A DNA stretch of 64,000 nucleotides from Bacteroidia bacterium (GTDB lineage Bacteria > Bacteroidota > Bacteroidia > NS11-12g > UBA955), in NCBI GenBank assembly GCA_044224315.1, contig JBGAKR010000005.1, positions 21,442 through 85,441 of the forward strand. The letters are read 5' to 3'. Of this stretch, positions 1 through 64,000 are shown one piece after another. A program made the position numbers and the translations under genes. The number at the start of each line of letters is the position of its first letter. The stretch's first letter is position 1. Under the pieces are notes generated by a model that was not told where the DNA came from, ran no database searches, and was given only the letters and a program-made list of their open reading frames with translations.

Positions 1-8
1 ACTACTCA

Positions 9-935
9 TTGGCTGGCTCTCCGGCCGGTTACGATGGCAAAACCTACCATAGCTGGACTGTAGGAAAAGCCGGTACCTATGTGGTTTGTCTAAAACTGGT
101 TGATACCTGCACAGGCTGCGATACCACAATCTGCCGCGAAGTAACCGTAGCCAGTTGCTGCAACTTCTCCGGCACTGACTTTACCATTACCAATAACGCC
201 AGCAAGTGCATGTACACCTTTACTGGCAGTGCCAGCAACAATGGCTGCCTTAAATACAACTATACAATTTCTAACAATGGTGGCAGCTCATACACCAACC
301 TTGGCAACGGACGTGTAATTGATTACCAGATGAAAGCCAACGGCACTTATAGTGTATGCCTGAAAGTGACTGACACTTGCAAAAAATGTGATACCACCAT
401 TTGCAAAACCTTTAAAGTAGATTGCGCTTGCTCTGCCAAAGCCAGCTTTACTGTAGACAGCATTACAACTGCAGGTATAGCTTATATTAAAAATACCAGT
501 ACAGGTGCATCTTACTACAGTTGGGATTTTGGTGACAGCAGCAGCAGCACCAGCTCAGCACCTGGCAAACACGCCTACAATGCTTCGGGCGGATACACCA
601 TTTGTCTTACAGTATGGGATGCCAACAAAACCTGCAGCACCAAATACTGTGTAACCATTAAAGTGGTAAAAACCCGCAATGCCGCATCAACAGAAAATAT
701 TAAAGTAACCGTACCTGTAAATATCTATCCCAACCCTGCTTCTGGCAACTTCACCATCACTACAATGGGAAGCGCTAACTATCAGGTATTGGATATGCAG
801 GGTAGAGTTATTACATCCGGCAGCCTGATAAACAGCACCCAGATTAACGCGGCCACCTGGATGGATGGTGTTTACCTGGTGCGCATCACTACACCCGAAG
901 GAACTGGAACTACAAGGGTAGTTGTCCAAAAATAA
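9..935 (+). CDS. Secreted cysteine-rich PKD-domain repeat protein with a T9SS C-terminal sorting domain; 5' partial, likely continuing upstream of the window.
   Basis: About 100-aa repeat modules carry a PKD-like signature (WDFGDSS...H.Y...G.Y.ICL.V.D) plus extra conserved Cys (VCLK(L/V)xDTCxxCDTTIC). The C-terminus NIYPNPASGNFTI...GVYLVRITT...VVVQK is a typical T9SS type-A CTD. The track start is TTG at the window edge. Confidence 0.7.
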   Translation: MAGSPAGYDGKTYHSWTVGKAGTYVVCLKLVDTCTGCDTTICREVTVASCCNFSGTDFTITNNASKCMYTFTGSASNNGCLKYNYTISNNGGSSYTNLGNGRVIDYQMKANGTYSVCLKVTDTCKKCDTTICKTFKVDCACSAKASFTVDSITTAGIAYIKNTSTGASYYSWDFGDSSSSTSSAPGKHAYNASGGYTICLTVWDANKTCSTKYCVTIKVVKTRNAASTENIKVTVPVNIYPNPASGNFTITTMGSANYQVLDMQGRVITSGSLINSTQINAATWMDGVYLVRITTPEGTGTTRVVVQK

Positions 936-974
936 TCAACCGGTAATTCCGGTTTTATACTCCTAATTTCTGAA

Positions 975-1002
975 AGGCCGTTCTCCTGAACGGCCTTTTT
1001 TA
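975..1002 (+). terminator. Rho-independent terminator following the PKD/T9SS gene.
   Basis: Hairpin aggccgtt-(loop)-aacggcct followed by a T-run (cggcctttttt). Confidence 0.6.
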
Positions 1003-1095
1003 TTGCATACCTAAGCCTGTTGCCTTCAAATTGGAACATAAATCACGCGAAAAGCTGCATTTTTGCTATACCTTTGTACCGTAAATCAAAGATTT

Positions 1096-1965
1096 ATGCA
1101 ACGCCAAACTAATAATTTTATACTTGTGCCAACCGACTTTTCGGAAGTGGCCAACAACGCGGTAAACCACGCAATTACCGTAGCAAAAGCTTACAAAAAC
1201 GGAATCACCCTATTGAGCATTGTGGAAGAGAGCTTTCTATCCGGCCTTTTCTCTTCATCTCAAAGCGATTTGGTGAAAGAAGCAATTGAAACCCGTCTGC
1301 AAAAACAGGCCGAAGACATTCGCAACATGCACAAGTTGGAGGTAAATACCCGCATCGAATCTGGCAGAGTTTATAAAAAAATCAGCGAAATAGCCAACGA
1401 AAACCAATACGATTCTATCATCATGGGAAGCCATGGTGCCAGCGGCTTGGAGCAAGTAATCGGCAGCAATGCATCTCGCACCATTCAGTATGCAACCGTG
1501 CCTGTGGTTGTAGTAAAAAGCCAGCCTGTGCGCGAAGGGTATAAAAAAATTGTAATGCCCATGGACTTGAGTATCGAAAGCCGTCAAAAAGTAGAGTGGG
1601 GAAAACACCTTGCCAAACAATTTGATTCTGAAATCCATATTGTGTACACCAGCAGCAGCGATGAGTTTACCCAAAACCGCATTAATGCCACTATAAAACA
1701 CGTGGAATACGAATTGGCCAGCGCCAATGTGAAGTTTGTAACTTCAGAAATTGAAGACAAAATGCTCGAAAATTTTGCCACTGAAGTACTTACTTATGCC
1801 GACAATATGAAAGCCGACCTGATTTTGGCAATGACCCATACCGAAAAAGGCATTACCGACCTGATGATTGGCACACTTACCCAGCAATTGGTAAATCGCA
1901 GCGAAAACATACCAGTGATGTGCATACACCCGCACGAAACCGGCTACAATTACGATTATCAATAA
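1096..1965 (+). CDS. Universal stress protein with tandem UspA domains.
   Basis: First in-frame ATG at 1096 (track start TTG at 1063). Two Usp-like halves (ILVPTDFSEVANNAVNHAI...IIMGSHGASGLEQVIGSNASRTIQYATVPVVVV and the second half ...ILAMTHTEKGITDLMIGTLTQQLVNRSENIPVMCI). Confidence 0.75.
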   Translation: MQRQTNNFILVPTDFSEVANNAVNHAITVAKAYKNGITLLSIVEESFLSGLFSSSQSDLVKEAIETRLQKQAEDIRNMHKLEVNTRIESGRVYKKISEIANENQYDSIIMGSHGASGLEQVIGSNASRTIQYATVPVVVVKSQPVREGYKKIVMPMDLSIESRQKVEWGKHLAKQFDSEIHIVYTSSSDEFTQNRINATIKHVEYELASANVKFVTSEIEDKMLENFATEVLTYADNMKADLILAMTHTEKGITDLMIGTLTQQLVNRSENIPVMCIHPHETGYNYDYQ

Positions 1966-1985
1966 AAAAAATTATGCATATAAAT

Positions 1986-2014
1986 CCTCCCGCAAAACGG
2001 GGGGATTTTTTTTT
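1986..2014 (+). terminator. Rho-independent terminator following usp; it may also serve the convergent TRIC gene.
   Basis: cctcccg-caaaa-cgggggg hairpin followed by a T9 run. Confidence 0.6.
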
Positions 2015-2027
2015 GCCTTATACCGTG

Positions 2028-2648
2028 CTACGATTCGTTGTTACGCACAAAGCGCGGCAAACTAAGTTGATACTTTACTGCCACATATCGGATAATAAAA
2101 ATCATACCGAATGAGGTAAGAAAAGCCACCGTTTTTTCTACCTGTAAATACTCAAGTCCAAGATATACCAAAGCCCCAGCCAAACAGGCAGTTGCATAGA
2201 TTTCCTTTTTAAAAATAATGGGTTCTTCGTTACTCAAAACATCGCGTAAAATACCCCCCATTACTGCAGAAAACATGCCCAGTATTGCTGCTACAGGTGG
2301 CGCTACTCCCAAAGCCAGGGCCTTTTGGGTACCAATAATGGTAAACATGGCAATACCCAAAGAATCGAATACAAAAAATATCTTTTTCCAGTTTTTTAAT
2401 TTGTGATAAAACAAGGCTGTAATAATTAAACCGGCCAGCACAGCATAGATAAAATTCACATCACGCACCCAGCCCAGGGGGTAAGAACCAAGCAAAATAT
2501 CGCGCATGCTTCCGCCACCCGTAGCTGTAACAAAACTAATGAATGTAGCGCCAAACCAATCTGGCGTTGAACGGTGGTTGGCTACCAAAGCACCCGAGGC
2601 CGCAAAAAAGGCTGTACCAAGAATCTCTAAGATATATTGCACCTGCAT
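2028..2648 (-). CDS. TRIC/UPF0126 (YadS/YicG-like) family membrane protein, a putative cation channel.
   Basis: ATG at 2648 (MQVQYILEILGTAFFAASGALVA...). Two UPF0126 repeats with glycine-rich TM helices (FVTATGGGSMRDILLG ... FSAVMGGILRDVL). Confidence 0.7.
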   Translation of the reverse strand: MQVQYILEILGTAFFAASGALVANHRSTPDWFGATFISFVTATGGGSMRDILLGSYPLGWVRDVNFIYAVLAGLIITALFYHKLKNWKKIFFVFDSLGIAMFTIIGTQKALALGVAPPVAAILGMFSAVMGGILRDVLSNEEPIIFKKEIYATACLAGALVYLGLEYLQVEKTVAFLTSFGMIFIIRYVAVKYQLSLPRFVRNNES

Positions 2649-2694
2649 GCATGCAAAGTAAAGGCATGAATGCAAATTGCCTGTAGCCCTTCGA

Positions 2695-5157
2695 TCAAAA
2701 ATCCAGAATTATACCGATTGTGGGTAGCACATTACCGCTACTATTTTTGATATAATCTGCCTTATACGCATTGGGATTTAAGGGATCGGTAATCAAACTT
2801 CCATCGGAATTCTGTGCTGCGATTAAGGTGGCCGGGCCGGTGTACTGCGTATTAAAAAGATTTTGGATATCCAGGTAAAGATTCAATGAAACGCGTTTAA
2901 AATACCAAACTTTATCAACGCGCAAATCAAGCTGATTAAAATTACTTAATCTGCCCGAATTGAGTTTTGTATAATCGGGCAATGCCTGGTTGGTAATATC
3001 CCAATTGGCTTTTAAAAGGGACCTTTCGGTAGCATAGGGGGTATATGGCCTGCCTGTAACCAATCTCCACTTAGCGCCCACCTCCCAGTTCTTTTTGAGT
3101 TTAATACCACCCACCAAACTAAGGGTATGCCTGCTATCCCATGCACTGGCCACATATTCGCCCCGTTTATCAGCAAATTGGCTCCAGGCAAGGGTATAAC
3201 TTACTATGCCGTACAAACCGCTGCGGCTGCGACGTTGCATTAAAAACTCCATTCCATAAGCGCGGCCTTTTCCATTGGAGGTCACAGGTTCATTTCCGGT
3301 TACGGCAAAATCGGCACCCAGATTTCCAAGGCTTATAGAATCGCGCAGGGTAAAAGGATAACGGCTGTAAAGTTTGTAGAATCCCTCTAGGGTTATTTTT
3401 GTTTCGGTACCCTTATTCCATTGCAGGCCTGCTACCGCTTGCTGGCAACGTATATATTGCAAATTGTTTTTATTGGCCAGCTCATTGCTTGCATTGCGAT
3501 AGCCCAATACAGTATAGGCTGGTAATTGATGAAACTGATTGGCATTGATATAAATATTTTTAACCACCGGAATTGAAGTCGACAAAGAAATACCGGGTTG
3601 TTTCAACACATTGGTTGTATTTTTATTATAACTGCTCCCATCCAATCTGGCGCCCACTGCCACCAGTGTTCCTCTGCCAATTGTGCGAGAAAACCGGGTA
3701 AAAACTGCATATTTTACTAAATTCAATTCGCTTGAAAAATTAATTACCTGCTGGCCTGCTGGAGTGCTGATTTTATTGTAGGTACTTACCGTATATCGGG
3801 CAAATTCAGTACCCGCACCGGTAAGATTATTCCAACGTTTTAAGCGCATAGTGTTTTCAAACCTGAGTTTATTTTCGGACTCATTGCTGTTGTAATCCAG
3901 AATTTTATTTGCGGGGTCCGATTCATCATTGTTTTTATATTTTACAGTAACATTGTTTAATTGATTTCGGCTTATAAAATACTGCTGTTTGGAATGAGAC
4001 GCAAAATGCGTATAAACAGCACCTGCAGTGTAATTCCATTGGCTGTAGTCGGGCAAAAAACCCAATATATAATTGTTGTTTTTTAATTGTGCACTATCGG
4101 TTACCCCTTTGTTTACTTTTTCATTTAATTTAAAAAAATCAAATGCTCCGATGCCAATAAATGTAATTTCATTTTTTGCATCAATTTTTGTTTTTACTTT
4201 GGCCTGATAATCGATAAAATTGGGAAGAAAAGGTAATTTTAAAATACTAAATAATCCCTGCAAATAACTTTGACGGGCCGATGCAATAAAGGTAGTTTTT
4301 TTACCAATTGGACCATCCGCGGTAAAGCCCAAATCGCTGCTACCCAGGGTAAATCTAAATTTAGCTTTGTCTTTATTTCCCTCTGTTTGTCTGAAATCTA
4401 CCACTGCACTCATGCCATTGGCCAGGTTAATCGGAAATGCACCGGTGTAAAAATTCACTTCTTTAATGAAGTTTACATTTAAAACACCCACAGGGCCACC
4501 TGTGCTACCCTGGGTTTGAAAGTGATTAATTACCGGAATTTCAATCCCATCCAGATAAAATTTATTTTCAACCGGAGCACCACCGCGAATGATGATATCA
4601 TTTCTGAAACCTGGAATAGAAATTACACCCGGCAGTGATTGTACAATTTTTGAAATATCCCGGTTTCCGCCTGGGTTACGTTCAATTTCGCGAATGCTGA
4701 TTTGCTGGGCAGATACCGGACTTTCGGCCTTGCGATTTTGCAAAGAACTGCGTGAAATATTTACTGTACCAATTTTTTGGGCCTCGGCCTCCAGCACTAT
4801 TTCCACATCGGCACTCTTGCCATAGGTAAACAATTGCTCGGCTGCATAACCTGTTTTATACCCATTTAATTCGGCTGACAAAACATAAAAACCCGGATCT
4901 TTAATTTCCACGCGAAACAACCCATTGCTATCGGTTTTGGCAGTAAAATCTGTTTTAAGCACCTTTACCAAAGCTCCAGAAACAGGGCTATTATTTTCGG
5001 CATCTACCACCTTCCCTTTTACCAAAATCCCCTGGCCTGCTAACAGACCTACACTGCCATAGCATAAAAAAAGCCATGCAACGAACCTATGAATGCCGGG
5101 CCTAACCCATTTGCTGGCTTGATTTTTCAAGTTAGTTATGTTCAATTCAGAATACAT
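2695..5157 (-). CDS. TonB-dependent outer membrane receptor with an N-terminal carboxypeptidase-regulatory-like domain.
   Basis: 820 aa. N-terminal signal and CarbopepD_reg-like segment (GKVVDAENNSPVSGALVKVLKTDFTAKTDSNGLFRVE), followed by plug and beta-barrel regions. Size is typical of the family. Confidence 0.85.
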   Translation of the reverse strand: MYSELNITNLKNQASKWVRPGIHRFVAWLFLCYGSVGLLAGQGILVKGKVVDAENNSPVSGALVKVLKTDFTAKTDSNGLFRVEIKDPGFYVLSAELNGYKTGYAAEQLFTYGKSADVEIVLEAEAQKIGTVNISRSSLQNRKAESPVSAQQISIREIERNPGGNRDISKIVQSLPGVISIPGFRNDIIIRGGAPVENKFYLDGIEIPVINHFQTQGSTGGPVGVLNVNFIKEVNFYTGAFPINLANGMSAVVDFRQTEGNKDKAKFRFTLGSSDLGFTADGPIGKKTTFIASARQSYLQGLFSILKLPFLPNFIDYQAKVKTKIDAKNEITFIGIGAFDFFKLNEKVNKGVTDSAQLKNNNYILGFLPDYSQWNYTAGAVYTHFASHSKQQYFISRNQLNNVTVKYKNNDESDPANKILDYNSNESENKLRFENTMRLKRWNNLTGAGTEFARYTVSTYNKISTPAGQQVINFSSELNLVKYAVFTRFSRTIGRGTLVAVGARLDGSSYNKNTTNVLKQPGISLSTSIPVVKNIYINANQFHQLPAYTVLGYRNASNELANKNNLQYIRCQQAVAGLQWNKGTETKITLEGFYKLYSRYPFTLRDSISLGNLGADFAVTGNEPVTSNGKGRAYGMEFLMQRRSRSGLYGIVSYTLAWSQFADKRGEYVASAWDSRHTLSLVGGIKLKKNWEVGAKWRLVTGRPYTPYATERSLLKANWDITNQALPDYTKLNSGRLSNFNQLDLRVDKVWYFKRVSLNLYLDIQNLFNTQYTGPATLIAAQNSDGSLITDPLNPNAYKADYIKNSSGNVLPTIGIILDF

Positions 5158-5219
5158 TGTTACGATTTCGTTGCAAATTTAATACGATTTCGTTATATTT
5201 GCAACTGTATTCCAAAACG

Positions 5220-5846
5220 ATGTCAAACAGCACTTCTTACATACCCTTAATAGAGAAGTGGGAACAGTATTTAGAAACCACCTCAGAACCCAGCATTGAA
5301 GGGTTTTCTGCATGGGTATTAATGCAGAAGTCCAAACCGAAAGAGGTACTGGTATCCGATTCTTTCGACCAGTATTTTGAATTAAACGCGCACAACAGCG
5401 GCCATGAAATCCATACTGCACGCGCTGGATATTTTATTGGCCGTTTATATAAATATGTAAAGTTTTATACCAAACCTGTGTTTGCCAATGTGGGCTTGGG
5501 CAATCTGGATGAATTTGGCTTACTGGGCGCCCTCGACGAGAAAGGCGAATCAAGCAAAAAAGATTTGATTACCGACAATCTGATAGAGTTTACAACGGGC
5601 ATGGATATTTTAAAACGATTGCAAAAACATGGATTAATTAAAGAAAAAACCAACAAAAACGACAAGCGCGAAAAACTGGTATCCATTACGGCAAAAGGGA
5701 AACGTACACTTTACCACACCTATGCCAGTTTTGCTCAATTGCCCGATGTACTGGCCGATTTGCATTTAAATCAGCGCGAAAGCCTGGTAAAAACCCTATC
5801 ACACCTGGATAAATTTCACAAAAAGCAGGTTGAAAACATGAGTTAA
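5220..5846 (+). CDS. MarR-family (winged-helix) transcriptional regulator, divergent from the TonB-dependent receptor.
   Basis: ATG at 5220 (MSNSTSY...). wHTH-like segment DLITDNLIEFTTGMDILKRLQKHGLIKEKTNKNDKREKLVSITAKGKRTL. Confidence 0.55.
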   Translation: MSNSTSYIPLIEKWEQYLETTSEPSIEGFSAWVLMQKSKPKEVLVSDSFDQYFELNAHNSGHEIHTARAGYFIGRLYKYVKFYTKPVFANVGLGNLDEFGLLGALDEKGESSKKDLITDNLIEFTTGMDILKRLQKHGLIKEKTNKNDKREKLVSITAKGKRTLYHTYASFAQLPDVLADLHLNQRESLVKTLSHLDKFHKKQVENMS

Positions 5847-5957
5847 ACAACCCAATTGCGTTCATTGTTTATTAATTGTTTAAACTTTACCCTGTAGTGA
5901 CTCAAATTTAATAGGTGGTTCATATTATCCGTATAACTTTGTAAAAAAGCAATATAT

Positions 5958-6431
5958 ATGGGCTGGCGCAAATTATCCGGAGAACCAATTGCCGATATTC
6001 TGGCAACGGTTGAAAGTACAATTATCAAAGAGATTTCGGAAGGAAATGACATCAGCATTTGCATTGGTACAGATAGCCAAATGCATGCAAATACGGCCGA
6101 ATTTGCGACTGTAATTGTATTTCTCAGAAAAAAAAGAGGTGGATTTATTTACGTTAATAAAGAAGATTTACCCAAATACCGTGGAAGTTTAAAGCAACGA
6201 ATGCTGGATGAAGTAAGCCGCAGTATTGGCATTGCCTACGACCTTTGCCCACTGCTAGAAAGGTACGACATTGCCATGGAGGTACATGCCGATATAAATA
6301 CCGATCCGCATTTTGAAAGCAATATTGCGCTGAAAGAAGCTATGGGATATATTTTAGGCATGGGTTTTCATTTCAAAGCCAAGCCCGATGCCTTTGCCAG
6401 CAGCAGCTGCGCCAACAAGGTGGTACATTAA
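5958..6431 (+). CDS. YkuK/DUF458 family protein with an RNase H-like fold.
   Basis: 157 aa. Conserved stretch SICIGTDSQMHANTAEFATVIVFLRKKRGGFIYV typical of DUF458. Confidence 0.6.
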   Translation: MGWRKLSGEPIADILATVESTIIKEISEGNDISICIGTDSQMHANTAEFATVIVFLRKKRGGFIYVNKEDLPKYRGSLKQRMLDEVSRSIGIAYDLCPLLERYDIAMEVHADINTDPHFESNIALKEAMGYILGMGFHFKAKPDAFASSSCANKVVH

Positions 6432-6540
6432 TTTTGTAAATTATTTACCGTACAACAGCCAAAAAATCATTTAAAGTTCAATCCTTTTTGCAGGAATTAA
6501 AGTTTAAAAAAGACTAAAACTCAACACTACTAACTCTCAA

Positions 6541-6990
6541 CTACTCCGCTGGTTTACCCTCATTTACCGAGTCTTTAACTTCGGCTTTGGTTTTTTCTGT
6601 TGGCGAATCCTGAGATGACTCTTCTTTAGTCTCAGCTGTCGGTGGAGTTATAGTTTCAGCTGTTTTTTCATCCTTCCCATCAAAAAAATCCTGCACCTTT
6701 TCAATTACGTTTTCTGCAACTTCTTCCACTTTGTCTACCACAGGCATTACATAATCATCCACCTTATCCCACACTTTTTCCGCGGTGTGCTTAATATCTT
6801 CACCTGCATTAGTAGCCATCCCTTTGGCGGTTTCGAGCAACTCGGCTGCTTTTTCTTTACCTGCTTCGGCTTTAGACTCCACCCAGTCTTCTGCCTTGTC
6901 TATTGCTACCTCTACTTTTGAAGGCGCACCTGCGGGTTGATTGGCCTTGTTTCCGCCAAATAACTTTTTGATTGAATCGAATATTCCCAT
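6541..6990 (-). CDS. Small, highly acidic K/E/D-rich hypothetical protein. Its N-terminal amphipathic motif resembles the SecA N-terminus.
   Basis: ATG at 6988-6990 (the track's first codon is GTG at 6996). Protein MGIFDSIKKLFGGNKANQPAG... followed by low-complexity acidic sequence. Divergent from secA. Confidence 0.5.
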   Translation of the reverse strand: MGIFDSIKKLFGGNKANQPAGAPSKVEVAIDKAEDWVESKAEAGKEKAAELLETAKGMATNAGEDIKHTAEKVWDKVDDYVMPVVDKVEEVAENVIEKVQDFFDGKDEKTAETITPPTAETKEESSQDSPTEKTKAEVKDSVNEGKPAE

Positions 6991-7185
6991 ATTCACAAAG
7001 TTAGGCTATTCCAAGGCTTTTGATTGTAACCAAAAGTACATTGGCTGATTATTATTTCTTTACCAACAAGCATAAATCTGCAATTCGTTCACTGCCTTTT
7101 TGTCACACAGAATCAATTTTACCTGCACTTATGGCGCGATTGCCTTTTTTGGATTGCCTTTTGCCCTAAATTCGCGAACCATTTT

Positions 7186-10100
7186 ATGATTGGCGGCTTA
7201 ATTAAAAGTATTTCCAAAGCCTTTGGCGGAAACAAATCTGACCGTGACCTGCGTGAGGTTACTCCTATCGTAGATGCAGTAAACAGCTTCTACCAACAAT
7301 ATCAATCGCTGAGCAATGATGAATTGCGCAATAAAACCAACGAATTCATAGGCCGGATTAACGAATATCTGGTAGATGTAGATGGTGAAATTGCAGCATC
7401 CACTCAAAAACTGGCAGAAACTCCGGAAGATGATACCGAGGTGCGCGATGGCTTATTCCACCAGTTGGATGAATTGGAAAAGGCCCGCGACAACAAATTG
7501 GAAGAAATACTGGACCAGTTGCTGCCTGAAGCATTTGCCGTGGTAAAAGAAACCGCCAATAGGTTTTCGCAAAACAGCATTGTAGAAGCAAAAGCTACGG
7601 ATCTGGATCGCGAACTCTCTGTTTCCAAGCCCCATATTAAAATTGTGGGGGATAAGGTTCAATATGCCAATGAATGGATAGCCGCCGGAGGACAAATAAA
7701 ATGGAACATGGTGCACTACGATGTGCAGCTAATTGGCGGTTGGGCTTTGCATAAAGGTAAAATTGCCGAGATGGCTACCGGTGAAGGTAAAACCCTGGTT
7801 TCTACGCTTCCATCTTACCTCAATGCCTTGGGTAAACGCGGTGTGCATTTGGTAACCGTGAATGATTACCTGGCCCGACGCGATGCTGAGTGGAATGCAC
7901 CAATTTTTAACTTCCTGGGACTTACTGTAGACTGCCTTGAATATCACCAGCCAAACAGTGCCGAACGCCGCAAAGCCTACCAGGCTGATATTACCTATGG
8001 CACCAACAACGAATTTGGCTTTGATTACCTGCGCGATAATATGGCCCACAGCCCCGAAGAGCAAGTGCAGCGCAAACACCACTTTGCCATGGTGGATGAG
8101 GTGGATAGCGTATTGGTGGATGATGCCCGTACCCCATTGATTATTTCGGGTCCAACCCCACACGGCGACGACCAACAATTTGAGGCGCTGAAACCCCGCA
8201 TTCAAAAACTGGTTGAAGCCCAGAAAAAATACATCAACACGGCATTGAACGATGCCAAAAAACTGATTGCAGAAGGCAATACAGGCTATAAGGAAGGGGA
8301 AGGCGGGCTGGCACTTTTGCGTGCCCACCGTGGATTACCCAAAAACAAATCGCTGATTAAATTTCTGGGTGAATCTGGCGTAAGGGCTATTTTAACAAAA
8401 ACCGAGAGCCACTACCTGCAGGATCAACAAAAGGAAATGCCAAAGGCCGATGAGCCCCTGTATTTTACCATTGAAGAAAAAACCAACAGTGTAGACCTTA
8501 CCGAACGCGGTATTGAGCTTATTACGGGTCAGGGAGAAGAAGCCCATTTCTTTGTAATGCCTGATGTGGGAAGTGAAATTGCAGAGATTGAAAAAGCCGG
8601 CGGCTCGGATGAAGAAAAACGCCGCAAAAAAGAAGAACTGATGCGCGATTTTGCTGTAAAAAGCGACCGCATACACTCTGTGCAGCAGCTGTTAAAAGCT
8701 TATACCATGTTTGAAAAAGACGTGGAATACATTGTGCAGGACAATAAAGTAAAAATAGTAGATGAACAAACCGGCCGTGTATTAGACGGACGCCGGTATA
8801 GCGACGGATTGCACCAGGCCATTGAAGCAAAGGAAAATGTAAACGTAGAGGCAGCCACCCAAACCTACGCAACCATTACCCTGCAAAACTTTTTCAGAAT
8901 GTACCACAAGTTGGCAGGTATGACTGGTACGGCCGAAACCGAAGCCCAGGAACTGTGGGATATTTACAAGTTGGCCGTAATGGTAATTCCAACCAACAAA
9001 AATGTAATACGCAAAGACTTTGAAGACCAGGTGTACAAAACCGTTCGCGAAAAGTTCAATGCCGTAATTGACGAAATTAACAAACTCACAGCAGAAGGGC
9101 GTCCCGTATTGGTGGGTACTACCAGCGTAGAGGTGAGCGAGGTGCTGAGCAGGATGCTTAAAATGCGCGGCATAAAGCACAATGTACTGAATGCAAAACA
9201 ACACCAGCGCGAGGCAGAAATTGTAGCCGAGGCAGGTAAAGCAGGTGCCGTAACCATTGCTACCAACATGGCAGGTAGGGGTACAGATATTAAAATAGGT
9301 GAAGATGTAAAAGCCGCAGGCGGTTTGGCCATTATAGGTACCGAACGCCATGATAGCCGACGTGTAGACCGGCAGTTGCGGGGTCGTGCGGGCCGTCAGG
9401 GAGATCCCGGTACGTCTCGCTTCTATGTTTCACTGGAAGACGATTTGATGCGCATTTTCGGTGCAGAAAGAGTAAGTAAATTTATGGACCGCTTTGGATA
9501 CAAAGAGGGCGATGTAATTGAACACAAATGGATGTCGAAAACCATCGAACGCAACCAAAAGCGCATGGAGCACAACAACTTTGGCATTCGTAAACGTTTG
9601 CTGGAGTATGATGATGTAATGAATAAACAGCGTACCAACATTTACCGTATGCGCCGCAACGCATTGTATGGCGACCGCCTGAGCATTGATTTGCGCAATA
9701 TGGTGTATAATTGGTGCGAAGCGCAAGTAGCAACAGCCAAAGCTGCGGATAGTTTTACCGATTTGGAAATGGAAGTATTGAAAACCCTGGCCATGGGTGT
9801 TCCATTTACCGAAGATGATTTCAGAAAAGGAAAAGAAGAAGCATTGGCCGAAGAACTTTTCAATTACTTGCTGGAACGTTATCACCAAAAAACAGAAGAA
9901 ATGCGCACCCAGGCATTGCCGGTTTTTAAAAATATACGAGCCGAACAGGGCGACCGCATTGAAAATGTAGTGGTACCTATGTCTGATGGATTCCACAAAT
10001 TCCAGATTCTTGTTTCCATGGATAAAGCCCTGAAAAATGATTGTAGGGAATTGGTGCACGAATTTGAAAAACTTACCACCCTGCAGATTATTGATGATGA

Positions 10101-10521
10101 ATGGAAAGAACATTTGCGTGAATTGGACGAGCTGAAAGAAAGCGTGCGCAATGCAAGTTATGAGCAAAAAGACCCGATTTTGATTTACAAAATTGAGAGT
10201 TTCGAAATGTTTGGAAACATGCTCAACCGATTGAATAACCGGGTATTGGGCCTGTTATTCCGCAGCACCATTGATACAGGCGACGAGGTTGAAGAAGCCC
10301 GCATACCGGTACGTAAAAACAATCCAAAGGTAAAAGCTGGCCGGGAGGATTTAAATCCGGTGGTTACAGGTGGTGGCGGACAGCATATGCCCCCTCCGCA
10401 GCCCGAGATGGAACGCATTCCACAGGCTCCCATCGTGAACGAAATGAAAGTGGGCCGCAACGACCCATGCCCCTGCGGAAGCGGTAAAAAATTCAAAAAT
10501 TGCCACGGAAAAGAAGGGTAA
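7186..10521 (+). CDS. secA: Preprotein translocase ATPase SecA.
   Basis: 1111 aa. DEAD-like motor domains (MATGEGKT, DEVDS), and the C-terminal zinc-binding motif CPCGSGKKFKNCHG. Confidence 0.97.
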   Translation: MIGGLIKSISKAFGGNKSDRDLREVTPIVDAVNSFYQQYQSLSNDELRNKTNEFIGRINEYLVDVDGEIAASTQKLAETPEDDTEVRDGLFHQLDELEKARDNKLEEILDQLLPEAFAVVKETANRFSQNSIVEAKATDLDRELSVSKPHIKIVGDKVQYANEWIAAGGQIKWNMVHYDVQLIGGWALHKGKIAEMATGEGKTLVSTLPSYLNALGKRGVHLVTVNDYLARRDAEWNAPIFNFLGLTVDCLEYHQPNSAERRKAYQADITYGTNNEFGFDYLRDNMAHSPEEQVQRKHHFAMVDEVDSVLVDDARTPLIISGPTPHGDDQQFEALKPRIQKLVEAQKKYINTALNDAKKLIAEGNTGYKEGEGGLALLRAHRGLPKNKSLIKFLGESGVRAILTKTESHYLQDQQKEMPKADEPLYFTIEEKTNSVDLTERGIELITGQGEEAHFFVMPDVGSEIAEIEKAGGSDEEKRRKKEELMRDFAVKSDRIHSVQQLLKAYTMFEKDVEYIVQDNKVKIVDEQTGRVLDGRRYSDGLHQAIEAKENVNVEAATQTYATITLQNFFRMYHKLAGMTGTAETEAQELWDIYKLAVMVIPTNKNVIRKDFEDQVYKTVREKFNAVIDEINKLTAEGRPVLVGTTSVEVSEVLSRMLKMRGIKHNVLNAKQHQREAEIVAEAGKAGAVTIATNMAGRGTDIKIGEDVKAAGGLAIIGTERHDSRRVDRQLRGRAGRQGDPGTSRFYVSLEDDLMRIFGAERVSKFMDRFGYKEGDVIEHKWMSKTIERNQKRMEHNNFGIRKRLLEYDDVMNKQRTNIYRMRRNALYGDRLSIDLRNMVYNWCEAQVATAKAADSFTDLEMEVLKTLAMGVPFTEDDFRKGKEEALAEELFNYLLERYHQKTEEMRTQALPVFKNIRAEQGDRIENVVVPMSDGFHKFQILVSMDKALKNDCRELVHEFEKLTTLQIIDDEWKEHLRELDELKESVRNASYEQKDPILIYKIESFEMFGNMLNRLNNRVLGLLFRSTIDTGDEVEEARIPVRKNNPKVKAGREDLNPVVTGGGGQHMPPPQPEMERIPQAPIVNEMKVGRNDPCPCGSGKKFKNCHGKEG

Positions 10522-10532
10522 AATTAATTTAA

Positions 10533-10566
10533 AAAAAACCGGTTTTTTAAACCGGTTTTTTTATTT
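10533..10566. terminator. Bidirectional intrinsic terminator between secA (+) and the convergent OMP gene (-).
   Basis: Two copies of the self-complementary AAAACCGGTTTT, flanked by A- and T-runs. Confidence 0.55.
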
Positions 10567-10625
10567 GAAATAAAAAATCATTTATCCATGCAGGTGATAA
10601 ATGAAAAGTACAGTCGAAGGAAATC

Positions 10626-11276
10626 TTAATAAAACAGGTACCCGAAAGTGAGGCTAAAACTATGGTGTTGGGCTTCCTGCCCGTTTATTGTACCCAAAGA
10701 AGTTAGCGGTCCATTGCTGCGCACATTTACATAATAATAATTTTCGCGGGCCTTGGCGGTAATTCCAAGACCATAAGTATAACTTAAATTAGTTGGATTT
10801 ATACCGCTTAAACTTTGGCCGGTATATCCGTAGTTATCATTGCGGTTTGCATCAGAATAAACCCTTGAGCTGGCCGCGAAAATATTAAAATTCATACCCG
10901 CTCCGGCTAGCGCATTGAAACTTAAATTATCATTACCCAGGTATAAACGGGCAATCAATGGCACTTCTAAATCTACCAATGTATAGGTTTCTTTAAAATT
11001 ATAGGTTTGGCTGGGAAATCCGGCTTTCTCTGATCCATTAAAAACACCACCTTTGCTGGTGCCCACCACATCCAAACCAAGCCCAAATAATGGATTGAAT
11101 CTATAGCAAGAACTTGCACCAACTGTAAATGCAATTTTAGGATCCACCGCACCTAATCCCGGGGCTTTCATATCGGCCTGGCCAATACCCACCACGCTGC
11201 CAATTCCGAGCTGAGCAAATGCACTGTAAGTATTGAATACCAACAGGCTAAGTAGAAAAAGAGTTTTGTTTTTCAT
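10626..11276 (-). CDS. Outer-membrane beta-barrel protein (porin / OmpA-like barrel family).
   Basis: Signal peptide MKNKTLFLLSLLVFNTYSAFAQ. Alternating beta-strand pattern. Aromatic C-terminus ...LTFGYLFY. Confidence 0.6.
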   Translation of the reverse strand: MKNKTLFLLSLLVFNTYSAFAQLGIGSVVGIGQADMKAPGLGAVDPKIAFTVGASSCYRFNPLFGLGLDVVGTSKGGVFNGSEKAGFPSQTYNFKETYTLVDLEVPLIARLYLGNDNLSFNALAGAGMNFNIFAASSRVYSDANRNDNYGYTGQSLSGINPTNLSYTYGLGITAKARENYYYVNVRSNGPLTSLGTINGQEAQHHSFSLTFGYLFY

Positions 11277-11328
11277 AGAGTTTTAGTTTAAGATTGTTTG
11301 GTAAAATTACTTTTAAATTTATAAATAA

Positions 11329-11366
11329 AAAAAAGGCCGCCCGCCCAAGCGGACGACCTTTCCAGG
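11329..11366 (-). terminator. Intrinsic terminator downstream of the DUF4382 gene (minus strand).
   Basis: The minus strand reads ggtcgtccgc-ttgg-gcgggcggcc (imperfect GC-rich hairpin) followed by a T9 run. Confidence 0.5.
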
Positions 11367-11372
11367 AAGCTA

Positions 11373-11918
11373 TCACAATTTGGTGACTGATTTTACCGTA
11401 ATTCCGGGTTTCAGATTAAATCCTCCGTTGCCAAGTACAACTACAGATTTAAGTGCATCAAAATCCAGTGTTACCTGATAGTTTGCGTTGGCATCGATAA
11501 CCGTATCGAGGTTTATCTTTAAGCCAGTTTGCCCGCCGGAGGGAATTTTAAGCGCAAACTCTGCAGAATCAACAACCACCGTATTGTGAGTACCCAAAAT
11601 GAGTCGGATCTGGTGAATTTTACCCGCTGGTAATTTAGTACCTGTTGCAATTACAGCCGTAACATCATTTTGCAGCTTTAGCAAATCATACACTCCCGCG
11701 TTTGTAGCCAGGGTCACCCAACCTCCGGATGCCCCTGCAGAATCGGTGTAATGTACCTGCACTTCTTTGATTTCCACATTTACTTCATCGTACAATGCGG
11801 GTGCATCGGTCATTTTCACCACTAATTTACCGGCTGCCATATTTAATTTACGACAACCGGCGCTGAAAATGGCCACTGCCATGGTAATAATCAGCAATTT
11901 TTTACTGTGCTTTTTCAT
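11373..11918 (-). CDS. DUF4382 family lipoprotein.
   Basis: Lipoprotein signal MKKHSKKLLIITMAVAIFSAGC. Conserved KMTDAPA motif near the mature N-terminus. Paralogous to 16488-17303. Confidence 0.6.
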   Translation of the reverse strand: MKKHSKKLLIITMAVAIFSAGCRKLNMAAGKLVVKMTDAPALYDEVNVEIKEVQVHYTDSAGASGGWVTLATNAGVYDLLKLQNDVTAVIATGTKLPAGKIHQIRLILGTHNTVVVDSAEFALKIPSGGQTGLKINLDTVIDANANYQVTLDFDALKSVVVLGNGGFNLKPGITVKSVTKL

Positions 11919-11955
11919 ACTATTCCTTTCATTTTTTAGGTGAGTTTATTTTTTT

Positions 11956-12459
11956 TTAGAACACAAATCGTACCGCCAAACCTGGGTCCAGCGCGGTCAT
12001 CCAATATCCGGCAGAGTTTCTCTCTATGTATGGTTTCACATCCATGCTGAAGGTTACTGGTGCAGTTTTTAATTTATATTCCAATCCTAAAATCCCATCA
12101 ATTCCTGCCATATTCTCATTCAAATAGTAATCATAATATTTTCTATTTCTGGGATAATAAAAATATCGGGTTTGATAGGTTGAAATGTGGAATCCTCCGC
12201 CATAATAGTAGCTCAAATTTGGGGTACCTGTATTCTTATAGGTTTCAATCAACAAAGTTAAATTGGCATCATAAGGACGGAATCCAAACATTCCTTCAAT
12301 GTAATTGCGGTTGCCTATATTCTGCTTTACAGAAATTCCGCTGGTCCATCCGGTTCTGAAGCCAAAAGCAGTGTTATACAACTTTTGTCCATGGACCTGA
12401 TTGGTTGCACAAAATGCCAGCAACCAGGTTAATCGTTTGATTCTTTTTAGGTTTTTCAT
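11956..12459 (-). CDS. Hypothetical secreted protein, possibly a small outer-membrane beta-barrel protein.
   Basis: Signal peptide MKNLKRIKRLTWLLAFCATNQVHGQ. Aromatic/Gly-rich alternating sequence. C-terminus ...LAVRFVF. Confidence 0.45.
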   Translation of the reverse strand: MKNLKRIKRLTWLLAFCATNQVHGQKLYNTAFGFRTGWTSGISVKQNIGNRNYIEGMFGFRPYDANLTLLIETYKNTGTPNLSYYYGGGFHISTYQTRYFYYPRNRKYYDYYLNENMAGIDGILGLEYKLKTAPVTFSMDVKPYIERNSAGYWMTALDPGLAVRFVF

Positions 12460-12549
12460 AGTGCTTAACGATTAGGGTTGTTTACCGAATAGATTTCAAT
12501 CTTTATTCCATCTATGCCAATCATTCATTTTCAAGCACATAGCCAATAG

Positions 12550-12567
12550 AAAGGAATTAATTCCTTT
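12550..12567. promoter_or_regulatory. Perfect 18-bp palindrome AAAGGAATTAATTCCTTT between the response-regulator stop and the downstream gene; a candidate operator.
   Basis: Perfect inverted repeat read directly from the sequence. AT-rich, and not followed by a T-run on the transcribed (minus) strand. Confidence 0.3.
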
Positions 12568-12581
12568 GCATTTTGCCTTTT

Positions 12582-12602
12582 ATTTTCTCATTTTGAGAAA
12601 AT
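12582..12602. promoter_or_regulatory. 9-3-9 palindrome ATTTTCTCA-TTT-TGAGAAAAT; a candidate regulator-binding site. A near-identical copy lies at 17414-17434.
   Basis: Perfect inverted repeat about 10 nt downstream of the response-regulator stop and about 125 nt upstream of the 11956-12459 start. Confidence 0.35.
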
Positions 12603-12611
12603 AATGGGGAG

Positions 12612-13964
12612 TTAATCCGCCTGAAACTCCTTAAGAATGCGATAAATTGTAGCCGGACTTATATCCAATTTTTGCGCAACTGTTTGAATATCTTTTTGGT
12701 ATTTATTCAGCATAAATTGAATGATTTTATAAGTATATTCTCTCAAGGTAAATTCTGACTGTAATAATTGCTGTAACTCATCCGAACGCTGAAAAACAAG
12801 ATCTGATGGAGTAACATAATCCGTATCGGACAATACAACGGCAGTTTCAATCACTGATTTCAATTCGCGTACATTGCCTGGAAATGAATGCGACAACAAC
12901 AAGGATTGTGCTTCTGGTGTTAATTTTTTTTCTCTAATTTTATTCTCAGAACAAAAGCGTTGTATGAATTCTGAAGCCAGAATTAATACATCATGCCCAC
13001 GCTCTCTAAGCGGCGGCAATTGCAGAGTTAAACCCATGATGCGGTAATACAAATCCTCTCTGAATGTTCCGTTTTTTACTTCTTCTGCCAGGTTTTTATG
13101 TGTGGCAACAATTAATCTGAAATTTGTTTTTTTAATTGAATTGCTTCCAATGGGTGAGTATTCTTTTTCCTGTAAAACCCTCAACAATTTGGTTTGTAAG
13201 GCCAAATCCAACTCTGCAATTTCATCCAAAAAAAGAGTGCCATTATTGGCTTCTTCAAATCGTCCTTTGCGAGCACTAATGGCACCCGTAAATGCCCCTT
13301 TTTCGTGACCAAACAATTCGCTTTCTACCAACTCTTTAGACAGTGCCGCAATATTTACCGGAACATAGGCTTTATCCCTGCGATCTGAATTATAATGAAT
13401 GGCTTTAGCTACCAATTCTTTTCCGGTGCCGGTTTCTCCCGTAATAAAAATATTAATATTGGTATTTGCCGCCTTGCGCATCAATTCAAATACTGCAAGC
13501 AAAGATTTGCTATTGCCTATTATAGCAGATTGGAAATCATATTTCTTTTCAACTTCCTGCTGTAAAACGGCAATTTTCTTTTCCAGGTTGGTGGTGCGAA
13601 TTAGGTGGCTTAGGGTATTTAAAAGCCGTTCCTTTATTTCGGTATTTTTTACCAGGTAATCATAAGCACCATCTTTAAGCAATCCAACTGCAACTTCAAT
13701 CTCCTCCTGCTCGCTGATCACCACCACTTTAATTGAATCATTAATACTTTTTATTTGATGTATCAATTCATCACCCGTCATATCGGGCAGGCGGTAATCT
13801 ACCGTAATCAAATCAGGTTGTTTGTTCAAGTTTTTAAGCAATTCTCCTGCGGTAGTAAAGCTCTCCACTTCTACTTCCGGATTTAATGATACCGTGTGCA
13901 CAATAAGCTTATTGTACCAAGCATCATCCTCTACTACAAACACTTTAAATAGGCGATTTGGCAT
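12612..13964 (-). CDS. Sigma-54-dependent response regulator (NtrC family): receiver domain, AAA+ sigma54-activator domain and Fis-type HTH.
   Basis: Receiver phospho-Asp context LITVDYRLPDMTG. Walker A GETGTGKE. GAFTGA sigma54-contact motif. R-finger region. C-terminal HTH (ATIYRILKEF). ATG at 13964. Confidence 0.9.
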   Translation of the reverse strand: MPNRLFKVFVVEDDAWYNKLIVHTVSLNPEVEVESFTTAGELLKNLNKQPDLITVDYRLPDMTGDELIHQIKSINDSIKVVVISEQEEIEVAVGLLKDGAYDYLVKNTEIKERLLNTLSHLIRTTNLEKKIAVLQQEVEKKYDFQSAIIGNSKSLLAVFELMRKAANTNINIFITGETGTGKELVAKAIHYNSDRRDKAYVPVNIAALSKELVESELFGHEKGAFTGAISARKGRFEEANNGTLFLDEIAELDLALQTKLLRVLQEKEYSPIGSNSIKKTNFRLIVATHKNLAEEVKNGTFREDLYYRIMGLTLQLPPLRERGHDVLILASEFIQRFCSENKIREKKLTPEAQSLLLSHSFPGNVRELKSVIETAVVLSDTDYVTPSDLVFQRSDELQQLLQSEFTLREYTYKIIQFMLNKYQKDIQTVAQKLDISPATIYRILKEFQAD

Positions 13965-13995
13965 ATTCCCTGCATACAAAGGAACTAAAAAACAG

Positions 13996-14022
13996 GCTTA
14001 AAACCCCAGTTTTTTTTAAGCC
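13996..14022 (-). terminator. Weak AT-rich hairpin plus U-run between the kinase and regulator genes; a possible partial terminator or attenuator.
   Basis: The minus strand reads gcttaaaa-(loop)-ttttaagc followed by ctgtttttt. Confidence 0.25.
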
Positions 14023-14057
14023 ACAATCAAGCAAGCAGTTACACAAAACAGGAATCC

Positions 14058-16475
14058 TTATTTATCAGGTTTAAAGGTCTCTAAACCCTTAAATTCGGCT
14101 TGGAGCAATCTTTCCAAGCTTGCATAAAGTTCGGGCAATTTATCCTTTCTCTCAGTTCTGGCTTCTGCTTCCATTTCTTTCAAAATTGAAACCACAGTTT
14201 TGAGATGCAAATGTCGGCAAGGAGGTACCATAACATGTGCCAAATCGCCAATTTCCTTCCATTTGGTTAACTCAATATTATTTCGCAATTCAACGAGATT
14301 CTTAGAAGTATTTTCAATAAAAACGGCAACCATTTCTTTGGCAAATGTTTCATCCCCATCCGCCATTTTTAATAAATCAGTCATACTAAATTCAAGCTCA
14401 CCCGGATTGCTTATCAATTTGGTTTCTATATTCACTTCCTGCATGAATGCATCATTTTCCGCCCATACTTTTCCTAAAATTTGAATTAATTCTATTTCAG
14501 AAAATGGCTTCTGCAATGCCAGGTGAATGCCTGAAAATTGTCCTTCATCCATAATTTCCTGCGGATTTCCGGCAGTTAAAGCTATCATCGGAGTAGCAAA
14601 ATTTAAATGTTTTGAATTGCCTGCAATTCCACTCGCCACTTCAAATCCGGTAAGGCCTGGCATTCTTATATCCAATAAAACCGCATCATATTTATGCGCA
14701 TTCAATAAGGATGCGGCATCGGTACCGTTAAAACAAACATCGTATCTGGCACCCCATTTTTTCAAAATGGTTTCCAATAACTTGGTATTGTACAACTCAT
14801 CATCTGCAATTAAAAAATATTTATCCTTAAATTGTTTGCCAGACATTGTTTTCTTTGTAGACTTTGGCTTTGCCTGAGACAATCTGAATGGCAAGCCCAC
14901 CGCAACCGAAGTACCTAGGCCTTTCTCGCTGGTTAATTTAATATTTCCTCCGAGCAATGTAACTAATTTTTTGGCGATAGTTAAGCCCAGACCTGTGCCT
15001 GTAAAACGGGCATTTTCAATCTGATTCTCCTGCTCATACTCTTCAAAAATCAGGTTTAGTTTTTCACCGGAAATGCCTTTGCCTGTATCCGAAATTATAA
15101 TATTCAGATGGAGAATTGCATTGATTTTATCTAGCTCTGAATGAACTTTTATTTTTACATTTCCCTTATCTGTAAATTTAACCGCATTGGCCAATAAATT
15201 AATGATTATTTGTTTAAAGCTTATTGCATCTCCTTCCACCATAGGAAGCGATTCTAAATCACCCTCCTGCTTTAATTCCAAACCTTTTTCTTCAACCATA
15301 GGCTGAACAATTAAAACAGCATCATGCAGTGCTTCTCCGGGCAAGAAATCATCCGACCTTGGCACAAATTTATCGGCATCAATCCGCGAAATATCCAGAA
15401 TATTGTTAATCAGATTTAATAGATGTTCGCTTGACTTTTTTATGATGGCAATTTCGGCCTGGGTGTCGCCTGTATGCCCAGGAGTGAGCAATTGTCCGGC
15501 AAACCCTATTATGGCATGCAAGGGAGTTCGAATCTCGTGCGACATGTTGGCTAAAAACATTTCTTTTGCGACCGCCAGCTTTTCAGAACTGCGTTTTGCC
15601 AATGCAAGTTGCCGCGTAATTTCGCGCACTTTTTGAATATAACTAACTATGACGTATCCCATTAAAAACATGAGTACTGCCAGCACAATGCAAAACACAG
15701 CTATCAGCACATTGGTTTGGGAAGCCAGGGCATCCGCTTCTTTGGATTGTAACAAAATACCACGCTGATATTTAATTTCTAACTGATTAATTAAATTGCG
15801 TATTCGAGCCATAATCTGCCCATCTTTTTGGGTAATTTCCAACATCACCTTTGCACGTTCAGCTGCATTTTCAGCTTCAAGGTAACGCATAGTTTCAATC
15901 TCAGTTTGAATGTCCAATTCAGGTATGGTTGCTCCGCCTGATTTACGTTTGCGGGTGCCAAATATCTTCTTAAGAAAACCCGACTCCGCATCAGTTCCTG
16001 TAATTGCATCCGGGCTTGCTTTTTCAGACAATTCCTCCAGAATGGCCTGCATTCTGCCGGTATCCCTTGCGTTTACAAATTGGTTTAATACAATAAATTT
16101 TAATTGCACCAGATTACTTAAAGAATCTACCATCGCTCCGGATGAATCCAAAGATTGAATTTTCTTCAACCGTTTCAGATTCTTATCTATATGGTTCACA
16201 GTTTCGGAATAAGGTACTAGGTACTTCGGTTGGTTGGTAATTGTAAAAGATTTTATATAGCCTTCGGCATCAGAAATTTGTGAAATTATAATTTTCATTA
16301 AATATAATCTTTCATCGGGGTGGGCACTTTTTTCTACCCCCTTTACTATTTTATTCATTGAAAACCAAGCCAATATCCCAATTGATACCACTACCAGTAC
16401 TGCACCGGCAAATCCAAGCATCAATCGCCATTCGATGGTAATTTTCTTTACTGGTTTTTTTAATATCCTGTTCAT
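14058..16475 (-). CDS. Hybrid sensor histidine kinase. Domains in order: N-terminal TM sensor region, HisKA, HATPase_c, receiver, and a probable C-terminal HPt-like region.
   Basis: TM helices at the N-terminus and around VLIAVFCIVLAVLMFLMGYVIV. H-box MSHEIRTPLHAIIGF. N/G boxes (NLLANAVKFT, DTGKGI, GTGLGLTIAKK). Receiver FLIADDELYNTKLLE...DAVLLDIRMPGLTG. C-terminal helical region with His residues. Confidence 0.9.
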   Translation of the reverse strand: MNRILKKPVKKITIEWRLMLGFAGAVLVVVSIGILAWFSMNKIVKGVEKSAHPDERLYLMKIIISQISDAEGYIKSFTITNQPKYLVPYSETVNHIDKNLKRLKKIQSLDSSGAMVDSLSNLVQLKFIVLNQFVNARDTGRMQAILEELSEKASPDAITGTDAESGFLKKIFGTRKRKSGGATIPELDIQTEIETMRYLEAENAAERAKVMLEITQKDGQIMARIRNLINQLEIKYQRGILLQSKEADALASQTNVLIAVFCIVLAVLMFLMGYVIVSYIQKVREITRQLALAKRSSEKLAVAKEMFLANMSHEIRTPLHAIIGFAGQLLTPGHTGDTQAEIAIIKKSSEHLLNLINNILDISRIDADKFVPRSDDFLPGEALHDAVLIVQPMVEEKGLELKQEGDLESLPMVEGDAISFKQIIINLLANAVKFTDKGNVKIKVHSELDKINAILHLNIIISDTGKGISGEKLNLIFEEYEQENQIENARFTGTGLGLTIAKKLVTLLGGNIKLTSEKGLGTSVAVGLPFRLSQAKPKSTKKTMSGKQFKDKYFLIADDELYNTKLLETILKKWGARYDVCFNGTDAASLLNAHKYDAVLLDIRMPGLTGFEVASGIAGNSKHLNFATPMIALTAGNPQEIMDEGQFSGIHLALQKPFSEIELIQILGKVWAENDAFMQEVNIETKLISNPGELEFSMTDLLKMADGDETFAKEMVAVFIENTSKNLVELRNNIELTKWKEIGDLAHVMVPPCRHLHLKTVVSILKEMEAEARTERKDKLPELYASLERLLQAEFKGLETFKPDK

Positions 16476-16487
16476 TTTGCTTGTTTT

Positions 16488-17303
16488 TTATTGTTGAAAA
16501 TACACTTCACTTATTTCTCCCTGAATAACTTTCACTTCGGTAAACCACGATTGCTTTTGATGGGGCAATCGCAATTTGCTTTTTAGTGGTCGGGTTAATA
16601 TGGTATAATTTGCAGGTTCAATTCCACGCATTAAAAAAGCGCCGGTCATATTGGTATAGGCACTAAATGTTTCTTTAAAATTGGTGGCGTAAACAATAGC
16701 TCGCTGACTGCCAGGCACCACCCCCCAAAAACCTGTATCGGGATCAGAAATATGGGTAATAACAGGATTTAATTCAAAAAAAGGATTTGCAAAACGCACC
16801 GACCTCGACACATCGAAATCAATTAAAACTGATGTATTCGTAGAGAACACAACCGGAGTTTCTAACTCGATTTCAACCTGATTGCTATTTTTTAAATACA
16901 AATTGATTTGCTTTTTTGTAATTAAATGATTGTTTTTTATTTTCTCTTCATCTTCTACCAACAGAACATTATTAGCGCCAAATTTAATCCGCAAATGGGT
17001 AAAAATTTCTATTTTACCCTGAATGAGTTTTTTATGTGCAAGTTCCAACTCACGGCCATTGGTTAGTTGCAGCACATCAAATCGGGCATTGACAATATCC
17101 ATGGGTTGCCAGCCTCCATCCAGTGAATAAACCTCTACCTCCAGTACCTCTACGATCAGGCCTTTAAAACTGGCTGGGTTGTCGGTAATACGAACAGTAA
17201 ATACCGGGGCTGCCAACGATGCGGCATACAGGGTTTTGGCAAAAGTCGAAAAAATTGACCCCTGTTTTTTTACTTTTTCAAGTTCTATGATTTGCCCACC
17301 CAT
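16488..17303 (-). CDS. DUF4382-like protein, paralogous to 11373-11918, with no obvious signal peptide. Its stop is 13 nt upstream of the kinase start.
   Basis: RITDNPASFKGLIVEVLEVEVYSLDGGW aligns with KMTDAPALYDEVNVEIKEVQVHYTD..GGW of the other copy. ATG at 17303 (preceded by a TTG). Confidence 0.5.
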   Translation of the reverse strand: MGGQIIELEKVKKQGSIFSTFAKTLYAASLAAPVFTVRITDNPASFKGLIVEVLEVEVYSLDGGWQPMDIVNARFDVLQLTNGRELELAHKKLIQGKIEIFTHLRIKFGANNVLLVEDEEKIKNNHLITKKQINLYLKNSNQVEIELETPVVFSTNTSVLIDFDVSRSVRFANPFFELNPVITHISDPDTGFWGVVPGSQRAIVYATNFKETFSAYTNMTGAFLMRGIEPANYTILTRPLKSKLRLPHQKQSWFTEVKVIQGEISEVYFQQ

Positions 17304-17413
17304 CAATGGTGCTATTACAAACCCGCGTCCAATTTTTTTATGAATTTACTTTTACTTTAATTAATAAACTATCAATCGGTTAAACGCCACTGATTAAGAA
17401 CACAACACTTCAG

Positions 17414-17434
17414 AATTTCTCAAATTGAGAAAAC
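17414..17434. promoter_or_regulatory. Palindrome ATTTCTCAA-A-TTGAGAAAA in the divergent promoter region between the DUF4382/HK/RR unit and the S46 peptidase. Same motif as 12582-12602.
   Basis: TTCTCAA-A-TTGAGAA is a perfect 7-1-7 inverted repeat. An additional TTCTCA half-site lies at 17463-17468. An imperfect aaccatcc...gggtggtt hairpin is adjacent. Confidence 0.35.
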
Positions 17435-17512
17435 CATCCTCAATTTGAAATTCGCAGGGTGGTTCTCAAAATTCAATGCACACAATTCCTTGATTGTATA
17501 CCTTTGCAGTAT

Positions 17513-19639
17513 ATGTTTCAACTAAAACGCGCAACCGGGATTGCTTTGTTTTCTTTACTCAGCGTGGTGCTTTTATCTCATAAAAAAGACGAAGGCATGT
17601 TTCCCCTCAACTACCTGAATGAGGCCGAACTGCAAAAAGCCGGTATGAAACTTACCGTTAAAGAAATTTTCAACCCTGGCGAGATTGCTCTTACCAATGC
17701 ACTGGTAAAATTAGGTGGCTGCACTGGATCATTTATATCGGATGAAGGCCTGATAATTACCAACCACCACTGCGTTTATGGTGGTGTTTCCAACCTTAGC
17801 AATGCAGAGCACAATTATCTCGAAAACGGATTTGTAGCTGCCAACCACGAGGCCGAATTACCCATAGATATGCCTTGCCGCATTACCCAAAGCTATGAAG
17901 ATGTTTCCACACGTGTATTAAAAGGGGTGGCCGACAATATGGAACCTGCTGACCGTGCTGTAAAAATTGGAGAAAATATCAAAGCCATTATTAAAGAAGA
18001 AAAAGAAAAAACACCCGATCTTTCGGTAGAAATCAGTGAAATGTTTACAGGTAAAAGCTATACCCTGTTTCGTTATTTCCTGATTACGGATGTACGATTG
18101 GTTTTTGTTCCACCGGTAACCATAGGTCAGTTTGGTGGCGACCTCGACAACTGGGAATGGCCGCGGCACAATGGAGATTTCAGCATAGTGCGCGCTTATG
18201 TAGGAAAGGATGGCAAGCCAGCCAAATACAGCAAAAACAATATTCCCTATAAGCCAGCCAAACATTTAAAAATAAATGCCAAAGGTACCCGTGAAAATGA
18301 TTTCGTATTTATTATGGGATACCCAGGCCGCACCTTTCGCCATGAAAGTGCTCCTTACATGAAATTTCAGGAAGAATTTCAACTGCCTGAGACTCAGAAA
18401 TTCTATAAATTTCTAATAGATCAAATGCGCGAAAAAAGTGAGGGCGATACCAATAAATTTTTAGCCTTTGCAGGCAATATCCAGGGTTTGGAAAACACAG
18501 AAAAAAATTATCGTGGCAAAATCCAGGGCTTAAAACGTACCAATCTGGTAATGCGCAAGTTTGAAGATGAGGCAGCCATGGAACTAATGGTAAAAAACGA
18601 CCCTGAAATGGCTTCTTTCAAAAATGTAATTCCTGATTTAAATGCGCATTGGGCAGCAAAGCAAACAATTGCCAATGCTCGCTATAACTACAATTGGTTT
18701 TCTAATGAATGCAATCCCTTTTACGCAGCACAGGTAATATGCCTGAGTGAAGAGCAATTGGATACCGCTAAAAACAAAGCATTCAGAAATCAGGTAATAA
18801 CCCAAATGCAAAAATCCCTCACTCAGAATTACAGTATAGTGGATATCAAATACGAAAAGGCAGTGCTCATTGAAATGCTGGGAAGGATTCGAAAATTCAA
18901 TCCTGCAGTGAATAAAATTCTGGGGAAACTAAATCCTGAGCAGTGGGTAGCTAAAATCAGCTCCAAAGAAAAACTGTTTGATACATCCTGGGTGAATTCC
19001 AACATGCGAAAAAAACCCATGGCATTGGTAGAATATGAAGGGCCATTGGTGAAATTATTCGAAGCTCTGGAAAAGGATATGATTGAAAAGGAAAAATCCT
19101 GGACCGAAATTGACCTTAAAATAAAAGCCCTGATGCCTCGCTATTTGGCCATTAAACAAAAATTTAAAAACAGCCAGTTCATTCCCGATGCAAACAGTAC
19201 CTTGCGGCTTACGTATGGCTATATAAAAAGGTTTTCTCCCAATGATGCAGAAATAAACCTGCCATATACCACCTTGCGAGGGGTATTTGAAAAAGCCAAT
19301 ACCGCACCCGATTACCGCTTACCAAAAATGCAGGCCGATAATTTGCAGCCCAAAGAAATACCCGCATTTTTCAAAGACCCTGAAACGGGAGAAGTGATTG
19401 TATGTTTCTTATACAATATGGATACAACCGGCGGGAATAGTGGAAGCCCTGTGCTAGATGCCAACGGAGATCTCATTGGGGTGAACTTCGACCGCAGTTT
19501 TACCGCCACTATAAACGACTATGCCTGGAACGACAAATACAGCCGAAGCATAGGGGTAGATATTAGGTATGTGCTATATGTAATGAAATATGTGGGCAAA
19601 GCCGATCATGTGTTGGCCGAGCTCGGAGTAACACTTTAA
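17513..19639 (+). CDS. S46 family serine dipeptidyl-peptidase (DPP7/DPP11-like).
   Basis: Signal peptide. Catalytic His region GGCTGSFISDEGLIITNHHC. Catalytic Ser region TTGGNSGSPVLDANGDLIGVNFD. About 700 aa, typical of S46. ATG at 17513 (track start GTG at 17459). Confidence 0.85.
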   Translation: MFQLKRATGIALFSLLSVVLLSHKKDEGMFPLNYLNEAELQKAGMKLTVKEIFNPGEIALTNALVKLGGCTGSFISDEGLIITNHHCVYGGVSNLSNAEHNYLENGFVAANHEAELPIDMPCRITQSYEDVSTRVLKGVADNMEPADRAVKIGENIKAIIKEEKEKTPDLSVEISEMFTGKSYTLFRYFLITDVRLVFVPPVTIGQFGGDLDNWEWPRHNGDFSIVRAYVGKDGKPAKYSKNNIPYKPAKHLKINAKGTRENDFVFIMGYPGRTFRHESAPYMKFQEEFQLPETQKFYKFLIDQMREKSEGDTNKFLAFAGNIQGLENTEKNYRGKIQGLKRTNLVMRKFEDEAAMELMVKNDPEMASFKNVIPDLNAHWAAKQTIANARYNYNWFSNECNPFYAAQVICLSEEQLDTAKNKAFRNQVITQMQKSLTQNYSIVDIKYEKAVLIEMLGRIRKFNPAVNKILGKLNPEQWVAKISSKEKLFDTSWVNSNMRKKPMALVEYEGPLVKLFEALEKDMIEKEKSWTEIDLKIKALMPRYLAIKQKFKNSQFIPDANSTLRLTYGYIKRFSPNDAEINLPYTTLRGVFEKANTAPDYRLPKMQADNLQPKEIPAFFKDPETGEVIVCFLYNMDTTGGNSGSPVLDANGDLIGVNFDRSFTATINDYAWNDKYSRSIGVDIRYVLYVMKYVGKADHVLAELGVTL

Positions 19640-19836
19640 TTTTTACCGATATTTCATTGTTTTTCAACTCCTTATTTGGGGGTTGAATGCTGTATACAAG
19701 CAAAATTTAATGGTTTATTAAACCAGATATAAACTGATATAATGGTTTAGTCAATTCATACAGCCCCTTTATAAAAGGGTGTATAGACTCTTCTGAGGAT
19801 TGGATTACTTTGAATACATAAACTACCCCAAAAGCT

Positions 19837-20616
19837 ATGTTACGCACTGCATTTTTTACCGTTTCACTGAGCATGCTTGGCAGCGCATTTGCTTATGCTA
19901 CAGACGGGGTGAAACAACCCGACAATGTAGCTGTACCCGATGTAAATTGGGTGAAAACTGAAGTTAAACAGATTTTTGAAAACAAAGTAACCGGAAATGG
20001 GGAGAACATTGCCGAATTGCTGAGTATAGATTTAAACAATCTTACAGCCAGCTCTTTGGTGGTTGCCAGCGGTCATTTTACCGATAAAACTGCACGTCAG
20101 ATATTGATTACCGTGCCAGGTACTGCTAAAGGCGAGTCTGACCTGGGATGGGAAACCAACCTATGGCTGCTTGTGCAGGTAGATTCAAACAAAACCTACA
20201 AAACCATTTCCAGTATTCGGGGTGATGTAGCCTACCAAAATTCTGTTATGGATATGGATGGTGATAGTTTTGACGAGATATCTATGGTAAATCGCACCCT
20301 ATCAAATGGGGTACAACGCATAGCCTATAAATTGTTCAGCTTTAAAACCAATAGCTTGATGTATGTAAGCCAAACCGAAGACCGCTGGACTTTGAACAAG
20401 GAAAACATGCGCAAATCCCTGGTAAAAGGCGACTTATTGTACAATGTTCTCGAAAACCAATACGTAGACATTGACAATGATGGAAAACTGGAGATTGTAG
20501 AAAAGTGGATTGAATTCCGCTACAATGGCGGCAAGCGCATCAACGAAATAGAACAGAAAAAAACCATGAAAATCAGAAGCCGCATTCTTACCTTGAAAGA
20601 CGGTGTATATCAATAG
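19837..20616 (+). CDS. Hypothetical secreted protein with two DxDxDG-type putative Ca-binding loops.
   Basis: Signal peptide MLRTAFFTVSLSMLGSAFAYA. Motifs MDMDGDSFDEIS and DIDNDGKLEI (FG-GAP/EF-hand-like). Confidence 0.45.
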   Translation: MLRTAFFTVSLSMLGSAFAYATDGVKQPDNVAVPDVNWVKTEVKQIFENKVTGNGENIAELLSIDLNNLTASSLVVASGHFTDKTARQILITVPGTAKGESDLGWETNLWLLVQVDSNKTYKTISSIRGDVAYQNSVMDMDGDSFDEISMVNRTLSNGVQRIAYKLFSFKTNSLMYVSQTEDRWTLNKENMRKSLVKGDLLYNVLENQYVDIDNDGKLEIVEKWIEFRYNGGKRINEIEQKKTMKIRSRILTLKDGVYQ

Positions 20617-20653
20617 AAACAACTGCCAAACAACAACAATAAACCCTCCAACT

Positions 20654-20690
20654 GGCCGGTATTCTTTTAGAATCCGGCCTTTCTTTTTCT
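20654..20690 (+). terminator. Intrinsic terminator following 19837-20616.
   Basis: ggccggtattct-ttt-agaatccggcc hairpin followed by tttcttttt. Confidence 0.55.
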
Positions 20691-20770
20691 ATCAACTTAC
20701 CCATAAATGGGGTTTGTGACATTTGTCGCAATGTACCCTTACAAATCCGTACTTGCTTTGCAGTACAATT

Positions 20771-21052
20771 ATGAACCTCGAAACAATCGTAAAAGAACCA
20801 AACACTCAAATCATTGATGTTCGCACTCCAGCTGAGTTTGCAGGTGGCAGTGTTTTTGGAGCTGTAAATATTCCGTTAAACGAAATTCCGGACCACCTCG
20901 ATCAATTTAAACTATCTGAAAATCCGATTGTGTTTTGTTGTGCCAGCGGAATGCGCAGTGGCCAGGCCACCGGATTTTTACAAGCAAATGGATTTAAAAA
21001 TGCATTCAATGGCGGTCCCTGGACCGATGTGAACTACTTAAAAAATAAATAA
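20771..21052 (+). CDS. Single-domain rhodanese-like sulfurtransferase.
   Basis: Active-site loop CCASGMRSGQA (CX5 with Cys). Rhodanese fold (IIDVRTPAEFAGG...NIPL). ATG at 20771. Confidence 0.8.
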   Translation: MNLETIVKEPNTQIIDVRTPAEFAGGSVFGAVNIPLNEIPDHLDQFKLSENPIVFCCASGMRSGQATGFLQANGFKNAFNGGPWTDVNYLKNK

Positions 21053-21055
21053 AAA

Positions 21056-21364
21056 ATGGGAATACTAGGAAAATTATTTGGCCTTGGGCCAAAGGCTGAT
21101 TTAGGCCAAATGGTATTGGATGGCGCTGTAATAGTAGATGTGCGTACCAAGGGGGAGTTTCAACAGGGGCATGTAAAAGGCTCCGTTAATATTCCGCTGG
21201 ATCAACTGGATAAGGGCATGTCTAAACTGAATAAAAACAAACCTGTAATTACCTGCTGTGCGAGTGGAATGCGCAGTGCTGCAGCAAAAAGCAAACTAAA
21301 AGCTGCGGGTTTTGTGGTAGAAAACGGTGGCAGTTGGGTAAATCTGCGCAAGTACGAAAAATAA
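21056..21364 (+). CDS. Second single-domain rhodanese-like sulfurtransferase; a tandem paralog.
   Basis: Active-site loop CCASGMRSAAA. VIVDVRTKGEFQQGHVKGSVNIPL. Confidence 0.8.
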   Translation: MGILGKLFGLGPKADLGQMVLDGAVIVDVRTKGEFQQGHVKGSVNIPLDQLDKGMSKLNKNKPVITCCASGMRSAAAKSKLKAAGFVVENGGSWVNLRKYEK

Positions 21365-21606
21365 TGTGGGCCTATTTAAAACAATGGAATCTGCTGCGCG
21401 TATTGCGGCTGGGCATCGGAATCAGTTTTATGGTTTCGGCCTATGCCGATAAGCAGGGTTTGTTCTATGCAATTCTCGGCGGATTATTTGTTTTTCAGGC
21501 TGTAACCAATACCGGCTGTGGATTTGGAAGTTGTGCCACCCGCACTTGCAGTGTACCTGCGCAAAATACCGAATCTGCTCCGGTACAATTCGAAGAAATA
21601 AAATGA
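21364..21606 (+). CDS. DUF2892 (YgaP C-terminal-like) small membrane protein.
   Basis: ATG at 21364 overlaps the rhodanese stop (TAATG). Hydrophobic LRLGIGISFMVSAY and the motif TGCGFGSCATRTC typical of DUF2892. In YgaP-type proteins this domain is fused to rhodanese. Confidence 0.55.
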   Translation: MWAYLKQWNLLRVLRLGIGISFMVSAYADKQGLFYAILGGLFVFQAVTNTGCGFGSCATRTCSVPAQNTESAPVQFEEIK

Positions 21607-21899
21607 GCCATTTTAATGAAATAATAAATGGAGATTTACCCGTGTTGGTAGATTTTTCGGCCGAATGGTGCGGCCCCTGTAAAGCCATGGCACCCATACT
21701 GAAAGATTTGAAATCTGCCACTGGCGACAAATTAAAAGTACTAAAGGTAGATGTTGACCAAAACCAGGCATTTGCAGCTTCCATGCAAATTTCTGGGGTA
21801 CCTACCCTGGTGTTGTATAAAGCAGGTAAAATAGTATGGCGCCAATCAGGTGTAGTGCCGTTACACTCGTTAAAAGAAATCGTAAATAAATATATCTGA
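21603..21899 (+). CDS. trxA: Thioredoxin.
   Basis: WCGPCK active site. About 98 aa Trx fold. ATG at 21603. Confidence 0.9.
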   Translation: MSHFNEIINGDLPVLVDFSAEWCGPCKAMAPILKDLKSATGDKLKVLKVDVDQNQAFAASMQISGVPTLVLYKAGKIVWRQSGVVPLHSLKEIVNKYI

Positions 21900-21918
21900 A
21901 TAGAAAATCTTAAAACAT

Positions 21919-21947
21919 AAAAAAAGCGCCAAAAGGCGCTTTTTTTT
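21919..21947. terminator. Bidirectional intrinsic terminator between trxA (+) and rplQ (-).
   Basis: A-run, then agcgcc-aaaa-ggcgct hairpin, then a T8 run. Confidence 0.65.
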
Positions 21948-21966
21948 ATTTTAAAATCAAATTTGT

Positions 21967-22611
21967 TTAGGCTTTGTCTTCGCTGTCGGTATTCTCAGCT
22001 TCGGTAGCATCGGCTGCCGAAGTTTCAACATTCTCAGCGGTTTCGGTAGCTACTACTTCTTCAGCAGCGGCTACTTCTTCAACCACAGGGGCTGCAACTT
22101 CTTCAACAACCGGAGCTGCTACTTCTTCAACTTTCGGTGCAGCTGCTTTCTTTTCAGCTTTAGGCGCAGCAGCAGTATCGGCAGCTTTGCCACGACCACG
22201 GCGGGTACGTTTTGAAGTTGCTTTGCTGTCTTTGCCAAATCCGGTAAAGAATTCGTTGAAATCCACCAGTTCAATCATCGCCATATCGGCATTGTCACCG
22301 GCGCGGTTTCCAACTTTCAGTATGCGGGTATATCCACCTGGACGCGTTGCGATTTTTTCGCTAACGTTGGTAAACAGTTCAGTAACCGCTTCTTTATCTT
22401 TCAGGTAAGAAAACACGGTGCGGTAGTTATGGGTAGATTTGTCCTTGCTTTTGGTAATCAAGGGTTCTACAAACATGCGCAGTGCTTTAGCCTTAGCAAC
22501 GGTGGTAGTAATTTTTTTATGTTTAATCAGGGAAGAAGCCATATTCGCCATCAGGGCTTTTCTGTGGTTGGCTTTACGACCCAAATGGTTTAGTTTGTTA
22601 CCGTGTCTCAT
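21967..22611 (-). CDS. rplQ: 50S ribosomal protein L17 with a long A/E/V/K-rich C-terminal extension.
   Basis: N-terminal [24 protein letters not shown]... matches the L17 signature. The C-terminal tail contains tandem AAPVVEEV repeats. Confidence 0.9.
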
Positions 22612-22616
22612 CTCAA

Positions 22617-23609
22617 TTAATCGTCGTTCAGGTTATATTTATTTACGTCCATACCAAAATGCATTCCTTTGTCGCGAACGAATTCTTCAAGCTCAGACAG
22701 TGATTTTTTACCAAAGTTTCTGAACTTCAATAAATCATCAATCTGGTAGCTTACCAATTCGCCAAGGGTGCGGATTTCGGCTGCTTTCAAGCAATTGTAG
22801 GCACGAACAGAAAGATCCAGGTCGGCCAGAGGGGTTTTCAGGATTTTGCGCATTTGCAGGAATCCTTCATCCACTTCTTCAACGGCTTTAGAAGCGCGAG
22901 ATTCGGGCATAATGTTTTCGTCGCTAAACAATACAAAATGCTGAATCAGAATTTTTGCAGCTTCTTTCAAGGCTTCTTCAGGGTGAATGCTACCATCGGT
23001 AGACACTTCCATCACAAGTTTCTCGTAATCTGTTCTTTGTTCCACACGGAAATCTTCGATGGTGTATTTCACGTTGCGGATTGGGGTGTAGATACTATCG
23101 ATTGGAATTAATCCAATGGCAGCATCTTTCACTTTATTTTCCTCGGCAGGAACATAACCACGGCCTTTACCAACGGTTAATTCAAGCTCAAGATTCAGGG
23201 TTGGTTCCAGGTTGCAGATTACCAGCTCGGGGTTGAGGATGGTAAATGCATTTGTATAGCGACCGATATCACCAGCCAGGAATTGATCCTTGCCTTTTAC
23301 GCTGATATAGATTTTTTCGCTGTCCTCGGTGGAGGTGTTGGATTTGAAACGCACCTGTTTCAGATTCAGCACTATTTCAACCACGTCTTCCACTACACCT
23401 TTGATGGTAGAGAATTCGTGATCGACACCCTGTATTTTTACAGAGGTAATGGCATAGCCTTCCAAAGAAGAAAGTAAAATTCTTCTCATGGCATTGCCAA
23501 TGGTAACTCCATAGCCTTTTTCCAGCGGAGAAAATTCGAATACTCCGTGAAAATCGGTGGCTTTGTTCATTACCACTTTATTAGGTTTTTGAAACGGTAT
23601 AACGCCCAT
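22617..23609 (-). CDS. rpoA: DNA-directed RNA polymerase alpha subunit.
   Basis: 330 aa. N-terminal assembly domain and C-terminal alpha-CTD ([22 protein letters not shown]). Canonical position after rpsD. Confidence 0.95.
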
Positions 23610-23631
23610 GTTGTTTTTCTGGTTATTAGGT

Positions 23632-24237
23632 TTATTTACTGTACAATTCCACGATCAGTTGTTCCTTGATATTTTCAGGAATCTCATCGCGCTGAGGATA
23701 GGTAAGGAAAGTACCGGAAAGGTTATTTCCGTCCCAGTCCAGCCAGTTGAAGCGTTTGCGGGTGCCACTCACGCTGTTTTGAATTACCTCAAGGGTTTGA
23801 GATTTTTCGCGTACAGCTACCACATCGCCGGGGCGAAGGGTATAGCTTGGAATATTCACCACTTCACCATTTACGGTGATATGACGGTGACCCACAAGTT
23901 GGCGGGCTCCACGGCGGGTTGGGGCTATTCCCAAACGGAAAACAGTATTATCCAGGCGGGCTTCCAGAAATTTCAACAGGTTTTCACCGGTGATTCCTTT
24001 TTTAGAAGCTGCTTTGGTAAACACGTTTCTGAATTGTTTTTCCAACAATCCGTAGGTGTATTTCGCTTTTTGCTTTTCAGCCAGCTGAATTGCGTATTCA
24101 GACTGTTTGGGTTTACGACGTGAATTGCCGTGTATTCCCGGACCATAATTCTTTTTCTCAAGCGCTTTATCGCGTCCGAAAATTGGTTCACGGAAACGAC
24201 GGGCGATTTTGGAAGTTGGGCCTGTATATCTTGCCAT
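23632..24237 (-). CDS. rpsD: 30S ribosomal protein S4.
   Basis: [15 protein letters not shown]... S4 N-terminus. 201 aa. Confidence 0.95.
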
Positions 24238-24257
24238 TTCTTTTTCTCTTTATTTAA

Positions 24258-24644
24258 TTAAACCCTGCGGCGTTTTGGTGGGCGACATCCGTTGTGTGGC
24301 AATGGGGTATTATCGGTGATTGACAATACTTCGATACCTACGGTTTGAAGATTACGAATTGCGCTATCGCGTCCGCCTCCTGGTCCTTTAACAAACACAT
24401 CAACTTTGCGCAAACCAGCATCAAATGCCACTTTTGCACAGTCGAGTGATGCCATCTGGGCTGCATAGGGAGTGTTCTTTTTAGAACCCCTGAAGCCCAT
24501 TTTACCGGCTGAAGACCAGGATATCACCTGTCCTTCAATATTTGTCACGGAAACAATGATATTGTTAAAGGTGGCACGAATATGCACCTGTCCGTGTGGA
24601 TCTACTTTTACTTTTTTCTTTTGAACCTTCTTTTGGTTAGCCAT
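24258..24644 (-). CDS. rpsK: 30S ribosomal protein S11.
   Basis: Typical S11 sequence ([21 protein letters not shown]..., PYAAQ). 128 aa. Confidence 0.95.
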
Positions 24645-24666
24645 TATACTCTTTAACCTTTATGGA

Positions 24667-25044
24667 TTATTTGGTAGCTTTTTTCTTACCTGCAACAGTT
24701 TTGCGCTTGCCTTTTCTGGTGCGTGCGTTGGTGCTTGTGCGTTGTCCGCGAACAGGCAGTCCTTTACGGTGACGCAAACCACGGTAACAACCGATGTCCA
24801 TCAGACGTTTGATATTGAGCTGCTTTTCGCTGCGCAATTCACCCTCTGTTTTCAGTTGTTCGGTGATATATCCCCTGATTTTTGACAGTTCGTCATCATC
24901 CCACTCACTTACTTTCTTATCATGGCTGATGCCAGATGAATCAAGTATTTGACCAGCGGTACTTCTTCCAATACCGTATATATAGGTAAGGCCTATTACG
25001 CCACGTTTGTTTTTCGGTAAATCTATACCAGCAATCCTTGCCAT
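24667..25044 (-). CDS. rpsM: 30S ribosomal protein S13.
   Basis: [26 protein letters not shown]. Confidence 0.95.
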
Positions 25045-25050
25045 GTTTTA

Positions 25051-25167
25051 TTAACCTTGTCTTTGCTTATATTTTGGGTTCTTTTTGTTAATAACATACA
25101 CCTTACCCTTGCGGCGTACGATCTTGCAGTCTACACTGCGTTTTTTTACTGCTGTTCTTACTTTCAT
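25051..25167 (-). CDS. rpmJ: 50S ribosomal protein L36. Not in the supplied ORF track; found by manual translation.
   Basis: The minus-strand translation gives [38 protein letters not shown] (38 aa), with the L36 consensus and the expected position between infA and rpsM. Confidence 0.85.
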
Positions 25168-25174
25168 GTCTTTA

Positions 25175-25393
25175 TTACTTGTATCTGTAGGCGATTCGTC
25201 CGCGGCTCAGGTCATATGGAGACATCTCCACTTGCACCTTATCACCGGGTAGAATCCGTATGTAATGCATTCTCATTTTGCCGGAAATTGTCGCAATTAT
25301 CTCGTGACCGTTTTCTAACGTTACACGGAACATGGCGTTCGACAAGGCTTCCTTGATTACACCATCTTGTTTTATTGCGTCTTGTTTCGACAT
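25175..25393 (-). CDS. infA: Translation initiation factor IF-1.
   Basis: 72-aa S1-like OB fold. [31 protein letters not shown]. Confidence 0.95.
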
Positions 25394-25427
25394 TTTTAAA
25401 AGGGCTGCAAAATTAGTACTTTTTTAC

Positions 25428-26795
25428 TTAATAGTCAACCTGACTATAAGCGTTTGTCATCCGACCCTTTAATTTACCTCCTCCACTCATCAATCCGTCG
25501 TATTTTCTCATCAACAAATAGCTGTCTATCTGTTGCAATGTATCTAATACTACGCCTACCAGAATCAGCAAGCTGGTTCCGCCGAAGAACTGGCTAAACT
25601 CCTGATTTACACCCATAGAGGTTGCAAATACAGGCAGCACAGCTACCACCGAAATAAAGATGGCTCCGGGCAGGGTAATCTTGCTAATTACGTCATCAAT
25701 GAAGTTTGCAGTTTGCTTACCTGGTTTTATTCCGGGAATAAAACCGTTGTTGCGTTTCATATCGTCTGCCATTTGTACCGGATTAAAAATAATAGCCGTG
25801 TAGAAATAGGTAAACAATACGATCAGGAAAATCAGCAGCGCGTTGTGCCAAAATCCGTTAGGGTTCATCATACTCTGCAGCCAGGCAGGGGCAGTATCAC
25901 CGTAGAAGCTACCAATTGTGGCAGGCAAAAACAAGATAGCCTGGGCAAAAATGATTGGCATTACACCCGCTGCCAGAATTTTAATTGGCAGGTATTGGCG
26001 TACTCCACCATATTGGCGGTTGCCAACTACTCTTTTTGCATAGTTGATGGTTATTTTTCGAGTACCCTGAGTAAGGAGAATAACCCCTAATACTACCAGG
26101 AACCAGATTACAATCTCAATCAGGAACATGATAAAGCCAGCGCGCTGACCTTTGAAAGCAATTTCAGATATCAAAGCACCTGGGAGGCGGGCAATAATAC
26201 CAACCATAATGAGCAGGGAAATACCATTGCCCAATCCGCGGTCGGTAATCCTCTCTCCCATCCACATGGTAAACATGGTACCGGCAGTTAGCAAAACGAT
26301 GTTCACAATCAGGAACATGCCTTTGGAAAGCACTTCGGGATTAGAGTTAAACAACAAGGCATCCTGGTTTCCGGGAGTGCCGATGATATTGTTTAAATAT
26401 CCGAAAGCTTGCACTGCAGTAAACGCAATGGTAAGTATGCGGGTGTATTGATTGATTTTGCGGCGGCCTTCTTCACCTTCTTTTTGCATGCGCTGGAAAG
26501 CAGGAATCGCTATAGATACCAGCTGCATAAAGATCGACGCAGAGATATATGGCATAATACCCAAGGCCAAAATGGCTCCACGGGCAAATGCACCTCCGGC
26601 GAAGGTATTGATAAGACCAAGAATATTATTTTTGGTTTGACGAGAAAGGCCTTCCAGCAATTCGCTATCAATACCGGGTAGGATTACAAATGAACCCAAG
26701 CGGTAAATAACCAACAAAATAATGGTATAGAGGATTCTTCTACGAAGTTCCTCTATAGACCAGATATTCCTGAGTTTTTCCAGAAGTTTCTTCAT
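25428..26795 (-). CDS. secY: Preprotein translocase subunit SecY.
   Basis: 455 aa, 10 TM helices, canonical position after rplO. No map gene lies between secY and infA. Confidence 0.95.
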   Translation of the reverse strand: MKKLLEKLRNIWSIEELRRRILYTIILLVIYRLGSFVILPGIDSELLEGLSRQTKNNILGLINTFAGGAFARGAILALGIMPYISASIFMQLVSIAIPAFQRMQKEGEEGRRKINQYTRILTIAFTAVQAFGYLNNIIGTPGNQDALLFNSNPEVLSKGMFLIVNIVLLTAGTMFTMWMGERITDRGLGNGISLLIMVGIIARLPGALISEIAFKGQRAGFIMFLIEIVIWFLVVLGVILLTQGTRKITINYAKRVVGNRQYGGVRQYLPIKILAAGVMPIIFAQAILFLPATIGSFYGDTAPAWLQSMMNPNGFWHNALLIFLIVLFTYFYTAIIFNPVQMADDMKRNNGFIPGIKPGKQTANFIDDVISKITLPGAIFISVVAVLPVFATSMGVNQEFSQFFGGTSLLILVGVVLDTLQQIDSYLLMRKYDGLMSGGGKLKGRMTNAYSQVDY

Positions 26796-26799
26796 GCTG

Positions 26800-27249
26800 T
26801 TAAGCGATCAGATTAGCAGATCCTCCGGCTTTTTCGATGGCAGCCTTAGCTGTATCGCTGAATTTGTGTGCGTGCACTTCGATGGCAGATTTGATTTCGC
26901 CACGGCCCAGAACTTTTACCATTTCTCTTTTACCAACCAGGTGTTTTTGCACCAGGGTAGCGTGATCGATTTTGGTAGTATTAAGGCTGTCGGCCAAACC
27001 CTGAAGCACATCCAGGTTAATGGCGGCATATTCCACACGGTTGATATTTTTAAATCCACCTTTAGGAATGCGGCGTTGAAGTGGCATCTGACCACCTTCA
27101 AAACCGATTTTACGGCTATAACCGGTTCTGGATTGGGCACCTTTATGACCTTTGGTAGATGTACCACCACGGCCAGAGCCTTGTCCGCGACCTATTCTTT
27201 TTCTCTTTTTTACCGAGCCATCGGCTGGTTTGAGGTTACTTAAGTCCAT
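26800..27249 (-). CDS. rplO: 50S ribosomal protein L15.
   Basis: KRIGRGQGSGRGGTSTKGHKG motif. Confidence 0.95.
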   Translation of the reverse strand: MDLSNLKPADGSVKKRKRIGRGQGSGRGGTSTKGHKGAQSRTGYSRKIGFEGGQMPLQRRIPKGGFKNINRVEYAAINLDVLQGLADSLNTTKIDHATLVQKHLVGKREMVKVLGRGEIKSAIEVHAHKFSDTAKAAIEKAGGSANLIA

Positions 27250-27250
27250 T

Positions 27251-27433
27251 TTAATCTGCGTTTTCTACTTTTAACAAATGGTTAACAACATTAATCATGC
27301 CCTGCACCTGAGGATTCACCTCATGCACGCGGGAAGAGTTCATTTTACGCAGTCCAAGGGCCTCAAGCGTAGCTTTTTGGTTTTTGGGGCGTCCAATTCC
27401 ACTTTTAACGAGGGTCAATTTCACTTTTGCCAT
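27251..27433 (-). CDS. rpmD: 50S ribosomal protein L30.
   Basis: MAKVKLTLVKSGIGRPKNQKATLEALGLRK. Confidence 0.9.
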   Translation of the reverse strand: MAKVKLTLVKSGIGRPKNQKATLEALGLRKMNSSRVHEVNPQVQGMINVVNHLLKVENAD

Positions 27434-27438
27434 ATCTC

Positions 27439-27957
27439 TTATCCGTTAAAAACTTTTTTAAGGTCAATTCCGCGGGTTTGAGCCACAGTATAAGGATCTC
27501 TCATTTTGATCAATGCATCGAAGGTAGCTTTAACCACGTTGTGGGGGTTAGAGGAACCTTTTGATTTGGCCAATACATCGGTTACACCGGCACTTTCCAA
27601 AACCGCGCGCATTGCACCACCGGCGATTACACCAGTACCGTGGGCTGCAGGTTTGAGGAAAATATTGCCGCCACCGAATTTACCAATTTGCTCATGGGGT
27701 ACGGTACCGTTGATAACTGGCACGCGTATCAGATTTTTCTTTGCATCCTCAATGCCTTTATTGATTGCATCAATAACCTCATTGGATTTGCCAAGACCAT
27801 GACCAACGGTTCCGCCGCCATCGCCTACTACCACCAGGGCAGTAAAGCTAAAGGTACGACCACCTTTGGTAACTTTGGCAACACGGTTAATTGCAACTAC
27901 CTTTTCTTTCAGGGTAATTTCACCGGGCCTTACTCTCTTTATGTTTGCGTTAGACAT
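27439..27957 (-). CDS. rpsE: 30S ribosomal protein S5.
   Basis: dsRBD plus S5 C-terminal domain. [17 protein letters not shown]. Confidence 0.95.
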
Positions 27958-27969
27958 CTTGATTTATAA

Positions 27970-28326
27970 TTAAAATTGAAGGCCTCCTTCACGTGCACCT
28001 TCGGCCAGGCTTTTCACCCGTCCATGATACAAATATCCACCGCGGTCGAATACTACTGCAGAGATACCTGCAGCCAGTGCTTTTTCCGCCAGTTTTTTAC
28101 CTACTATAGAAGCCACGGCTACTTTAGTTTCTTTTATCTCAGCAATTGCTTTTTCGCGCGATGAAGCTGCGCAAAGTGTTTTACCACTTGCATCATCGAT
28201 AATCTGCGCATAAATATCTTTATTGCTGCGGAATACGCTAAGTCTTGGACGCGCCGCAGTACCTTCAAGGCGACCACGGATCCTTCTGCGTATTTTATTT
28301 CTTCTTTGTTCTCTACTCTTTGCCAT
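27970..28326 (-). CDS. rplR: 50S ribosomal protein L18.
   Basis: Typical L18 sequence; ends with the [14 protein letters not shown]-like C-terminus. Confidence 0.95.
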
Positions 28327-28337
28327 TTTTTTATCGA

Positions 28338-28889
28338 TTATTTAGATGCAGACTTACCGGCTTTTTTGCGCAATACTTCATTAGTGAAACGAATACCTTT
28401 ACCTTTATATGGTTCGGGTTTGCGGAAAGAACGAATCTTTGCTGCAATTTGTCCCAAAAGCTGTTTATCAGGGCACTCCATCACAATGGTGGGGTTTTTA
28501 CCTTTTACAGTTTCGGTGGTTACCTTGATTTCGCTTGGAACTTCGAACATGATACGGTGAGAGAAACCCAGCGTAAAATCAAGGATATTGCCTTGGTTAG
28601 ACACTTTGTAACCTACACCTACCAACTCCTGGCTTACTTTATGACCTACACTTACACCTTCAACCATATTGTTGACTAAGGCGCGGGTAAGACCATGCAG
28701 GGCACGGTGTTGTTTGCTCTCGCTTGGGCGATTGACTGTCAGCACGCCATCGGCAATTGAAATTTCCATTTCAGGGCTGATAACTTGCGACACTTCTCCT
28801 TTTGGACCCTTGGCGGTCACCAAACCGTTGTTTACGGTAATGGTTACACCTGCCGGGATACTTATGGGTGCTTTTCCTACGCGTGACAT
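28338..28889 (-). CDS. rplF: 50S ribosomal protein L6.
   Basis: [19 protein letters not shown]... L6 signature. Confidence 0.95.
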
Positions 28890-28916
28890 TTATTATTTAT
28901 TTCTATTTTTTACTAA

Positions 28917-29315
28917 TTATGAAACAAAGCACAGAACTTCACCACCTACACCCAGTTGACGGGCTTCTTTATCGGTCATTACACCTTTAGAAGTAGTAAG
29001 GATGGCGATACCCAGACCATTCAAAACGCGGGGCATTTTTTCAAGGTTGGCATAGCGACGCAATCCGGGAGAGCTGATACGGGTCAGTTCGCGGAAAGCA
29101 CTTTGCCTGGTTTGGGGGTTGTATTTCAATGCTATTTTAATTACACCCTGTCTGTTCTCGGTTGCTTCGAACTTGTATTTCAGGATATATCCTTTCTCAT
29201 AAAGCACGCGGGTAATCTCCTTTTTAAGATTACTGGCTGGCACTTCCACAATTCTGTGGTTTGCTTTAGCCGCATTGCGGAGCCTGGTGAGAAAATCTGC
29301 TATTGGATCAGTCAT
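28917..29315 (-). CDS. rpsH: 30S ribosomal protein S8.
   Basis: MTDPIADFLTRLRNA... S8 N-terminus. Confidence 0.95.
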   Translation of the reverse strand: MTDPIADFLTRLRNAAKANHRIVEVPASNLKKEITRVLYEKGYILKYKFEATENRQGVIKIALKYNPQTRQSAFRELTRISSPGLRRYANLEKMPRVLNGLGIAILTTSKGVMTDKEARQLGVGGEVLCFVS

Positions 29316-29336
29316 TTTTCTTTATTCTTTAATTAA

Positions 29337-29606
29337 TTACCAGCTAGACTTAGTTACACCAGGGATTTTTCCATCGCTGGCCAGTTGACGGAATTGGTTT
29401 CTGCAGATACCGAAGGTACGGATGTAACCGCGGGGGCGTCCGGTAAGTTTGCAGCGATTGCGCAGGCGCACAGGAGATGCGTTGCGGGGAATGCGTTGCA
29501 ATGCTTCGTAGTTGCCTTCAGCTTTCAGTTTTGCTCTTTTCTCAGCATACTGCGCAACCATTTGTTCACGTTTGCGCTGTCTGGCTTTTATAGATTCTTT
29601 TGCCAT
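29337..29606 (-). CDS. rpsN: 30S ribosomal protein S14, long (89 aa, zinc-independent) form.
   Basis: [15 protein letters not shown]... 89 aa. No CxxC zinc ribbon. Confidence 0.9.
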
Positions 29607-29612
29607 TTCTTA

Positions 29613-30164
29613 TTATTTGCTTTTAAACGGAAATCCCATCAATTTCAGTAATTCCAGACATTCTTCGTCGGTTTTTGCAGTGGTAACGATGGTAATATCC
29701 ATACCAGAGATTTTGTTCACCTTATCGATATCGATTTCAGGGAAAATGATCTGTTCGGTGATACCCATGGTATAATTGCCTCTGCCGTCGAAACCTTTCA
29801 CGTTGAGCCCTTGAAAATCGCGAACGCGGGGCAGAGATACAGTGATCAAGCGATCAATGAATTCGTACATACGTTCTTTGCGCAGGGTTACACGGGCACC
29901 GATGGGCATGTTTTCACGGAGTTTGAAGTTAGAGATTGCCTTTTTAGAAAAGGTCGCCTGGGCTTTCTGACCAGAAATACGGGTCATTTCATCCACAGCG
30001 GCATCCACTAATTTCTTGTCGTTTACAGCAGCACCCACACCTTGGTTGAGGCATACTTTCACGATCTGAGGGATTTCCATTACATTTTTGTAGCCGAACT
30101 TTTCAGTCATCGCGGCTATTACTTCCTCGGTATATTTGGTTCTAAGCCTTGGTACGTAGCTCAT
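29613..30164 (-). CDS. rplE: 50S ribosomal protein L5.
   Basis: Typical L5 sequence. 183 aa. Confidence 0.95.
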
Positions 30165-30181
30165 TTCTTTTTCTTTCTTTA

Positions 30182-30514
30182 TTATTTGATGAAGTCTCCG
30201 GTACGTTTTGCTACGCGTTGCAATCTTCCTTCATCATTCAGTTTGCGGCCGATACGGGTTGGGGTACCAGATACAACTACCATAATGTTAGAAATATGCA
30301 CGGGGGCTTCCATTTTTTCAATTTTACCGCTTGTGTTTTGGGCGGTTGGTTTACGGTGTTTGGTTACAATATTCACACCTTCAACCAGGGCACGGTTTTC
30401 TGCGGGGATTACTTTCAGCACTTTGCCGGTTTTGCCTTTATCGTCGCCGGACAGTACTTTTACAGTATCGCCTTTTTTAACGTGCAGTTTTACTTTTTTG
30501 TTCTTTTCTGCCAT
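30182..30514 (-). CDS. rplX: 50S ribosomal protein L24.
   Basis: KOW motif ([21 protein letters not shown]). Confidence 0.95.
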
Positions 30515-30517
30515 AAC

Positions 30518-30886
30518 TTATAATACTTCTGGTGCCAAAGACACAATTTTCATGAATTGTTTATCGCGAAGTTCGCGGGCAACCGGACCGAAGATACGGG
30601 TACCACGGGGTTCGTCGGATGCATTAAGCAGCACGCAGCTATTTTCATCGAAGCGGATATAAGATCCATCAGGGCGGCGAACTTCTTTTTTCACTCTCAC
30701 CACAACGGCTTTAGATACAGCTCCTTTCTTAATTCCGCTACCTGGCAGTGCATCTTTCACACTTACCACTATTTTATCGCCTACACTGGCATATCGGCGG
30801 CCCGAGCCACCCAATACACGGATGCAAAGTACTTCGCGTGCTCCGCTATTGTCTGCTACTTTCAGCCTTGATTCCTGTTGTACCAT
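30518..30886 (-). CDS. rplN: 50S ribosomal protein L14.
   Basis: ATG at 30886 ([19 protein letters not shown]...). The track's longer ORF runs into rpsQ. Confidence 0.93.
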
Positions 30887-30888
30887 AA

Positions 30889-31149
30889 TTATTTCGCTTT
30901 TTCTATGATTTCTACTAACCTCCAACGTTTGGTTCTGCTCATCGGACGGGTTTCCATGATGCGCACGATATCATTTTCGGTGCACTCATTTTTCTCGTCA
31001 TGGGCAGTATACTTTTTGGTCTTTTTAAAGTATTTACCGTATTTGGGGTGTTTCATTTTACGAACCACAGATACGACAACCGTTTTGTCCATTTTATTAC
31101 TGGTAACAGTACCAATGATTTCTTTTCTGGCGTTACGTGTGGTTTCCAT
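30889..31149 (-). CDS. rpsQ: 30S ribosomal protein S17.
   Basis: Typical S17 sequence ([19 protein letters not shown]). Confidence 0.93.
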
Positions 31150-31382
31150 TATTTTTCTTCACTCATTTTTTTAACATACGCCTGGGTTTCAGCCTCAATG
31201 CGTCTTTTATTCAATTCGGTAAGCATACGTGCTACCGATTTACGGGTTTCTTTCAGTTTGTGCGGTTGTTCTACCGATGACACAGTATTCTGAAATTGTA
31301 ATTTCTGGTGAAGTTTTTTCTCTTCTTTATAACGTTCCACCAGCTCTTTATTCGGCATGCCGGTAATTTCTGAATTCTTCAT
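31149..31382 (-). CDS. rpmC: 50S ribosomal protein L29.
   Basis: ATG at 31382 ([31 protein letters not shown]...). The track's longer ORF would overlap rplP. Confidence 0.88.
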
Positions 31383-31383
31383 T

Positions 31384-31809
31384 TTATGCTTCCTCCTGAT
31401 AATCGGGTCTAACAACAAATTTTGCGGTCACGGGCAGTTTTTGCGCAGCCAGGCGAATGCCTTCTTTCGCAATGTCGTGAGGTACGCCACCTACTTCAAA
31501 CATGATAGTTCCGGGTTTTACTACGGCTACCCAATATTCCGGTGCACCTTTACCTTTACCCATCCTTACTTCGGCTGGTTTTTTGGTAATGGGTTTATCG
31601 GGGAATATGCGTATCCATACTTGACCTTCCCTTTTCAGGTAACGGGTAAGTGCAATACGGGCTGCTTCTATTTGGCGGGAAGTAATCCAGCTTGGCTCCA
31701 TGGATTTGAGTCCGAAGCTACCAAACACCACACGGTGTCCGCGGGTAGCAATCCCTTTTACACGGCCTTTCTGCTGCTTCCTGAATTTGGTTCTTTTTGG
31801 GCTTAACAT
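31384..31809 (-). CDS. rplP: 50S ribosomal protein L16.
   Basis: [16 protein letters not shown]... L16 N-terminus. Confidence 0.95.
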
Positions 31810-31825
31810 CTCTTTTTACTTTTAA

Positions 31826-32599
31826 TTATTTACGCCTGTTTCCACCAGTATTTCCACCACGGTCTCCACCACGATCACGGCGATCGCGACGGTCACGACG
31901 GTCATCACGACCTTGTCCACCACGGGTATTTTCTCTTTTTCTTTCGGTTTCTTGTTGTGGAGCCAAATCTACTTTACCATAGATTTCGCCGCGGCACAAC
32001 CATACTTTTACACCAATTTTTCCGTAAACGGTTTGGGCTTCTACCAATGCGTAATCAATATTTGAACGCAGGGTATGCAAAGGAGTGCGACCTTCTTTAT
32101 AGATTTCAGAACGTGCAATCTCTTTACCATTCAAACGGCCACCGATACGAATTTTGATACCGTCGGCACCCATTTTCATAGTGCTTTGGATTGCGTTTTT
32201 GATAGCCCTTTTGTAAGAAAAGCGGTTTTCAATCTGCTGGCAGATATTCTCTGCTACCAGGTATGCATCCAGTTCTGGTCTTTTTATTTCGTTGATGTTG
32301 ATTTGAATATCCTTACCGGTGATTTTTTTAATTTCTTCACGGATGGTATCCACTTCCTGACCGCCTTTACCAATCACAATACCCGGACGGGAAGTGTTGA
32401 TGGTAATTGTGATACGTTTCAAAGTACGTTCGATCAGTACTTTAGCGATACCACCTTTAGCGATACGGATCTTCAGGTATTTACGGATTTTATCATCCTC
32501 CTGGAGTTTGTCTCCGTAATCTTTGCCACCGTACCAATTGGAATCCCAACCGCGGATGATGCCAAGACGAAGTCCTATAGGGTTAACTTTTTGTCCCAT
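31826..32599 (-). CDS. rpsC: 30S ribosomal protein S3 with a C-terminal R/D/G-rich low-complexity tail.
   Basis: KH plus S3-C domains. The tail ...[27 protein letters not shown] is encoded by a cgacggtcacgacggtcatcacgacc-type repeat. Confidence 0.95.
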
Positions 32600-32982
32600 T
32601 ATGCGTTTTCAGCCTCTGTATTATTTGATTCTTTTGATTTTAAACTGTCTACAACTACAGTCACGTGGTTGGTGCGTTTCAGCTGACGATTTCCACGACC
32701 CTGAGGGGCAGTGCGAAGACGTTTCATAGTGAATCCACCATCGACCATAATTGTTTTTACATAAAGATTGCTGTCTTCAATTCTCTCTCCACTATTGGCC
32801 TGACTCCAGTTTGCAACAGCGCTGCGGATCAACTTATTCAAGTAAATCGCGTAGCTGGGTTTTTGGTTCCACTGCAGAATATTCAATGCGCGGTCAACCT
32901 TTACTCCTCTTACCTGATCTGCTACCATGCGCATTTTGCGGGGTGACAGGGGGCAATTTCTCAATATAGCTTTTGCTTCCAT
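32599..32982 (-). CDS. rplV: 50S ribosomal protein L22.
   Basis: [26 protein letters not shown]... Confidence 0.95.
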
Positions 32983-32991
32983 TGTGGTTTA

Positions 32992-33249
32992 TTATTTAGA
33001 GTGACCTTTAAATGTGCGAGTGGGTGCAAATTCGCCCAGTTTATGTCCTACCATGTTTTCGGTAACATATACAGGAATGAATTTATTTCCGTTGTGAACA
33101 GCAAATGTGTGTCCTACCATATCAGGAATAATCATGCTGCGACGAGACCAGGTTTTGATAACTGATTTCTTGTTGCTCTCGTTCATGGTGCTGACCTTAC
33201 GATCCAATTTGTGGTCTACGTAGGGCCCTTTTTTTATTGACCTTGCCAT
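32992..33249 (-). CDS. rpsS: 30S ribosomal protein S19.
   Basis: [15 protein letters not shown]... [16 protein letters not shown]. Confidence 0.95.
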
Positions 33250-33250
33250 C

Positions 33251-34087
33251 TTATTTATTCCTTATACTTTTTCTGCGTTCGATAATCATTTTAGAACTGG
33301 CTTTTTTAGGAGCACGGGTTTTCTGACCTTGTGAGTAGATCAGGTTTTTACTCCTTGGCTGACCACCTTTGTTACGGCCTTCACCACCACCCATTGGGTG
33401 ATCTACGGGGTTACGGGCAGATGGACGGTTGTGCGGACGAATGCCCAACCAGCGGCTTCTACCAGCTTTACCTTTATTTTCAAGGCTATGGTCGCTGTTA
33501 GAAACAGAACCGATGGTAGCCATGCAATTTGCCAGGATACGGCGAGATTCGCCTGAAGGCAATTTGATGGAAACATAGTCCTCTTCACGACCCAGCAATT
33601 GGGCATAAGAACCTGCACTGCGGCAAATCTTAGCACCTTGTCCGGGGCGCATTTCAATATTGTGTATCAAAGAACCCAAAGGAATTTCGCGAAGTGGCAA
33701 TGCACTACCGATTTCGGGTTCAGAACCCGGACCTTGGGTAACTTTTTGTCCTACTTTAATTCCGTTAGGAGCAATGATGTAGCGTTTTTCGCCCCCGGTA
33801 AATTCTACCAGGCAAATCCATGAAGTGCGGTTTGGATCGTACTCGATGGTTTTTACTTCACCCATAACACCTGCATTGTCTCTTTTGAAGTCAATGATAC
33901 GGTAGCGTTTTTTGTGTCCGCCCCCTTTGTAGTGCATGGTGATTTTACCCTGGTTGTTACGTCCGCCCGATTTTTTAATCGGCACCAACAGAGATTTCTC
34001 TGGCTTATCCGTAGTCAACTCACTGAAGACGTTAGCAACTCTAAAGCGCTGTCCCGGAGTGGTTGGTTTTAATCTTTTTACTGCCAT
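33251..34087 (-). CDS. rplB: 50S ribosomal protein L2.
   Basis: 278 aa. Typical L2 sequence ([24 protein letters not shown]). Confidence 0.97.
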
Positions 34088-34089
34088 GA

Positions 34090-34374
34090 TTAAATGTTTT
34101 CGTAAAAGTCTATTTTAAATCCTTCTTTTAAAGTCACTATGGCCTTTTTATACCCATCGGTATAACCGGAGATCTGACCAGTGCGACGGTTACGACGCGC
34201 TTTCCCCCGGGCAATCATGGTGTTTACCGATTCAACTTCCACGCTATAGAAATCTTCGATAGCCTTTTTGATTTCGTCTTTGGTAGATTTTTTATCTACA
34301 ACGAAACCATACTGGCCACGCTTATCCATGATAGCGGTCATTTTCTCGGTAATCAACGGCTTTTTCAGTATCAT
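34090..34374 (-). CDS. rplW: 50S ribosomal protein L23.
   Basis: 94-aa L23-like protein. Overlaps the rplD stop by 4 nt. Confidence 0.9.
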
Positions 34375-34997
34375 TTCTCTATGTTCTCTTGAATGGTTGC
34401 AACTGCTTTTTCAGTCAATATTAATTTACCTGCTTTCATTACTTCATAAGTATTGATATCTGAAGCCTGCATTACGGTGTTACCTGGTAAGTTGCGGCCA
34501 GAGAGGTAAATATTTTTGTTAATTTCGGGTGTTACAAACAAAGTGCGACCGTTGATGTTCAAATTTTTCAGCAGGCCTGCAAACTGTGAAGTTTTTGGAG
34601 CAGACATGTCGAAATCTTCAATTACCAGAATGCTGTCGGTTTTGGCTTTGTAGCTCAATGCACTCAGACGGGCAACACGTTTCAGTTTTTTGTTCAGTTT
34701 GAAAGAGTAATCTCTGGGGCGAGGTCCGTGGATACGGGCACCACCTACATAGATACCAGATTTCAAGCTACCGTGACGGGCTCCACCTGTACCTTTTTGG
34801 CGGAATACTTTGCGGGTACTGCGCGAAATTTCTGTACGGTCTTTGGTTTTATGAGTACCCTGGCGTTGGTTGGCCATGTACTGTTTTACATCGAGGTAGA
34901 TAGCGTGATCGTTGGGTTCAACACCAAAAATGGTGTCGGACAACTCAACCGTTCTGCCGGTATCGGTACCTTGTTGGTTTAATACTTTCAGTTTCAT
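34371..34997 (-). CDS. rplD: 50S ribosomal protein L4.
   Basis: 208-aa L4 sequence. Canonical position. Confidence 0.95.
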   Translation of the reverse strand: MKLKVLNQQGTDTGRTVELSDTIFGVEPNDHAIYLDVKQYMANQRQGTHKTKDRTEISRSTRKVFRQKGTGGARHGSLKSGIYVGGARIHGPRPRDYSFKLNKKLKRVARLSALSYKAKTDSILVIEDFDMSAPKTSQFAGLLKNLNINGRTLFVTPEINKNIYLSGRNLPGNTVMQASDINTYEVMKAGKLILTEKAVATIQENIEK

Positions 34998-35004
34998 CTT
35001 CTTC

Positions 35005-35631
35005 TTAGCGTTCTACGTAAACAATAGATCCGTTGTGCCCTGGGATAGAACCTTTTACTAACAAAAGGTGTTTCTCGGGGATAATTTTCAATACTTCCAG
35101 GTTCACAGCCATAACGCGGTCGCCACCAGTGCGGCCGGCCATACGCATACCTTTAAATACGCGGGCTGGGAATGAGCATGCACCGATAGAACCAGGAGCA
35201 CGCAGGCGGTTATGCTGACCGTGGGTAGATTCACCCACACCGGCAAAACCGTGGCGTTTCACAACGCCCTGAAAACCTTTACCTTTAGATTTTCCAATGA
35301 TGTCAACATATTGACCTTCTTCGAAGATGTTAACATCAAAGGTGTCACCCAGGGCAGCGGTAGCTTCAGCTTCATCCGGATTTTTGAATTCGAAGAATTC
35401 TTTTTTCGCGGTGGTGTTTGCTTTAGCGCAGTGCCCGGCAATGGCAGCGGTTGTATGTTTTTCTTTTACGTCGCCCCAAGCCATTTGAATGGCAGAGTAG
35501 CCGTCTTTTTCTTCGGTTTTCACCTGGGTAACCACGCATGGTCCTGCCTCAATTACTGTGCAAGCCACTTTCTTACCATCACGGTCGAAAACGCTGGTCA
35601 TTCCTAATTTTTTTCCAATCAAGCCTTCCAT
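35005..35631 (-). CDS. rplC: 50S ribosomal protein L3.
   Basis: [20 protein letters not shown]... L3 N-terminus. Confidence 0.95.
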
Positions 35632-35639
35632 TTTGCTGA

Positions 35640-35948
35640 TTATAATTTAATTTCTACTTCAACCCCGCTGGGCAGTTCTATTTTCATAAGCGCATCTACA
35701 GTTTTAGTAGATCCGTTATAGATGTCGATCAAACGTTGGTAGGTGCAATATTGGAACTGCTCCCTGGCCTTTTTATTTACGTGGGGCGAACGCAGCACTG
35801 TAAAAATCTTTTTACGGGTGGGAAGTGGCACTGGGCCGCTTACCACAACATCTGTAGTGCGCACAGCCTTCACGATCTTTTCTGCAGATTTATCTAACAG
35901 ATTGTGATCAAAGGATTTAAGCTTTATGCGAATCTTCTGGCTTACCAT
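35640..35948 (-). CDS. rpsJ: 30S ribosomal protein S10.
   Basis: [16 protein letters not shown]... S10 signature. Confidence 0.95.
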
Positions 35949-35956
35949 TTTCTTTT

Positions 35957-38092
35957 TTATTTACTAGCTACTCCGTTTACTTTTTTCAAAACTTCTTCTG
36001 CGATGGCTTTTGGAGTTTCAGCGTAGTGGCTGAATTCCATGCTTGAACTTGCACGACCCGAAGTAATGGTACGCAAGGTGGTTACATAACCAAACATCTC
36101 ACTCAGTGGCACTTTGGCTTTTACAACCTGGCTACCGGCGCGTTCGTCGATACCTTCCATTTGTCCACGACGGCGGTTCAGGTCACCCATTACGTCACCG
36201 GTGTTTTCTGCTGGAGTTACAACTTCCAACTTCATGATAGGCTCGAGTAATACTGGTCCGCACATACGGGCAGCTTCGCGGAAACCGCTTTTTGCAGCAA
36301 CCTCAAATGACAGTGAATCTGAGTCAACGTTGTGGTAAGAACCGTCAAACAGACGCACTTTCATGCTGCTGATTGGGTAACCGGCCAATACACCGTTTTC
36401 CAGACAGGCTTTGAAACCTTTTTCAACTGCAGGGATAAACTCACGGGGAATGTTACCACCCACAACTTCATTTACAAACTGCAAACCTTCTTTGCCAAAA
36501 TCGGCATCCACAGGTCCAAGTTCAAACTGAATATCGGCGAATTTACCACGACCACCTGTTTGTTTTTTGTAAACCTCGCGGTGGGTGTAGCTTTTGGTGA
36601 TAGCTTCTTTATAAGCAACCTGGGGAGCACCCTGGTTACATTCTACTTTGAATTCACGTTTCAGACGATCCACGATAACCTCAAGGTGCAACTCGCCCAT
36701 ACCAGAGATAATGGTTTGGCCAGTGTCCTGATCGGTTTGAACGCGGAAGGTAGGATCTTCCTCTGCCAATTTAGACAGTGCGATACCCAATTTATCAGAA
36801 TCGGCCTGAGTTTTAGGCTCAACTGCCAATCCGATAACGGGATCGGGGAAGTTCATTGCTTCAAGCACGATTGGATTTTTCTCATCGCACAGGGTATCAC
36901 CAGTTTTGATGTCCTTAAATCCAACGGCAGCTCCGATATCGCCAGCACCCAGGGTTTCGATTGGGTTTTGTTTGTTGGCGTGCATTTGGAAAATGCGGGA
37001 GATACGTTCTTTGTTTCCGCTGCGGGTGTTCAGTACGTAAGAACCTGCATCGAGTTTACCAGAGTAGGCACGCATAAAGGCCAGGCGACCTACATAAGGA
37101 TCGGTAGCAATTTTGAACGCAAGGGCGGCAAAAGGCTCGTTATAATCGGGTTTGCGGGTAACTTCCTCTTCAGTGTCGGGGTTGGTACCTTTAATGCTTT
37201 CACGATCAAGCGGGCTAGGCATCAATTCCATTACCAAATCGAGCATGGTCTGAACGCCTTTATTTTTGAAAGATGATCCGCAAACCATAGGAACAATTTT
37301 CATGTCCAGGGTAGCTTTGCGCAATGCATCCAGAATTTCTCTTTCAGTGATAGAAGCGGGATCTTCGAAGAATTTCTCCATCAAAGTATCGTCGTATTCC
37401 GATACCGCTTCCAGTAATTTTTCTCTCCACTCAGCGGCATCGGCAACCATATCGGCTGGGATGTCGATGGTTTGGTAGGTCATACCTTTATCGGCTTCGT
37501 TCCATACCATACCGCGGTTGTTGATCAAATCTACAACACCTTTGAAGTTATCTTCGGCGCCGATGGGCAGTTGCAGGGGAATAGCGTTGCTACCTAACAT
37601 GTCGCGAACTTGTTTCACAACCATAAGGAAGTCGGCACCTGCGCGGTCCATTTTATTTACGAAACCGATACGGGCAACATTGTAGTTATTAGCCAGGCGC
37701 CAGTTGGTTTCGGACTGGGGTTCAACACCGTCAACGGCGCTAAACAGGAACACAAGACCATCCAATACACGCAGGGAGCGGTTTACCTCAACGGTAAAAT
37801 CCACGTGACCAGGGGTATCGATGATATTGATGTGATATTGTTTGGTTTCGGGAATGGCTTTACCGTCTTTCATTGGGTAGTTCCAACTAACGGTAGTAGC
37901 CGCAGAAGTAATGGTAATGCCGCGTTCCTGCTCCTGAACCATCCAGTCCATAGTAGCAGCTCCGTCGTGTACCTCACCGATTTTGTGGTTTACCCCTGCA
38001 TAATAGAGGATACGTTCGGTAGTGGTGGTTTTACCAGCATCGATGTGGGCAGCAATCCCAATATTTCTAGTATATTTTAAGTCGCGTGACAT
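35957..38092 (-). CDS. fusA: Elongation factor G.
   Basis: 711 aa. G1-G4 GTPase motifs ([24 protein letters not shown]). Domains II-V. Confidence 0.97.
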
Positions 38093-38111
38093 TTAATTTC
38101 TTTCTGTAGTA

Positions 38112-38582
38112 TTAAACCCTGAAGTGAGAGAAGGCTTTGTTTGCTTCAGCCATTTTGTGCACATCCTCTTTCTTTTTCACAGAAGAGCCTTCACCGCGGG
38201 CGGCTTGAAGAATTTCGCCGGCCAGTTTTTCTGCCATTGATTTCTCGTTGCGTTTGCGGGCATAGCCTACCATCCATTTGATACCCACAGCCAAGCGGCG
38301 TGCGGCAGGAACTTCGGTAGGGATTTGGAAAGTAGAACCACCCACACGGCGAGCCTTAACCTCTACGGTAGGCATAACGTTGTTGAGGGCTTTTTTCCAG
38401 GTTTCGAGGCCAGGTTCTTCAGTAGCTTTCTTTTCTACCAATTCCAGGGCATCGTAAAATATTTTAAACGCAAGAGACTTCTTACCATCATACATCATTC
38501 CGTTTACGAAGCGGGTAACGAGGGTTTCGTTAAACTTCGGATCGGGAAGCAGAAGGCGTTTCTTTGGACGTGACTTTCTCAT
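38112..38582 (-). CDS. rpsG: 30S ribosomal protein S7.
   Basis: MRKSRPKKRLLLPDPKFN... S7 N-terminus. Confidence 0.95.
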   Translation of the reverse strand: MRKSRPKKRLLLPDPKFNETLVTRFVNGMMYDGKKSLAFKIFYDALELVEKKATEEPGLETWKKALNNVMPTVEVKARRVGGSTFQIPTEVPAARRLAVGIKWMVGYARKRNEKSMAEKLAGEILQAARGEGSSVKKKEDVHKMAEANKAFSHFRV

Positions 38583-38604
38583 TGTTCAGTTCTTAAATGC
38601 TTTA

Positions 38605-38982
38605 TTACTTCTTCTTGGGTTTCTTAGTACCATATTTAGAGCGGCGCTGATTGCGACCTTCCACACCGGCAGTATCTAAAGCACCGCGAACAATGTGGTA
38701 ACGTACACCAGGAAGATCTTTTACCCTGCCGCCACGTACCAGTACGATACTGTGTTCCTGCAAGTTATGACCTTCACCAGGTATGTATGCGTTCACCTCT
38801 TTACCGTTGGTTAAGCGCACACGGGCTACTTTACGAAGCGCCGAGTTTGGCTTCTTTGGTGTTGTTGTATAAACACGTGTACAAACGCCACGGCGTTGAG
38901 GACAAGAGTCCAGAGCCGGTGATTTGCTTTTGAATACCGTTTCCTGTCTACCTTTACGTATTAACTGTTGAATGGTTGGCAT
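38605..38982 (-). CDS. rpsL: 30S ribosomal protein S12.
   Basis: ATG at 38982 ([13 protein letters not shown]...). [30 protein letters not shown]. The track's longer TTG-initiated ORF would absorb the promoter. Confidence 0.95.
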
Positions 38983-39002
38983 ATTTTTCCCAAAAAGGAC
39001 GG

Positions 39003-39033
39003 CAAAATTACACCTATTTTTCCGCAAAGTCAA
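39003..39033 (-). promoter_or_regulatory. Putative Bacteroidota sigma-A type promoter for the rpsL-led super-operon.
   Basis: On the minus strand, TTGAC, then a 20-nt spacer, then TAATTTTG (a TAnnTTTG -7 box), about 20 nt upstream of the rpsL ATG. Confidence 0.4.
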
Positions 39034-39108
39034 GGCTGGTTTGAAAATTTTCTTGAGGATTTCTTTACAATCCCGAAATGTTGGTGCAAATTTGCACAGA
39101 TATTACAA

Positions 39109-40989
39109 TTGACGCGGGTTTTCGTAAACAACATTCTTTTGGTTTTTCGGTTAAATATTATCCGACAGGCACTTTTTGCCCTGTTTATCCTCACATTTTG
39201 TCGGCTTATCTGGTTTTTTTCCAATCTTTTTTGGTTGCCGTCGGCAGAATTTTTTGATTTTTTTAAGGCTTTTTTCACGGGTATCTTTTTCGACCTTCCC
39301 ATACTTGCCTATTTTTATTTACCTTTATGGATCTGGCACCTTCTTTTCCCGAATTTATGCCTGCAATTTCCCTCAGTTTCTAAAATTCTGTTTACTCTCT
39401 CATCCGCAGTGTGCCTGGTTCTTAACGGAATTGATACGGGCTTCTCTCGGATTACAGCCAAACGCACCGGCTTCGAACTATTTGCCATGCTTGGCGATGA
39501 AAACAACAAAATTGCACCTTATATAAAGGACTATATTTTGGGTATTTTGGGGATTTTGGTGTTACTTTATCTCATTTATCGTTTCACCCCAACGCAGGGC
39601 AACGCCTTATATATATATCGGAAAAATAAAAAGTGGTTACCCTTGGTTACCTTACCCCTGTTTGCAGCTGTTTTTCTGCTTTGTGCCCGGGGTGGCTTAA
39701 GGCTAAAACCCTTGCGCAGTATAGATGCCGGCGAGTTTACGGTGGCAGGGATGGGACCTCTTGTAAGCAGCACCCCCTTGCAACTGATTAGTACCCTGGG
39801 ACAAAAAACCCTGCCTGAATTTGACTTTATGCCAGAGGTTGAAGCTGAAAAATGGCTGGGAATCCCAAATACTCCTCCTACCCTTCCTGCCGACAAAAAA
39901 AATGTAGTACTGATAATTGTAGAAAGTTTGGGGCGTGATTATACCGGGTTTTTAAACGGGCAACCCTTTACCCCCTTTTTGGACAGCCTTAGCAAAAAGA
40001 GTATCAATTTCAGGTTTTGCTTTGCAAACGGAACCCGTAGTATAGAAATGGTGCCCGCTATTTTTTGCGGACTGCCGGGTTTAATGGAAGACCATTATAT
40101 CAATTCGGTTTATTCTACAAACAAGGCCCGCAATTTGTTTCCTTGTTTTAAAGACCTGGGGTACAGCACCTCATTTTATCACGGTGGCGCCAATGGTACC
40201 ATGGGTTTTCAGGCTTTTTTGAAACATACCGGACTAGATATATATAAAGGCATAAACGAATACCCAAACCGCACCCGCGATGATGACGGACATTGGGGAA
40301 TCTACGACGAGCCTTATCTGCAGTATGTGGCCAATGAGCTGGATGCCATGTCAAAACCCTTTTTTACTTCGGTATTTACCCTTTCCTCTCACCACCCTTA
40401 CACTGTTCCGGATCAATACAAAAATCAATTGCCCGCAGGTAAGTTGCCTATTCATAAAAGCATGGCCTATACCGACCTTAGTTTGAAGCTATTTTTTGAA
40501 CGGGCAGAAAAATCGGATTGGTTTAAGAATACGGTATTTGTAATAACCGGCGACCATACCAGCTATGGCCTGCACGACTATTTCTACAGTCAAAGTGGCC
40601 ACTATGAAATTCCCTTGCTCATTTTTACTCCTGGAATAAAACCCCAAGTTATTGATAAAAGCATTTCACAATGCGATATAGGCCCTACTGTGATTGACTT
40701 TTTGCATTTACCTACCAAATGGTTTGGTTTGGGCAGAAGTGCCTTCGACACTGCATATGCAGGCTATTCTGTGCATTATGATGCCGGAGTTTGGTATTTG
40801 GTGCAGTATCCTTATGTTATTGGAATCGATGAAAAGGGAAAAGTACGCGATTATTCCATCCGATTAAGGAATGAAAGGCAGGCAAAACAGCTTCCAAGAA
40901 CTGGAAAACAGTACACATTTATGGATAAAACCCTGAAAGCATACCTTCAGGTATATTCCAGCCGCATACGCAGTAATCATTGGTATTGA
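39109..40989 (+). CDS. LTA-synthase/sulfatase-family (alkaline phosphatase superfamily) polytopic membrane protein, divergent from rpsL. The start is uncertain.
   Basis: Multi-TM N-terminus followed by a sulfatase-like domain (IIVESLGRDYTGF..., VFVITGDHTSYGL). The maximal ORF starts at 38968 and would overlap rpsL and its promoter. TTG 39109 is the first plausible in-frame start after the promoter and before the TM helices. Confidence 0.6.
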   Translation: MTRVFVNNILLVFRLNIIRQALFALFILTFCRLIWFFSNLFWLPSAEFFDFFKAFFTGIFFDLPILAYFYLPLWIWHLLFPNLCLQFPSVSKILFTLSSAVCLVLNGIDTGFSRITAKRTGFELFAMLGDENNKIAPYIKDYILGILGILVLLYLIYRFTPTQGNALYIYRKNKKWLPLVTLPLFAAVFLLCARGGLRLKPLRSIDAGEFTVAGMGPLVSSTPLQLISTLGQKTLPEFDFMPEVEAEKWLGIPNTPPTLPADKKNVVLIIVESLGRDYTGFLNGQPFTPFLDSLSKKSINFRFCFANGTRSIEMVPAIFCGLPGLMEDHYINSVYSTNKARNLFPCFKDLGYSTSFYHGGANGTMGFQAFLKHTGLDIYKGINEYPNRTRDDDGHWGIYDEPYLQYVANELDAMSKPFFTSVFTLSSHHPYTVPDQYKNQLPAGKLPIHKSMAYTDLSLKLFFERAEKSDWFKNTVFVITGDHTSYGLHDYFYSQSGHYEIPLLIFTPGIKPQVIDKSISQCDIGPTVIDFLHLPTKWFGLGRSAFDTAYAGYSVHYDAGVWYLVQYPYVIGIDEKGKVRDYSIRLRNERQAKQLPRTGKQYTFMDKTLKAYLQVYSSRIRSNHWY

Positions 40990-41152
40990 CAGCAGGATTG
41001 AAACCAGTTGGTATGTAAATTATTCTGTTATTTTTGACTAAAAAGAGGTCAAATTCAGAAAACATTTCTTTTTAAATATTTGTTCATACAAACAACCTTC
41101 CAAAGGATAGTGACGTCTTAAATAGGTACGACTTTTGATATAAGAAAAACAG

Positions 41153-42316
41153 ATGCGATATTTCATAGCAGTATTACTTTCATTGACGGCCTGGACGCTT
41201 TCCGCCCAAAAAATTAAGGATAAAAAAGCATTACAATCCACTAAGGTGGCTCCCTTACGTGGCCCGGAGGTACGATTTAAAAATAAAATCCACGACTTTG
41301 GCAGGATTAACATTGACATACAATATGCGCGTACATCTTTTGTATTCTACAATATTGGTGACAAGCCATTGCGCATTACAAATTGTGTTGCCAGTTGCGG
41401 ATGTACCACCCCTGACTGGAGTCGTGATTCAGTAATGCCCGGCGATTCGGGATTTGTAGATGTACGGTATGAAACCATCAATCATCCCGGAACATTCCGC
41501 AAAACCATCACGGTTTATACAAACTCAGACAGCACCCCTTTTGTGCATTTGGACATTTTGGGTGATGTATACCGCGAAACTGTGCAAGCTACGAACCAGG
41601 CTCCCGATTATGGCAGGGTATATTTTTCAATTCCCACCATTGAATTTAAACCTTTATACGACAACGGACCCGACACCATGCAGGTGAGATTAATTAACGG
41701 AAGCCTGTTTTCAACTGAATTTCAGCCTATCCCCAATATTCCGCCGTATTGCAAAATAATCGGATATCCGCGCAGTTTGGAGCCTAATGAGAATGCGCTA
41801 ATTTCAGTAATTCTGGATGGGAAAATGATGAAAAGTTACGGTTTTGGGGCATTTGAACTTCCGGTTAACAGCAGCAGTCCGGTTAATCCCAACATCGGAT
41901 TGTATGTGGCCTATACCCGTATGCAATATTTTCCAAAAATGAATGCAAAGCAATTGGCCAAAGCGCCCAAACTTAAATTAAATATTGAGGGTGAAAAGAT
42001 TAATTTTGGAGGACATAGCTCGGGTGATGTATTGGATACTACTCTGCTCTTCACCAATACAGGTAAAACCGAACTGATTATTCACGAAATTTACCCGGAG
42101 TGCAGCTGTATACGTGTAAACTTTCCTAAGAGCAAGCTAATGCCCGGCGAATCCATGAAGGTGCATTTTAGCTTTGATACAGTAATGAAAGACGGTGCAA
42201 CTACCCAAAGCGTTTGGATTGTGTGCAACGATCCAACCAAGCCCGAACGATTCCTTTACTTGTCGACCAATTTGCCCAAGCATGTGCAGAAATGTTTGAC
42301 CTGTCCGGACAGATAG
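41153..42316 (+). CDS. Secreted DUF1573-repeat protein.
   Basis: Signal peptide MRYFIAVLLSLTAWTLSAQ. DUF1573-like modules with C-x-C motifs (NCVASCGCTTPDWS; YPECSCIRVNFPK). Confidence 0.6.
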   Translation: MRYFIAVLLSLTAWTLSAQKIKDKKALQSTKVAPLRGPEVRFKNKIHDFGRINIDIQYARTSFVFYNIGDKPLRITNCVASCGCTTPDWSRDSVMPGDSGFVDVRYETINHPGTFRKTITVYTNSDSTPFVHLDILGDVYRETVQATNQAPDYGRVYFSIPTIEFKPLYDNGPDTMQVRLINGSLFSTEFQPIPNIPPYCKIIGYPRSLEPNENALISVILDGKMMKSYGFGAFELPVNSSSPVNPNIGLYVAYTRMQYFPKMNAKQLAKAPKLKLNIEGEKINFGGHSSGDVLDTTLLFTNTGKTELIIHEIYPECSCIRVNFPKSKLMPGESMKVHFSFDTVMKDGATTQSVWIVCNDPTKPERFLYLSTNLPKHVQKCLTCPDR

Positions 42317-42405
42317 GATTTAATTCTCGTTAAAAATGACAGAGCCTTGGTGAAAAGGGCGTTTGAAACAGTTAAATTTGCAACTCAAAACCTAACAAAT
42401 AAAAA

Positions 42406-43167
42406 ATGAAAAAAGTTTTACTTTCAATTGCACTGATTGCCGGATTGACGTCTTCAGCATTTGGTGTTACTATCGACTGGTCGTTGGATCAGATTTTAAA
42501 ACCCACTCAGGTTAACAGCACTACCGGAAGCGGTTCAACTGTTAATTATGAACTAGTATTCAAAAATAACGGACCCGACAGTGCAAAAATTGGTGATACA
42601 CTTTTGTATCAAATAGGTCTTACCTATACAAATAACAACACAATTGTGGTTGCGCCCAGTGCAAGCAGTTTTTACCTGCGCTTACTTAACCGCAATTTAA
42701 AATCTGGTGATACCATTCACGTTACTGGTAGCTTTTCTTTCGGTTTGTATCCTTACCCTTCAGTTACTGTTAATTGCATCGGTATCGGACACCTTATCAA
42801 TGCTGCCCGTGGTTTGAAATTCGAATCCACTACCATCACCAACAATACCAAAGTGGTTCAAATTACATGGTACAACCCACAAGGCTGGCCTGTTAGCACC
42901 ACTGATATGAATGCCGGAAAAACCTCGGTTTACCCAACAGTGGTTAAAGATCAGTTCACTGTAACGGTGCCTGCTATTGCAGTTGGACAAAATATTACAG
43001 TAAAAGTTTACTCTATTCTGGGCAACCTGATTTCAGAAAAAACTTTTGCTCCCCAAGCCGATAATGCATACAACGTAAATGCTGCAAACCTTGCCAATGG
43101 TACCTACCTGGTAAGTGTTGAACACAACGGTGTAGTAAGCACAACCAAAATTATCGTTCAGAAGTAA
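42406..43167 (+). CDS. Hypothetical secreted protein with a T9SS C-terminal sorting domain.
   Basis: Signal peptide MKKVLLSIALIAGLTSSAFG. CTD ...VYPTVVKDQFTVTV...GTYLVSVEHNGVVSTTKIIVQK. Confidence 0.6.
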   Translation: MKKVLLSIALIAGLTSSAFGVTIDWSLDQILKPTQVNSTTGSGSTVNYELVFKNNGPDSAKIGDTLLYQIGLTYTNNNTIVVAPSASSFYLRLLNRNLKSGDTIHVTGSFSFGLYPYPSVTVNCIGIGHLINAARGLKFESTTITNNTKVVQITWYNPQGWPVSTTDMNAGKTSVYPTVVKDQFTVTVPAIAVGQNITVKVYSILGNLISEKTFAPQADNAYNVNAANLANGTYLVSVEHNGVVSTTKIIVQK

Positions 43168-43183
43168 TCAAGTTCAAAACACA

Positions 43184-43215
43184 TAAAAAAAGAGGCTTTC
43201 GGGCCTCTTTTTTTG
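43184..43215. terminator. Bidirectional intrinsic terminator between 42406-43167 (+) and the YebC gene (-).
   Basis: A7, then agaggc-tttcgg-gcctct hairpin, then T8. Confidence 0.6.
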
Positions 43216-43232
43216 TTTTTAGCTAATTTACA

Positions 43233-43949
43233 TTACCTGAGATTGTGGTGAACTGCCTGTACATCATCGTCTCCTTCAAGGCGATCTACCAAATCGAGTA
43301 CTTCTTTGGCTTGTTCGGCATCCAGGTCTACCCAAGTATTGGGGATGTACTGCAATTCGGTGGTGCTTACTTCAATGCCCATATCTTCCAAGGCTTTTTG
43401 CATGCTACCAAAATCCTGAAAGCTGGTATAGATGTAAATTTCCTCATCATCAATGGCCATGTCTTCAAAGCCATAGTCGATAAGTTCGAGTTCCAGTTCA
43501 TCCAAATCGCGGCCAGCCAGTTTTGATTTTTGAATTTTAAAAACCCCTTTTCTGGAGAAGATAAAATCCAGTGAACCTGTTTTGCCCATGGCCCCGCCGC
43601 CTTTATTAAAGTGGCTGCGCACATTGGCAACAGTGCGGGTATTGTTATCAGTAGCGGTTTCTACCAAAATGGCTACACCATGTGGGGCGTACCCTTCATA
43701 TTTAATTTCTTCATAACCCGCCATATCTTTGTCACTGGCGCGTTTGATGGCCGCCTCGATGCGGTCTTTGGGCATGTTTACGCTTTTGGCATTCTGAATA
43801 CAAAGGCGCAAACGGGGGTTATAATCCGGGTTGGGTCCATTTTGTTTAACGGCTACTGCTATCTCTTTTCCAATGCGGGTAAATTGTTTCGCCATGCGGT
43901 CGAACCGGGCGAACATGGTATGTTTGCGTTTTTCGAATATGCGTCCCAT
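43233..43949 (-). CDS. YebC/PmpR family DNA-binding transcriptional regulator.
   Basis: 238 aa. Conserved N-terminal segment HTMFARFDRMAKQFTRIGKEIAVAVKQNGPNPDYNPRLRLCIQNAKSVNMPKDRIEAAIKRA. Confidence 0.85.
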   Translation of the reverse strand: MGRIFEKRKHTMFARFDRMAKQFTRIGKEIAVAVKQNGPNPDYNPRLRLCIQNAKSVNMPKDRIEAAIKRASDKDMAGYEEIKYEGYAPHGVAILVETATDNNTRTVANVRSHFNKGGGAMGKTGSLDFIFSRKGVFKIQKSKLAGRDLDELELELIDYGFEDMAIDDEEIYIYTSFQDFGSMQKALEDMGIEVSTTELQYIPNTWVDLDAEQAKEVLDLVDRLEGDDDVQAVHHNLR

Positions 43950-44014
43950 AAAGCTGCGAAATTAAAGTGAAAAGTGAATTAAATCACTGCAACTAAGTTT
44001 ATTGTTAAACAGGA

Positions 44015-45436
44015 TTAAGCTTTATGCTTCAACTTAGAGGCACAAACGAAATCAGTGGTGGGCACGTCGGTTTTGGAAATGGCTGCAAAACCGCCATCTA
44101 CCTCAGTAAAATTGTCCCATCCCCGGGATTTGAGTATAGAAGCGGCTATCATGCTGCGGTAGCCACCGGCGCAATGGATATAAAAATGCTGGTCTTTGGG
44201 AAATTCCGAAATATGGTCGTTGATATAATCCAAAGGCAAAGATTCGGCTTCGTCCACGTGTTCGGCGCTATACTCACCGGGTTTGCGCACATCAATTACC
44301 AAGGGTTTTTCGGATTTAAAACGGTTGGCGAATTCGGCTGCTGAAATACGATCTACGGCATCCGTTTCTTTACCTGCAGCTTGCCAGGCTTTAAAGCCAC
44401 CTTCGAGGAATCCAATTACATAATCGTATCCCACGCGGGCAAGGCGGGTAATTACTTCCTGTTCCCGGTCTGCATCTGTAATGAGCAGTATCTGCTGTTT
44501 AATATCCGGAATTAATGCACCTACCCAAGGGGCAAACTGGCCGTCGATTCCAATGTTAATGCTATTGGGCACAAAACCTTTGTGAAAAACGGCAGGGCTG
44601 CGGGTATCCAGCACCAGCGCACCGGTTTCGTTGGCGGCTGCTTCAAAAGCCTCGGGCGAAAGGGCATTGAGTCCTCTTTTCATTACCGCATCCAGGTGCT
44701 CATAACCATGTTTATTCATGGCCACATTCAGCGGAAAATATGCAGGCGGGGGTAACAAGCCATCAGTAACTTCGGCAATAAATTCAGCTTCGGTCATATC
44801 GGCCCGCAGGGCGTAGTTGAGTTTCTTTTGTTCCCCAATGGTTGAAACTGTTTCCTTGCTCATGTTTTTGCCGCAGGCACTTCCGGCCCCGTGTGCAGGA
44901 TAAACTGTAACTTCATCCTCCAAAGTCATTAACCGGTTTCGCAGCGAGTGAAATAATTTACCAGCCAATTGCTCCTGTGTCATATTGGCGGCTTTTTGTG
45001 CCAAATCGGGGCGACCCACGTCCCCTATAAACAGGGTGTCGCCGGTAAATACTGCCAGATTTTTACCATCTGTATCTTTTAACAGATAGCAGGTACTTTC
45101 CATGGTGTGACCAGGTGTATGCAGCACTTGAAAACGCAGCGAACCAATGTTAAAAATTTCATCATCAGCGGCTATATGCGCATCAAAACTCGGGTTGGCT
45201 TGTGGGCCATAAACGATGGTAGCACCTGTAGCTTTTGCAAGGTCGAGGTGACCGCTTACAAAATCAGCATGGAAATGGGTTTCGAAAATGTATTTAATTT
45301 TTACACCATCGCGATTTGCGCGGTCGATGTATGGTTTTACTTCCCTTAAAGGATCAATAATGGCGGCTTCATTGCCATCTGAAATGTAATACGCACCTTG
45401 GGCAAGGCAGCCAGTGTAGATTTGTTCTATTTGCAT
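44015..45436 (-). CDS. Multidomain sulfur dioxygenase/sulfurtransferase: MBL-fold (persulfide dioxygenase/ETHE1-like) fused to two rhodanese domains (CstB-like).
   Basis: MBL motif ETHFHADFVSG. Two rhodanese modules; the C-terminal one has the active-site Cys loop YIHCAGGYRSM. Confidence 0.75.
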   Translation of the reverse strand: MQIEQIYTGCLAQGAYYISDGNEAAIIDPLREVKPYIDRANRDGVKIKYIFETHFHADFVSGHLDLAKATGATIVYGPQANPSFDAHIAADDEIFNIGSLRFQVLHTPGHTMESTCYLLKDTDGKNLAVFTGDTLFIGDVGRPDLAQKAANMTQEQLAGKLFHSLRNRLMTLEDEVTVYPAHGAGSACGKNMSKETVSTIGEQKKLNYALRADMTEAEFIAEVTDGLLPPPAYFPLNVAMNKHGYEHLDAVMKRGLNALSPEAFEAAANETGALVLDTRSPAVFHKGFVPNSINIGIDGQFAPWVGALIPDIKQQILLITDADREQEVITRLARVGYDYVIGFLEGGFKAWQAAGKETDAVDRISAAEFANRFKSEKPLVIDVRKPGEYSAEHVDEAESLPLDYINDHISEFPKDQHFYIHCAGGYRSMIAASILKSRGWDNFTEVDGGFAAISKTDVPTTDFVCASKLKHKA

Positions 45437-45512
45437 TATTTAAGTGTTAAAAAGATTTAACAAATTTCATTCAAATTATTCAAGAAATCCAATTTTAAGA
45501 CAAAATGTCGGA

Positions 45513-47201
45513 CTACCTGAATGAATAGTCAACACCATACACCTGAGTGAGTAGGGTTTGCGGCGCATCTAAAATTTTTGCGTTCATGGGGGGTGTGGGA
45601 GTAACCGGCGAAAATTGTTTGAGATACGCTTTAACCAATTGGTGCAGGGTTTTGCCTGTATTCTCAGTATTGGTTACCCCTTTTAAACGACATAACATAT
45701 CGGCGGGGTCGCCTTCTCTTTCGCAAGCGGTAAGCACATAAGTTTTATTTATATCCAAAGGTTCTCCCCCAATTTCAACTTTTTTTACCCGGCTGCCTTT
45801 TTCGGCAAATGCATTGAATTCAACATGCATACCATTGAATTTTACGACCCATCCGCCCAGTCTTTCTCCAGCTTCTTTTGCAAAAACATTGTTTAATTCT
45901 TTTTCAAGCCAGGCTTTAATCTGTCCACCAGTGGCATTGCCTTTTCGCACCATACTATCCACTGGCAACATATCAAATAAATAACCCTGGGTAATGGGTA
46001 TATTACCTGTAGAATCGGGTGTAGCTTTGGGCGGGCAAAACCTAAAGCCATTTGAAAGTGCAACATCTGCTTCGGGAAAAGCCCATTTTACCGCATTTAA
46101 AATCAGCGTGTCGATGGTATTTTCAACTACAAAATATCGATACAATGGCAAAGTACTGTACCCTAATATTTCATTAATTTTAGCTAAATATTTTGATTCA
46201 GAATCTTTTACCAATTTATCCATTTTACTGTCTGCTTTTAGCGATTTGGCCTCCACTTCTAGCAGTTGGTATTGGGTTTGAATCAATTTACCCTCGCGGA
46301 AAGTAAGATTCAGTTTACCAGCAAAAGAACCGAAGGCACCGGGCTCTACCACACTGGCATATTTACAAACTATAGGTACTCGCACGCGTTCGTGGGTATC
46401 CCCACCAAGAATAAAATCAACCCCTTCACATTCGGGCATATTGGCCAGCGCAATTTGTTGCGATAATCCCAAATGGGCCAAAATTATTACACTACTGCAT
46501 TTTTCCTGGTTGCGTAAAACATCTACATAATAGGCCAGATTTTCTTCGGGTTTGGTATACACAATTCCCTTGCTGTATGCCGGTGATTGCCTAATGGGCA
46601 CCCAAGGGTCGGTATAGCCCAGAAATCCGATTTTAATATTGCCAACATTCCAGATATAATAAGGTGGAAACACCAATTCACCCTTTTTATTATCGCCCAA
46701 ATCGTGGTATAAATTGGCGCAAACCTTTGGACCGTTTAGTGAGCCCATCAAGGTTTGCATTCTTTTTTTACCATAAATAACCTCCCAGTTTCCGGGTAAA
46801 TATAAATTGTAATTTAGTGCATTTAATATCGGCACATATGCTTCACCCAAAGTTTCAACAGAGAGTTCACTCCCCTGAAACATATCTCCAGTATCTACAA
46901 AAAAAGTATTTGGGTTTGATTTTTTTAATTTCGAGAATAAGGTTGCTAAGCGTGCGTATCCACCGGTTTTTCTGAACACCATTTGGTTATTTTCCCAAAA
47001 CAATTCATCGTGAGCATGAATTTGGCAGTGTACATCGGTAGTTTGTACAATGGTTAGGGTTATATCTTTATTTTTACCATTTTCTGATTCGGTTTCTATA
47101 ACAGTTTCAGTAGAGATATTATCGCCTATTAAGCTATTTGTGAGCCCCACACCTGCTGTCAGCGCTGCAATTTTTTTAATAAAATCTCTTCTGTTTTTCA
47201 T
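45513..47201 (-). CDS. TAT-secreted binuclear metallophosphoesterase of the 5'-nucleotidase/SoxB family; a candidate SoxB-like thiosulfohydrolase.
   Basis: Twin-arginine signal MKNRRDFIKKIAALTAGVG. Metallophosphatase motifs TDVHCQIHAH, FFVDTGDMFQGS, GNWE (aligning to GNHE), GGDTHE. C-terminal 5'-nucleotidase-like domain. The start ATG overlaps the cytochrome stop (ATGA). Confidence 0.65.
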   Translation of the reverse strand: MKNRRDFIKKIAALTAGVGLTNSLIGDNISTETVIETESENGKNKDITLTIVQTTDVHCQIHAHDELFWENNQMVFRKTGGYARLATLFSKLKKSNPNTFFVDTGDMFQGSELSVETLGEAYVPILNALNYNLYLPGNWEVIYGKKRMQTLMGSLNGPKVCANLYHDLGDNKKGELVFPPYYIWNVGNIKIGFLGYTDPWVPIRQSPAYSKGIVYTKPEENLAYYVDVLRNQEKCSSVIILAHLGLSQQIALANMPECEGVDFILGGDTHERVRVPIVCKYASVVEPGAFGSFAGKLNLTFREGKLIQTQYQLLEVEAKSLKADSKMDKLVKDSESKYLAKINEILGYSTLPLYRYFVVENTIDTLILNAVKWAFPEADVALSNGFRFCPPKATPDSTGNIPITQGYLFDMLPVDSMVRKGNATGGQIKAWLEKELNNVFAKEAGERLGGWVVKFNGMHVEFNAFAEKGSRVKKVEIGGEPLDINKTYVLTACEREGDPADMLCRLKGVTNTENTGKTLHQLVKAYLKQFSPVTPTPPMNAKILDAPQTLLTQVYGVDYSFR

Positions 47202-48172
47202 TTATTACGGGCAATATTTTTTTGTATTTTCATTTTATTAAACGGGCCATATTTGTGGGTATTTTCCGAAAAAGTATCGGCAAACGGTCCAAAAGGGTGA
47301 TCAACTGGTTTTTGAGATATATCGGGCCAATCATGGCTTATATCCATATCGGGGCGCGGCAAACTTTCTATATATGCCGCAATGTCCCAGGCTTGTTCTT
47401 CGGTTAATTCCGGCTTTTCAAAGCTTGCCCCATTGGGCATATTATAGCGCAAAAATCCGGCAAGGGTAGAAACCCTGTACAATCCTGCCCCTTGATTAAA
47501 GCTATGATTGCCCCACAGCGGTGGATACAGGTATTCGTTGCCTTTTTTTACCCCATCACCGGCAATTCCATGACAGCGGGTACACAGTGCATTATATTCA
47601 TTTTTACCTAATTCAGGATTGGCAGCCCTATTTAAATAATTCAGTTTTGCGATTCCTGCATTGCGCGGTTTGGATTTGGCCGGAATCCCTCTCCCAACCC
47701 ATAATACATAAGCTTCCATTGCACGCATTTCAAGGCTATTGGTGTCGAGTTTTTTCCCATTTAAGCTTCGTTCTACACAATCATTTATTCGCTTTTTTAC
47801 ACTCTCCACTGTTCCACTTCTGGGTCTGAATTTTGGGTAGTTTGCGGCCACTGCAAGGTAGTTATTTCCATAACTTTTGGTCCCTGCTTCGAGGTGACAA
47901 TTCTGGCAATTCATCCCATTGGTTTGCTGCGCAACCATTCCCTGTGGGCCCAGGTAGAAGGCAGTATGCTCAATTAGTTTACGACCATATTTCACAAGAG
48001 AATCCCGCGAAATGGTATCATTCTTTTTTGTTAAATTTAGCGGCCAATTATAATTATTTAGCAACAAACGCGGCAATAAAATGCAGGTTAAAGAGAATGT
48101 AATTATACCTATTAAAATTCGGGTTTGAATTTTAATTTTTTTCAGTTGCGTTACATTCAATTCAGCCGACAT
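47198..48172 (-). CDS. Membrane-anchored diheme c-type cytochrome, SoxA/TsdA-like.
   Basis: Two CXXCH motifs (CQNCH, CTRCH) about 108 aa apart, with a single extra Cys between them (INDCVERS). LYPPLWG motif. First ATG at 48172; the track's TTG start at 48244 would place a terminator hairpin inside the first codons. Confidence 0.65.
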   Translation of the reverse strand: MSAELNVTQLKKIKIQTRILIGIITFSLTCILLPRLLLNNYNWPLNLTKKNDTISRDSLVKYGRKLIEHTAFYLGPQGMVAQQTNGMNCQNCHLEAGTKSYGNNYLAVAANYPKFRPRSGTVESVKKRINDCVERSLNGKKLDTNSLEMRAMEAYVLWVGRGIPAKSKPRNAGIAKLNYLNRAANPELGKNEYNALCTRCHGIAGDGVKKGNEYLYPPLWGNHSFNQGAGLYRVSTLAGFLRYNMPNGASFEKPELTEEQAWDIAAYIESLPRPDMDISHDWPDISQKPVDHPFGPFADTFSENTHKYGPFNKMKIQKNIARNK

Positions 48173-48228
48173 TGAAGCAACAAATATGTAAAAAACCAGC
48201 GACAATATGGGTATAAAACATAAAAAAA

Positions 48229-48258
48229 GCCTGTTTGCGTGCAAACAGGCTTTTTTTT
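48229..48258. terminator. Intrinsic terminator (bidirectional in shape) downstream of the TonB-dependent receptor gene, separating it from the cytochrome/SoxB-like operon.
   Basis: A7, then gcctgtttgc-gtg-caaacaggc, a perfect 10-bp-per-arm hairpin, then T8. Confidence 0.6.
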
Positions 48259-48276
48259 AATAGTATCAGAATTTTA

Positions 48277-50493
48277 TTAAAAGCTGCCTTTAAGAGATAA
48301 TACAAAATTGCGACCCGGTGCGCTTATACCGGATGCAAACACGCGGTATCGAAGGTCCAGAATGTTTTCAACAGCAAAACCCACCTGCAGGTGTTTGTTT
48401 ACAATCCATTGTCCGCGGATATTGTAGGTTTGCCATGACGGAGTGCGGCCTCGGTCGGAATATTGGGCATTATCCTCACCACTAGGGCTGTAGTCTTTGG
48501 CTTTTTTCCAACCTTGAAACAACACAAAAGCTTCAAGTTGCCATTCATTGGATACCCAGCGCAGTCCGCCACGTCCATGATCTGGCGCTACGTGGTCTAA
48601 CGGAGCCCATGCACTTTTCTCTGTTGCCTTATAACGGCCATAAGTAGTGGTATAATTAAAATCGGCAAACAGATTTTCGATTACGCGCAATTTTGCTGCA
48701 AACCAGGATCCTGTAACATATCCTCCGGCAGTATTGGCCATTTGATAAACGCGGGTCATTTTACCATCATAAAAAAATGAGTCGGCCCCATTAAAAGTAC
48801 TTGTTTGGTCAATCAACAAATTATCGATTTTGGTATAATAGGTGCCTGCCTCAAAGCGCGTATTTTCGTTGGTATAAGAAATATTTAAATCAATACTGCG
48901 GGTTTGTTCTGCTTTTAAATCTTTATTCGGAAAAATTAATTTATTGCCTGCTGCGCTTTCAAACAATTTAGTCATATCATCCACATTGGGGTTTCTAAAA
49001 CCGCTGGCCAGGCTGGCTTTCATAAACAAGCCTTTAATTCCCAGATTTTTAATCACACCCAGATTGTACACCAAATTACTATTTTTTACTGTGGCTTCCG
49101 AATAGGGTAATTTTAAAAAGTTTTGAGCCGTATAATTGGCTTTAAGGTTGTAATTGCTTGCACGGAAACCCGCTTCTACAATAAAATCATCGGGTAAAAT
49201 GGCATAATTTGCGTTTGCAAAAACAGACATGCTGCTGGTTTTTGCTCCACCATCGGCATAGCGGGTATCTGTAATGGAAGTAACAGCCCCGGTATTTACA
49301 TTGGTATTGGTTGCCGTTGATTTTACATCATTTGCAACAAACTCAGCACCTCCCTGGATTTTCAGGTTTTCGAGAAGGCGATACGCGATATCGTAGTTAA
49401 AGGCCGACATCATTACTTTATCCACCTGTGCTTTTTCGTTGGTTGCTTTAAAACTACGGGTAACGCGCCCAACTTCGGCAAATTGATTGCTGAGAATTAC
49501 GCGATGCTTAAGTCGATCTGTAGAAGGCAGGTTTAAGGCATAGCTGATAAAACGACGGTTTTGGGGTGCGTAATTCCAGGTAGCAAATCGCAGGGCACCA
49601 TTGCGCACATCGGTAAGGCGGTCATATCTGGGTACCACATCGGTAGTGCTCAATTGTACATTAAGCATATGCGTTAATTTTCCTGTTTTCAGGGCCAGTT
49701 TAGAAAACAAATCATTTTGTACATAGCCCGAACCTTTTTGAACGAAGGGATCATAATTACGCAGTTGCGTATCACGCCCATTAATTCTGTCGATGTAATA
49801 ATTACGGTAACCGAATGTATCGTTTCCTGTAAAATTGCGCTGTTGACCCATTCTCAAATCGCCAAAATCGCTGTGGGTAATATTAAATAACCAAGCCAGT
49901 TTTCGGCCCGATACTTCGAAGTTTATATTGGCAATGGAAGCATTGGCAGCACTCATATAACGGAGATTGGCATTGGCATTAGCAAAGCCAAACTTGTGTT
50001 CCCTGAATTTAGGATCTCTGGATTTAAGGTAAATAACCCCACCCAATGCATCGGAGCCATACAGGGTAGAACCGCTTCCGAAGAAAATTTCGGTTCTGTC
50101 GAGCATAAACTGGTCCAGGGTAATTAAATCCTGCAAATGCCCGGCGCGGTAAGTGGCATTGTTCATGCGCACCCCATCTACCACCATTAATACACGGCTT
50201 GCTTCAAAGCCTCTAAGTACAGGGCTTCCGCCACCCAACTGGCTTTTTTGCATAAATACATAACCGGTTTGTGCAAGTACATCGGCCATAGTTCCTTGTT
50301 GTGCCATGGCAATTTGTTTAGCATTGATGGCTTCTATCTGCCTTGTATTGTTAAGGCGTTTATCGCCCATTCTTTGGGCAGAAATTAATATTTCATTCAT
50401 GGATTCTATTTCGGCAGAATCCGGACCGGTAGATTGCCCGAATGCAGGCAATATAAGCAGGCAGGCTATACCCACCAGTAAGCTTTTTTTCAT
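48277..50493 (-). CDS. TonB-dependent outer membrane receptor.
   Basis: Signal peptide MKKSLLVGIACLLILPAFGQ. Plug domain followed by a 22-strand barrel region. C-terminal ...LSLKGSF with a terminal Phe. Confidence 0.85.
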   Translation of the reverse strand: MKKSLLVGIACLLILPAFGQSTGPDSAEIESMNEILISAQRMGDKRLNNTRQIEAINAKQIAMAQQGTMADVLAQTGYVFMQKSQLGGGSPVLRGFEASRVLMVVDGVRMNNATYRAGHLQDLITLDQFMLDRTEIFFGSGSTLYGSDALGGVIYLKSRDPKFREHKFGFANANANLRYMSAANASIANINFEVSGRKLAWLFNITHSDFGDLRMGQQRNFTGNDTFGYRNYYIDRINGRDTQLRNYDPFVQKGSGYVQNDLFSKLALKTGKLTHMLNVQLSTTDVVPRYDRLTDVRNGALRFATWNYAPQNRRFISYALNLPSTDRLKHRVILSNQFAEVGRVTRSFKATNEKAQVDKVMMSAFNYDIAYRLLENLKIQGGAEFVANDVKSTATNTNVNTGAVTSITDTRYADGGAKTSSMSVFANANYAILPDDFIVEAGFRASNYNLKANYTAQNFLKLPYSEATVKNSNLVYNLGVIKNLGIKGLFMKASLASGFRNPNVDDMTKLFESAAGNKLIFPNKDLKAEQTRSIDLNISYTNENTRFEAGTYYTKIDNLLIDQTSTFNGADSFFYDGKMTRVYQMANTAGGYVTGSWFAAKLRVIENLFADFNYTTTYGRYKATEKSAWAPLDHVAPDHGRGGLRWVSNEWQLEAFVLFQGWKKAKDYSPSGEDNAQYSDRGRTPSWQTYNIRGQWIVNKHLQVGFAVENILDLRYRVFASGISAPGRNFVLSLKGSF

Positions 50494-50556
50494 TTTTTAG
50501 TACGGTTTTTTATTTGAATTTAAACAATGGTAGAATTAAATTTTTGGGGCAATAAA

Positions 50557-51042
50557 TTAACCCAAAAATTCTGGCGGAGGGCCTATTACCTCTCTGATTG
50601 TTTGATTCAATGCGCCAGGATTATGGCACCGCAATGGAGAATAAATATAAATATAATTTAAATGGGTAATATTATAATGCAGGGTAATCCAATCTTTAGG
50701 GATATTAAATTTACCATTTTTCTCTTTTGCATCGGAATTCGCCGCATTGCCGTCTTCCAGTATATCTTCTATTTCATCGCAAATCACTTCTGCATCCCAA
50801 CCGTTTGACACGCGGGTAACGGCAATTACATCGTAATGCTTATGTTCAATTTCAACCTCTTGTCCGGGACTTAGGTTTGAAATTTGGGAAAATGAGAAAT
50901 GGTATTTCACTGTTGATGCCGACTTTTGCGCAAACATCTGATAGCGATGTACAGAAAGTGTTGCTTGCTGCAAAAGCGGCGACAGGCCCACCACTAAAGT
51001 GAGCAAATAAGCCAAAGCTATGGTTAATTTCTGCCTCAACAA
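50557..51042 (-). CDS. Small secreted hypothetical protein of an unrecognised family; a paralog of 53366-53857.
   Basis: Signal peptide MLRQKLTIALAYLLTLVVGLSPLLQQATLSV. Shares the motifs PLLQ, W(D/E), IPxKDW, NYNI and PPExL with the other copy. Confidence 0.5.
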   Translation of the reverse strand: MLRQKLTIALAYLLTLVVGLSPLLQQATLSVHRYQMFAQKSASTVKYHFSFSQISNLSPGQEVEIEHKHYDVIAVTRVSNGWDAEVICDEIEDILEDGNAANSDAKEKNGKFNIPKDWITLHYNITHLNYIYIYSPLRCHNPGALNQTIREVIGPPPEFLG

Positions 51043-51098
51043 CTGCAGCGAAAATACAAATATTATTTTAATCTCAAGTATTTAGTTTCTTGTATTTT

Positions 51099-51132
51099 AT
51101 AAAAAAGAAAGGAGATGTTTCCACCTCCCTTC
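51099..51132 (-). terminator. Probable intrinsic terminator following the M43 protease gene.
   Basis: The minus strand reads gaagggag-(loop)-ctcctttc (imperfect 8-bp stem) followed by a T-run. Confidence 0.4.
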
Positions 51133-51148
51133 TTTCAAATTTCAAGGT

Positions 51149-53239
51149 TTATTTAACCATGAGTTTGGTAGTTGAAATAGCGCCGTTTAAACTAACCTGA
51201 AGCATATAAATTCCGGGACTTATGGCTTTACCTAAAGGCAAATTCAGAATAGCATTTGCGGTATTGGAATTATACAATTCAGCCAAATTTTTACCTGACA
51301 AATCCAGCAGATTTATTTGCACATTTTTTGCGTTACCATTTGGCAAAGTTATTTGCAACATTCCTTCGGCAGGATTGGGATAAACCCGAACCGAACCTTG
51401 CGCCATTGTATTTGTATTCAGTACCTGATTTATATTAATGTCATCCAAAAAGAAATTATTGCCCCCATCACTTTTAAACTCAAACATTACCATCATATTC
51501 TGCCTTAATGCTGCATTTATTTTAGATAGATCTACGGTCACCGACTTCCATTGCTCCGCATCGGGAGGAAAAAAATCATACACATATTTTGGGGTGTTTT
51601 TTACTGTATTGAGATTCTGTCCGGAGGCGGAATAACGGTTAATCCAGGTTTTACCACAATCTGCCGAAGTGCGCACTGTAAGTACATCTTCGGTGCCTGT
51701 AGTAACATTCTGTTTATTGCGCTGTACAAATGAATATTTAAAAGTGAGAGAAGCATCGGTGCCGGAAAGGTCGTAATGATCCGTAATTAATCTGTAATAA
51801 AAATCTGATTTGAAAGGGCTATTGGCCACCATTAAAGAACGACTGCCGTGAGTAGAAGCGCTGCTTGTAGATATCCAATTGTCGGAATTATTGGTTTCGG
51901 TATACCAATTGGCAGAAATCTCCGACTCGAAAGATTCTTTCAAAAGATTAACATTACCCGGCCAGGGATCATATACACGCACCTGTAATCGGCGTCGCAG
52001 CGTATCAGATCCATTCGCATTTGAAACAATTAAAACCGCCTCCTGCATACCTGGAGTTGAGAATGTAACCAGGGGATTTACCAGGTTTGAGGTACTTGGG
52101 TTTCCACCAGGGAAAAACCAATTGTAACTAACCGATCCGGTATACTGATAACTCATATCGGTAAATTGCACTGCACTGCCTGTACAAACGGTTTTATTTT
52201 CGGCAAAAAAGAATGCTTTGGGTTTGCAATTGCTAACCGGATTCAGCACCCCCGTTGCTAAGAGATTTTCATTGGTAATTAGCATCGACCTAAACTTATT
52301 TATGGTAGCAAGCATGCGTGATTTTTGGCCTTCACTAAACATGTTTTGGCAAGCACCATCCGAATAATCCATATAATTTTCATATTGATCTGGTAAATCA
52401 GGGTCGTCAGTTGCGCAGGTATTTATTTCAGAGGGGAGACATACACCATAACTAGGTCCGCTAACGGGTGGAGTATCGTCCACTTTATCATCATCTCCAC
52501 ATCCTCCTTGAAAAGTATGAAATAAGCCCAGCCAGTGGCCGGTTTCATGGGTAAGTACACGGCCGTAATTAGGCCTTAGACCTGCTGGGTTAGCGGCAGT
52601 ACCAATGGAGCCTACCATGTCGTGACGAATAATTACACCATCCGTGCGGTACAAACCCGTCCAGGGAAACTGCGCGTATCCTAAAATGGTGCCAGCTACA
52701 CCCGATTGTGATGCAATATTTTTTACCACCCAGATATTGAAATAATGATCTGCTGGCCATACGCTGAGTAATTTAATGGCATCGTCACCGTTTTCAGTCA
52801 GTGGAGTTTCATAACGCACTATACCCTCTGTGCAGCGGCCAAAATTATCTTTTGTTGCCAACTTAAATTCGATATTACAATCGGCTGCTATGCCTTTAAA
52901 AACATCGCGTGTTTTATTGCTATCGGCATTTTGTCTGCGGTAATCTATATTCAACAATCGAATCGCATCCTCACATTGGGCTTTCGAAATATTTTCGGGT
53001 CCTCCATTGTGAAATATATGAAATACCACCGGAATAATAATAGTAGCGGCTCTGGAGGAAAGGCCTGTTGCGGTTTTTACAGTGGCATTAAAATTGGCTT
53101 CCCTATTTAATATTGTAGGGTCAGCAATTATTTGTTCTTTGTATTTTAAATCCGTTCCGCAAGGTTCGGTTTTTTTATTCTGTGCGCAAAGCACAAAGCT
53201 GAATACAACAGCTGCTATCAGTGTTAATTGTTTTTTCAT
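51149..53239 (-). CDS. Secreted M43-family (pappalysin/cytophagalysin-like) zinc metalloprotease with a T9SS C-terminal sorting domain.
   Basis: Signal peptide MKKQLTLIAAVVFSFVLCAQN. Zinc-binding HETGHWLGLFHTF plus the downstream GGCGDDD. CTD VRVYPNPAEGMLQITL...GIYMLQVSLNGAISTTKLMVK. Confidence 0.8.
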   Translation of the reverse strand: MKKQLTLIAAVVFSFVLCAQNKKTEPCGTDLKYKEQIIADPTILNREANFNATVKTATGLSSRAATIIIPVVFHIFHNGGPENISKAQCEDAIRLLNIDYRRQNADSNKTRDVFKGIAADCNIEFKLATKDNFGRCTEGIVRYETPLTENGDDAIKLLSVWPADHYFNIWVVKNIASQSGVAGTILGYAQFPWTGLYRTDGVIIRHDMVGSIGTAANPAGLRPNYGRVLTHETGHWLGLFHTFQGGCGDDDKVDDTPPVSGPSYGVCLPSEINTCATDDPDLPDQYENYMDYSDGACQNMFSEGQKSRMLATINKFRSMLITNENLLATGVLNPVSNCKPKAFFFAENKTVCTGSAVQFTDMSYQYTGSVSYNWFFPGGNPSTSNLVNPLVTFSTPGMQEAVLIVSNANGSDTLRRRLQVRVYDPWPGNVNLLKESFESEISANWYTETNNSDNWISTSSASTHGSRSLMVANSPFKSDFYYRLITDHYDLSGTDASLTFKYSFVQRNKQNVTTGTEDVLTVRTSADCGKTWINRYSASGQNLNTVKNTPKYVYDFFPPDAEQWKSVTVDLSKINAALRQNMMVMFEFKSDGGNNFFLDDININQVLNTNTMAQGSVRVYPNPAEGMLQITLPNGNAKNVQINLLDLSGKNLAELYNSNTANAILNLPLGKAISPGIYMLQVSLNGAISTTKLMVK

Positions 53240-53365
53240 TTTGGATTTAATTTAGGTTTAATAAGGCATTGTGGGTGAATTCAAAGTAAGCTTTAGAGAA
53301 ACTTTGGAATATCACAACAATGTAGAAACAAAGACAAGTGCATCAGGGCATTGTCAACTTTTCAA

Positions 53366-53857
53366 TCAACTTAAATTTTCCGGTGGAGAATGCGGAGTTG
53401 CTGAAAAACCCGCTGTCATATTAATGTTATATTCAGGGTAAAAAAAACAGCATGAATTGCAATTTATGTTATAATTAAATGGAATATGGTTGCACCAATC
53501 TTTGGCGAATGGAATTTTGTTTTTAACCCAATCATTTGAAGAATTCGCAGCCATAGATTTCAATATCCCATACTCAATTTTATCATTAATAGCTGCTATT
53601 TCCCATTTATCACCGCGGAGAGATGCTGATACGATATCAAATTCAGTATTTTGCCAAAAGATTTCATCCCCTGCTTCAACTCTGACAATTTCTGAAACGG
53701 GAATTATCAGTTTCGCCAGATTTTTTTGATCCGAAATGCGGGCAATTTGTTGCTTAACGCAATATTTACGTGCCAGCACAGCTGTTACCTGCAGCAATGG
53801 CAATGCCGCGAATAAAAGCGCCAAGGACAAAGTAAATACTTTTAGATTTCGCAACAC
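53366..53857 (-). CDS. Small secreted hypothetical protein, a paralog of 50557-51042; C-terminal Cys cluster CNSCC.
   Basis: Signal peptide MLRNLKVFTLSLALLFAALPLLQVTAVLA. Shared motifs KIPFAKDW, NYNI, PPENL. Confidence 0.5.
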   Translation of the reverse strand: MLRNLKVFTLSLALLFAALPLLQVTAVLARKYCVKQQIARISDQKNLAKLIIPVSEIVRVEAGDEIFWQNTEFDIVSASLRGDKWEIAAINDKIEYGILKSMAANSSNDWVKNKIPFAKDWCNHIPFNYNINCNSCCFFYPEYNINMTAGFSATPHSPPENLS

Positions 53858-53918
53858 GGCAAATATATGGCAAGCGGCAAAATCTAAACCCGGACGTAAT
53901 TACTTTTACTTTCCTATG

Positions 53919-54833
53919 TCAAAACTGATAGCAACTATTCTTGCCCGGAGCCAGTCCTCTTTCCTTTTTGCCATTGGTGCGAGGGGCACCCTTGCCACCT
54001 AAAATCAAATTGTAATTGATACACAGAAAAAAGAAGTTATCGGTATAAGTAGGTTTACCCCTAATGGCTCCCGGGGCGCTAAAACCCGGAATTTCACCTA
54101 AACTTCGGTCGCTTAAATCCACAGCTGTTTGCCCGTTACTTGCCAACAGTTGGGTTTTATCTACATAATTGGTAGAAACATCATCAATATAATCTGTAAA
54201 CGTTTTGCGCGAGCTTAATTCAAAGCTCCAATATCCATGCGGGCGCGATAGAAAATTAATACCAAAACCAAATGGAATGGCAAAGGAAGTAAGTTTATAT
54301 GGCGATTTACCCGGCATAAAAAACTGCCCTTCGGTTCCCAGGGGTTGTAAACGCACAACTTGCCCGTTATAATGGGTGCGGGGGTCGAAATGAAAGTATT
54401 CTATACCCGCAAACATGTATAATTTATTAAACTTTTGTTTATCGGGTAAAAATTTAAATTCCATTATTAGATTTCCTCCCTGGATAGGTGAAAAGAAATC
54501 GAGGTTTCGATTGCGACGTGCCGGATTGGTTGTATACTTATCGCTGGCAGACAAGCGGCCATAATACCCTCCGGCACGCAAGGCAAAAGATTTACCAAAA
54601 TTAAAGCGCATTCCAAGCCCTCCCATATATCGGGTTCCTTGTAAATTCAGATCGGCAATAGATGGGGTGCCGTTGGTAAAACTTCCACCTAAGTCGCCCA
54701 AAAAATGGGTAGACCCGGCACTAAAAACAAGATTAATTTGTGCCTTTGCGGAATGAGAAGCAAGTGCAATAAACCCAATGAAAATGCATTGGTTGAACCT
54801 GCAAAAATACCTGCCAGTATTTGTAATTTGCAT
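53919..54833 (-). CDS. Outer-membrane beta-barrel family protein, paralog A, 304 aa.
   Basis: Signal peptide. Long blocks identical to paralog B (RLQPLGTEGQFFMPG, KTFTDYIDDVST, VDKTQLLASNGQTAVDLSDRSLGEIP). C-terminal Phe. Confidence 0.6.
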   Translation of the reverse strand: MQITNTGRYFCRFNQCIFIGFIALASHSAKAQINLVFSAGSTHFLGDLGGSFTNGTPSIADLNLQGTRYMGGLGMRFNFGKSFALRAGGYYGRLSASDKYTTNPARRNRNLDFFSPIQGGNLIMEFKFLPDKQKFNKLYMFAGIEYFHFDPRTHYNGQVVRLQPLGTEGQFFMPGKSPYKLTSFAIPFGFGINFLSRPHGYWSFELSSRKTFTDYIDDVSTNYVDKTQLLASNGQTAVDLSDRSLGEIPGFSAPGAIRGKPTYTDNFFFLCINYNLILGGKGAPRTNGKKERGLAPGKNSCYQF

Positions 54834-54890
54834 GTGTGGGTGCCCTCCGTAAGGGAATGTTTTACTCGAAATTAGGTAAAAATCCTGAGA

Positions 54891-55802
54891 TTAAAAAATA
54901 TCATTGCAGCTTCCACCCCTGCTATGTTTAACCTTGCGGTGTCCGTTTCTGTGATTAAAACTGGCAGAAGAGCCTTTGCGCGCACCTAGGGTATAAGCAT
55001 AGGTTACGGATAAAAAGAAAAAGTTGTCGTTGCTGGAAGAATGCCCGCGAATGGTACCCGGATCGCTGAAATAAGGGATTTCGCCCAGGCTTCGGTCGCT
55101 GAGATCTACAGCTGTTTGTCCGTTACTGGCCAGTAATTGGGTTTTGTCTACAAATGTGGTAGAAACATCATCGATATAATCGGTAAATGTTTTACGGCAT
55201 ACCAATTCAGTGCTTAAACTGCCTCTGTCTCCTTTGTAAAAAGTATAGCCAATGCCAAAAGGGATAGCCAGGGAAGTAAGCTTATATGGACTGCGGCCCG
55301 GCATAAAAAACTGGCCTTCGGTGCCCAAGGGTTGCAATCGCACAGTTTGCCCGTTGTATTTGGTTCGCGGATCGAATTTAAAATACTCTATGCCACCAAA
55401 AACATACCAGTTACCCGGCTTGCCCTGGCTGGGTAATTTAAATTCGAGCATGGCGCTGCCACCTATGATGGGGGAAAAGAAATTAAGATTTCGGTTCTTC
55501 CGTTCGGGATTGCTGGTGTATTTATCATTGGCTGCCACCCTTGCATAATACCCATTCAAACGCCCGGATACATATTGGCTAAAGGGGAAACGTAAACCTG
55601 CGCCCAGCATATATCGGGTACTTTGCAAATCAACATCCTGAATATCGTGTGTGCCGATAACAGGCTTGCCGCCTAAATCACCCAAAAAGCTGGATGATCC
55701 GCCAGTAGCCAGGATTTGAATCTGGCCTGCCGCGGGCGCAACAGCACTGAAGCCTGCCAGCAACAATGCCAATAAGTGTTTTTGAGTGAATTCGGTTTTC
55801 AT
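54891..55802 (-). CDS. Outer-membrane beta-barrel family protein, paralog B, 304 aa.
   Basis: ATG at 55802 (MKTEFTQKHLLALLLAGFSAVAPAAGQ). The track ORF extends to 56291 through non-coding-looking sequence that overlaps the thiolase gene. C-terminal Phe. Confidence 0.6.
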   Translation of the reverse strand: MKTEFTQKHLLALLLAGFSAVAPAAGQIQILATGGSSSFLGDLGGKPVIGTHDIQDVDLQSTRYMLGAGLRFPFSQYVSGRLNGYYARVAANDKYTSNPERKNRNLNFFSPIIGGSAMLEFKLPSQGKPGNWYVFGGIEYFKFDPRTKYNGQTVRLQPLGTEGQFFMPGRSPYKLTSLAIPFGIGYTFYKGDRGSLSTELVCRKTFTDYIDDVSTTFVDKTQLLASNGQTAVDLSDRSLGEIPYFSDPGTIRGHSSSNDNFFFLSVTYAYTLGARKGSSASFNHRNGHRKVKHSRGGSCNDIF

Positions 55803-55932
55803 ATTTTTCTGCCTCCATGCTTTTTGACAGGCAAATGTTGAATTGGTTGCACCGATGCCTGTAATTTTTATAACGCTATTATTGGTTGCAAAATTTTCTA
55901 CGCTGCGGTTTTTAAGGTTAATTTGCACCTGC

Positions 55933-57132
55933 ATGAATGAGGTATTTGTAATTGATGTATTGCGTACTCCGGTTGGAAAATTCGGCGGAAGCCTTGCCAG
56001 TGTGCGCCCCGACGATATGGCCGCCCACGTAATTCGCAGTATTATGGAGCGCAATGGCAACATCGATTTTACCGAAACCGATGATGTAATTTTTGGTGCT
56101 GCTAACCAGGCAGGAGAAGACAACCGAAATGTTGCACGCATGGCATTGTTGCTAGCCGGATTGCCGGTTACTGTACCCGGATATACGGTAAACCGTTTGT
56201 GTGCAAGCGGGTTGCAGAGCATAATGAATGGATATATGGCCATTCGCAGCGGACAAGCGGGATTGATTTTGGCCGGTGGCACAGAAAGCATGACCCGTGC
56301 ACCTTTTGTAATGGCAAAAGCCGAGCAGGGATTTCAACGGAATGTAGAAATATACGATACCACCATTGGATGGCGTTTTACTAATCCCAAACTGGCCGAA
56401 ATGTACCATCCATACAGTATGGGCGAAACTGCAGAAAATGTAGCTGTTAAATATAATGTAAGCCGGGAGGATCAGGATCAGTTTGCCTTTGAAACCCAAC
56501 AAAATTGGGCCAATGCGCAGGCTGCCGGAAAATTCAAAAATGAAATAACCCCTGTATTATTGCCCCAGAAAAAAGGCGACCCTAAAATATTTGATACCGA
56601 TGAGCATCCGCGCCTAAGCACCGTGGAAGTGTTGGCCGGCCTAAAACCTGCATTTAAAAAAGATGGCACAGTAACTGCCGGAAACTCCAGTGGAATAAAC
56701 GATGGTGCTGCCTGCATGATTCTGGCTTCAGAAGAAACCGTAATTAAATTTAAATTAAAACCCATGGCACGCATTGCAGGGATTGGTGTGGCCGGTGTAC
56801 CACCCGAAATTATGGGAATTGGACCTATCCCAGCCTCACTAAAAGCTATGCACCACGCGGGTATAACAGCAGCCGACCTGGATTTGGCCGAATTAAATGA
56901 AGCATTTGCGGTACAAGTTTTAGCCAGCATGCGCGAATTAAAAATAGCGCGCGAAATTGTGAATGTAAATGGTGGCAGCATTGCCATCGGACATCCATTA
57001 GGTGCATCCGGAACCCGAATTTCTGCTACACTTTTACATGAAATGCAAAAACGCCAAACCGCCCGCTATGGCCTCGCAACCATGTGCATTGGTGTGGGAC
57101 AAGGCAGCGCTATAGTGTACGAAAAACTATAA
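55933..57132 (+). CDS. Acetyl-CoA C-acyltransferase / acetoacetyl-CoA thiolase.
   Basis: ATG at 55933 (MNEVFVIDVLRTPVGKFGG). Active-site Cys region VNRLCASGLQS. C-terminal GHPLGASG and CIGVGQG motifs. Confidence 0.9.
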   Translation: MNEVFVIDVLRTPVGKFGGSLASVRPDDMAAHVIRSIMERNGNIDFTETDDVIFGAANQAGEDNRNVARMALLLAGLPVTVPGYTVNRLCASGLQSIMNGYMAIRSGQAGLILAGGTESMTRAPFVMAKAEQGFQRNVEIYDTTIGWRFTNPKLAEMYHPYSMGETAENVAVKYNVSREDQDQFAFETQQNWANAQAAGKFKNEITPVLLPQKKGDPKIFDTDEHPRLSTVEVLAGLKPAFKKDGTVTAGNSSGINDGAACMILASEETVIKFKLKPMARIAGIGVAGVPPEIMGIGPIPASLKAMHHAGITAADLDLAELNEAFAVQVLASMRELKIAREIVNVNGGSIAIGHPLGASGTRISATLLHEMQKRQTARYGLATMCIGVGQGSAIVYEKL

Positions 57133-57140
57133 AATTATAT

Positions 57141-57863
57141 ATGCGTTTTGCGCTGCAACTGGCTTACGACGGAACCCGATTTCATGGTTGGCAGAAGCAG
57201 GAAAATGCAATTACCGTGCAGGGAGAAATCGAAAAATGCCTGGCACAAATTTTTCAAAAAGAAATTTCCATTTTAGGCTGTGGCCGCACCGATACCGGCG
57301 TGCATGCCCGCAATTACACCGCCCATTTTGATTTGGAAAATGAATTGCCCGACAAATTTTTATTTAAAATAAATTCATTACTTCCCGATGAAATTGCAAT
57401 AAAAAACTGCACCACAACCCATGCAGAATTTCATGCCAGATTTGATGCCATTATGCGCGAATATGCATACCACATTCATTTTGAAAAAGATCCATTTTTA
57501 ATCCATAAAAGTTGGGAGAGATATGGCCATTTAGATTTTGAATTAATGAATGCCGGAGCCGATTACCTGATTGGGAACAAAGACTGTACCTGCTTTTGCA
57601 AGGGCGAAGCGCCCAATGACAACTTCTATTGTCAAATTTATTCAGCACAATGGGAGTATTCCGAAAAACAGGCCGTGTTCAGAATTTCGGCCAACCGTTT
57701 TTTGCGCAATATGGTGCGAGCCATTGTTGGCACTTTGGTAGATTTAGGTATGCATAAATATGATTTGGATACATTTAAAAAAATTGTTGACACAGGCACT
57801 CGAAGCGATGCAGGCAACTCTGTACCTGCACACGGACTATATCTGGAACAAGTAAAATACTAA
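57141..57863 (+). CDS. truA: tRNA pseudouridine(38-40) synthase TruA.
   Basis: ATG at 57141 (MRFALQLAYDGTRFHGWQKQ). Catalytic Asp region GCGRTDTGVHA. Confidence 0.9.
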   Translation: MRFALQLAYDGTRFHGWQKQENAITVQGEIEKCLAQIFQKEISILGCGRTDTGVHARNYTAHFDLENELPDKFLFKINSLLPDEIAIKNCTTTHAEFHARFDAIMREYAYHIHFEKDPFLIHKSWERYGHLDFELMNAGADYLIGNKDCTCFCKGEAPNDNFYCQIYSAQWEYSEKQAVFRISANRFLRNMVRAIVGTLVDLGMHKYDLDTFKKIVDTGTRSDAGNSVPAHGLYLEQVKY

Positions 57864-57893
57864 AAAAAACCGGCAATAATTGCCGGTTTTTTT
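57863..57893. terminator. Bidirectional intrinsic terminator between truA (+) and the giant ORF (-).
   Basis: A7, then ccggcaat-aa-ttgccgg hairpin, then T7. Confidence 0.65.
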
Positions 57894-57912
57894 ATGATAT
57901 TAATTTTAATCA

Positions 57913-60900
57913 TTATTCAAATTTACCCAGGAATCTATCTACCTGCCGCTGTGTAGCCATTCTTACATAAAAATCATCTACACCAATTTTATCGGCAGTT
58001 GCAGTGATTATCTCATTTAACTTAGGATCGCTGGAAAACATGTATACCACATTTTTTTGAAGGTTGATATACAACCAATCGTTATTGGCAAATTCGAGGT
58101 ATATATACATGTTTTCTCCGCTGCGCTTATGCTCCATCAGCATGGTTACATCAATGGTGCGGTTCACCGGAGAACCTGCAAAGGATGCCATAGATACCTG
58201 GTCATTGCAATACATACCTTTCAAGCGGCTATCCCAGCGGAAAGTTGCATCACTTAAAATAATTTTATATTCAGCTTCATCTTTACCAGAAATCTGGCCT
58301 GTTTTTTCAATATTTTTTATAATGGTTCTCGCGGTTTTATCATCCGCAACCATCTCTCCTATTGCCTTTTTAAAGAAGTCGTTGTTTAGCGAAACCATAC
58401 CTGCAGGGCCCAGCTTTTCTTTAATTTTTGCTACAACATCTTTATGCATGGGGAAGTCGAGCATCATAGCCAAATTGAAATTAAATGTGCTGTCTTTTTC
58501 GAGCAAATCTGCTGTACCCGCGTTTTTAAATTTCACATGCTGGGTTTCCAAACCAAAATCCAGAGGGCCTTCGGCATGGATGGTGTGGTTAGATTCGTTG
58601 AGCTGCATGTAACTGCCTTTGAGGGCGCCATTCAATAGCAAATCTCTATTTCCGGCAAAGAAACTTTGTTTGGTGTGATCGTAATACAAGATACCTGTGT
58701 CGTTGGTTACATCGGGGTCGCTTGTCCGTCGTTTCCAACCGTAAAACATGGGGTAAATGTGGCTTGAGTCGTTGGCCATAAATAAACCCACATATTGCGG
58801 ACGATTGTCTTTATCGCGCGGATTACTCATGTTGATAATCACATTTTTGGGATCTACACGGTCGTTAAATCTGATCCAAGCGGCGGGTACTATATTGGTA
58901 AAGGTATGCAAGGGTTTTACATACCCTTTAAATTGGAGATATTTTTCAGTACTCAGCACTTGTGCATAGCCTTTGTAACCAATTTTGGTATCGATGAGGA
59001 AGCCGGCAGTGTCACCAATTTTACCCCAACCTTCCACATGTTTTTCGCGGTTTACAATAATACTATCGAGTTTAAATTCTTCGCGTTTGCCATCTTTAAT
59101 TACATATTGGTATCGCCCGTTTCCGGTCATTCTCAATCTTCCGTAAATTTTAGCCTGGGTATTATAAATATCGTGAAATTTATCTATGCGATTGGCCATA
59201 ATTTTGGCAGAATCCACCACATCCATATTCGCGTTTTCACGCACGGTTACTTTGCCATCTTTCAGGAAAACCCTAGAGTCGGCAATATCTATATACGGTA
59301 TTTGGGAAATTTTAAGTGTATAATCATTGAGGTTATACAAGCCCGATTTACCCTCAAACCTCAGACTATCCTGGGTAGGATTTGTACTTAAGAAAAAGGG
59401 CACACTGCCTGCCATAGCGGGGCCGGGTTTTGCCTCAATGGTTTTCTTATCCATGTTCCATTTATAATCATTGAGGTTGGTAACATACATATTAAACGGA
59501 AACTTGGTGAGTGCATCCTTTTCGTTGGTAGTAAAGGCACCCATGCGGGTTGTAAAATCCATAGTACCCTTAATATTTCCGGTTTCAAATGCAATTTTTG
59601 TACTGTCTGATGCAAATATTTTAAGTGAGGCTTTGTCGGCAGAAGCTTTCATGGGCCCCAGGGTCATATCATTAGAGGCAAATCGAGCTTGATCCCAGGC
59701 AAGGGTACCATCACCTGCCAGGCGGCTGGGAGATTGGGTAAGATTGCCATAAAAATCATATCCCATTTTAAATACTTTAATTGCAGATGGTCCTTGTTTT
59801 ACCTGAAATTTATCTTGGTAAGGACTCCACTCTACATCAGGGCTGGCCGCATATACCTGCGGATATGTAGCTCCTTGTGGTATTTCGTAACTATCTGCAG
59901 TGCCCACAGCCTTGTCGGGCAATAACAATATTTTTTTGAAGTTGGTGGTACTTCCGTTGTAATCGATTTTACCACTTTGGCCATAAAATCCTTGTTCGCT
60001 AAGGTTCATCACCATTTCGCCATGCCCTTTGCCGCGGTACATAGGATAACCGCCCGGGGGGGTGGGTTTAATAAACCCTAAGGAATAATCTTTCTGAATG
60101 GAAACATGGTATTTAAATTCAGGGAAAATTCCGTCGCTTAAAAATGTGCCATCAAATTGCAAACCCTCAATGGTAAAATTATCCAAACTATCAATGGTAA
60201 ACGGATCTACCAGGAATTTGAATTTATCGCTTTTGTAAGCACCATTATGAATAAAGGGTTTATCATATAAAACCTCCGACCCTTTGCTCGATTTAAAAAT
60301 CGGATATTCGGGATAATTTACTACCCCGGATTTGTTATTGGGTTTATCAATATATAGAGTACCGTAAATATTTCTGAGTACAGATTTTACCGGAATAATC
60401 TGGCGCCCGGTTGAGTCGGGATAATACAAACGCATGGAATCGATATTGGAATAATCGATCATAAAATTGGCATAATTAAATTCGAATTTTTTACCAAAAA
60501 AATCAAACCTACCTGCGCGAATCATACCTCCGAAAGCCACGCGCCTGTTCTTTTTCAAAATAATCTGTTGGTCGGTAGGCACTACAATTACGTTTTGTGA
60601 ATCGGAGAAAAAGAATTTCAAAACCCCTTCCACTGTCATTTCATTGCTCAATAAATTAAGGGTAGCATTGCTGCGTTTGGCAATCAAAGACGAGAAACGG
60701 ATTACATCGTAATCGCGGTGACCCTGGTGCGCAATTACATAATTGAACAATTTGGGTTTAATTAACACACTATCCTGATCCTGGTAATAATTTACAAAAC
60801 CACCGTCATGCAAATCGATAAATGAGGTTACCAAATATTGTGATTGGGTTTTCATAAATGCAGCATAATCTTTAACTGCAAATTTCAATTGTTTCGTAGG

Positions 60901-62286
60901 TCGCAAAAATCGGCTGTAGTACGACATTACTGCTTCCAGGGGATTATAAGCCAACGGACCTTGCAAACGGGCATAAATTATTTCGCGGAAAAAATCTTCC
61001 GATGCAATTTTGGCTTCCTGGTCATTATTTACATTATCAAAATCTATAAAGGGTTCGTCAATTTTCCAGCGCAACTGCTGCACATCCAAATCCACCCTGT
61101 GGTATTCATCTGTAAACGGTACACGCATCAAACCTTTTTCGCCCCGATTTACCACCAGTTTATTTTCTTTAAAAATAAAATTCACCGATACTTTAGGATG
61201 GTAAATATTGGCACTGTCTAAATAAAGCACGAATGAAGCTTCCTGGCTGGCTGCAACTCCGTTTGATATTTTAAATGCTCGACTTTTTAATGTTGCTTTC
61301 TTTTTGCCTTTATAATAAATATTAATTTCGGTTTCGTCGCCGGTAGCGGTTTGAGTATTGATCTCGCTTCCCACAATCGAAAATCCACCTTTAAATGTAG
61401 CATTCTCGCCCACAATGCCTTTAATTTCAAGGGTATTGGCGAATGATTTAAATTTGGGAAAATCTGATTTTAAAATAGAAGGACTGTCGTTTGCAAATGA
61501 CAATCGGTCTTCAAATTTACCCGGAATTTTACTTCCGAAATATTTGGTAAAAGTGAGTTGTGCTGTGTCTATGGAGTAGTTGGCTTGTTCGAGGTGAAGC
61601 TTATAATTTTTAAATTCAACCTCTACTTTACCTTCTTTAATTACCCTGTCAAAATTTGCTTTTCCGCTGTTTCCGATCCACACTTTTTCTGCAGGGATGT
61701 AATAGCCCGATGTTTGGTAAATCTGCATCCTATCAAGCGGGCCTTGACAGGTTAAGGTAAGTGCAGAAAACTTAACAATTATCTGTCCTTTGCTATAGAG
61801 GATATCGAAATTTGAATTATCGGCCACCCATTTTTTTCCTTCATCTGAAAAAATTGCATTCTCTGCAAACAATTTCGAGGTCATTTCAAGAAATGAGAGG
61901 TAATCTGTATTGCTTTCACCCAGCAATGATTCGGTTACTTTTTGCCATTGCTGCAGGTTTTTATCCGGTAATTTTTTTTCCAGAAACGCGGCCAATGATT
62001 TCAGCATCAATCCGAAATAGGGTTGCACGGTCATTTTTTCGAGCAGCATCCCGTTACAAATCTGTATTACAGACTTTTGTTGTATGGGCGAGAACTTACC
62101 CAGGTTCCAGTTTTGTTTAAAGATTTTCATGTCTTCAACCAGTTTTTTATCATTGGCCGAATTGAGAAAAGTTTCAAACTCCGTAATAAAAACAGCGGGG
62201 TCTGTACTAAAACTTTTAACCTGTGAGAATGCTTTCCCGCAGAACAGGAATGCAATAAAGATTGCTATGAATTTAAAAGGTCGCAT
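57913..62286 (-). CDS. Very large (1457 aa) secreted or envelope hypothetical protein; possibly AsmA/TamB-like, family not recognised.
   Basis: Single uninterrupted ORF. N-terminal signal/anchor MRPFKFIAIFIAFLFCGKAFSQ. The rest appears beta-rich with no recognisable catalytic motif. Confidence 0.55.
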   Translation of the reverse strand: MRPFKFIAIFIAFLFCGKAFSQVKSFSTDPAVFITEFETFLNSANDKKLVEDMKIFKQNWNLGKFSPIQQKSVIQICNGMLLEKMTVQPYFGLMLKSLAAFLEKKLPDKNLQQWQKVTESLLGESNTDYLSFLEMTSKLFAENAIFSDEGKKWVADNSNFDILYSKGQIIVKFSALTLTCQGPLDRMQIYQTSGYYIPAEKVWIGNSGKANFDRVIKEGKVEVEFKNYKLHLEQANYSIDTAQLTFTKYFGSKIPGKFEDRLSFANDSPSILKSDFPKFKSFANTLEIKGIVGENATFKGGFSIVGSEINTQTATGDETEINIYYKGKKKATLKSRAFKISNGVAASQEASFVLYLDSANIYHPKVSVNFIFKENKLVVNRGEKGLMRVPFTDEYHRVDLDVQQLRWKIDEPFIDFDNVNNDQEAKIASEDFFREIIYARLQGPLAYNPLEAVMSYYSRFLRPTKQLKFAVKDYAAFMKTQSQYLVTSFIDLHDGGFVNYYQDQDSVLIKPKLFNYVIAHQGHRDYDVIRFSSLIAKRSNATLNLLSNEMTVEGVLKFFFSDSQNVIVVPTDQQIILKKNRRVAFGGMIRAGRFDFFGKKFEFNYANFMIDYSNIDSMRLYYPDSTGRQIIPVKSVLRNIYGTLYIDKPNNKSGVVNYPEYPIFKSSKGSEVLYDKPFIHNGAYKSDKFKFLVDPFTIDSLDNFTIEGLQFDGTFLSDGIFPEFKYHVSIQKDYSLGFIKPTPPGGYPMYRGKGHGEMVMNLSEQGFYGQSGKIDYNGSTTNFKKILLLPDKAVGTADSYEIPQGATYPQVYAASPDVEWSPYQDKFQVKQGPSAIKVFKMGYDFYGNLTQSPSRLAGDGTLAWDQARFASNDMTLGPMKASADKASLKIFASDSTKIAFETGNIKGTMDFTTRMGAFTTNEKDALTKFPFNMYVTNLNDYKWNMDKKTIEAKPGPAMAGSVPFFLSTNPTQDSLRFEGKSGLYNLNDYTLKISQIPYIDIADSRVFLKDGKVTVRENANMDVVDSAKIMANRIDKFHDIYNTQAKIYGRLRMTGNGRYQYVIKDGKREEFKLDSIIVNREKHVEGWGKIGDTAGFLIDTKIGYKGYAQVLSTEKYLQFKGYVKPLHTFTNIVPAAWIRFNDRVDPKNVIINMSNPRDKDNRPQYVGLFMANDSSHIYPMFYGWKRRTSDPDVTNDTGILYYDHTKQSFFAGNRDLLLNGALKGSYMQLNESNHTIHAEGPLDFGLETQHVKFKNAGTADLLEKDSTFNFNLAMMLDFPMHKDVVAKIKEKLGPAGMVSLNNDFFKKAIGEMVADDKTARTIIKNIEKTGQISGKDEAEYKIILSDATFRWDSRLKGMYCNDQVSMASFAGSPVNRTIDVTMLMEHKRSGENMYIYLEFANNDWLYINLQKNVVYMFSSDPKLNEIITATADKIGVDDFYVRMATQRQVDRFLGKFE

Positions 62287-62356
62287 TGGCGGATTATAGA
62301 AAACGAAATATGTCTATTGCTTATTGTGGTATAAAAACCATACCAAACAATAGTTA

Positions 62357-63121
62357 TCAACGTGCAGTAGAAACAATATCTACAAAATCGCGGGCTTTCA
62401 GGGCGGCTCCGCCAATCAGTCCACCGTCGATATCCGCCTGGCCGAAAAGGGTTTGGGCGTTATCAGGTTTTACGCTACCACCATACAGAATGCTGGTTTC
62501 TGCTGCAATTTCTTCGGTATAGTGCATGCCTATTACTTTGCGTATGTATGCATGCATTTCCTGTGCCTGTTCGGGAGAAGCAGTAAGGCCTGTTCCAATT
62601 GCCCAAACGGGTTCGTATGCTACAACTACATGGCTGAATTCTTTGCGGTCTAAACCAAACAAACCTTCCTGCAATTGGGCTTCAACCACACGGAAATAGC
62701 TCTTATCTTCGCGCTGGGCAAGGGTTTCGCCTACACAAAAAATCACATTTAAACCGTGGCGGATGGCGTTTTTAGCTTTTACTGCAGTAATTTCATTGGT
62801 ATCACCAAAATATTGGCGGCGTTCGCTGTGTCCTATAATTACGTATTGGGCTCCTGTACTTTTTACCATGGAGGCCGATATTTCACCGGTAAAGGCGCCT
62901 TGGTCTTCCTGGTGGCAATTTTGGGCTCCCAGCAAAATGCCGGTACCTTCAAGTAAGCGGGTAGCTGCGGTAAGCGAAATAAATGGCGGGCAAAGTATCA
63001 CTTTGGTATTTGAACGAATCTCATCGCGAACAATTCCACGAATTTCAGTAATAAGGGCCTGGCTCTCTTCCAGGGTTTTGTGCATTTTCCAGTTTCCTGC
63101 AACAATTTTATGTCTAGTCAT
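62357..63121 (-). CDS. tpiA: Triosephosphate isomerase.
   Basis: MTRHKIVAGNWKMHKT... Active-site region AYEPVWAIGTG and IIGHSERR. Confidence 0.95.
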   Translation of the reverse strand: MTRHKIVAGNWKMHKTLEESQALITEIRGIVRDEIRSNTKVILCPPFISLTAATRLLEGTGILLGAQNCHQEDQGAFTGEISASMVKSTGAQYVIIGHSERRQYFGDTNEITAVKAKNAIRHGLNVIFCVGETLAQREDKSYFRVVEAQLQEGLFGLDRKEFSHVVVAYEPVWAIGTGLTASPEQAQEMHAYIRKVIGMHYTEEIAAETSILYGGSVKPDNAQTLFGQADIDGGLIGGAALKARDFVDIVSTAR

Positions 63122-63233
63122 GTTTTACAATGGTTTGCCTCTTGGGCTTTGAAGCCGCAAAATTCGGAAATTGAAAGGGTAAATTGGTAATAAAATATCA
63201 ACGTATTGAGAACAGAAAAAATCCGGCAGAGAT

Positions 63234-63935
63234 TTACGACATCGGCCGTTGATCTAAAATTTCATTAATCCATGAAAGTGCAATTTCATTTTGCTCGGCA
63301 ATGCTTAGTTCGGAATTATCCAACACATGGTATTCATGGGTTAAATGCAGGGGCGAATCCTCGCGTGAGGAATCAATCCGGTCTCTTTCTACCAGATTTT
63401 GCCATACATCCTCGTAGGTAGTTTTTACGCCAGCAGCGGTCAGTTCCGCAAATCGGCGTTTTGCCCGCACTTCGGCGCTTGCGGTCATAAAAATTTTTAA
63501 TTCGGCATCCGGAAAAACTACGGTACCAATATCGCGCCCATCCATAACCACTCCTTTATCTTTACCCAAAGCGCGTTGTAAGCCCACCAAGTAACGGCGT
63601 ACGGCCGGTATTTTGGCTACATCACTTACTCTGCCAGCCACATCCATGTTTCGAATCAGGCTTTCTACATTTTCACCATTCAAAACCGCATCATTTCGGC
63701 GTGTATGCTCGTTCCATTGAAAACCGATATGAATTTGCGGCAAAGCATCTTCAACCAATTGCGCATTGTTAATATCCACTCCGTTTTGCAAAAGGTATAA
63801 AGTCACGGCCCTGTACATAGAGCCAGTATCCACAAATAAATAACCCAGATGATTGGCTAAAAAACGGGCTAAAGTGCCTTTGCCACAACTGCTGTGGCCA
63901 TCGATGGCTATGTTTATTTTATTATTTGCTGGCAC
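63234..63935 (-). CDS. cmk: Cytidylate kinase.
   Basis: P-loop IAIDGHSSCGKGT. 233 aa. Typical CMP kinase. Confidence 0.9.
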   Translation of the reverse strand: MPANNKINIAIDGHSSCGKGTLARFLANHLGYLFVDTGSMYRAVTLYLLQNGVDINNAQLVEDALPQIHIGFQWNEHTRRNDAVLNGENVESLIRNMDVAGRVSDVAKIPAVRRYLVGLQRALGKDKGVVMDGRDIGTVVFPDAELKIFMTASAEVRAKRRFAELTAAGVKTTYEDVWQNLVERDRIDSSREDSPLHLTHEYHVLDNSELSIAEQNEIALSWINEILDQRPMS

Positions 63936-64000
63936 CGGGTTGCGAAGATGCAGATTTCTTTTTAAAATCGGCTAATCCGGCGGTAAAAGTGAAAAGATTG

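Follow-up and report, generated by a model that had tools for sequence, protein, structure and literature searches.

Palindromic dyads as probable enhancers of a sigma54-dependent response regulator in a Bacteroidota gene cluster

Two palindromes in a 64-kb stretch of Bacteroidota DNA, here called the window, are most probably the strong dyads of two enhancers (UAS) for the cluster's own sigma54-dependent regulator, encoded at 12612-13964. The sites have a defined anatomy, are conserved, and are associated with the regulator family. An initial annotation of the window had suggested a site for a dimeric protein, possibly used by the NtrC-like regulator and including autoregulation. Comparative evidence supports this reading, since the dyad tracks regulator orthologs, precedes sigma54-type promoters, and matches the SypG enhancer motif as quoted in PMC10162802.

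Dyads and genes of the cluster

The main dyads of enhancer 1 (TTTCTCA-TTT-TGAGAAA, 12584-12600) and enhancer 2 (TTTCTCA-AAT-TGAGAAA, 17416-17432) are both exact matches, each upstream of a minus-strand operon: enhancer 1 precedes the genes for a 167-aa protein and a DUF4382 lipoprotein, and enhancer 2 precedes a DUF4382-kinase-regulator operon. The repeat ATTTTCTCA-TTT-TGAGAAAAT at site 1 was correctly placed at 12582-12602, and its perfect arms reach 11 bp each (12580-12604). The inverted repeat described at site 2 (ATTTCTCAAATTGAGAAAA) is also present, but it spans 17414-17432 rather than extending to 17434. Its outermost pair is A/A and non-complementary; the perfect palindrome is TTTCTCAA-A-TTGAGAAA, equivalently the main dyad at 17416-17432. 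As first noted, site 1 lies 8-10 nt past the regulator stop (12612) and upstream of a minus-strand gene (ATG at 12459), and site 2 occupies the divergent region that separates the DUF4382 gene (ATG at 17303, minus strand) from an S46 peptidase gene (plus strand). The idea that the two sites bracket the intervening unit has to be abandoned in functional terms, with site 1 read as the putative enhancer of the downstream operon and not as a 3' boundary. A further TTCTCA half-site is indeed found at 17463-17468, but it is out of phase and not conserved.

The pattern TTTCTCANNNTGAGAAA, with 14 specified bases, has exactly two matches in the 64 kb, sites 1 and 2, against an expectation of 0.00 (100 dinucleotide-preserving shuffles of the 64 kb). 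With one mismatch allowed, the 12-base core returns the same two matches only (0.13 expected), and no other copy of the dyad with fewer than three mismatches was found in the window. Weak matches to the dyad matrix at 6991, 27505, 49858, and 50891 were rejected as further sites, three being coding and one weak. The perfect 7-N3-7 dyads and a symmetric position matrix (19 sites) provide the dyad symmetry expected of bEBP enhancers.

Each main dyad has a weaker companion exactly 20 bp away, centre to centre. At enhancer 2 this secondary dyad is TCCTCA-ATT-TGAAAT (17437-17451; 9/12 core matches), which is promoter-distal, and at enhancer 1 it is AAGGCA-AAA-TGCAAA on the minus strand (12565-12579; 6/12 core matches), which is promoter-proximal. 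Offset scans give a single peak at -20 for operon-upstream (enhancer 2-type) sites and a single peak at +20 for enhancer 1-type sites; 20 bp is the only enriched offset, consistent with the phased sites of bEBP enhancers. The TTCAAATTGA block of the enhancer 2 secondary dyad is conserved in alignment A2 and the CAAAATG block of its enhancer 1 counterpart in alignment A3, and stronger enhancer 1-type secondary dyads are found in ortholog loci L161, L164, L165, and L004.

The proposed autoregulated operon is headed by a gene for a 271-aa DUF4382 protein (16488-17303, minus strand; PF14321, E 2.2e-12), a paralog of the cluster's 181-aa DUF4382 protein (30% identity, E 3e-15). The second gene encodes a hybrid histidine kinase with CHASE3-HisKA-HATPase-REC-Hpt domains by Pfam (14058-16475, minus strand), the presumed cognate sensor, for which a search of the genome contigs returned relatives at no more than 34% identity. 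The third encodes the sigma54-dependent response regulator (12612-13964, minus strand; Sigma54_activat, E 4.8e-68). This gene order is kept in L161-L167 and L169-L172. The regulator combines GAFTGA, an AAA+ domain, and a C-terminal HTH, as would the cognate activator of bEBP enhancers. It is the sole GAFTGA protein and bEBP in the 64 kb, and with its REC-AAA+-HTH layout it alone among the conserved cluster proteins carries a DNA-binding domain. Its residues 7-447 align with full-length NtrC1 (PDB 4l4u), with the C-terminus covered. The Fis-type HTH ascribed to it is detectable only weakly (HTH_8, PF02954, E 0.019, 15.1 bits vs a cutoff of 22), and a 'Mga' HTH model scores above PF02954 on this protein; several regulator orthologs at 58-60% identity carry precomputed PF02954 matches.

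The proposed first target of enhancer 1 is a 167-aa secreted protein (11956-12459, minus strand) that is beta-rich, with a signal peptide and a C-terminal Phe. It has no Pfam or NCBIfam match, even at E = 1, and no significant similarity to the neighbouring OMP. Homologs are encoded behind the regulator in L001, L004, L081, L161-L164, L167, L171, and L172. The proposed second target is the 181-aa DUF4382 lipoprotein (11373-11918, minus strand; PF14321, E 3.1e-35), which has a lipobox-like FSAGC. An intrinsic terminator (11363-11330, minus strand; 15-bp stem with 8 GC pairs, then a T-run) closes this unit. Beyond it lies the gene for a 216-aa OMP beta-barrel protein (10626-11276, minus strand; Pfam OMP_b-brl_2), a possible target that is syntenic in L161, L164, and L167.

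Sigma54-type promoters and conservation across ortholog loci

The initial annotation reported no convincing sigma54 promoter near these genes; conserved candidates are, however, present at 12510-12496 and, weaker, at 17331-17317. The preferred candidate, TGGAAT-AAAGA-TTGA (12510-12496, minus strand; score 11, null P 0.059), would drive the 167-aa/DUF4382 operon. Its -24 G and the dyad centre are 84 bp apart, and 37 nt separate its -12 element from the ATG at 12459. In A3 this candidate lines up with TGG-N8-TTG(A/G) of L161, L163, and L164 and almost does so in L167; its counterpart in L171 is TGGAAT-ACATA-TTGA. The candidate first pointed out upstream of 11956-12459, TGGCTA-TGTGC-TTGA (12545-12531, minus strand; score 10), does exist and does carry TTGA. 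It is just 49 bp from the dyad centre, with the conserved candidate 35 nt further downstream, and it was demoted to an alternative or second promoter, since A3 shows no conservation of it in register. For the DUF4382-kinase-regulator operon, the weak candidate TGGACG-CGGGT-TTGT (17331-17317, minus strand) has its -24 G 95 bp from the dyad centre and its -12 element 14 nt from the ATG at 17303. Its score of 9 is not significant alone (null P 0.71), and the candidate rests on column-for-column alignment with TGGCAA-TGCAA-TTGT of L161 (A2). Stronger versions are present in L164 (TGGCAC-CCGGG-TTGA) and L167 (TGGCAT-TTATA-TTGA).

Among 25 sites, a sigma54-type promoter within 170 nt downstream reaches a score of at least 11 at 16 (null 0.059) and at least 12 at nine (null 0.008). 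The dyad centre lies 75-112 bp from the -24 G (21 cases; TGGCAY-N5-TTGN type), in agreement with the location of bEBP enhancers about 70-150 bp upstream of a -24/-12 element on the gene's strand. Canonical promoters occur in Sunxiuqinia (L165; TGGCAC-AACCA-TTGC and CGGCAT-AACAA-TTGC). Across the promoter set the canonical -12 C is not conserved (A7, C6, G4, T5), and these promoters are the best scorers, a selection that inflates their apparent conservation. The loose pattern TGG-N8-TTGM is not enriched across the window (27 found vs 26 expected), and rpoN was not found within the 64 kb. Two other sigma54-like matches were rejected: one at 53808 is inside the signal-peptide region of a small ORF, and one ahead of secA (7150-7164) coincides in part with a conserved Bacteroidetes -33/-7 promoter of the sigmaA type.

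To follow the dyad across genomes, we used 16 Bacteroidota ortholog loci (196 kb; regulator 46-80% identical) and 1.45 Mb of controls (73 loci with Bacteroidota kinase homologs and 78 with unrelated bEBPs). A metagenome scan contributed at least two orthologs among the matches listed, its other loci being reused as negative controls. With one mismatch at most, the dyad occurs 11 times in the ortholog loci vs 0 times in the controls, and the ortholog-locus dyads are intergenic and upstream of cluster operons. The enhancer 2 dyad has the same position in L161, L164, L165, L166, L167, L171, and L172, and its main dyad is the most conserved block of A2. The enhancer 1 dyad directly follows the regulator stop in L161, L162, L163, L164, L165, L167, L004, L171, and L172, with the main dyad forming a conserved block in A3. 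In both alignments the dyad positions are kept across genera while the flanks diverge, and in all 19 of 19 sites the spacer contains nothing but A and T. When checked on three unseen orthologs, the prediction held in two. In both L171 and L172, dyads are found ahead of the kinase as well as behind the regulator, and promoters scoring 11 follow at +74 to +107; L170 has a 3-mismatch dyad variant only. Proteins with a 'GK-STIYR' HTH tend to pair with TTCCCA dyad variants. That HTH sequence may co-vary with the dyad variant (TTCCCA, TTTTCA) is only suggestive, and it was set aside as evidence because the sample is too small.

Alternative explanations and a proposed mechanism

It is unlikely that the dyads are operators of another factor encoded elsewhere, such as a repressor, with the regulator binding at other sites. 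On that view the cluster, perhaps together with the divergent S46 peptidase, would be under the joint control of this other factor. Binding of the dyad by the regulator is itself a prediction, and site 2 lies in the shared divergent region, 90 bp before the probable start codon of the S46 gene (ATG at 17513), with the TTCTCA half-site (17463-17468) closer still to the S46 gene. However, the dyad is present where there is no S46 neighbour (L164-L167, L171, and L172), and in L161, where the S46 peptidase and the operon have two additional genes between them, it remains with the operon. Co-regulation of the peptidase was rejected because its adjacency is not conserved. The dyad moreover tracks the regulator orthologs with none in the 1.45 Mb of controls, stands at enhancer distance from -24/-12 elements, and corresponds to the enhancer motif of a characterised bEBP as that motif is quoted in PMC10162802.

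A still less probable explanation takes site 1 as an RNA hairpin (terminator or attenuator) ending the regulator gene, and site 2 as an unrelated look-alike. The site 1 RNA, just 8-10 nt past the stop codon, does fold at -11.2 kcal/mol (z = -5.1), but its stem is A/U-rich and is not followed by a U-run, and for these reasons it goes unreported by a terminator scan that does detect 11363-11330. The fold of site 2 is weak (-5.2 kcal/mol, z = -1.6) and the site is upstream of its operon, L165 has a separate GC-rich terminator after its dyads, and equivalent dyads precede the first genes of operons in many loci. An intrinsic terminator was thus rejected for either dyad, both having A/U-rich stems and no T-run and both passed over by the scan; the window has no Rfam match. 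That the two copies arose by chance, or belong to a dispersed REP- or MITE-like repeat with no regulatory role, is hardly credible. The two copies do consist of AT-rich, low-complexity sequence, and the scan of this genome covered 64 kb, but shuffled sequence gives an expectation of 0.00 and the window holds no more copies at fewer than three mismatches. Both copies are in the cluster, at positions kept across genera between diverged flanks, and the 1.45 Mb of controls contains none.

The preferred reading, enhancers of the cluster's own regulator, suggests the following mechanism. Each enhancer would pair a strong TTCTCA-W3-TGAGAA dyad with a weaker one at a distance of exactly 20 bp, and each dyad would be bound by one regulator dimer through its C-terminal HTH. 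The adjacent CHASE3 hybrid kinase would phosphorylate the regulator, so that its AAA+ ring assembles on the paired dyads. Looping of the DNA would then carry the ring to a -24/-12 promoter, about 85-95 bp further downstream, to which RNA polymerase-sigma54 is bound, and ATP hydrolysis would open the promoter. Regulator binding, its dependence on phosphorylation and sigma54, and the sign of regulation are predicted by this model: enhancer 2 would provide positive autoregulation of the DUF4382-kinase-regulator operon, and enhancer 1 would switch on the 167-aa secreted beta-rich protein, the DUF4382 lipoprotein, and possibly the OMP.

Implications and comparison with known enhancer systems

The switch is most likely of an ordinary bacterial kind, in a Bacteroidota system with no earlier characterisation, and it reveals no new type of mechanism. 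We lean towards a widespread, undescribed Bacteroidota sigma54 regulon in which a CHASE3 hybrid kinase acts on a SypG/LuxO-like activator that controls itself and operons for DUF4382 lipoproteins and small outer-membrane-type proteins through paired TTCTCA-W3-TGAGAA enhancers. If this is true, the promoters would form an unusual sigma54 class in which the -12 C is not conserved, and the transcript in the window and in L161 would be nearly leaderless. The half-site shared with the Vibrio SypG enhancer, as quoted in PMC10162802, would then point to a recognition code conserved or transferred across phyla, and recurrence of that motif in Bacteroidota could aid target prediction for related activators. 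With an enhancer motif, its promoters, and the probable core of the regulon now defined, there is a concrete and testable regulatory model for a two-component system and for the DUF4382 family, which is essentially without literature (a single paper in the literature searched names it, in passing). All three are conserved in cultured relatives (Sunxiuqinia and Gaoshiqia) in which genetics could be tried.

The NtrC (GlnG) enhancer at glnAp2 is a 17-bp 7-N3-7 dyad, TGCACCA-N3-TGGTGCA, present as paired sites upstream of a -24/-12 promoter, on which NtrC oligomerises after phosphorylation. The regulator has an identical domain architecture, and its sites share the 7-N3-7 geometry and the pairing. 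In contrast, the half-site sequence is unrelated, and the spacing is 20 bp here, whereas the glnAp2 sites are about 32 bp apart. The ntrC model gives 357 bits vs a cutoff of 559, and no nitrogen-metabolism genes are nearby.

The LuxO UAS at Vibrionaceae qrr promoters is TTGCAWWWTGCAA (PMC10162802). As in that UAS, the dyads here have two half-sites around a 3-bp A/T spacer, and the weaker secondary dyads resemble the LuxO motif (GGCAAAATGC; TTTGCAAAATG). LuxO (5ep0) is the regulator's best PDB match and also among its top NCBIfam matches, and the LuxO C-terminal HTH model matches it weakly (E 2.3e-4). Nevertheless, the whole-protein score is 353 bits vs a family cutoff of 800, so the regulator is not a LuxO ortholog; the cluster also differs in having no qrr sRNA and no quorum-sensing context.

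The Vibrio fischeri SypG enhancer ('syp enhancer') has the UAS TTCTCANNNTGMDWN, as quoted in PMC10162802 from Ray et al. 2013. The window dyads fit this motif: a scan of the 64 kb gives four matches vs 0.37 expected, which are both sites in both orientations, with none elsewhere. Like SypG, the regulator has the REC-AAA+-HTH layout of a sigma54 activator, with its input presumed to come from hybrid kinase(s), and it is predicted to act on several operons of one locus, each with a sigma54 promoter and binding sites, as described for SypG (PMC10804989). The host is a member of the Bacteroidota and not of the Gammaproteobacteria, and the candidate targets are DUF4382 lipoproteins and small secreted or OMP-like proteins, whereas those of SypG are polysaccharide synthesis genes; no glycosyltransferase or export genes, as expected of syp-type targets, were found in the cluster or in syntenic loci. 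Unlike the SypG enhancer, the site in the window has full dyad symmetry and is accompanied by a second dyad, phased at 20 bp.

Palindromes and the operons they precede

The palindrome TTTCTCA-N3-TGAGAAA occurs twice in the 64-kb window, against 0.00 copies expected from 100 dinucleotide-preserving shuffles, bearing out the initial annotation. Site 1 (ATTTTCTCA-TTT-TGAGAAAAT, 12582-12602; main dyad 12584-12600) has perfect arms that reach 11 bp (12580-12604), and site 2 is ATTTCTCAAATTGAGAAAA (17414-17432; main dyad 17416-17432). The coordinates originally assigned to site 1 hold, whereas those of site 2 ran two bases too far, to 17434, and took in a non-complementary outermost A/A pair. With one mismatch allowed, the 12-base core matches nothing else in the window (0.13 expected), and the next-best matches to the dyad have three mismatches.

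Site 2 lies upstream of three minus-strand genes. The first (16488-17303) encodes a DUF4382 protein, the second (14058-16475) a hybrid histidine kinase with a CHASE3 domain, and the third (12612-13964) a sigma54 activator of REC-AAA+-HTH architecture, whose GAFTGA loop is shared by no other protein in the window. Site 1 lies between this regulator and the gene for a secreted, beta-rich 167-aa protein of no family (11956-12459, minus), followed by a DUF4382 lipoprotein gene (11373-11918, minus). With 30% identity (E 3e-15), the DUF4382 proteins of the two operons are paralogs of each other; each palindrome is thus upstream of an operon with a DUF4382 paralog, and the bracketing of the DUF4382-kinase-regulator unit described initially results from the two operons lying in tandem. 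No rpoN gene was found within the window. A strong intrinsic terminator (11363-11330, minus; 15-bp stem, 8 GC pairs, T-run) separates the 181-aa DUF4382 gene from a gene for an OMP beta-barrel (OMP_b-brl_2; 10626-11276, minus), which may be a separate transcription unit; neither dyad nor promoter was found in the gap of about 50 bp between terminator and OMP gene.

The additional TTCTCA half-site is indeed present (17463-17468), 46 bp from the main dyad, outside the 20-bp phase described below and with no counterpart in L161, the closest related locus. It lies approximately 45 to 50 bp upstream of the likely start of the S46 peptidase gene and may be a chance occurrence. The probable start of that gene is the in-frame ATG at 17513, which gives a signal peptide and has a TAnnTTTG-type box (TACCTTTG, 17499-17506) just upstream; in the ORF list the gene begins at GTG 17459, and the gene call in L169, from the same organism, begins 28 codons further on, without the signal peptide.

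Conservation of the dyad with the regulator

The species collection yielded no close genome; kinase identity there reached at most 34%. Orthologous loci came from a kinase scan of that collection (L001-L004, 53% to 55%), a metagenome scan (L081 and L082, at least two among the matches listed), and an exact-protein look-up of regulator homologs (L161, 80%; L162, 71%; L163-L167, 61% to 62%, including Sunxiuqinia elliptica and Gaoshiqia sp. Z1-71; and L169). Allowing one mismatch, TTTCTCANNNTGAGAAA has 11 matches in 16 such loci (196 kb; regulator 46% to 80% identical) and none in 1.45 Mb of controls, which comprised 73 Bacteroidota loci with only a kinase homolog and 78 loci with unrelated sigma54 activators (35% to 43% identity). 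Together with the 0.00 expectation and the three mismatches of the next-best matches, this excludes chance or a dispersed repeat for the available sequence.

The matches are intergenic: they precede the kinase/regulator operon, fall in the gap from kinase to regulator, or sit immediately behind the regulator stop codon, ahead of a 167-aa-type gene. In multiple alignments of both intergenic regions the dyads are the main conserved blocks and the remainder has diverged; more distant orthologs have symmetric variants (TTCCCA-AAA-TGGGAA in L001, TTTTCA-N3-TGAAAA in L081). Three orthologs (L170-L172) were examined only after the criteria had been fixed. In both L171 and L172, dyads with intact TTCTCA/TGAGAA cores and no more than two mismatches occur ahead of the kinase as well as behind the regulator, and score-11 promoters follow at +74 to +107, among them TGGAAT-ACATA-TTGA. 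The sole dyad in L170 is a three-mismatch variant (TTTCGCAAATTGATAAG) with a score-10 promoter, and this locus lacks a downstream target operon.

Neither G nor C occurs in the 3-bp spacer at any of 19 sites. An offset scan revealed a weaker second dyad exactly 20 bp, centre to centre, from the strong one, with other offsets unenriched; it is promoter-distal at operon-upstream enhancers (TCCTCA-ATT-TGAAAT, 17437-17451, at site 2) and promoter-proximal between regulator and 167-aa gene (AAGGCA-AAA-TGCAAA, 12565-12579, minus, at site 1). Across the 16 loci, regulators whose recognition helix is preceded by 'GK-STIYR' tend to occur with the C/G variants TTCCCA/TGGGAA and TTCCTA/TAGGAA, and the L081 regulator ('GQTTVYR') with TTTTCA/TGAAAA, which hints at HTH-dyad co-variation in a sample that is too small.

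Synteny is complete in L161 and L163 (S46 peptidase, DUF4382-kinase-regulator-167aa-DUF4382, secA). Since two extra genes and a terminator separate the peptidase from the operon in L161, where the dyad remains with the operon, and the cluster has no S46 neighbor in L164-L167, L171, and L172, the peptidase is not the conserved partner of the dyad. In L161 the regulator (5719-7093) is divided between two ORFs, one of 85 aa with the receiver and one of 362 aa with AAA+/HTH, by frameshift, pseudogene formation, or assembly error, and the strong dyad overlaps the regulator stop codon (the TGA of TGAGAA). Some clusters contain an extra internal dyad and -24/-12 promoter (L165 5205-5337, L166 5905, L042 7538), ahead of a small receiver-only gene in L165 and elsewhere between kinase and regulator; thus, the wiring differs between genera.

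Candidate sigma54 promoters and alternative readings

Promoters were sought as the best match to TGGCAY-N5-TTGC, by a simple weighted score, within 170 nt downstream of each dyad. Scores of at least 11 were obtained at 16 of 25 sites and at least 12 at 9, compared with 0.059 and 0.008 in 5000 random windows of control loci. L165 and L166 have canonical examples (TGGCAC-AACCA-TTGC, CGGCAT-AACAA-TTGC, CGGCAT-TGTAA-TTGC). The dyad centre is 75 to 112 bp from the -24 G, the usual range for bacterial enhancers. Among 22 tabulated promoters, which are selected best scorers, TGGCAY at -24 and TTG at -12 are conserved and the final -12 base varies (A7, C6, G4, T5), so TTGA is not disqualifying. In these hand-picked promoters the distances cluster unevenly near 76, 84, 95, and 111 bp, which may reflect helical-face constraints.

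These scores, and a conserved candidate for the 167-aa gene (TGGAAT-AAAGA-TTGA, 12510-12496, minus; 84 bp from the dyad centre) that aligns with TGG-N8-TTG(A/G) in L161, L163, and L164, correct the initial view that the cluster lacks a convincing sigma54 promoter. The match then favored (TGGCTA-TGTGC-TTGA, 12545-12531) is merely 49 bp from the dyad in a register that is not conserved. The candidate for the operon proposed to be autoregulated (TGGACG-CGGGT-TTGT, 17331-17317, minus) is insignificant alone (score 9, null 0.71) and matches TGGCAA-TGCAA-TTGT of L161 column for column. Its predicted -12 is only 14 nt from the ATG, as in L161 (about 2330-2350; 23 to 32 nt in other orthologs), suggesting a nearly leaderless transcript.

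Over the window as a whole, matches to the loose pattern TGG-N8-TTGM are about as frequent as expected (27 versus 26). A TGG-N8-TTGC match at 7150-7164 is coincidental, overlapping an element upstream of secA (TTTTGG...TAAATTCG, 7147-7180; conserved in L161, TAACTTTG, and L163) that resembles a Bacteroidetes sigmaA-type -33/-7 promoter, a warning against loose -24/-12 matches in Bacteroidota. The best other match, CGGCAT-TGCCA-TTGC (53793-53808, minus), was called intergenic by a crude ORF filter and is probably chance, since it lies where a 163-aa ORF (53366-53857) encodes its hydrophobic N terminus.

Conservation, association, and architecture support the initial proposal of regulator-bound dyads, with the corrections on promoters and bracketing, and we consider it likely that the palindromes are enhancers of the cluster's own sigma54 regulator. 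That they serve another transcription factor is improbable, as its sites would have to co-vary with the regulator orthologs across genera and keep enhancer distance from -24/-12 elements. Site 1 folds as RNA (-11.2 kcal/mol), as a terminator or hairpin would, but its stem is A/U-rich without a U-run; site 2 folds weakly (-5.2 kcal/mol, z = -1.6) and stands ahead of an operon, a true terminator is present elsewhere in the cluster, L165 has one downstream of its dyads, and no Rfam match was found in the window, making an RNA role very improbable. The proposed mechanism for the regulator-bound dyads is that of a standard bacterial enhancer.

Comparison with SypG and LuxO

Neither this system nor bacterial DUF4382 was the subject of any work found in a full-text search. 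The genomic evidence points to a new, uncharacterised Bacteroidota CHASE3-kinase/sigma54-activator regulon with proposed control of DUF4382 and small envelope proteins. The best solved relative of the regulator is LuxO (5ep0), and the regulator's HTH shows a weak match (E 2.3e-4) to the C-terminus of the LuxO model, while every equivalog model is far under cutoff. For HTH_8 (Fis-type HTH) the regulator gives E 0.019, under the cutoff of that model; the Fis-type label finds its support in orthologs.

PMC10162802 gives the Vibrio fischeri SypG enhancer motif as TTCTCANNNTGMDWN (quoting Ray et al. 2013) and that of LuxO as TTGCAWWWTGCAA. In the window the SypG motif matches sites 1 and 2 only, in both orientations (4 matches versus 0.37 expected), and the weaker secondary dyads are similar to the site of LuxO. 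As in the syp locus, where a sigma54 promoter and SypG sites accompany each of several operons (PMC10804989), several operons here have dyads and candidate sigma54 promoters. The targets, however, are not polysaccharide genes, so the element appears SypG/LuxO-like in its working but outside the syp system, a putative and likewise new reuse of a Vibrio enhancer half-site in Bacteroidota.

Follow-up and report, generated by a model that had tools for sequence, protein, structure and literature searches.

Does a run of three genes from an uncultured aquatic member of the Bacteroidota specify a route for thiosulfate oxidation that dispenses with SoxYZ? The genes lie side by side on the minus strand of the window, as we term the whole 64-kb stretch of DNA analysed here, where the first-pass annotation had placed them; it had described a SoxA/TsdA-like cytochrome, a Tat-exported SoxB-like phosphoesterase and a CstB-like fusion protein, and had read them as a non-canonical sulfur-oxidation module. 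That description is confirmed by the family assignments, catalytic residues, export signals, gene linkage and conservation, all of which were directly observed; the interpretation as a sulfur module is supported, with function being deduced from sequence.

Gene arrangement and boundaries

The features of the locus are as follows.

47198–48172, minus strand: tsdA-like gene, membrane-anchored diheme c-type cytochrome (Pfam, phmmer, invariant residues)
45513–47201, minus strand: soxB-like gene, Tat-exported two-domain dinuclear metallophosphoesterase-fold hydrolase, motif III GNWE (Pfam, NCBIfam, Foldseek)
47198–47201, minus strand: ATGA, tsdA stop TGA overlapping the soxB-like start ATG (read from the sequence)
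44015–45436, minus strand: CstB-like persulfide dioxygenase (MBL fold) with two rhodanese domains (Pfam, full-length matches)
48222–48257, minus strand: intrinsic terminator of the upstream TonB-dependent receptor gene (16-bp stem and T-run)
43185–43214, minus strand: next strong downstream terminator, after yebC (terminator scan)
20771–21899, plus strand: probable accessory set, two rhodaneses, an 80-aa membrane protein and a thioredoxin (tblastn, Pfam, ORFs)

As listed, the three open reading frames span 47198–48244 (348 aa), 45513–47201 (562 aa) and 44015–45436 (473 aa). All three are indeed minus-strand frames, but the TTG start assigned to the first at 48244 sits within the stem of the strong terminator at 48257–48222; the true start is, therefore, most likely the ATG at 48172, giving a protein of 324 aa in which some 17 residues precede a transmembrane helix, as they do in the orthologues. 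The same terminator forms the 5' limit of the tsdA transcription unit. No terminator as strong as that at 43185–43214 separates tsdA, the soxB-like gene, the dioxygenase–rhodanese gene and yebC, and the weak 5-pair consensus matches (47477–47461, 46796–46784 and 44128–44115) all fall within coding regions. The ATGA overlap at 47201–47198 had been taken to argue for co-translation: the overlap is present, but the corresponding genes in orthologous loci are separated by 1–70 nt, and coupling through a start/stop overlap is particular to this window.

Protein families and catalytic residues

The cytochrome is, by sequence comparison, a clear TsdA homologue. Pfam assigns it SoxA-TsdA_cyt-c (54.6 bits) and Cytochrom_C domains, and phmmer matches it to the Allochromatium vinosum TsdA structures 4wq7 and 4wqc (E 2e-38 and 2.8e-39, respectively). 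Of the two families proposed for it earlier, it groups with TsdA (38% identity across 195 aa, E 1e-46), the match to SoxA being weak (E 1e-7), and no peroxidase matches were seen. The predicted heme motifs, CQNCH (C113–H117) and CTRCH (C221–H225), are both there, as is the lone cysteine between them (Cys156, in RINDCVERS): this heme ligand is found throughout the orthologues (63/63), and both CxxCH motifs, Cys156 and N268-M269-P270 are invariant across the 63–64 sequences. The protein shares with the A. vinosum (4wq7) and Campylobacter jejuni enzymes a diheme fold and a His/Cys-ligated active-site heme, Cys156 aligning with Cys96 and Cys138, respectively. The heme 2 Met ligand, which aligns with A. 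vinosum Met209, follows an Asn, as it does in C. jejuni, and the arginines at the positions of A. vinosum R82, R92 and R99 are retained. Unlike both enzymes, it has an N-terminal membrane anchor in place of a cleaved signal peptide and a conserved C-terminal extension of ~30 residues (DWPD..KP.DHPFGPF..KYGPF), and its gene is fixed beside that of the SoxB-like hydrolase, not beside tsdB.

The hydrolase comprises Metallophos and 5_nucleotid_C domains preceded by a twin-arginine leader (MKNRRDFIKK) that clears the NCBIfam TAT_signal_seq model (17.7 bits against a cut-off of 16.7). Its public annotations, as a bifunctional metallophosphatase/5'-nucleotidase, would be consistent with an ordinary periplasmic nucleotidase or phosphodiesterase that scavenges phosphorus and neighbours tsdA by chance. 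The overall fold does not contradict this: although the best Foldseek matches are to SoxB (4uwq and 2wdc), TM-scores to SoxB and to nucleotidases alike are 0.61–0.68. The sequence, however, favours SoxB. The SoxB model TIGR04486 scores 244 bits, whereas the nucleotidase models all score ≤134 bits and fall well under their own cut-offs; similarly, Thermus thermophilus SoxB (2wdc) is matched with E 7e-36 and the best 5'-nucleotidase in the PDB with 4e-19. Moreover, the catalytic His–Asp dyad of nucleotidases is replaced in 81/81 clade members (GNWEVI versus GNHEFD). In a few related loci the gene does stand amid unrelated genes, but its linkage to tsdA is kept in 57/69 loci across orders, and also in pairs of divergent homologues. 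We consider the nucleotidase reading very improbable.

The GNWE motif (residues 137–140) had been flagged as unusual for the family. The motif is real, but it is no oddity: the form most often found among relatives is GNW(E/D), canonical SoxB has HWE, and GNHE is kept only by true nucleotidases, so that sequence comparison makes the His-to-Trp change a signature of the SoxB branch. Loss of the dyad Asp and a G-aromatic-R-aromatic motif (G-x-R-W/F) in the C-terminal domain are further features common to the hydrolase and SoxB, and it resembles the canonical proteins (T. thermophilus, Paracoccus) in Tat export, two-domain fold and dinuclear metal site. Among 81 sequences of the clade, the twin arginines, D56, H58, D106, N138, W139, E140, H243, H270 and R387 are invariant; the Tat motif and all metal ligands are, thus, fully conserved. 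Of eight cysteines, six are invariant and two nearly so (C258, 79/81; C279, 80/81). The protein is, nevertheless, SoxB-like rather than a canonical SoxB by these comparisons, because it scores 244 bits against a TIGR04486 cut-off of 550, has only ~25% identity to canonical SoxB, lacks the ~42-residue insert that the latter carries after motif I, and has neither soxYZ, soxAX nor soxCD nearby. Additionally, the motif III metal ligand is Asn where canonical SoxB has His. The conserved inter-heme cysteine, the grouping with TsdA and the preference for SoxB over nucleotidases, on which the sulfur reading had been made to depend, all fall in its favour.

The third protein, earlier likened to CstB, contains a Lactamase_B domain and two Rhodanese stretches, and is collinear over its full length with Alicyclobacillus 3tp9 (E 1.8e-70) and Staphylococcus aureus CstB (3r2u; E 1.4e-58); like the TsdA (2.8e-39) and SoxB (7e-36) matches, the former is far beyond chance. 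As in CstB, a dioxygenase domain with the HxHxD...H...D metal motif is followed in the same chain by a rhodanese-homology domain devoid of Cys and then by a catalytic rhodanese (C422, in CAGGYRS). The absence of a signal peptide places the protein in the cytoplasm. The partners of CstB in the cst operon are CstA, SQR and TauE, whereas the gene in the window adjoins those of periplasmic thiosulfate enzymes.

Related clusters in the Bacteroidota

Independent support for the sulfur context comes from 80 related Bacteroidota loci that share a conserved cluster; 69 of them have enough upstream sequence for tsdA to be counted. In several orders tsdA lies directly upstream of the hydrolase gene (57/69 loci); in 8/69 it is missing within 7 kb. 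A divergent pair recurs on Runella and Pontibacter plasmids, a Hymenobacter plasmid carries both genes in one cluster with an OprD porin and a DsrE gene in between, and in Bradyrhizobium a divergent hydrolase homologue adjoins a TsdA-like cytochrome. The operon-like cluster of the relatives extends over ~11 kb and includes YeeE-type transporters, rhodaneses, a thioredoxin, an OprD-type porin, DsrE, TauE and the dioxygenase–rhodanese, orthologues of which (61–67% identity) are found in 43/80 loci. No SoxYZ was found at any of these loci, and searches of the window (tblastn with all five proteins, phmmer with SoxY and SoxZ) showed SoxX, SoxY, SoxZ, SoxA and SoxC to be absent; the lack of SoxYZ and SoxX had been proposed earlier.

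Also missing from the window are genes for the YeeE importer, DsrE, the porin, TauE and Crp, which most relatives possess alongside the pair. However, 22 kb from the module, tblastn with the L028 and L053 cluster proteins found genes that resemble the Rhd-Rhd-(small protein)-Trx portion of the relatives' cluster and are probably an accessory set: the two rhodaneses are single-domain proteins (CCASGMRS), and the 80-aa membrane protein has a Cys-rich tail. By sequence, the three-gene module is a reduced version of a sulfur cluster that is widespread in the Bacteroidota.

The DsrE-like protein of the relatives bears on the substrate of the hydrolase, which might be the Cys-S-thiosulfonate of a protein or low-molecular-weight thiol, in a Sox-like cycle, rather than free tetrathionate. 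It would be the obvious carrier: it bears a Sec signal peptide and a single invariant cysteine (54/54), and its gene directly adjoins that of the hydrolase in 47/68 loci, lying between the pair in 17/69. Its loading could be direct, by TsdA in the way that SoxAX acts on SoxY, or chemical, with tetrathionate. Tetrathionate turns a cysteine of Metallosphaera DsrE3A into a Cys-S-thiosulfonate (PMC4175335), the same chemical group that SoxB acts on when it is borne by SoxY (PMC5336275). Moreover, the motif III Trp probably adjoins the carrier cysteine, since the disulfide-linked SoxB–SoxYZ structure 4uwq was made by mutating this residue to Cys. Nonetheless, 18/68 related loci have no DsrE-like gene nearby, a profile search up to E 10 found none in the 64-kb window, and the hydrolase is without the canonical SoxB insert, which might have a role in carrier binding; by analogy with these systems, such a cycle is conceivable but rather unlikely.

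A candidate SoxYZ-independent pathway

The reading that we prefer, with tetrathionate as a free intermediate, comprises three steps, and we infer the reaction at each of them, the direction of TsdA and the substrate of the hydrolase from sequence. In the first, TsdA, held on the inner membrane by its N-terminal helix with the heme domain in the periplasm, would oxidize thiosulfate to tetrathionate at the His/Cys heme via a Cys-S-thiosulfonate, as described for TsdA catalysis (PMC4423706), and the respiratory chain would receive the electrons by way of the His/Met heme. In the second, the Tat-exported dimetal hydrolase, made in step with TsdA, would cut a terminal S–SO3 bond, most likely of tetrathionate, to yield sulfate, sulfane sulfur and thiosulfate. 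In the third, sulfane sulfur entering the cytoplasm as persulfide would be converted by the dioxygenase–rhodanese to sulfite or thiosulfate, which could re-enter the first step. With YeeE, DsrE, the porin, TauE and Crp all missing from the window, there is no visible link here between the second and third steps.

The net reaction proposed for the hydrolase is that of tetrathionate hydrolase (TetH/TTH). TetH is an acidophile enzyme and a β-propeller protein, the fold of which is unrelated. In the S4-intermediate pathway of acidophiles, it acts after a tetrathionate-making enzyme (PMC10859504, PMC9426585). Its partner there is thiosulfate:quinone oxidoreductase, the place of which TsdA would take in the module.

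TsdA could also work reductively, with the hydrolase and dioxygenase handling the reactive sulfur species that result from tetrathionate reduction or detoxification. The Asn-Met arrangement at heme 2 is that of C. jejuni TsdA, which is physiologically a tetrathionate reductase (PMC5146829), and TsdA enzymes run in both directions (PMC6879331); the direction of the reaction is, thus, not readable from the sequence. Against reduction, the sulfate-releasing hydrolase would have no role once thiosulfate had formed, and the O2-dependent persulfide dioxygenase and the sulfite exporter of the cluster point to oxidation. Furthermore, the lineages that carry the cluster, which include Flavobacterium, Chitinophagaceae, Saprospiraceae and Daejeonella, are mainly aerobic heterotrophs. 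We regard a reductive role as improbable.

Oxidation by way of tetrathionate has a closest precedent, judged by analogy, in the TsdA–SoxB–SdoA/B pathway of Erythrobacter flavus 21-3 (Zhang et al., ISME J 2020; PMC7608252); the idea of such a pathway without SoxYZ is, therefore, less new than the first-pass annotation assumed. In that study, deletion of tsdA or of the SoxB-like '5'-nucleotidase' abolishes thiosulfate-dependent sulfur formation, and the stoichiometry of the sulfur intermediates formed by the mutants is the basis for giving the tetrathionate-to-sulfur step to SoxB. It also describes a cluster with the MBL-rhodanese SdoA but without SoxYZ, and two Bacteroidetes genomes (Hymenobacter and Maribacter) in which homologues of tsdA and soxB occur without soxYZ. 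The module resembles this system, going by the published description, in clustering TsdA, a SoxB-like protein and an MBL-fold dioxygenase with rhodanese, in the absence of SoxYZ, and in a TsdA larger than that of A. vinosum (36 kDa). It differs in phylum and, at the level of described features rather than of aligned SoxB sequences, in the Tat leader, GNWE motif and eight conserved cysteines of the hydrolase clade; its relatives additionally possess a periplasmic DsrE-like protein, an OprD-type porin and a split YeeE transporter beyond what the consulted passages of that paper describe. Overall, we think it reasonably probable, on the sequence evidence, that the module is a reduced Bacteroidota form of a SoxYZ-independent route for thiosulfate/polythionate oxidation.

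Gene organization and surroundings of the module

ORF reading confirmed the three adjacent minus-strand genes that the first-pass annotation had proposed as a periplasmic sulfur-oxidation module. These and the surrounding features are as follows:

48277–50493 (−): TonB-dependent receptor gene of the heme/hemoglobin-receptor type (scores below cut-offs), just upstream of tsdA
48257–48222 (−): strong terminator hairpin with a 16-bp stem, ending the TonB-dependent receptor gene
47198–48244 (−): tsdA-like cytochrome ORF, with heme motifs CQNCH and CTRCH flanking a single conserved Cys
45513–47201 (−): soxB-like hydrolase ORF, N-terminus MKNRRDFIKK
44015–45436 (−): PDO-rhodanese ORF (CstB-like persulfide dioxygenase), with an MBL-fold domain N-terminal to two rhodanese domains
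43214–43185 (−): next strong minus-strand terminator, after yebC
20771–21899 (+): two single-domain rhodaneses (both CCASGMRS), an 80-aa membrane protein and a thioredoxin

The cytochrome ORF stands as annotated, albeit not its 5' end: the TTG at 48244 was rejected as the tsdA start because it lies within the stem of the terminator hairpin, and the most likely start is the ATG at 48172, from which some 17 residues precede a hydrophobic helix, as in the orthologues. The claimed overlap of the hydrolase ATG with the cytochrome TGA (ATGA) can be read in the sequence; it is unique to the window, the orthologues examined having spacers of 1–70 nt. Since the hairpin terminates the receptor gene, the latter constitutes a separate transcription unit from tsdA. 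The receptor was also rejected as an operon member because no related cluster contains one; an OprD-family porin is found there instead, and never a TonB-dependent receptor.

The module in the window comprises only the tsdA, hydrolase and PDO-rhodanese genes, set among housekeeping genes. The reported absence of SoxYZ and SoxX was upheld: tblastn with SoxX, SoxY, SoxZ, SoxA and SoxC found none of the five in the 64-kb window or in 81 Bacteroidota loci, and phmmer searches of the 64-kb window for SoxY and SoxZ found neither. An Rfam scan of the window returned no matches. The rhodanese–rhodanese–small membrane protein–thioredoxin set lies 22 kb from the module, directly beside the L17/rpoA/S4/S11/S13 operon; its 80-aa membrane protein has a Cys-rich C-terminal tail (GCGFGSCATRTC) and no Pfam match. 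This set matches the equivalent segment of the relatives' sulfur cluster, and the same arrangement occurs on a metagenome contig (L093). Elsewhere, the ORFs at 51149–53239 (−) and 42406–43167 (+) specify secreted proteins whose C-terminal sorting domains are of the type IX secretion kind; one is a PKD-domain-containing M43 peptidase and the second is assigned by eye only. Both fit a Bacteroidota origin and are unrelated to the sulfur module. Sequences identical to the window's RpoA turn up exclusively on metagenome contigs, one from a TARA sample among them; together with the closest hydrolase being a fragment from a sequencing run, this places the source in an uncultured, aquatic lineage of Bacteroidota.

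The cytochrome and the persulfide dioxygenase

The kinship of the cytochrome with SoxA and TsdA, proposed from its heme motifs, is borne out and is closest to TsdA: in phmmer searches of the PDB it matches Allochromatium vinosum (Av) TsdA with an E-value of 2.8e-39, and SoxA with merely 1e-7, and BLASTP gives 38% identity to Av TsdA over 195 residues. The Pfam SoxA-TsdA_cyt-c model scores 54.6 bits (cut-off 27), and Cytochrom_C is also above its cut-off. The inter-heme Cys noted in the original proposal, C156, is Cys in 63/63 orthologues; within RINDCVERS it aligns with RIGDCFERS of 4wq7, corresponding to Cys96 of Av and Cys138 of Campylobacter jejuni (Cj) TsdA, and is the predicted distal ligand of the active-site heme 1. 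Both CxxCH motifs, the lone Cys and N268-M269-P270 are invariant in 63–64 orthologues from related loci (64/64 for N-M-P). The latter motif, in FLRYNMP, aligns with HKMP of Av, such that M269 is equivalent to Av Met209 and Cj Met255. The top PDB match is the Av K208N variant (4wqc), and thus the window cytochrome has the Cj-type Asn-Met arrangement, in which Met255 ligates heme 2 (Kurth et al., PMC5146829). The chemistry of TsdA via a Cys S-thiosulfonate is established (PMC4423706); the window cytochrome agrees with TsdA on every criterion testable from sequence, and a thiosulfate/tetrathionate activity is predicted for it.

All orthologues carry an N-terminal hydrophobic anchor. All Bacteroidota TsdA orthologues also share a C-terminal tail of ~30 residues, DWPD..KP.DHPFGPF..KYGPF (window 47198–47330, residues ~305–335), which lies beyond the region aligned to Av TsdA; it is kept in the Pontibacter, Hymenobacter and Runella plasmid copies and is absent from a Bradyrhizobium homologue. 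This tail may be a docking element.

The PDO-rhodanese gives full-length matches to 3tp9 (E 1.8e-70, residues 3–452) and to Staphylococcus aureus 3r2u (E 1.4e-58), and keeps the metal motif (ETHFHADF, HTPGH and GDxxFxGDVGRPD). A catalytic Cys is present only in the last rhodanese domain (C422, in CAGGYRS), the preceding one being a pseudo-rhodanese, and there is no signal peptide. The protein is a CstB-like fusion, in agreement with every testable criterion.

The SoxB-like hydrolase and its GNWE signature

Tat export of the hydrolase, suggested by its twin-arginine N-terminus, is corroborated by a leader that passes the NCBIfam Tat-signal model. The suggested affinity to SoxB is likewise sustained: thiosulfohydrolase SoxB (TIGR04486) is the best NCBIfam model, at 244.2 bits against an equivalog cut-off of 550 and with model positions 104–555 covered, and the nucleotidase models lie far lower, at no more than 134 bits (UshA, NadN and CpdB score 67, 49 and 64 bits against cut-offs of 600, 436 and 486, respectively). 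The closest solved relative is Thermus thermophilus SoxB (E 7e-36; top 5'-nucleotidase, 4e-19). Foldseek comparison of an AF2 model (pLDDT 72) with the PDB ranks SoxB first by E-value; its TM-scores for SoxB, 0.61–0.68, are the same as those for nucleotidases, so the predicted fold does not separate the two. A neighbour-joining tree built from SoxB, SoxB-like and nucleotidase sequences gives 100% bootstrap support both to the window clade (the hydrolase and its Bacteroidota relatives) and to canonical SoxB, and 90% to the three-member core of a signal-less clade; the deep branch order is unresolved, and hence we do not place the window clade as sister to canonical SoxB. The nearest 50%-identity clusters come from Bacteroidales, Bacillota, Hyphomicrobium and Armatimonadota; Erythrobacter was sought among them and was not there.

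The first-pass annotation regarded the GNWE motif as unusual; multiple alignment shows that it is the usual signature of the hydrolase's branch. The forms of motif III are:

True nucleotidases: GNHEFD or GNHDFD
Four canonical SoxBs: S/Y-HWE-W/Y (SHWE/YHWE)
Signal-less clade of ~480 residues (Novosphingobium, Bosea, Bradyrhizobium, Hymenobacter): A/V-HWE/D-FAYG
Window clade: GNWEVIYG

The substitution itself is real: Trp replaces His, and Ile or Val replaces Asp, in 81/81 sequences. As the alignment indicates, SoxB also has this Trp and, three residues on, likewise lacks the dyad Asp. In nucleotidases, as exemplified by the Escherichia coli enzyme, this His-Asp dyad has a catalytic role. The Asn of GNWE is the nucleotidase-type metal ligand, the position being His in canonical SoxB. 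Among 66 full-length representatives (430–700 aa, from the best 150 matches in 1.84 billion cluster representatives, aligned with seven references and the query), the most frequent form is GNW (38, with 19 GNH and 9 HWE); it co-varies with G-aromatic-R-aromatic in the C-terminal domain, most GNH-type sequences having GGGIRA there. Comparison of 4uwq, the disulfide-linked SoxB–SoxYZ complex of T. thermophilus, with 2wdc reveals a Trp-to-Cys change at the motif III Trp, which suggests that in SoxB this residue sits beside the carrier cysteine. An insert of ~42 residues after motif I, found in the Rhodobacter, Paracoccus and Allomeiothermus SoxBs, is absent from the window protein and all clade members.

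Across the 81 clade sequences, the metal ligands (D56, H58, D106, N138, H243 and H270), the RR pair, GNWE including W139, and R387 are invariant. Of eight clade Cys residues (C59, C161, C235, C258, C279, C389, C493 and C504), six are also invariant, with C258 present in 79/81 and C279 in 80/81. C59 comes right after the metal ligand H58, with C389 two residues past R387 of the C-terminal-domain motif; both are missing from a 44%-identical Pontibacter homologue. They may form an interdomain disulfide or have a catalytic role. Overall, the hydrolase departs from canonical SoxB on three of the four criteria tested, and is SoxB-like rather than canonical. It has neither the GNHE(F)D dyad nor a score reaching the curated nucleotidase cut-offs, the two nucleotidase criteria tested, and we give low weight to its being a plain nucleotidase.

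Related clusters and a proposed route of thiosulfate oxidation

At E <1e-10, over 6,000 homologues of the hydrolase were found. Of these, the best 120 show 66–69% identity, save one 95% fragment (from a sequencing run, the nearest relative), and all organism-named ones are Bacteroidota. A scan of species-representative genomes found at least 599 stretches carrying the gene pair, which public records label merely 'c-type cytochrome' and '5'-nucleotidase'; 80 loci were kept, from Flavobacterium, Daejeonella, Pedobacter, Haliscomenobacter, Chitinophagaceae, Saprospiraceae, Cytophagales and others. Neighbour mapping in the relatives delineates a same-strand cluster of ~11 kb, in the order:

[TauE] – PDO-rhodanese – DUF202 – thioredoxin – rhodanese – rhodanese – Usp – split YeeE/DUF6691 transporter – TsdA – (DsrE) – SoxB-like – (DsrE) – OprD-family porin – Crp

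Where sufficient sequence was present, tsdA directly precedes the hydrolase gene in 57/69 loci, 17 of these 57 having a dsrE-like gene in between; it is elsewhere in the locus in 4/69 and absent from 8/69. Profile and pairwise searches of the 64 kb found no DsrE-like, YeeE, OprD, TauE, Crp, SoxY or SoxZ among the window ORFs, and the window holds a trimmed, three-gene copy of this Bacteroidota cluster.

The same cluster occurs on the Runella slithyformis plasmid pRUNSL04 (L081; 59% identity), and divergent cytochrome–hydrolase associations on Pontibacter (L084, Paks1) and Hymenobacter (L085) plasmids; a Bradyrhizobium homologue also adjoins a TsdA-like cytochrome. One of these three Cytophagales plasmids is mobilizable, and the Pontibacter plasmid has three paralogous metallophosphatase genes, as in Erythrobacter flavus. 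Flavobacterium petrolei has two chromosomal copies (L004 and L069). The plasmid copies in three Cytophagales and the two in F. petrolei suggest that the sulfur island is horizontally mobile. In three further loci (L082, Novosphingobium pSA3; L088; L089), members of the signal-less 'AHWEFAYG' clade of ~480 residues reside in alphaproteobacterial sulfide-detoxification clusters beside PDO, YeeE/DUF6691, a phosphatase–FAD oxidoreductase fusion, TauE and sulfite oxidase; provided that their start codons have been placed correctly, these SoxB relatives are cytoplasmic. The typical Bacteroidota cluster, with 67% identity to the window protein, also occurs in two MAG records entitled 'uncultured Bifidobacterium sp.' (L005 and L055), a taxonomic label that looks wrong for those bins.

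A pathway of similar composition, TsdA–SoxB–Sdo of E. flavus 21-3, was defined genetically by Zhang et al. (PMC7608252). There, TsdA turns thiosulfate into tetrathionate, a SoxB-like '5'-nucleotidase' is needed for conversion of tetrathionate to sulfate and zero-valent sulfur, and the sulfur is oxidised by MBL-fold dioxygenases, one of them a rhodanese fusion from the same cluster, all without SoxYZ; the paper's supplementary table includes two Bacteroidetes with tsdA and soxB and without soxYZ. Neither the paper nor its 2022 follow-up contains purified-enzyme evidence for the SoxB step. The window module resembles this system in its clustered tsdA, soxB-like and MBL-rhodanese dioxygenase genes and lack of soxYZ; the likeness is one of gene content, and the hydrolase is a possible orthologue of the E. 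flavus SoxB (D0Y83_01365). An E. flavus-like route is the best-supported reading of the module: TsdA would oxidise thiosulfate to tetrathionate, the hydrolase would convert this to sulfate and zero-valent sulfur, and the PDO-rhodanese would oxidise the resulting sulfur, as do the MBL-fold dioxygenases of E. flavus. A reductive role for the same genes, in tetrathionate respiration, carries low weight.

The chief rival reading has the hydrolase acting on a thiosulfonate bound to a carrier. In 47/68 loci, a DsrE-like gene adjoins that of the hydrolase (for example, L028 8694–9140, L053 6463–6888 and L081 7573–7989), and all 54 DsrE-like ORFs have a Sec signal peptide and one invariant Cys, set within an F-x-a-C-E motif; this periplasmic protein is a candidate sulfur carrier replacing SoxYZ. 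Archaeal DsrE3A, moreover, reacts with tetrathionate to give a Cys-S-thiosulfonate (PMC4175335). The 64-kb window has no DsrE-like gene.

The idea of such a pathway is already published for E. flavus, and to a sulfur specialist the module will be unsurprising; for the window alone, the result is more modest still, namely, a trimmed cluster copy in which GNWE is the norm of its branch. What is uncharacterised so far is the subfamily to which the Bacteroidota hydrolases belong, together with its constant association with an anchored TsdA and the DsrE-like protein that usually accompanies it; no description of the Bacteroidota cluster or its DsrE-like component was found in the literature searched. 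The hydrolase would offer a tractable test of the one claim with genetic support that a SoxB-type enzyme can act without SoxYZ. A bolder proposal, which we advance tentatively and think rather unlikely, is that the Tat-exported GNWE hydrolase founds an uncharacterised class of neutral-pH, periplasmic, metal-dependent S-sulfonate (tetrathionate or protein/thiol-thiosulfonate) hydrolases. It would act together with TsdA and, in the majority of Bacteroidota, a periplasmic Cys carrier of the DsrE type instead of SoxYZ. If true, this would constitute a second, independently assembled 'Sox-like' cycle and the first biochemical function for the large GNW(E/D) branch of the 5'-nucleotidase superfamily.

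In water, sediment and soil, Bacteroidota rank among the most abundant heterotrophs. If the pair does oxidise thiosulfate, with tetrathionate as intermediate and sulfate and sulfane sulfur as products, surveys counting only soxB, soxYZ, dsr or tetH miss it. The module is a pointer to a system that is widespread and easy to test, and, should the bolder proposal hold, abundant aquatic and soil Bacteroidota would be unrecognised thiosulfate oxidisers.

Follow-up and report, generated by a model that had tools for sequence, protein, structure and literature searches.

What do two small, envelope-targeted proteins do on either side of the gene for a secreted zinc metalloprotease? In the window analyzed here, i.e. 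the whole stretch of 64 kb of DNA, such a pair had been read by a first-pass annotation as dedicated partners of the zincin, acting as chaperones in the manner of a propeptide, as inhibitors or immunity proteins, or as adaptors of the T9SS. We examined this proposal by comparing the genomic context of the small proteins, of the protease and of the neighbouring TonB-dependent receptor (TBDR) across Bacteroidota.

Gene organization of the locus

Both small ORFs, hereafter copies A and B of family X, are present as annotated, on the same strand as the M43 gene between them. The genes and elements of the locus, listed in the direction of transcription, are:

53366..53857, minus strand: copy B of family X, 163 aa, GTG start (ORF; family profile E=5.8e-42), in which a hydrophobic N-terminal helix precedes a small beta domain (E65, D74, D92, E95) and PP at 158-159 closes the tail
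51149..53239, minus strand: M43 zinc metalloprotease, 696 aa (Pfam PF05572, PKD_4, PF18962; NCBIfam TIGR04183)
51103..51136, minus strand: hairpin with a 15-bp stem and a 4-nt loop, then a U-run, beginning 13 nt past the M43 stop codon
50557..51042, minus strand: copy A of family X, 161 aa, TTG start (ORF; family profile E=7.5e-36), with E62, D71, D89, E92 and PPP at 155-157
48277..50493, minus strand: TBDR, 738 aa, Plug and 22-strand barrel (Pfam Plug and TonB_dep_Rec_b-barrel)
48222..48257, minus strand: strong terminator-like hairpin of 16 pairs and a T-run, directly past the TBDR stop codon (terminator scan)

Copy B is the first gene of a unit that continues into the M43 gene, while copy A holds the canonical position of the family directly upstream of the TBDR gene, which lies 63 nt downstream of it. 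The hairpin at 51103..51136 (dG -20.9 kcal/mol, z=-4.9; 0/200 shuffles fold as well) looks like an intrinsic terminator parting the B-M43 unit from the A-TBDR unit, and the latter is closed by the terminator-like hairpin at 48222..48257.

The protease gene encodes a Peptidase_M43 domain (68.6 bits, cut-off 23) whose zinc site HETGHWLGLFH fits HExxHxxGxxH, together with a signal peptide, a MAM/Reelin-B-like domain and a PKD_4 domain (28 bits, cut-off 27). Based on its C-terminal Por_Secre_tail (40.3 bits, cut-off 27) and the TIGR04183 match (43 bits, cut-off 23), it is T9SS type-A cargo. Two orthologues (L030 and L037) show the same full architecture, and at a locus cut at the contig start (L034) just the C-terminal end of the M43 protein and the T9SS tail are left.

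A and B are paralogues of an undescribed family

The homology claimed for A and B proved significant, with BLASTP giving E=9e-9 at 27% identity over 86 aa and phmmer 28.2 bits, whereas 2000 shuffled versions of B reached no more than 6.3 bits. A tblastn search of the whole 64-kb window with B recovered the A locus over 129 aa (E=2.7e-8), and beyond this locus no match below 0.09 was found. The similarity also extends over the whole length, as had been stated, since the family profile covers each copy completely, with the hydrophobic N-terminus and the C-terminal PPPE included.

An exhaustive profile search returned 72 cluster representatives at 50% identity, every one of 120-200 aa; the family counts 134 non-redundant sequences and is restricted to Bacteroidota. 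Family members are typically 150-180 aa long (median 169 aa) and share an architecture of an N-terminal hydrophobic helix with a conserved proline, a four-stranded beta domain with a helix, and a loose tail of ~55 aa. In the AF2 model of B (pLDDT 81.7) the helix and the beta domain are confidently folded and the tail is poorly ordered. Across all 134 members, which span several orders, four acidic residues (E, D and D-x2-E) and the C-terminal PP(P)[E/D] are invariant. The motifs originally listed from the pair are thus real and mostly family-wide (P-L-L-Q in the N-terminal helix, G-[DQ]-E-[IV], Y/F-D-[IV], D-x2-E, D-W and PP(P)E), with the exception of the CNSCC cluster, which is not kept even in the nearest relative of B (P0002: SISQR).

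In the family tree, the clade of A and B also holds the single-copy members of two other loci (L008 and L009). Both copies are under purifying selection, with dN/dS values of 0.18 for A (against the L002 orthologue) and 0.34 for B (against the L001 orthologue), and B is the faster-evolving copy (62% identity to orthologues, compared to 85% for A), which could mean a new role for B and would suit a partner of the protease. We read A and B as a pair of functional paralogues within family X.

The remark that no known domain is recognizable was borne out, since searches against Pfam, NCBIfam, PHROGs, PADLOC, PDB sequences and, with Foldseek, PDB structures gave nothing significant. For A and B themselves, no match to the curated families (Pfam-A, NCBIfam, PHROGs, PADLOC) was better than E=0.04, and all 73 members of the profile set showed no consistent match to these collections, with nothing at all in PHROGs. 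The best curated match was to the phage head-tail protein FII (PF05354; 10/73 members, best E=6.6e-5) and the best Foldseek match was to PBSX XkdH (3f3b; E=0.018, 50 columns). Like family X, phage lambda gpFII (PF05354/NF049848) and XkdH have a small beta-barrel core and the hairpin signature G-D-x-[IV] ... [YF]-x-[IV]. However, these head-tail joining proteins lack the transmembrane helix and the tail motif, and family X lacks a phage context; the likeness is at the generic fold level only.

The regular partner of family X is a TonB-dependent receptor

Among distant homologues with readable context, all eight (8/8) are followed immediately by the gene for a TBDR of ~735 aa, without a peptidase. 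Seen from the receptor side, we found 80 orthologous TBDR loci. In 54/78 orthologous loci an X gene is present directly upstream, co-oriented and usually tens of base pairs before the receptor ORF, and the orders represented are Chitinophagales, Flavobacteriales, Cytophagales and Sphingobacteriales. No other neighbour of the receptor is conserved to a similar degree, with X at 48-54 loci and the family that ranks next at 15. M43 genes occur at 3/80 TBDR loci and are missing from 51/54 of those that carry X. The closest single-copy relative (L008), with a TBDR 65% identical to that of the window, has the order thiolase, X and TBDR, with neither an M43 gene nor a second copy. The remaining 24/78 loci (about 30%) showed no upstream X even by iterated profile, which implies that the protein is dispensable or encoded elsewhere in many lineages; no residues distinguishing the TBDRs of these loci were found.

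From the protease side, we surveyed 80 full-length M43 orthologue loci (31-50% identity), examining up to 5 kb on each side. Family X adjoins the protease gene in only 2/80 of them and is missing at 78/80, including the locus of the nearest relative of the window's own protease (L096). The suggested co-occurrence of homologues with M43 was therefore seen for a minority of loci only, and the context counts from the X, TBDR and M43 sides agree that linkage of the family to peptidase genes is largely absent. We conclude that the regular genomic partner of family X is the downstream TBDR and not the M43 protease.

The M43 orthogroup is rarely but recurrently a guest of the X-TBDR locus. It stands immediately behind an X copy in the window and at four further loci (L030, L037, L141 and L154), and in all resolved loci with M43 near X, except one (L174), the X gene is immediately upstream. 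This adjacency recurs in at least three separate M43 lineages. Two of the loci (L037 and L154) have a single X gene in a string of X, M43 and TBDR, and L030 repeats the pattern of the window, with one X before M43 and one before the TBDR. L037 and L049 have TBDRs that are 89% identical, with M43 in L037 only. The M43-linked X copies form no separate clade. At the locus studied here, B and M43 constitute a second unit, which arose when X was duplicated in this lineage in connection with the entry of the protease gene. Because the adjacency of X and M43 recurs in separate protease lineages, a looser functional or regulatory tie between the two may exist.

The receptor resembles haem receptors

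The TBDR of the window exceeds the cut-offs of the generic domains (Plug, PF07715, 64.3 bits; TonB_dep_Rec_b-barrel, PF00593, 75.4 bits). Its best NCBIfam models by far are TIGR01785 and TIGR01786, which describe haem/haemoglobin receptor subfamilies, with scores below both cut-offs (168.6 vs 316.85 and 165 vs 323.75 bits, respectively). The orthologues in L004 and L008 reach 191-206 bits against the haem receptor models and are likewise sub-threshold. Haem receptors have been recognized by FRAP and NPNL boxes and a conserved histidine that lies between them in loop L7 (bioRxiv 10.1101/2022.04.04.486927). The consensus of the TBDR orthogroup, GFRNPNVDD...(20 aa)...NPDLKPE, contains FRAP-like and NPNL-like boxes with no histidine between. 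In Chitinophagaceae-type loci, a gene for a CXXCH Haem_bd protein (PF14376) precedes X. A riboswitch or regulator box was sought and none was found. As judged from sequence, the receptor appears to be haem/haemoglobin-receptor-like, with haem itself a weak assignment.

Location and topology of family X

The view that A and B are targeted to the envelope was supported. AlphaFold predicts the hydrophobic N-terminus as one continuous helix (residues 2-41), a segment that is also conserved in sequence, and many members have small residues 5-7 positions past the conserved proline. Judged from these models, a membrane anchor would explain the conserved N-terminus no less well than a cleaved signal peptide. 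The N-flank of the helix is basic and free of acidic residues, and the C-side flank is rich in K/R/H; the charge across the helix is near even (N side ~+1.4, or +2.4 with the N-terminal amino group, vs +1.3 on the C side). The proteins encoded together with family X are periplasmic or outer-membrane proteins.

The resemblance to YajC described below (42 columns, probability 75%) would place the beta domain of X in the cytoplasm.

Comparison with accessory proteins of uptake systems

TBDRs are the main nutrient gates of Bacteroidota, and their helpers are poorly known outside the SusC/D and HmuY/R paradigms. Comparable accessory proteins of haem TBDR loci are the hemophore-like lipoproteins HmuY and HfpY, which act with HmuR and HfpR, and RhuA and RhuH, which act with RhuR in Riemerella (bioRxiv 10.1101/2022.04.04.486927; PMC11967795). 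Like X, these are small proteins encoded beside a haem-type TBDR in Bacteroidota and co-expressed with it. However, they are surface lipoproteins or secreted haem binders with histidine ligands, encoded downstream of or divergently from the receptor, whereas X is helix-anchored, lies upstream and has invariant carboxylates instead of His/Tyr ligands. No sequence or fold match between X and haem accessory proteins of the HmuY/RhuA type was found.

With TonB and ExbD-TolR, family X shares a single N-terminal transmembrane helix, a small (in X, predicted) periplasmic domain, a flexible proline-containing segment and the coupling to a TBDR. Unlike them, it has neither the conserved transmembrane Asp of ExbD nor the S-H-L-S motif of TonB, and only three prolines at the very end; no TonB_C or ExbD signal was detected in Pfam or NCBIfam.

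Proposed role and alternative explanations

Family X, conserved and unnamed, accompanies one widespread TBDR orthogroup in several orders, where its gene precedes about 70% of the receptor genes, and it can be recognized by its transmembrane helix, its four invariant carboxylates and the PPP[E/D] at its terminus. This conservation and the linkage to the receptor single it out as a specific candidate for a hitherto undescribed accessory factor in an uptake pathway. We consider it probable that the conserved role of X is tied to this particular TBDR and not to M43, and that X is a membrane-anchored accessory of a haem-receptor-like TBDR. The N-terminal helix would anchor X in the inner membrane, with the beta domain and the flexible tail most likely facing the periplasm, where X could assist the import pathway of the receptor, e.g. 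by docking to the TBDR or by taking the ligand from it. Haem is a possible ligand, as are metal or porphyrin compounds related to it. Repeated recruitment of the M43 protease, which is secreted by the T9SS, to a position behind an X gene would then lead to its expression together with the uptake system, and the enzyme could release the ligand from extracellular proteins. The repeated entry of M43 into the X-TBDR locus hints at such protease-assisted ligand release, as proposed for haem acquisition in other Bacteroidota. The position of X at the head of M43 units as well may mean that it does not serve the receptor alone.

Among the alternatives, the one that fares best, and still an unlikely one, is that X is a YajC-like bitopic inner-membrane protein with a cytoplasmic beta domain, and that it supports the large exported product of the gene behind it, usually the TBDR and sometimes the T9SS protease, in its export, its insertion or the control of its expression. 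An hhalign comparison of the 73-sequence X profile with the single E. coli YajC sequence, verified as YajC by Pfam (4.7e-26), gave a probability of 75% and E=2.5e-5 over 42 columns, covering GDE[VI]...V..v..nG...a.ND..E, and thus the GDE[VI]...ND..E pattern common to both. Like X, YajC (PF02699), a subunit of SecDF-YajC, is small and bitopic, with a transmembrane helix at the N-terminus followed by a basic juxtamembrane stretch and then a small beta barrel, and the K/R/H-rich C-side flank of the X helix is in line with such an arrangement. A helper for the export of either the TBDR or the T9SS protease would also explain why an X copy heads each unit, both in the window and in L030. On the other hand, only 1/73 members matches the Pfam YajC model (gathering score 28.2 bits), at E=0.033, while the E. 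coli YajC control scores 90.9 bits, and a search of PDB sequences with the X profile at E<=10 returned no YajC chain. As PF05354 was matched by ten members and YajC by one, the common motif is best seen as a generic small-barrel signature. Moreover, YajC proteins are about 90-120 aa long, have an N-out/C-in topology and are encoded with secDF/tgt, whereas X is 50-70 aa longer, carries the extra ~55-aa tail ending in an invariant PPP[E/D] and lies in a TBDR context. The basic N-flank of X, compared to the acidic or neutral one of YajC, suggests the opposite topology, and so specific an association with one TBDR orthogroup would be surprising for a general Sec helper.

Somewhat less likely still is that X represents a new class of inner-membrane coupling or biogenesis factor, either a minimal TonB-like or ExbD-like adaptor or a cargo-dedicated YajC-like translocon helper. 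The exported protein whose gene directly follows would depend on X for its function and, in the adaptor version, the invariant carboxylates and the PPP[E/D] tail would engage the receptor. Such a factor would likewise account for the X copies that head TBDR and T9SS-protease units in the window and in L030.

It is also conceivable, though improbable, that the duplication was relevant for the promoter and 5' region only. X, the first ORF of a regulated transcription unit, would then have travelled with the promoter at the time when the M43 gene came under common control, and would itself have little or no specific function for either the receptor or the protease. X is the first gene of its unit in every case, the Bacteroidetes -7 promoter motif TAnnTTTG is enriched just upstream of X genes and present before B, and both copies in the window have their non-ATG starts very near this motif. 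The absence of X from about 30% of the TBDR orthologue loci and its evolution, several-fold faster than that of neighbouring genes, would fit as well. However, the four acidic residues and the terminal PP, the dN/dS well below 1 in both copies and the confident AF2 fold of helix and beta domain are signs of selection on the structure of the protein itself.

Least probable of all, and largely refuted by the context counts, is the original reading of A and B as dedicated M43 partners, for which the bracketing of the protease in the window and the recurrent X-M43 adjacency speak, and against which stand the M43 loci without X, the X-TBDR loci without a protease, the single X per string in L037 and L154, the lack of a separate clade for the M43-linked copies in the tree and the absence of similarity between X and known protease inhibitors or propeptides. 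A dedicated partner of this kind has an analogy in the serralysin inhibitors AprI/Inh (MEROPS I38), which are small envelope proteins encoded beside a secreted zinc protease and co-occur tightly with it; X departs from this pattern, being missing from 78/80 M43 orthologue loci and present at TBDR loci without a protease. For annotation, a label such as "protease partner or inhibitor", assigned through guilt by association, is tempting but wrong for family X.

Culturable carriers of family X include Cnuella takakiae (L046) and Chitinophagaceae bacterium IBVUCB1 (L027).

A conserved small-protein family represented by two paralogues

The two small open reading frames flanking the M43 protease gene (A and B) had been described in the first-pass annotation as homologous proteins of no known domain. 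Their similarity was significant in BLASTP (E = 9e-9 over 86 aa), and a tblastn search of the whole 64-kb window with B returned the A locus only (129 aa, E = 2.7e-8). In phmmer, the pair scored 28.2 bits vs at most 6.3 bits for 2000 shuffles. Since, in addition, neither protein matches Pfam or NCBIfam, this sequence description was correct. The gene string around both copies is as follows:

Genes and transcription signals surrounding A and B in the window
~55800-54891 and 54833-53919, minus strand: two DUF6089/PorG-like genes in tandem, just upstream of B
53857-53366, minus strand: B, 163 aa, GTG start, family X
53239-51149, minus strand: M43 metalloprotease, 696 aa (PF05572, 68.6 bits)
51136-51103, minus strand: hairpin with U-run after the M43 stop codon (15-bp stem, dG -20.9 kcal/mol, z = -4.9)
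51042-50557, minus strand: A, 161 aa, TTG start, family X
50493-48277, minus strand: TonB-dependent receptor (TBDR), 738 aa
48257-48222, minus strand: terminator after the TBDR gene (16 pairs)
47198-48244, minus strand: SoxA/TsdA-like dihaem cytochrome c, downstream of the TBDR
within 45513-48244, minus strand: SoxB-like thiosulfohydrolase/5'-nucleotidase, overlapping the SoxA/TsdA-like gene by 4 bp

Word-indexed searches retrieved only near-identical proteins and two metagenome-assembly relatives sharing the gene order. With A, B and a 73-sequence profile as queries, this type of search gave only 2, 2 and 15 proteins. Exhaustive HMMER searching from a profile of four sequences was required to uncover the family; it yielded 72 cluster representatives (E < 1e-3), one of them an obvious false positive and the remainder 120-198 aa long. 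The family, here termed X, was defined on the 73-sequence alignment and later on 134 non-redundant sequences. Its members share an N-terminal hydrophobic segment in which a Pro is conserved, then [HR][KR], the core motifs G-D-E-[IV], five residues, [YF]-D-[IV], then D-x2-E-x2-L and D-W, and a C-terminal PP(P)[E/D] located 2-5 residues before the end; E65, D74, D92, E95 (B numbering) and the PP are invariant.

All named sources of X members are Bacteroidota MAGs, in which they are annotated as 'hypothetical protein'. No member attains a Pfam, NCBIfam, PHROGs or PADLOC threshold, and a search of PDB sequences with the X profile found nothing. The only recurrent weak match is the phage head-tail joining protein FII, and a defence-system or phage origin is unsupported by PHROGs and PADLOC. 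X is a real family, fairly widespread and without a name, and belongs to no curated family tested.

X heads a TonB-dependent receptor locus

We examined eight distant X proteins in their contigs (P0084, P0051, P0005, P0010, P0013, P0075, P0085, P0076). In all eight, a gene for a TBDR of about 735 aa, comprising plug and barrel, lies immediately downstream on the same strand; for two contigs shorter than 1.5 kb the receptor was identified from a truncated ORF matching the N-terminus of the window TBDR at 64-67% identity. None of these contigs contains a peptidase gene. Locus L008 shares its gene order with the window (pseudouridine synthase, thiolase / X → TBDR → ... SoxA/TsdA) and encodes a receptor 65% identical to that of the window, with a single X, no M43 and no DUF6089 genes.

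As X alignments were too poorly conserved for a locus search, loci were retrieved via TBDR and M43 anchors. The receptor census comprised 80 genome loci with full-length TBDR orthologues (37-47% identity) from Chitinophagales, Flavobacteriales, Cytophagales, Sphingobacteriales and Saprospiraceae, whose six-frame ORFs were scanned with profiles. Of the 78 loci with upstream DNA, 54 carry X ahead of the receptor gene in the same orientation, typically tens of bp away; an iterated X profile added no further X loci in this census. When all neighbouring ORFs were clustered by BLAST, X alone emerged as widely conserved beside the TBDR (48 loci); an ECF-sigma-like gene came next (15 loci). Receptors with and without X formed no separate clades, and no discriminating residues were found between them. 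X is a conserved, selected and probably helix-anchored small protein heading the transcription unit of a TBDR.

In L039, X (5100-5648) lies directly upstream of a Flavobacterium-type TBDR orthologue (5674-8151) carrying an N-terminal extension before the plug, which is absent from the window receptor and resembles, as read by eye, a carboxypeptidase-regulatory-like (NTE) domain.

Predicted structure and possible function of X

Using the 73-sequence alignment, AlphaFold2 modelled X with a mean pLDDT of 81.7 (vs 47 with four sequences). The model begins with a long helix (2-41); four strands (47-91) and a second helix (93-107) come next, and the tail is unstructured. Against the PDB, Foldseek returned generic small-barrel matches alone (XkdH, MCE domains, FKBP insert; E ≥ 0.018). 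The N-terminal flank of the long helix is basic and without acidic residues, favouring an N-in/C-out orientation; the C-terminal flank is basic too, and the positive-inside rule is ambiguous for X.

We judge it rather probable that X is an accessory of the TBDR pathway, with considerably lower confidence in any specific mechanism; the favoured reading is that it would act in the periplasm. The main rival, a YajC-like cytoplasmic helper or regulator, appears unlikely. It draws on an hhalign likeness between X and E. coli YajC (probability 75%), which spans 42 columns in the cytoplasmic beta domain of YajC. However, YajC itself is weakly similar to the MreC and MlaD barrels, and more X members match FII than YajC; the likeness was therefore taken as an architectural analogy and not as membership.

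In comparison with known small accessories encoded at TBDR loci, X would at most work like them. Sequence, anchoring, gene position or context sets it apart from HmuY/HfpY/RhuA-type haem binders, TonB/ExbD and YajC. On present evidence, the family is of moderate interest and open to experiment, but is not a fundamentally new type of system; its culturable carriers include Cnuella takakiae RG1-1 (L046) and Chitinophagaceae bacterium IBVUCB1 (L027).

Regarding the ligand of the receptor, the best family models for the TBDR are haem/haemoglobin receptor subfamilies, which it matches at about half the cut-off score, and its loop has FRNP...NPDL boxes but lacks the usual His. In Chitinophagaceae- and Sphingobacteriales-type loci, a membrane-anchored CXXCH protein of about 165 aa (Haem_bd, PF14376) is encoded directly upstream of X:

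Loci with a Haem_bd gene
L004 (9466-9954), L005, L012, L013, L015, L062, L064, L067, L069, L087, L093: Haem_bd → X → TBDR
L086 (5357-5794): Haem_bd preceding the TBDR, without X

The window contains no Haem_bd homologue, a full-text literature search for PF14376 returned no paper on its function, and no riboswitches (e.g. cobalamin) were found. Because the models score below cut-off, the usual His is missing and the putative CXXCH haem-binder belongs to one clade, we regard haem or a related ligand as a lead and not as a result. In F. psychrophilum, the haem-type TBDR gene bfpR is co-transcribed with an upstream gene for a hypothetical protein, THC0290_1678 (bioRxiv 10.1101/2022.04.04.486927). 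Membership of THC0290_1678 in X was not upheld, and the BfpR plug motif, read from an OCR'd supplement, is unlike the GGSPVxRGFEASRVLxxVDGVRMNN of our orthogroup.

The M43 protease as a facultative guest

Besides the HETGHWLGLFH zinc site, the M43 protease of the window has PKD and T9SS C-terminal sorting domains and a weak MAM-like region. A protease census covered 80 loci from metagenomes, which encode full-length orthologues (31-50% identity) with this domain architecture. Within up to 5 kb on each side of the protease, X adjoins M43 only in L141 (X → M43) and L154 (X → M43 → TBDR), and a TBDR is found only in L154 and L174 (TBDR → M43). The nearest relative of the window protease (L096, 50% identity) has X on neither side. 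Therefore, X is not a general partner of M43. That A and B are dedicated partners of the protease, as the first-pass annotation had proposed, is very improbable, given adjacency in just two of 80 protease loci against the upstream position at most receptors, even though, in the loci that combine M43 with X or the TBDR, an X copy lies immediately 5' of M43 wherever the upstream side is visible, L174 excepted. This proposal largely gives way to a reading in which X accompanies a TonB-dependent receptor as its conserved upstream partner and was duplicated here ahead of a T9SS protease recruited to the locus.

The M43 orthogroup also occurs in three of the TBDR-anchored loci:

M43 genes in TBDR-anchored loci
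L037: X → M43 → TBDR
L034: M43 → X → TBDR (contig begins inside the M43 gene)
L030: M43 ← X / X → TBDR

The receptors of M43-carrying X-TBDR loci share merely 39-50% identity with each other. The receptors of L037 and L049 are 89% identical and their X genes closely related, with M43 present in L037 only: a 333-bp spacer separates X from the TBDR gene in L049, and the whole 2.1-kb M43 gene lies in between in L037. This difference reflects a clean insertion or deletion of recent date in the interval from X to the receptor gene. In a neighbour-joining tree of M43, L030, L154, L037 and L174 cluster, and the window (with L096) and L141 are placed elsewhere. Based on the diverged receptors, the L037/L049 difference and the scattered M43 tree, the X-M43 association has either three or more origins or an old origin with frequent loss.

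Assuming about 3 M43 genes per ~3500-gene genome, a rough estimate gives ~0.1 chance adjacencies among ~56 X genes, compared with three observed. We conclude that M43 joins the X-TBDR locus facultatively but not at random. Its recruitment could couple expression of the protease to the uptake system, and the secreted enzyme might then free the ligand from proteins. A similar idea, haem release from haemoglobin, has been raised for Riemerella (PMC11967795).

Elsewhere in Bacteroidota, the M43/PKD/T9SS-tail orthogroup often forms tandem arrays of 2-4 paralogues unrelated to X or TBDR (L103, L108, L121, L123, L125, L134, L142, L158, L169 and others).

Probable duplication and predicted transcription units in the window

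In the X tree, where distances are large and resolution is weak, A and B share a clade with the X proteins of L008 and L009, each present in single copy, and not with the M43-linked X of other lineages, which indicates that the duplication is lineage-specific. Purifying selection acts on both copies (dN/dS 0.18 for A and 0.34 for B), but they evolve faster than the neighbouring M43, TBDR, DUF6089 and thiolase genes in the same genome pairs (0.02-0.06).

A hairpin follows M43 and a terminator follows the TBDR, and the B-M43 spacer contains no terminator-like feature. Upstream of X genes, the Bacteroidetes -7 promoter motif TAnnTTTG is enriched, and it is present just before B; it was the only enriched signal, with no Fur-box-like or other operator found upstream of X. 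The simplest reading is that B → M43 and A → TBDR are two parallel bicistronic units.

Neither copy has an ATG near its 5' end, the starts being TTG (A) and GTG (B). The following residues, L-R, are conserved, with different Arg codons (AGG vs CGA). Within the upstream regions examined (51043-51075 for A, 53858-53880 for B), an exact -7 motif (TATATTTG) ends 2 nt before the GTG of B. This leaves two options: an almost leaderless mRNA, or a true start at the downstream TTG that NCBI uses (protein P0001).

Other genes of the neighbourhood

The two DUF6089 outer-membrane beta-barrel genes are paralogues (63% identical), one of which scores 76 bits against NCBIfam T9SS PorG, short of the 130-bit cut-off. 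The pair is confined to the window lineage (window, L001, L176) and absent from L008 and all other X, TBDR or M43 loci; therefore, it was ruled out as a component of the system. An ORF call at 54891-56291 reflects a spurious N-terminal extension overlapping the thiolase start on the opposite strand.

Directly 3' of the TBDR, 45513-48244 looks like a small sulfur-oxidation cluster. The SoxB-like protein carries a twin-arginine-like leader (MKNRRDFIKK...) and scores 244 bits against TIGR04486, under the cut-off of 550; Lactamase_B+Rhodanese and sulfur-transporter genes lie near the Sox-like genes in L008 and L176. At 57913-62286 (minus strand), the window encodes a protein of 1457 aa that has a signal peptide and lacks a Pfam match on record. 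Its counterparts adjoin tpiA in L008 (1510 aa, no Pfam match) and in L176, and it is a large uncharacterised Bacteroidota envelope protein.
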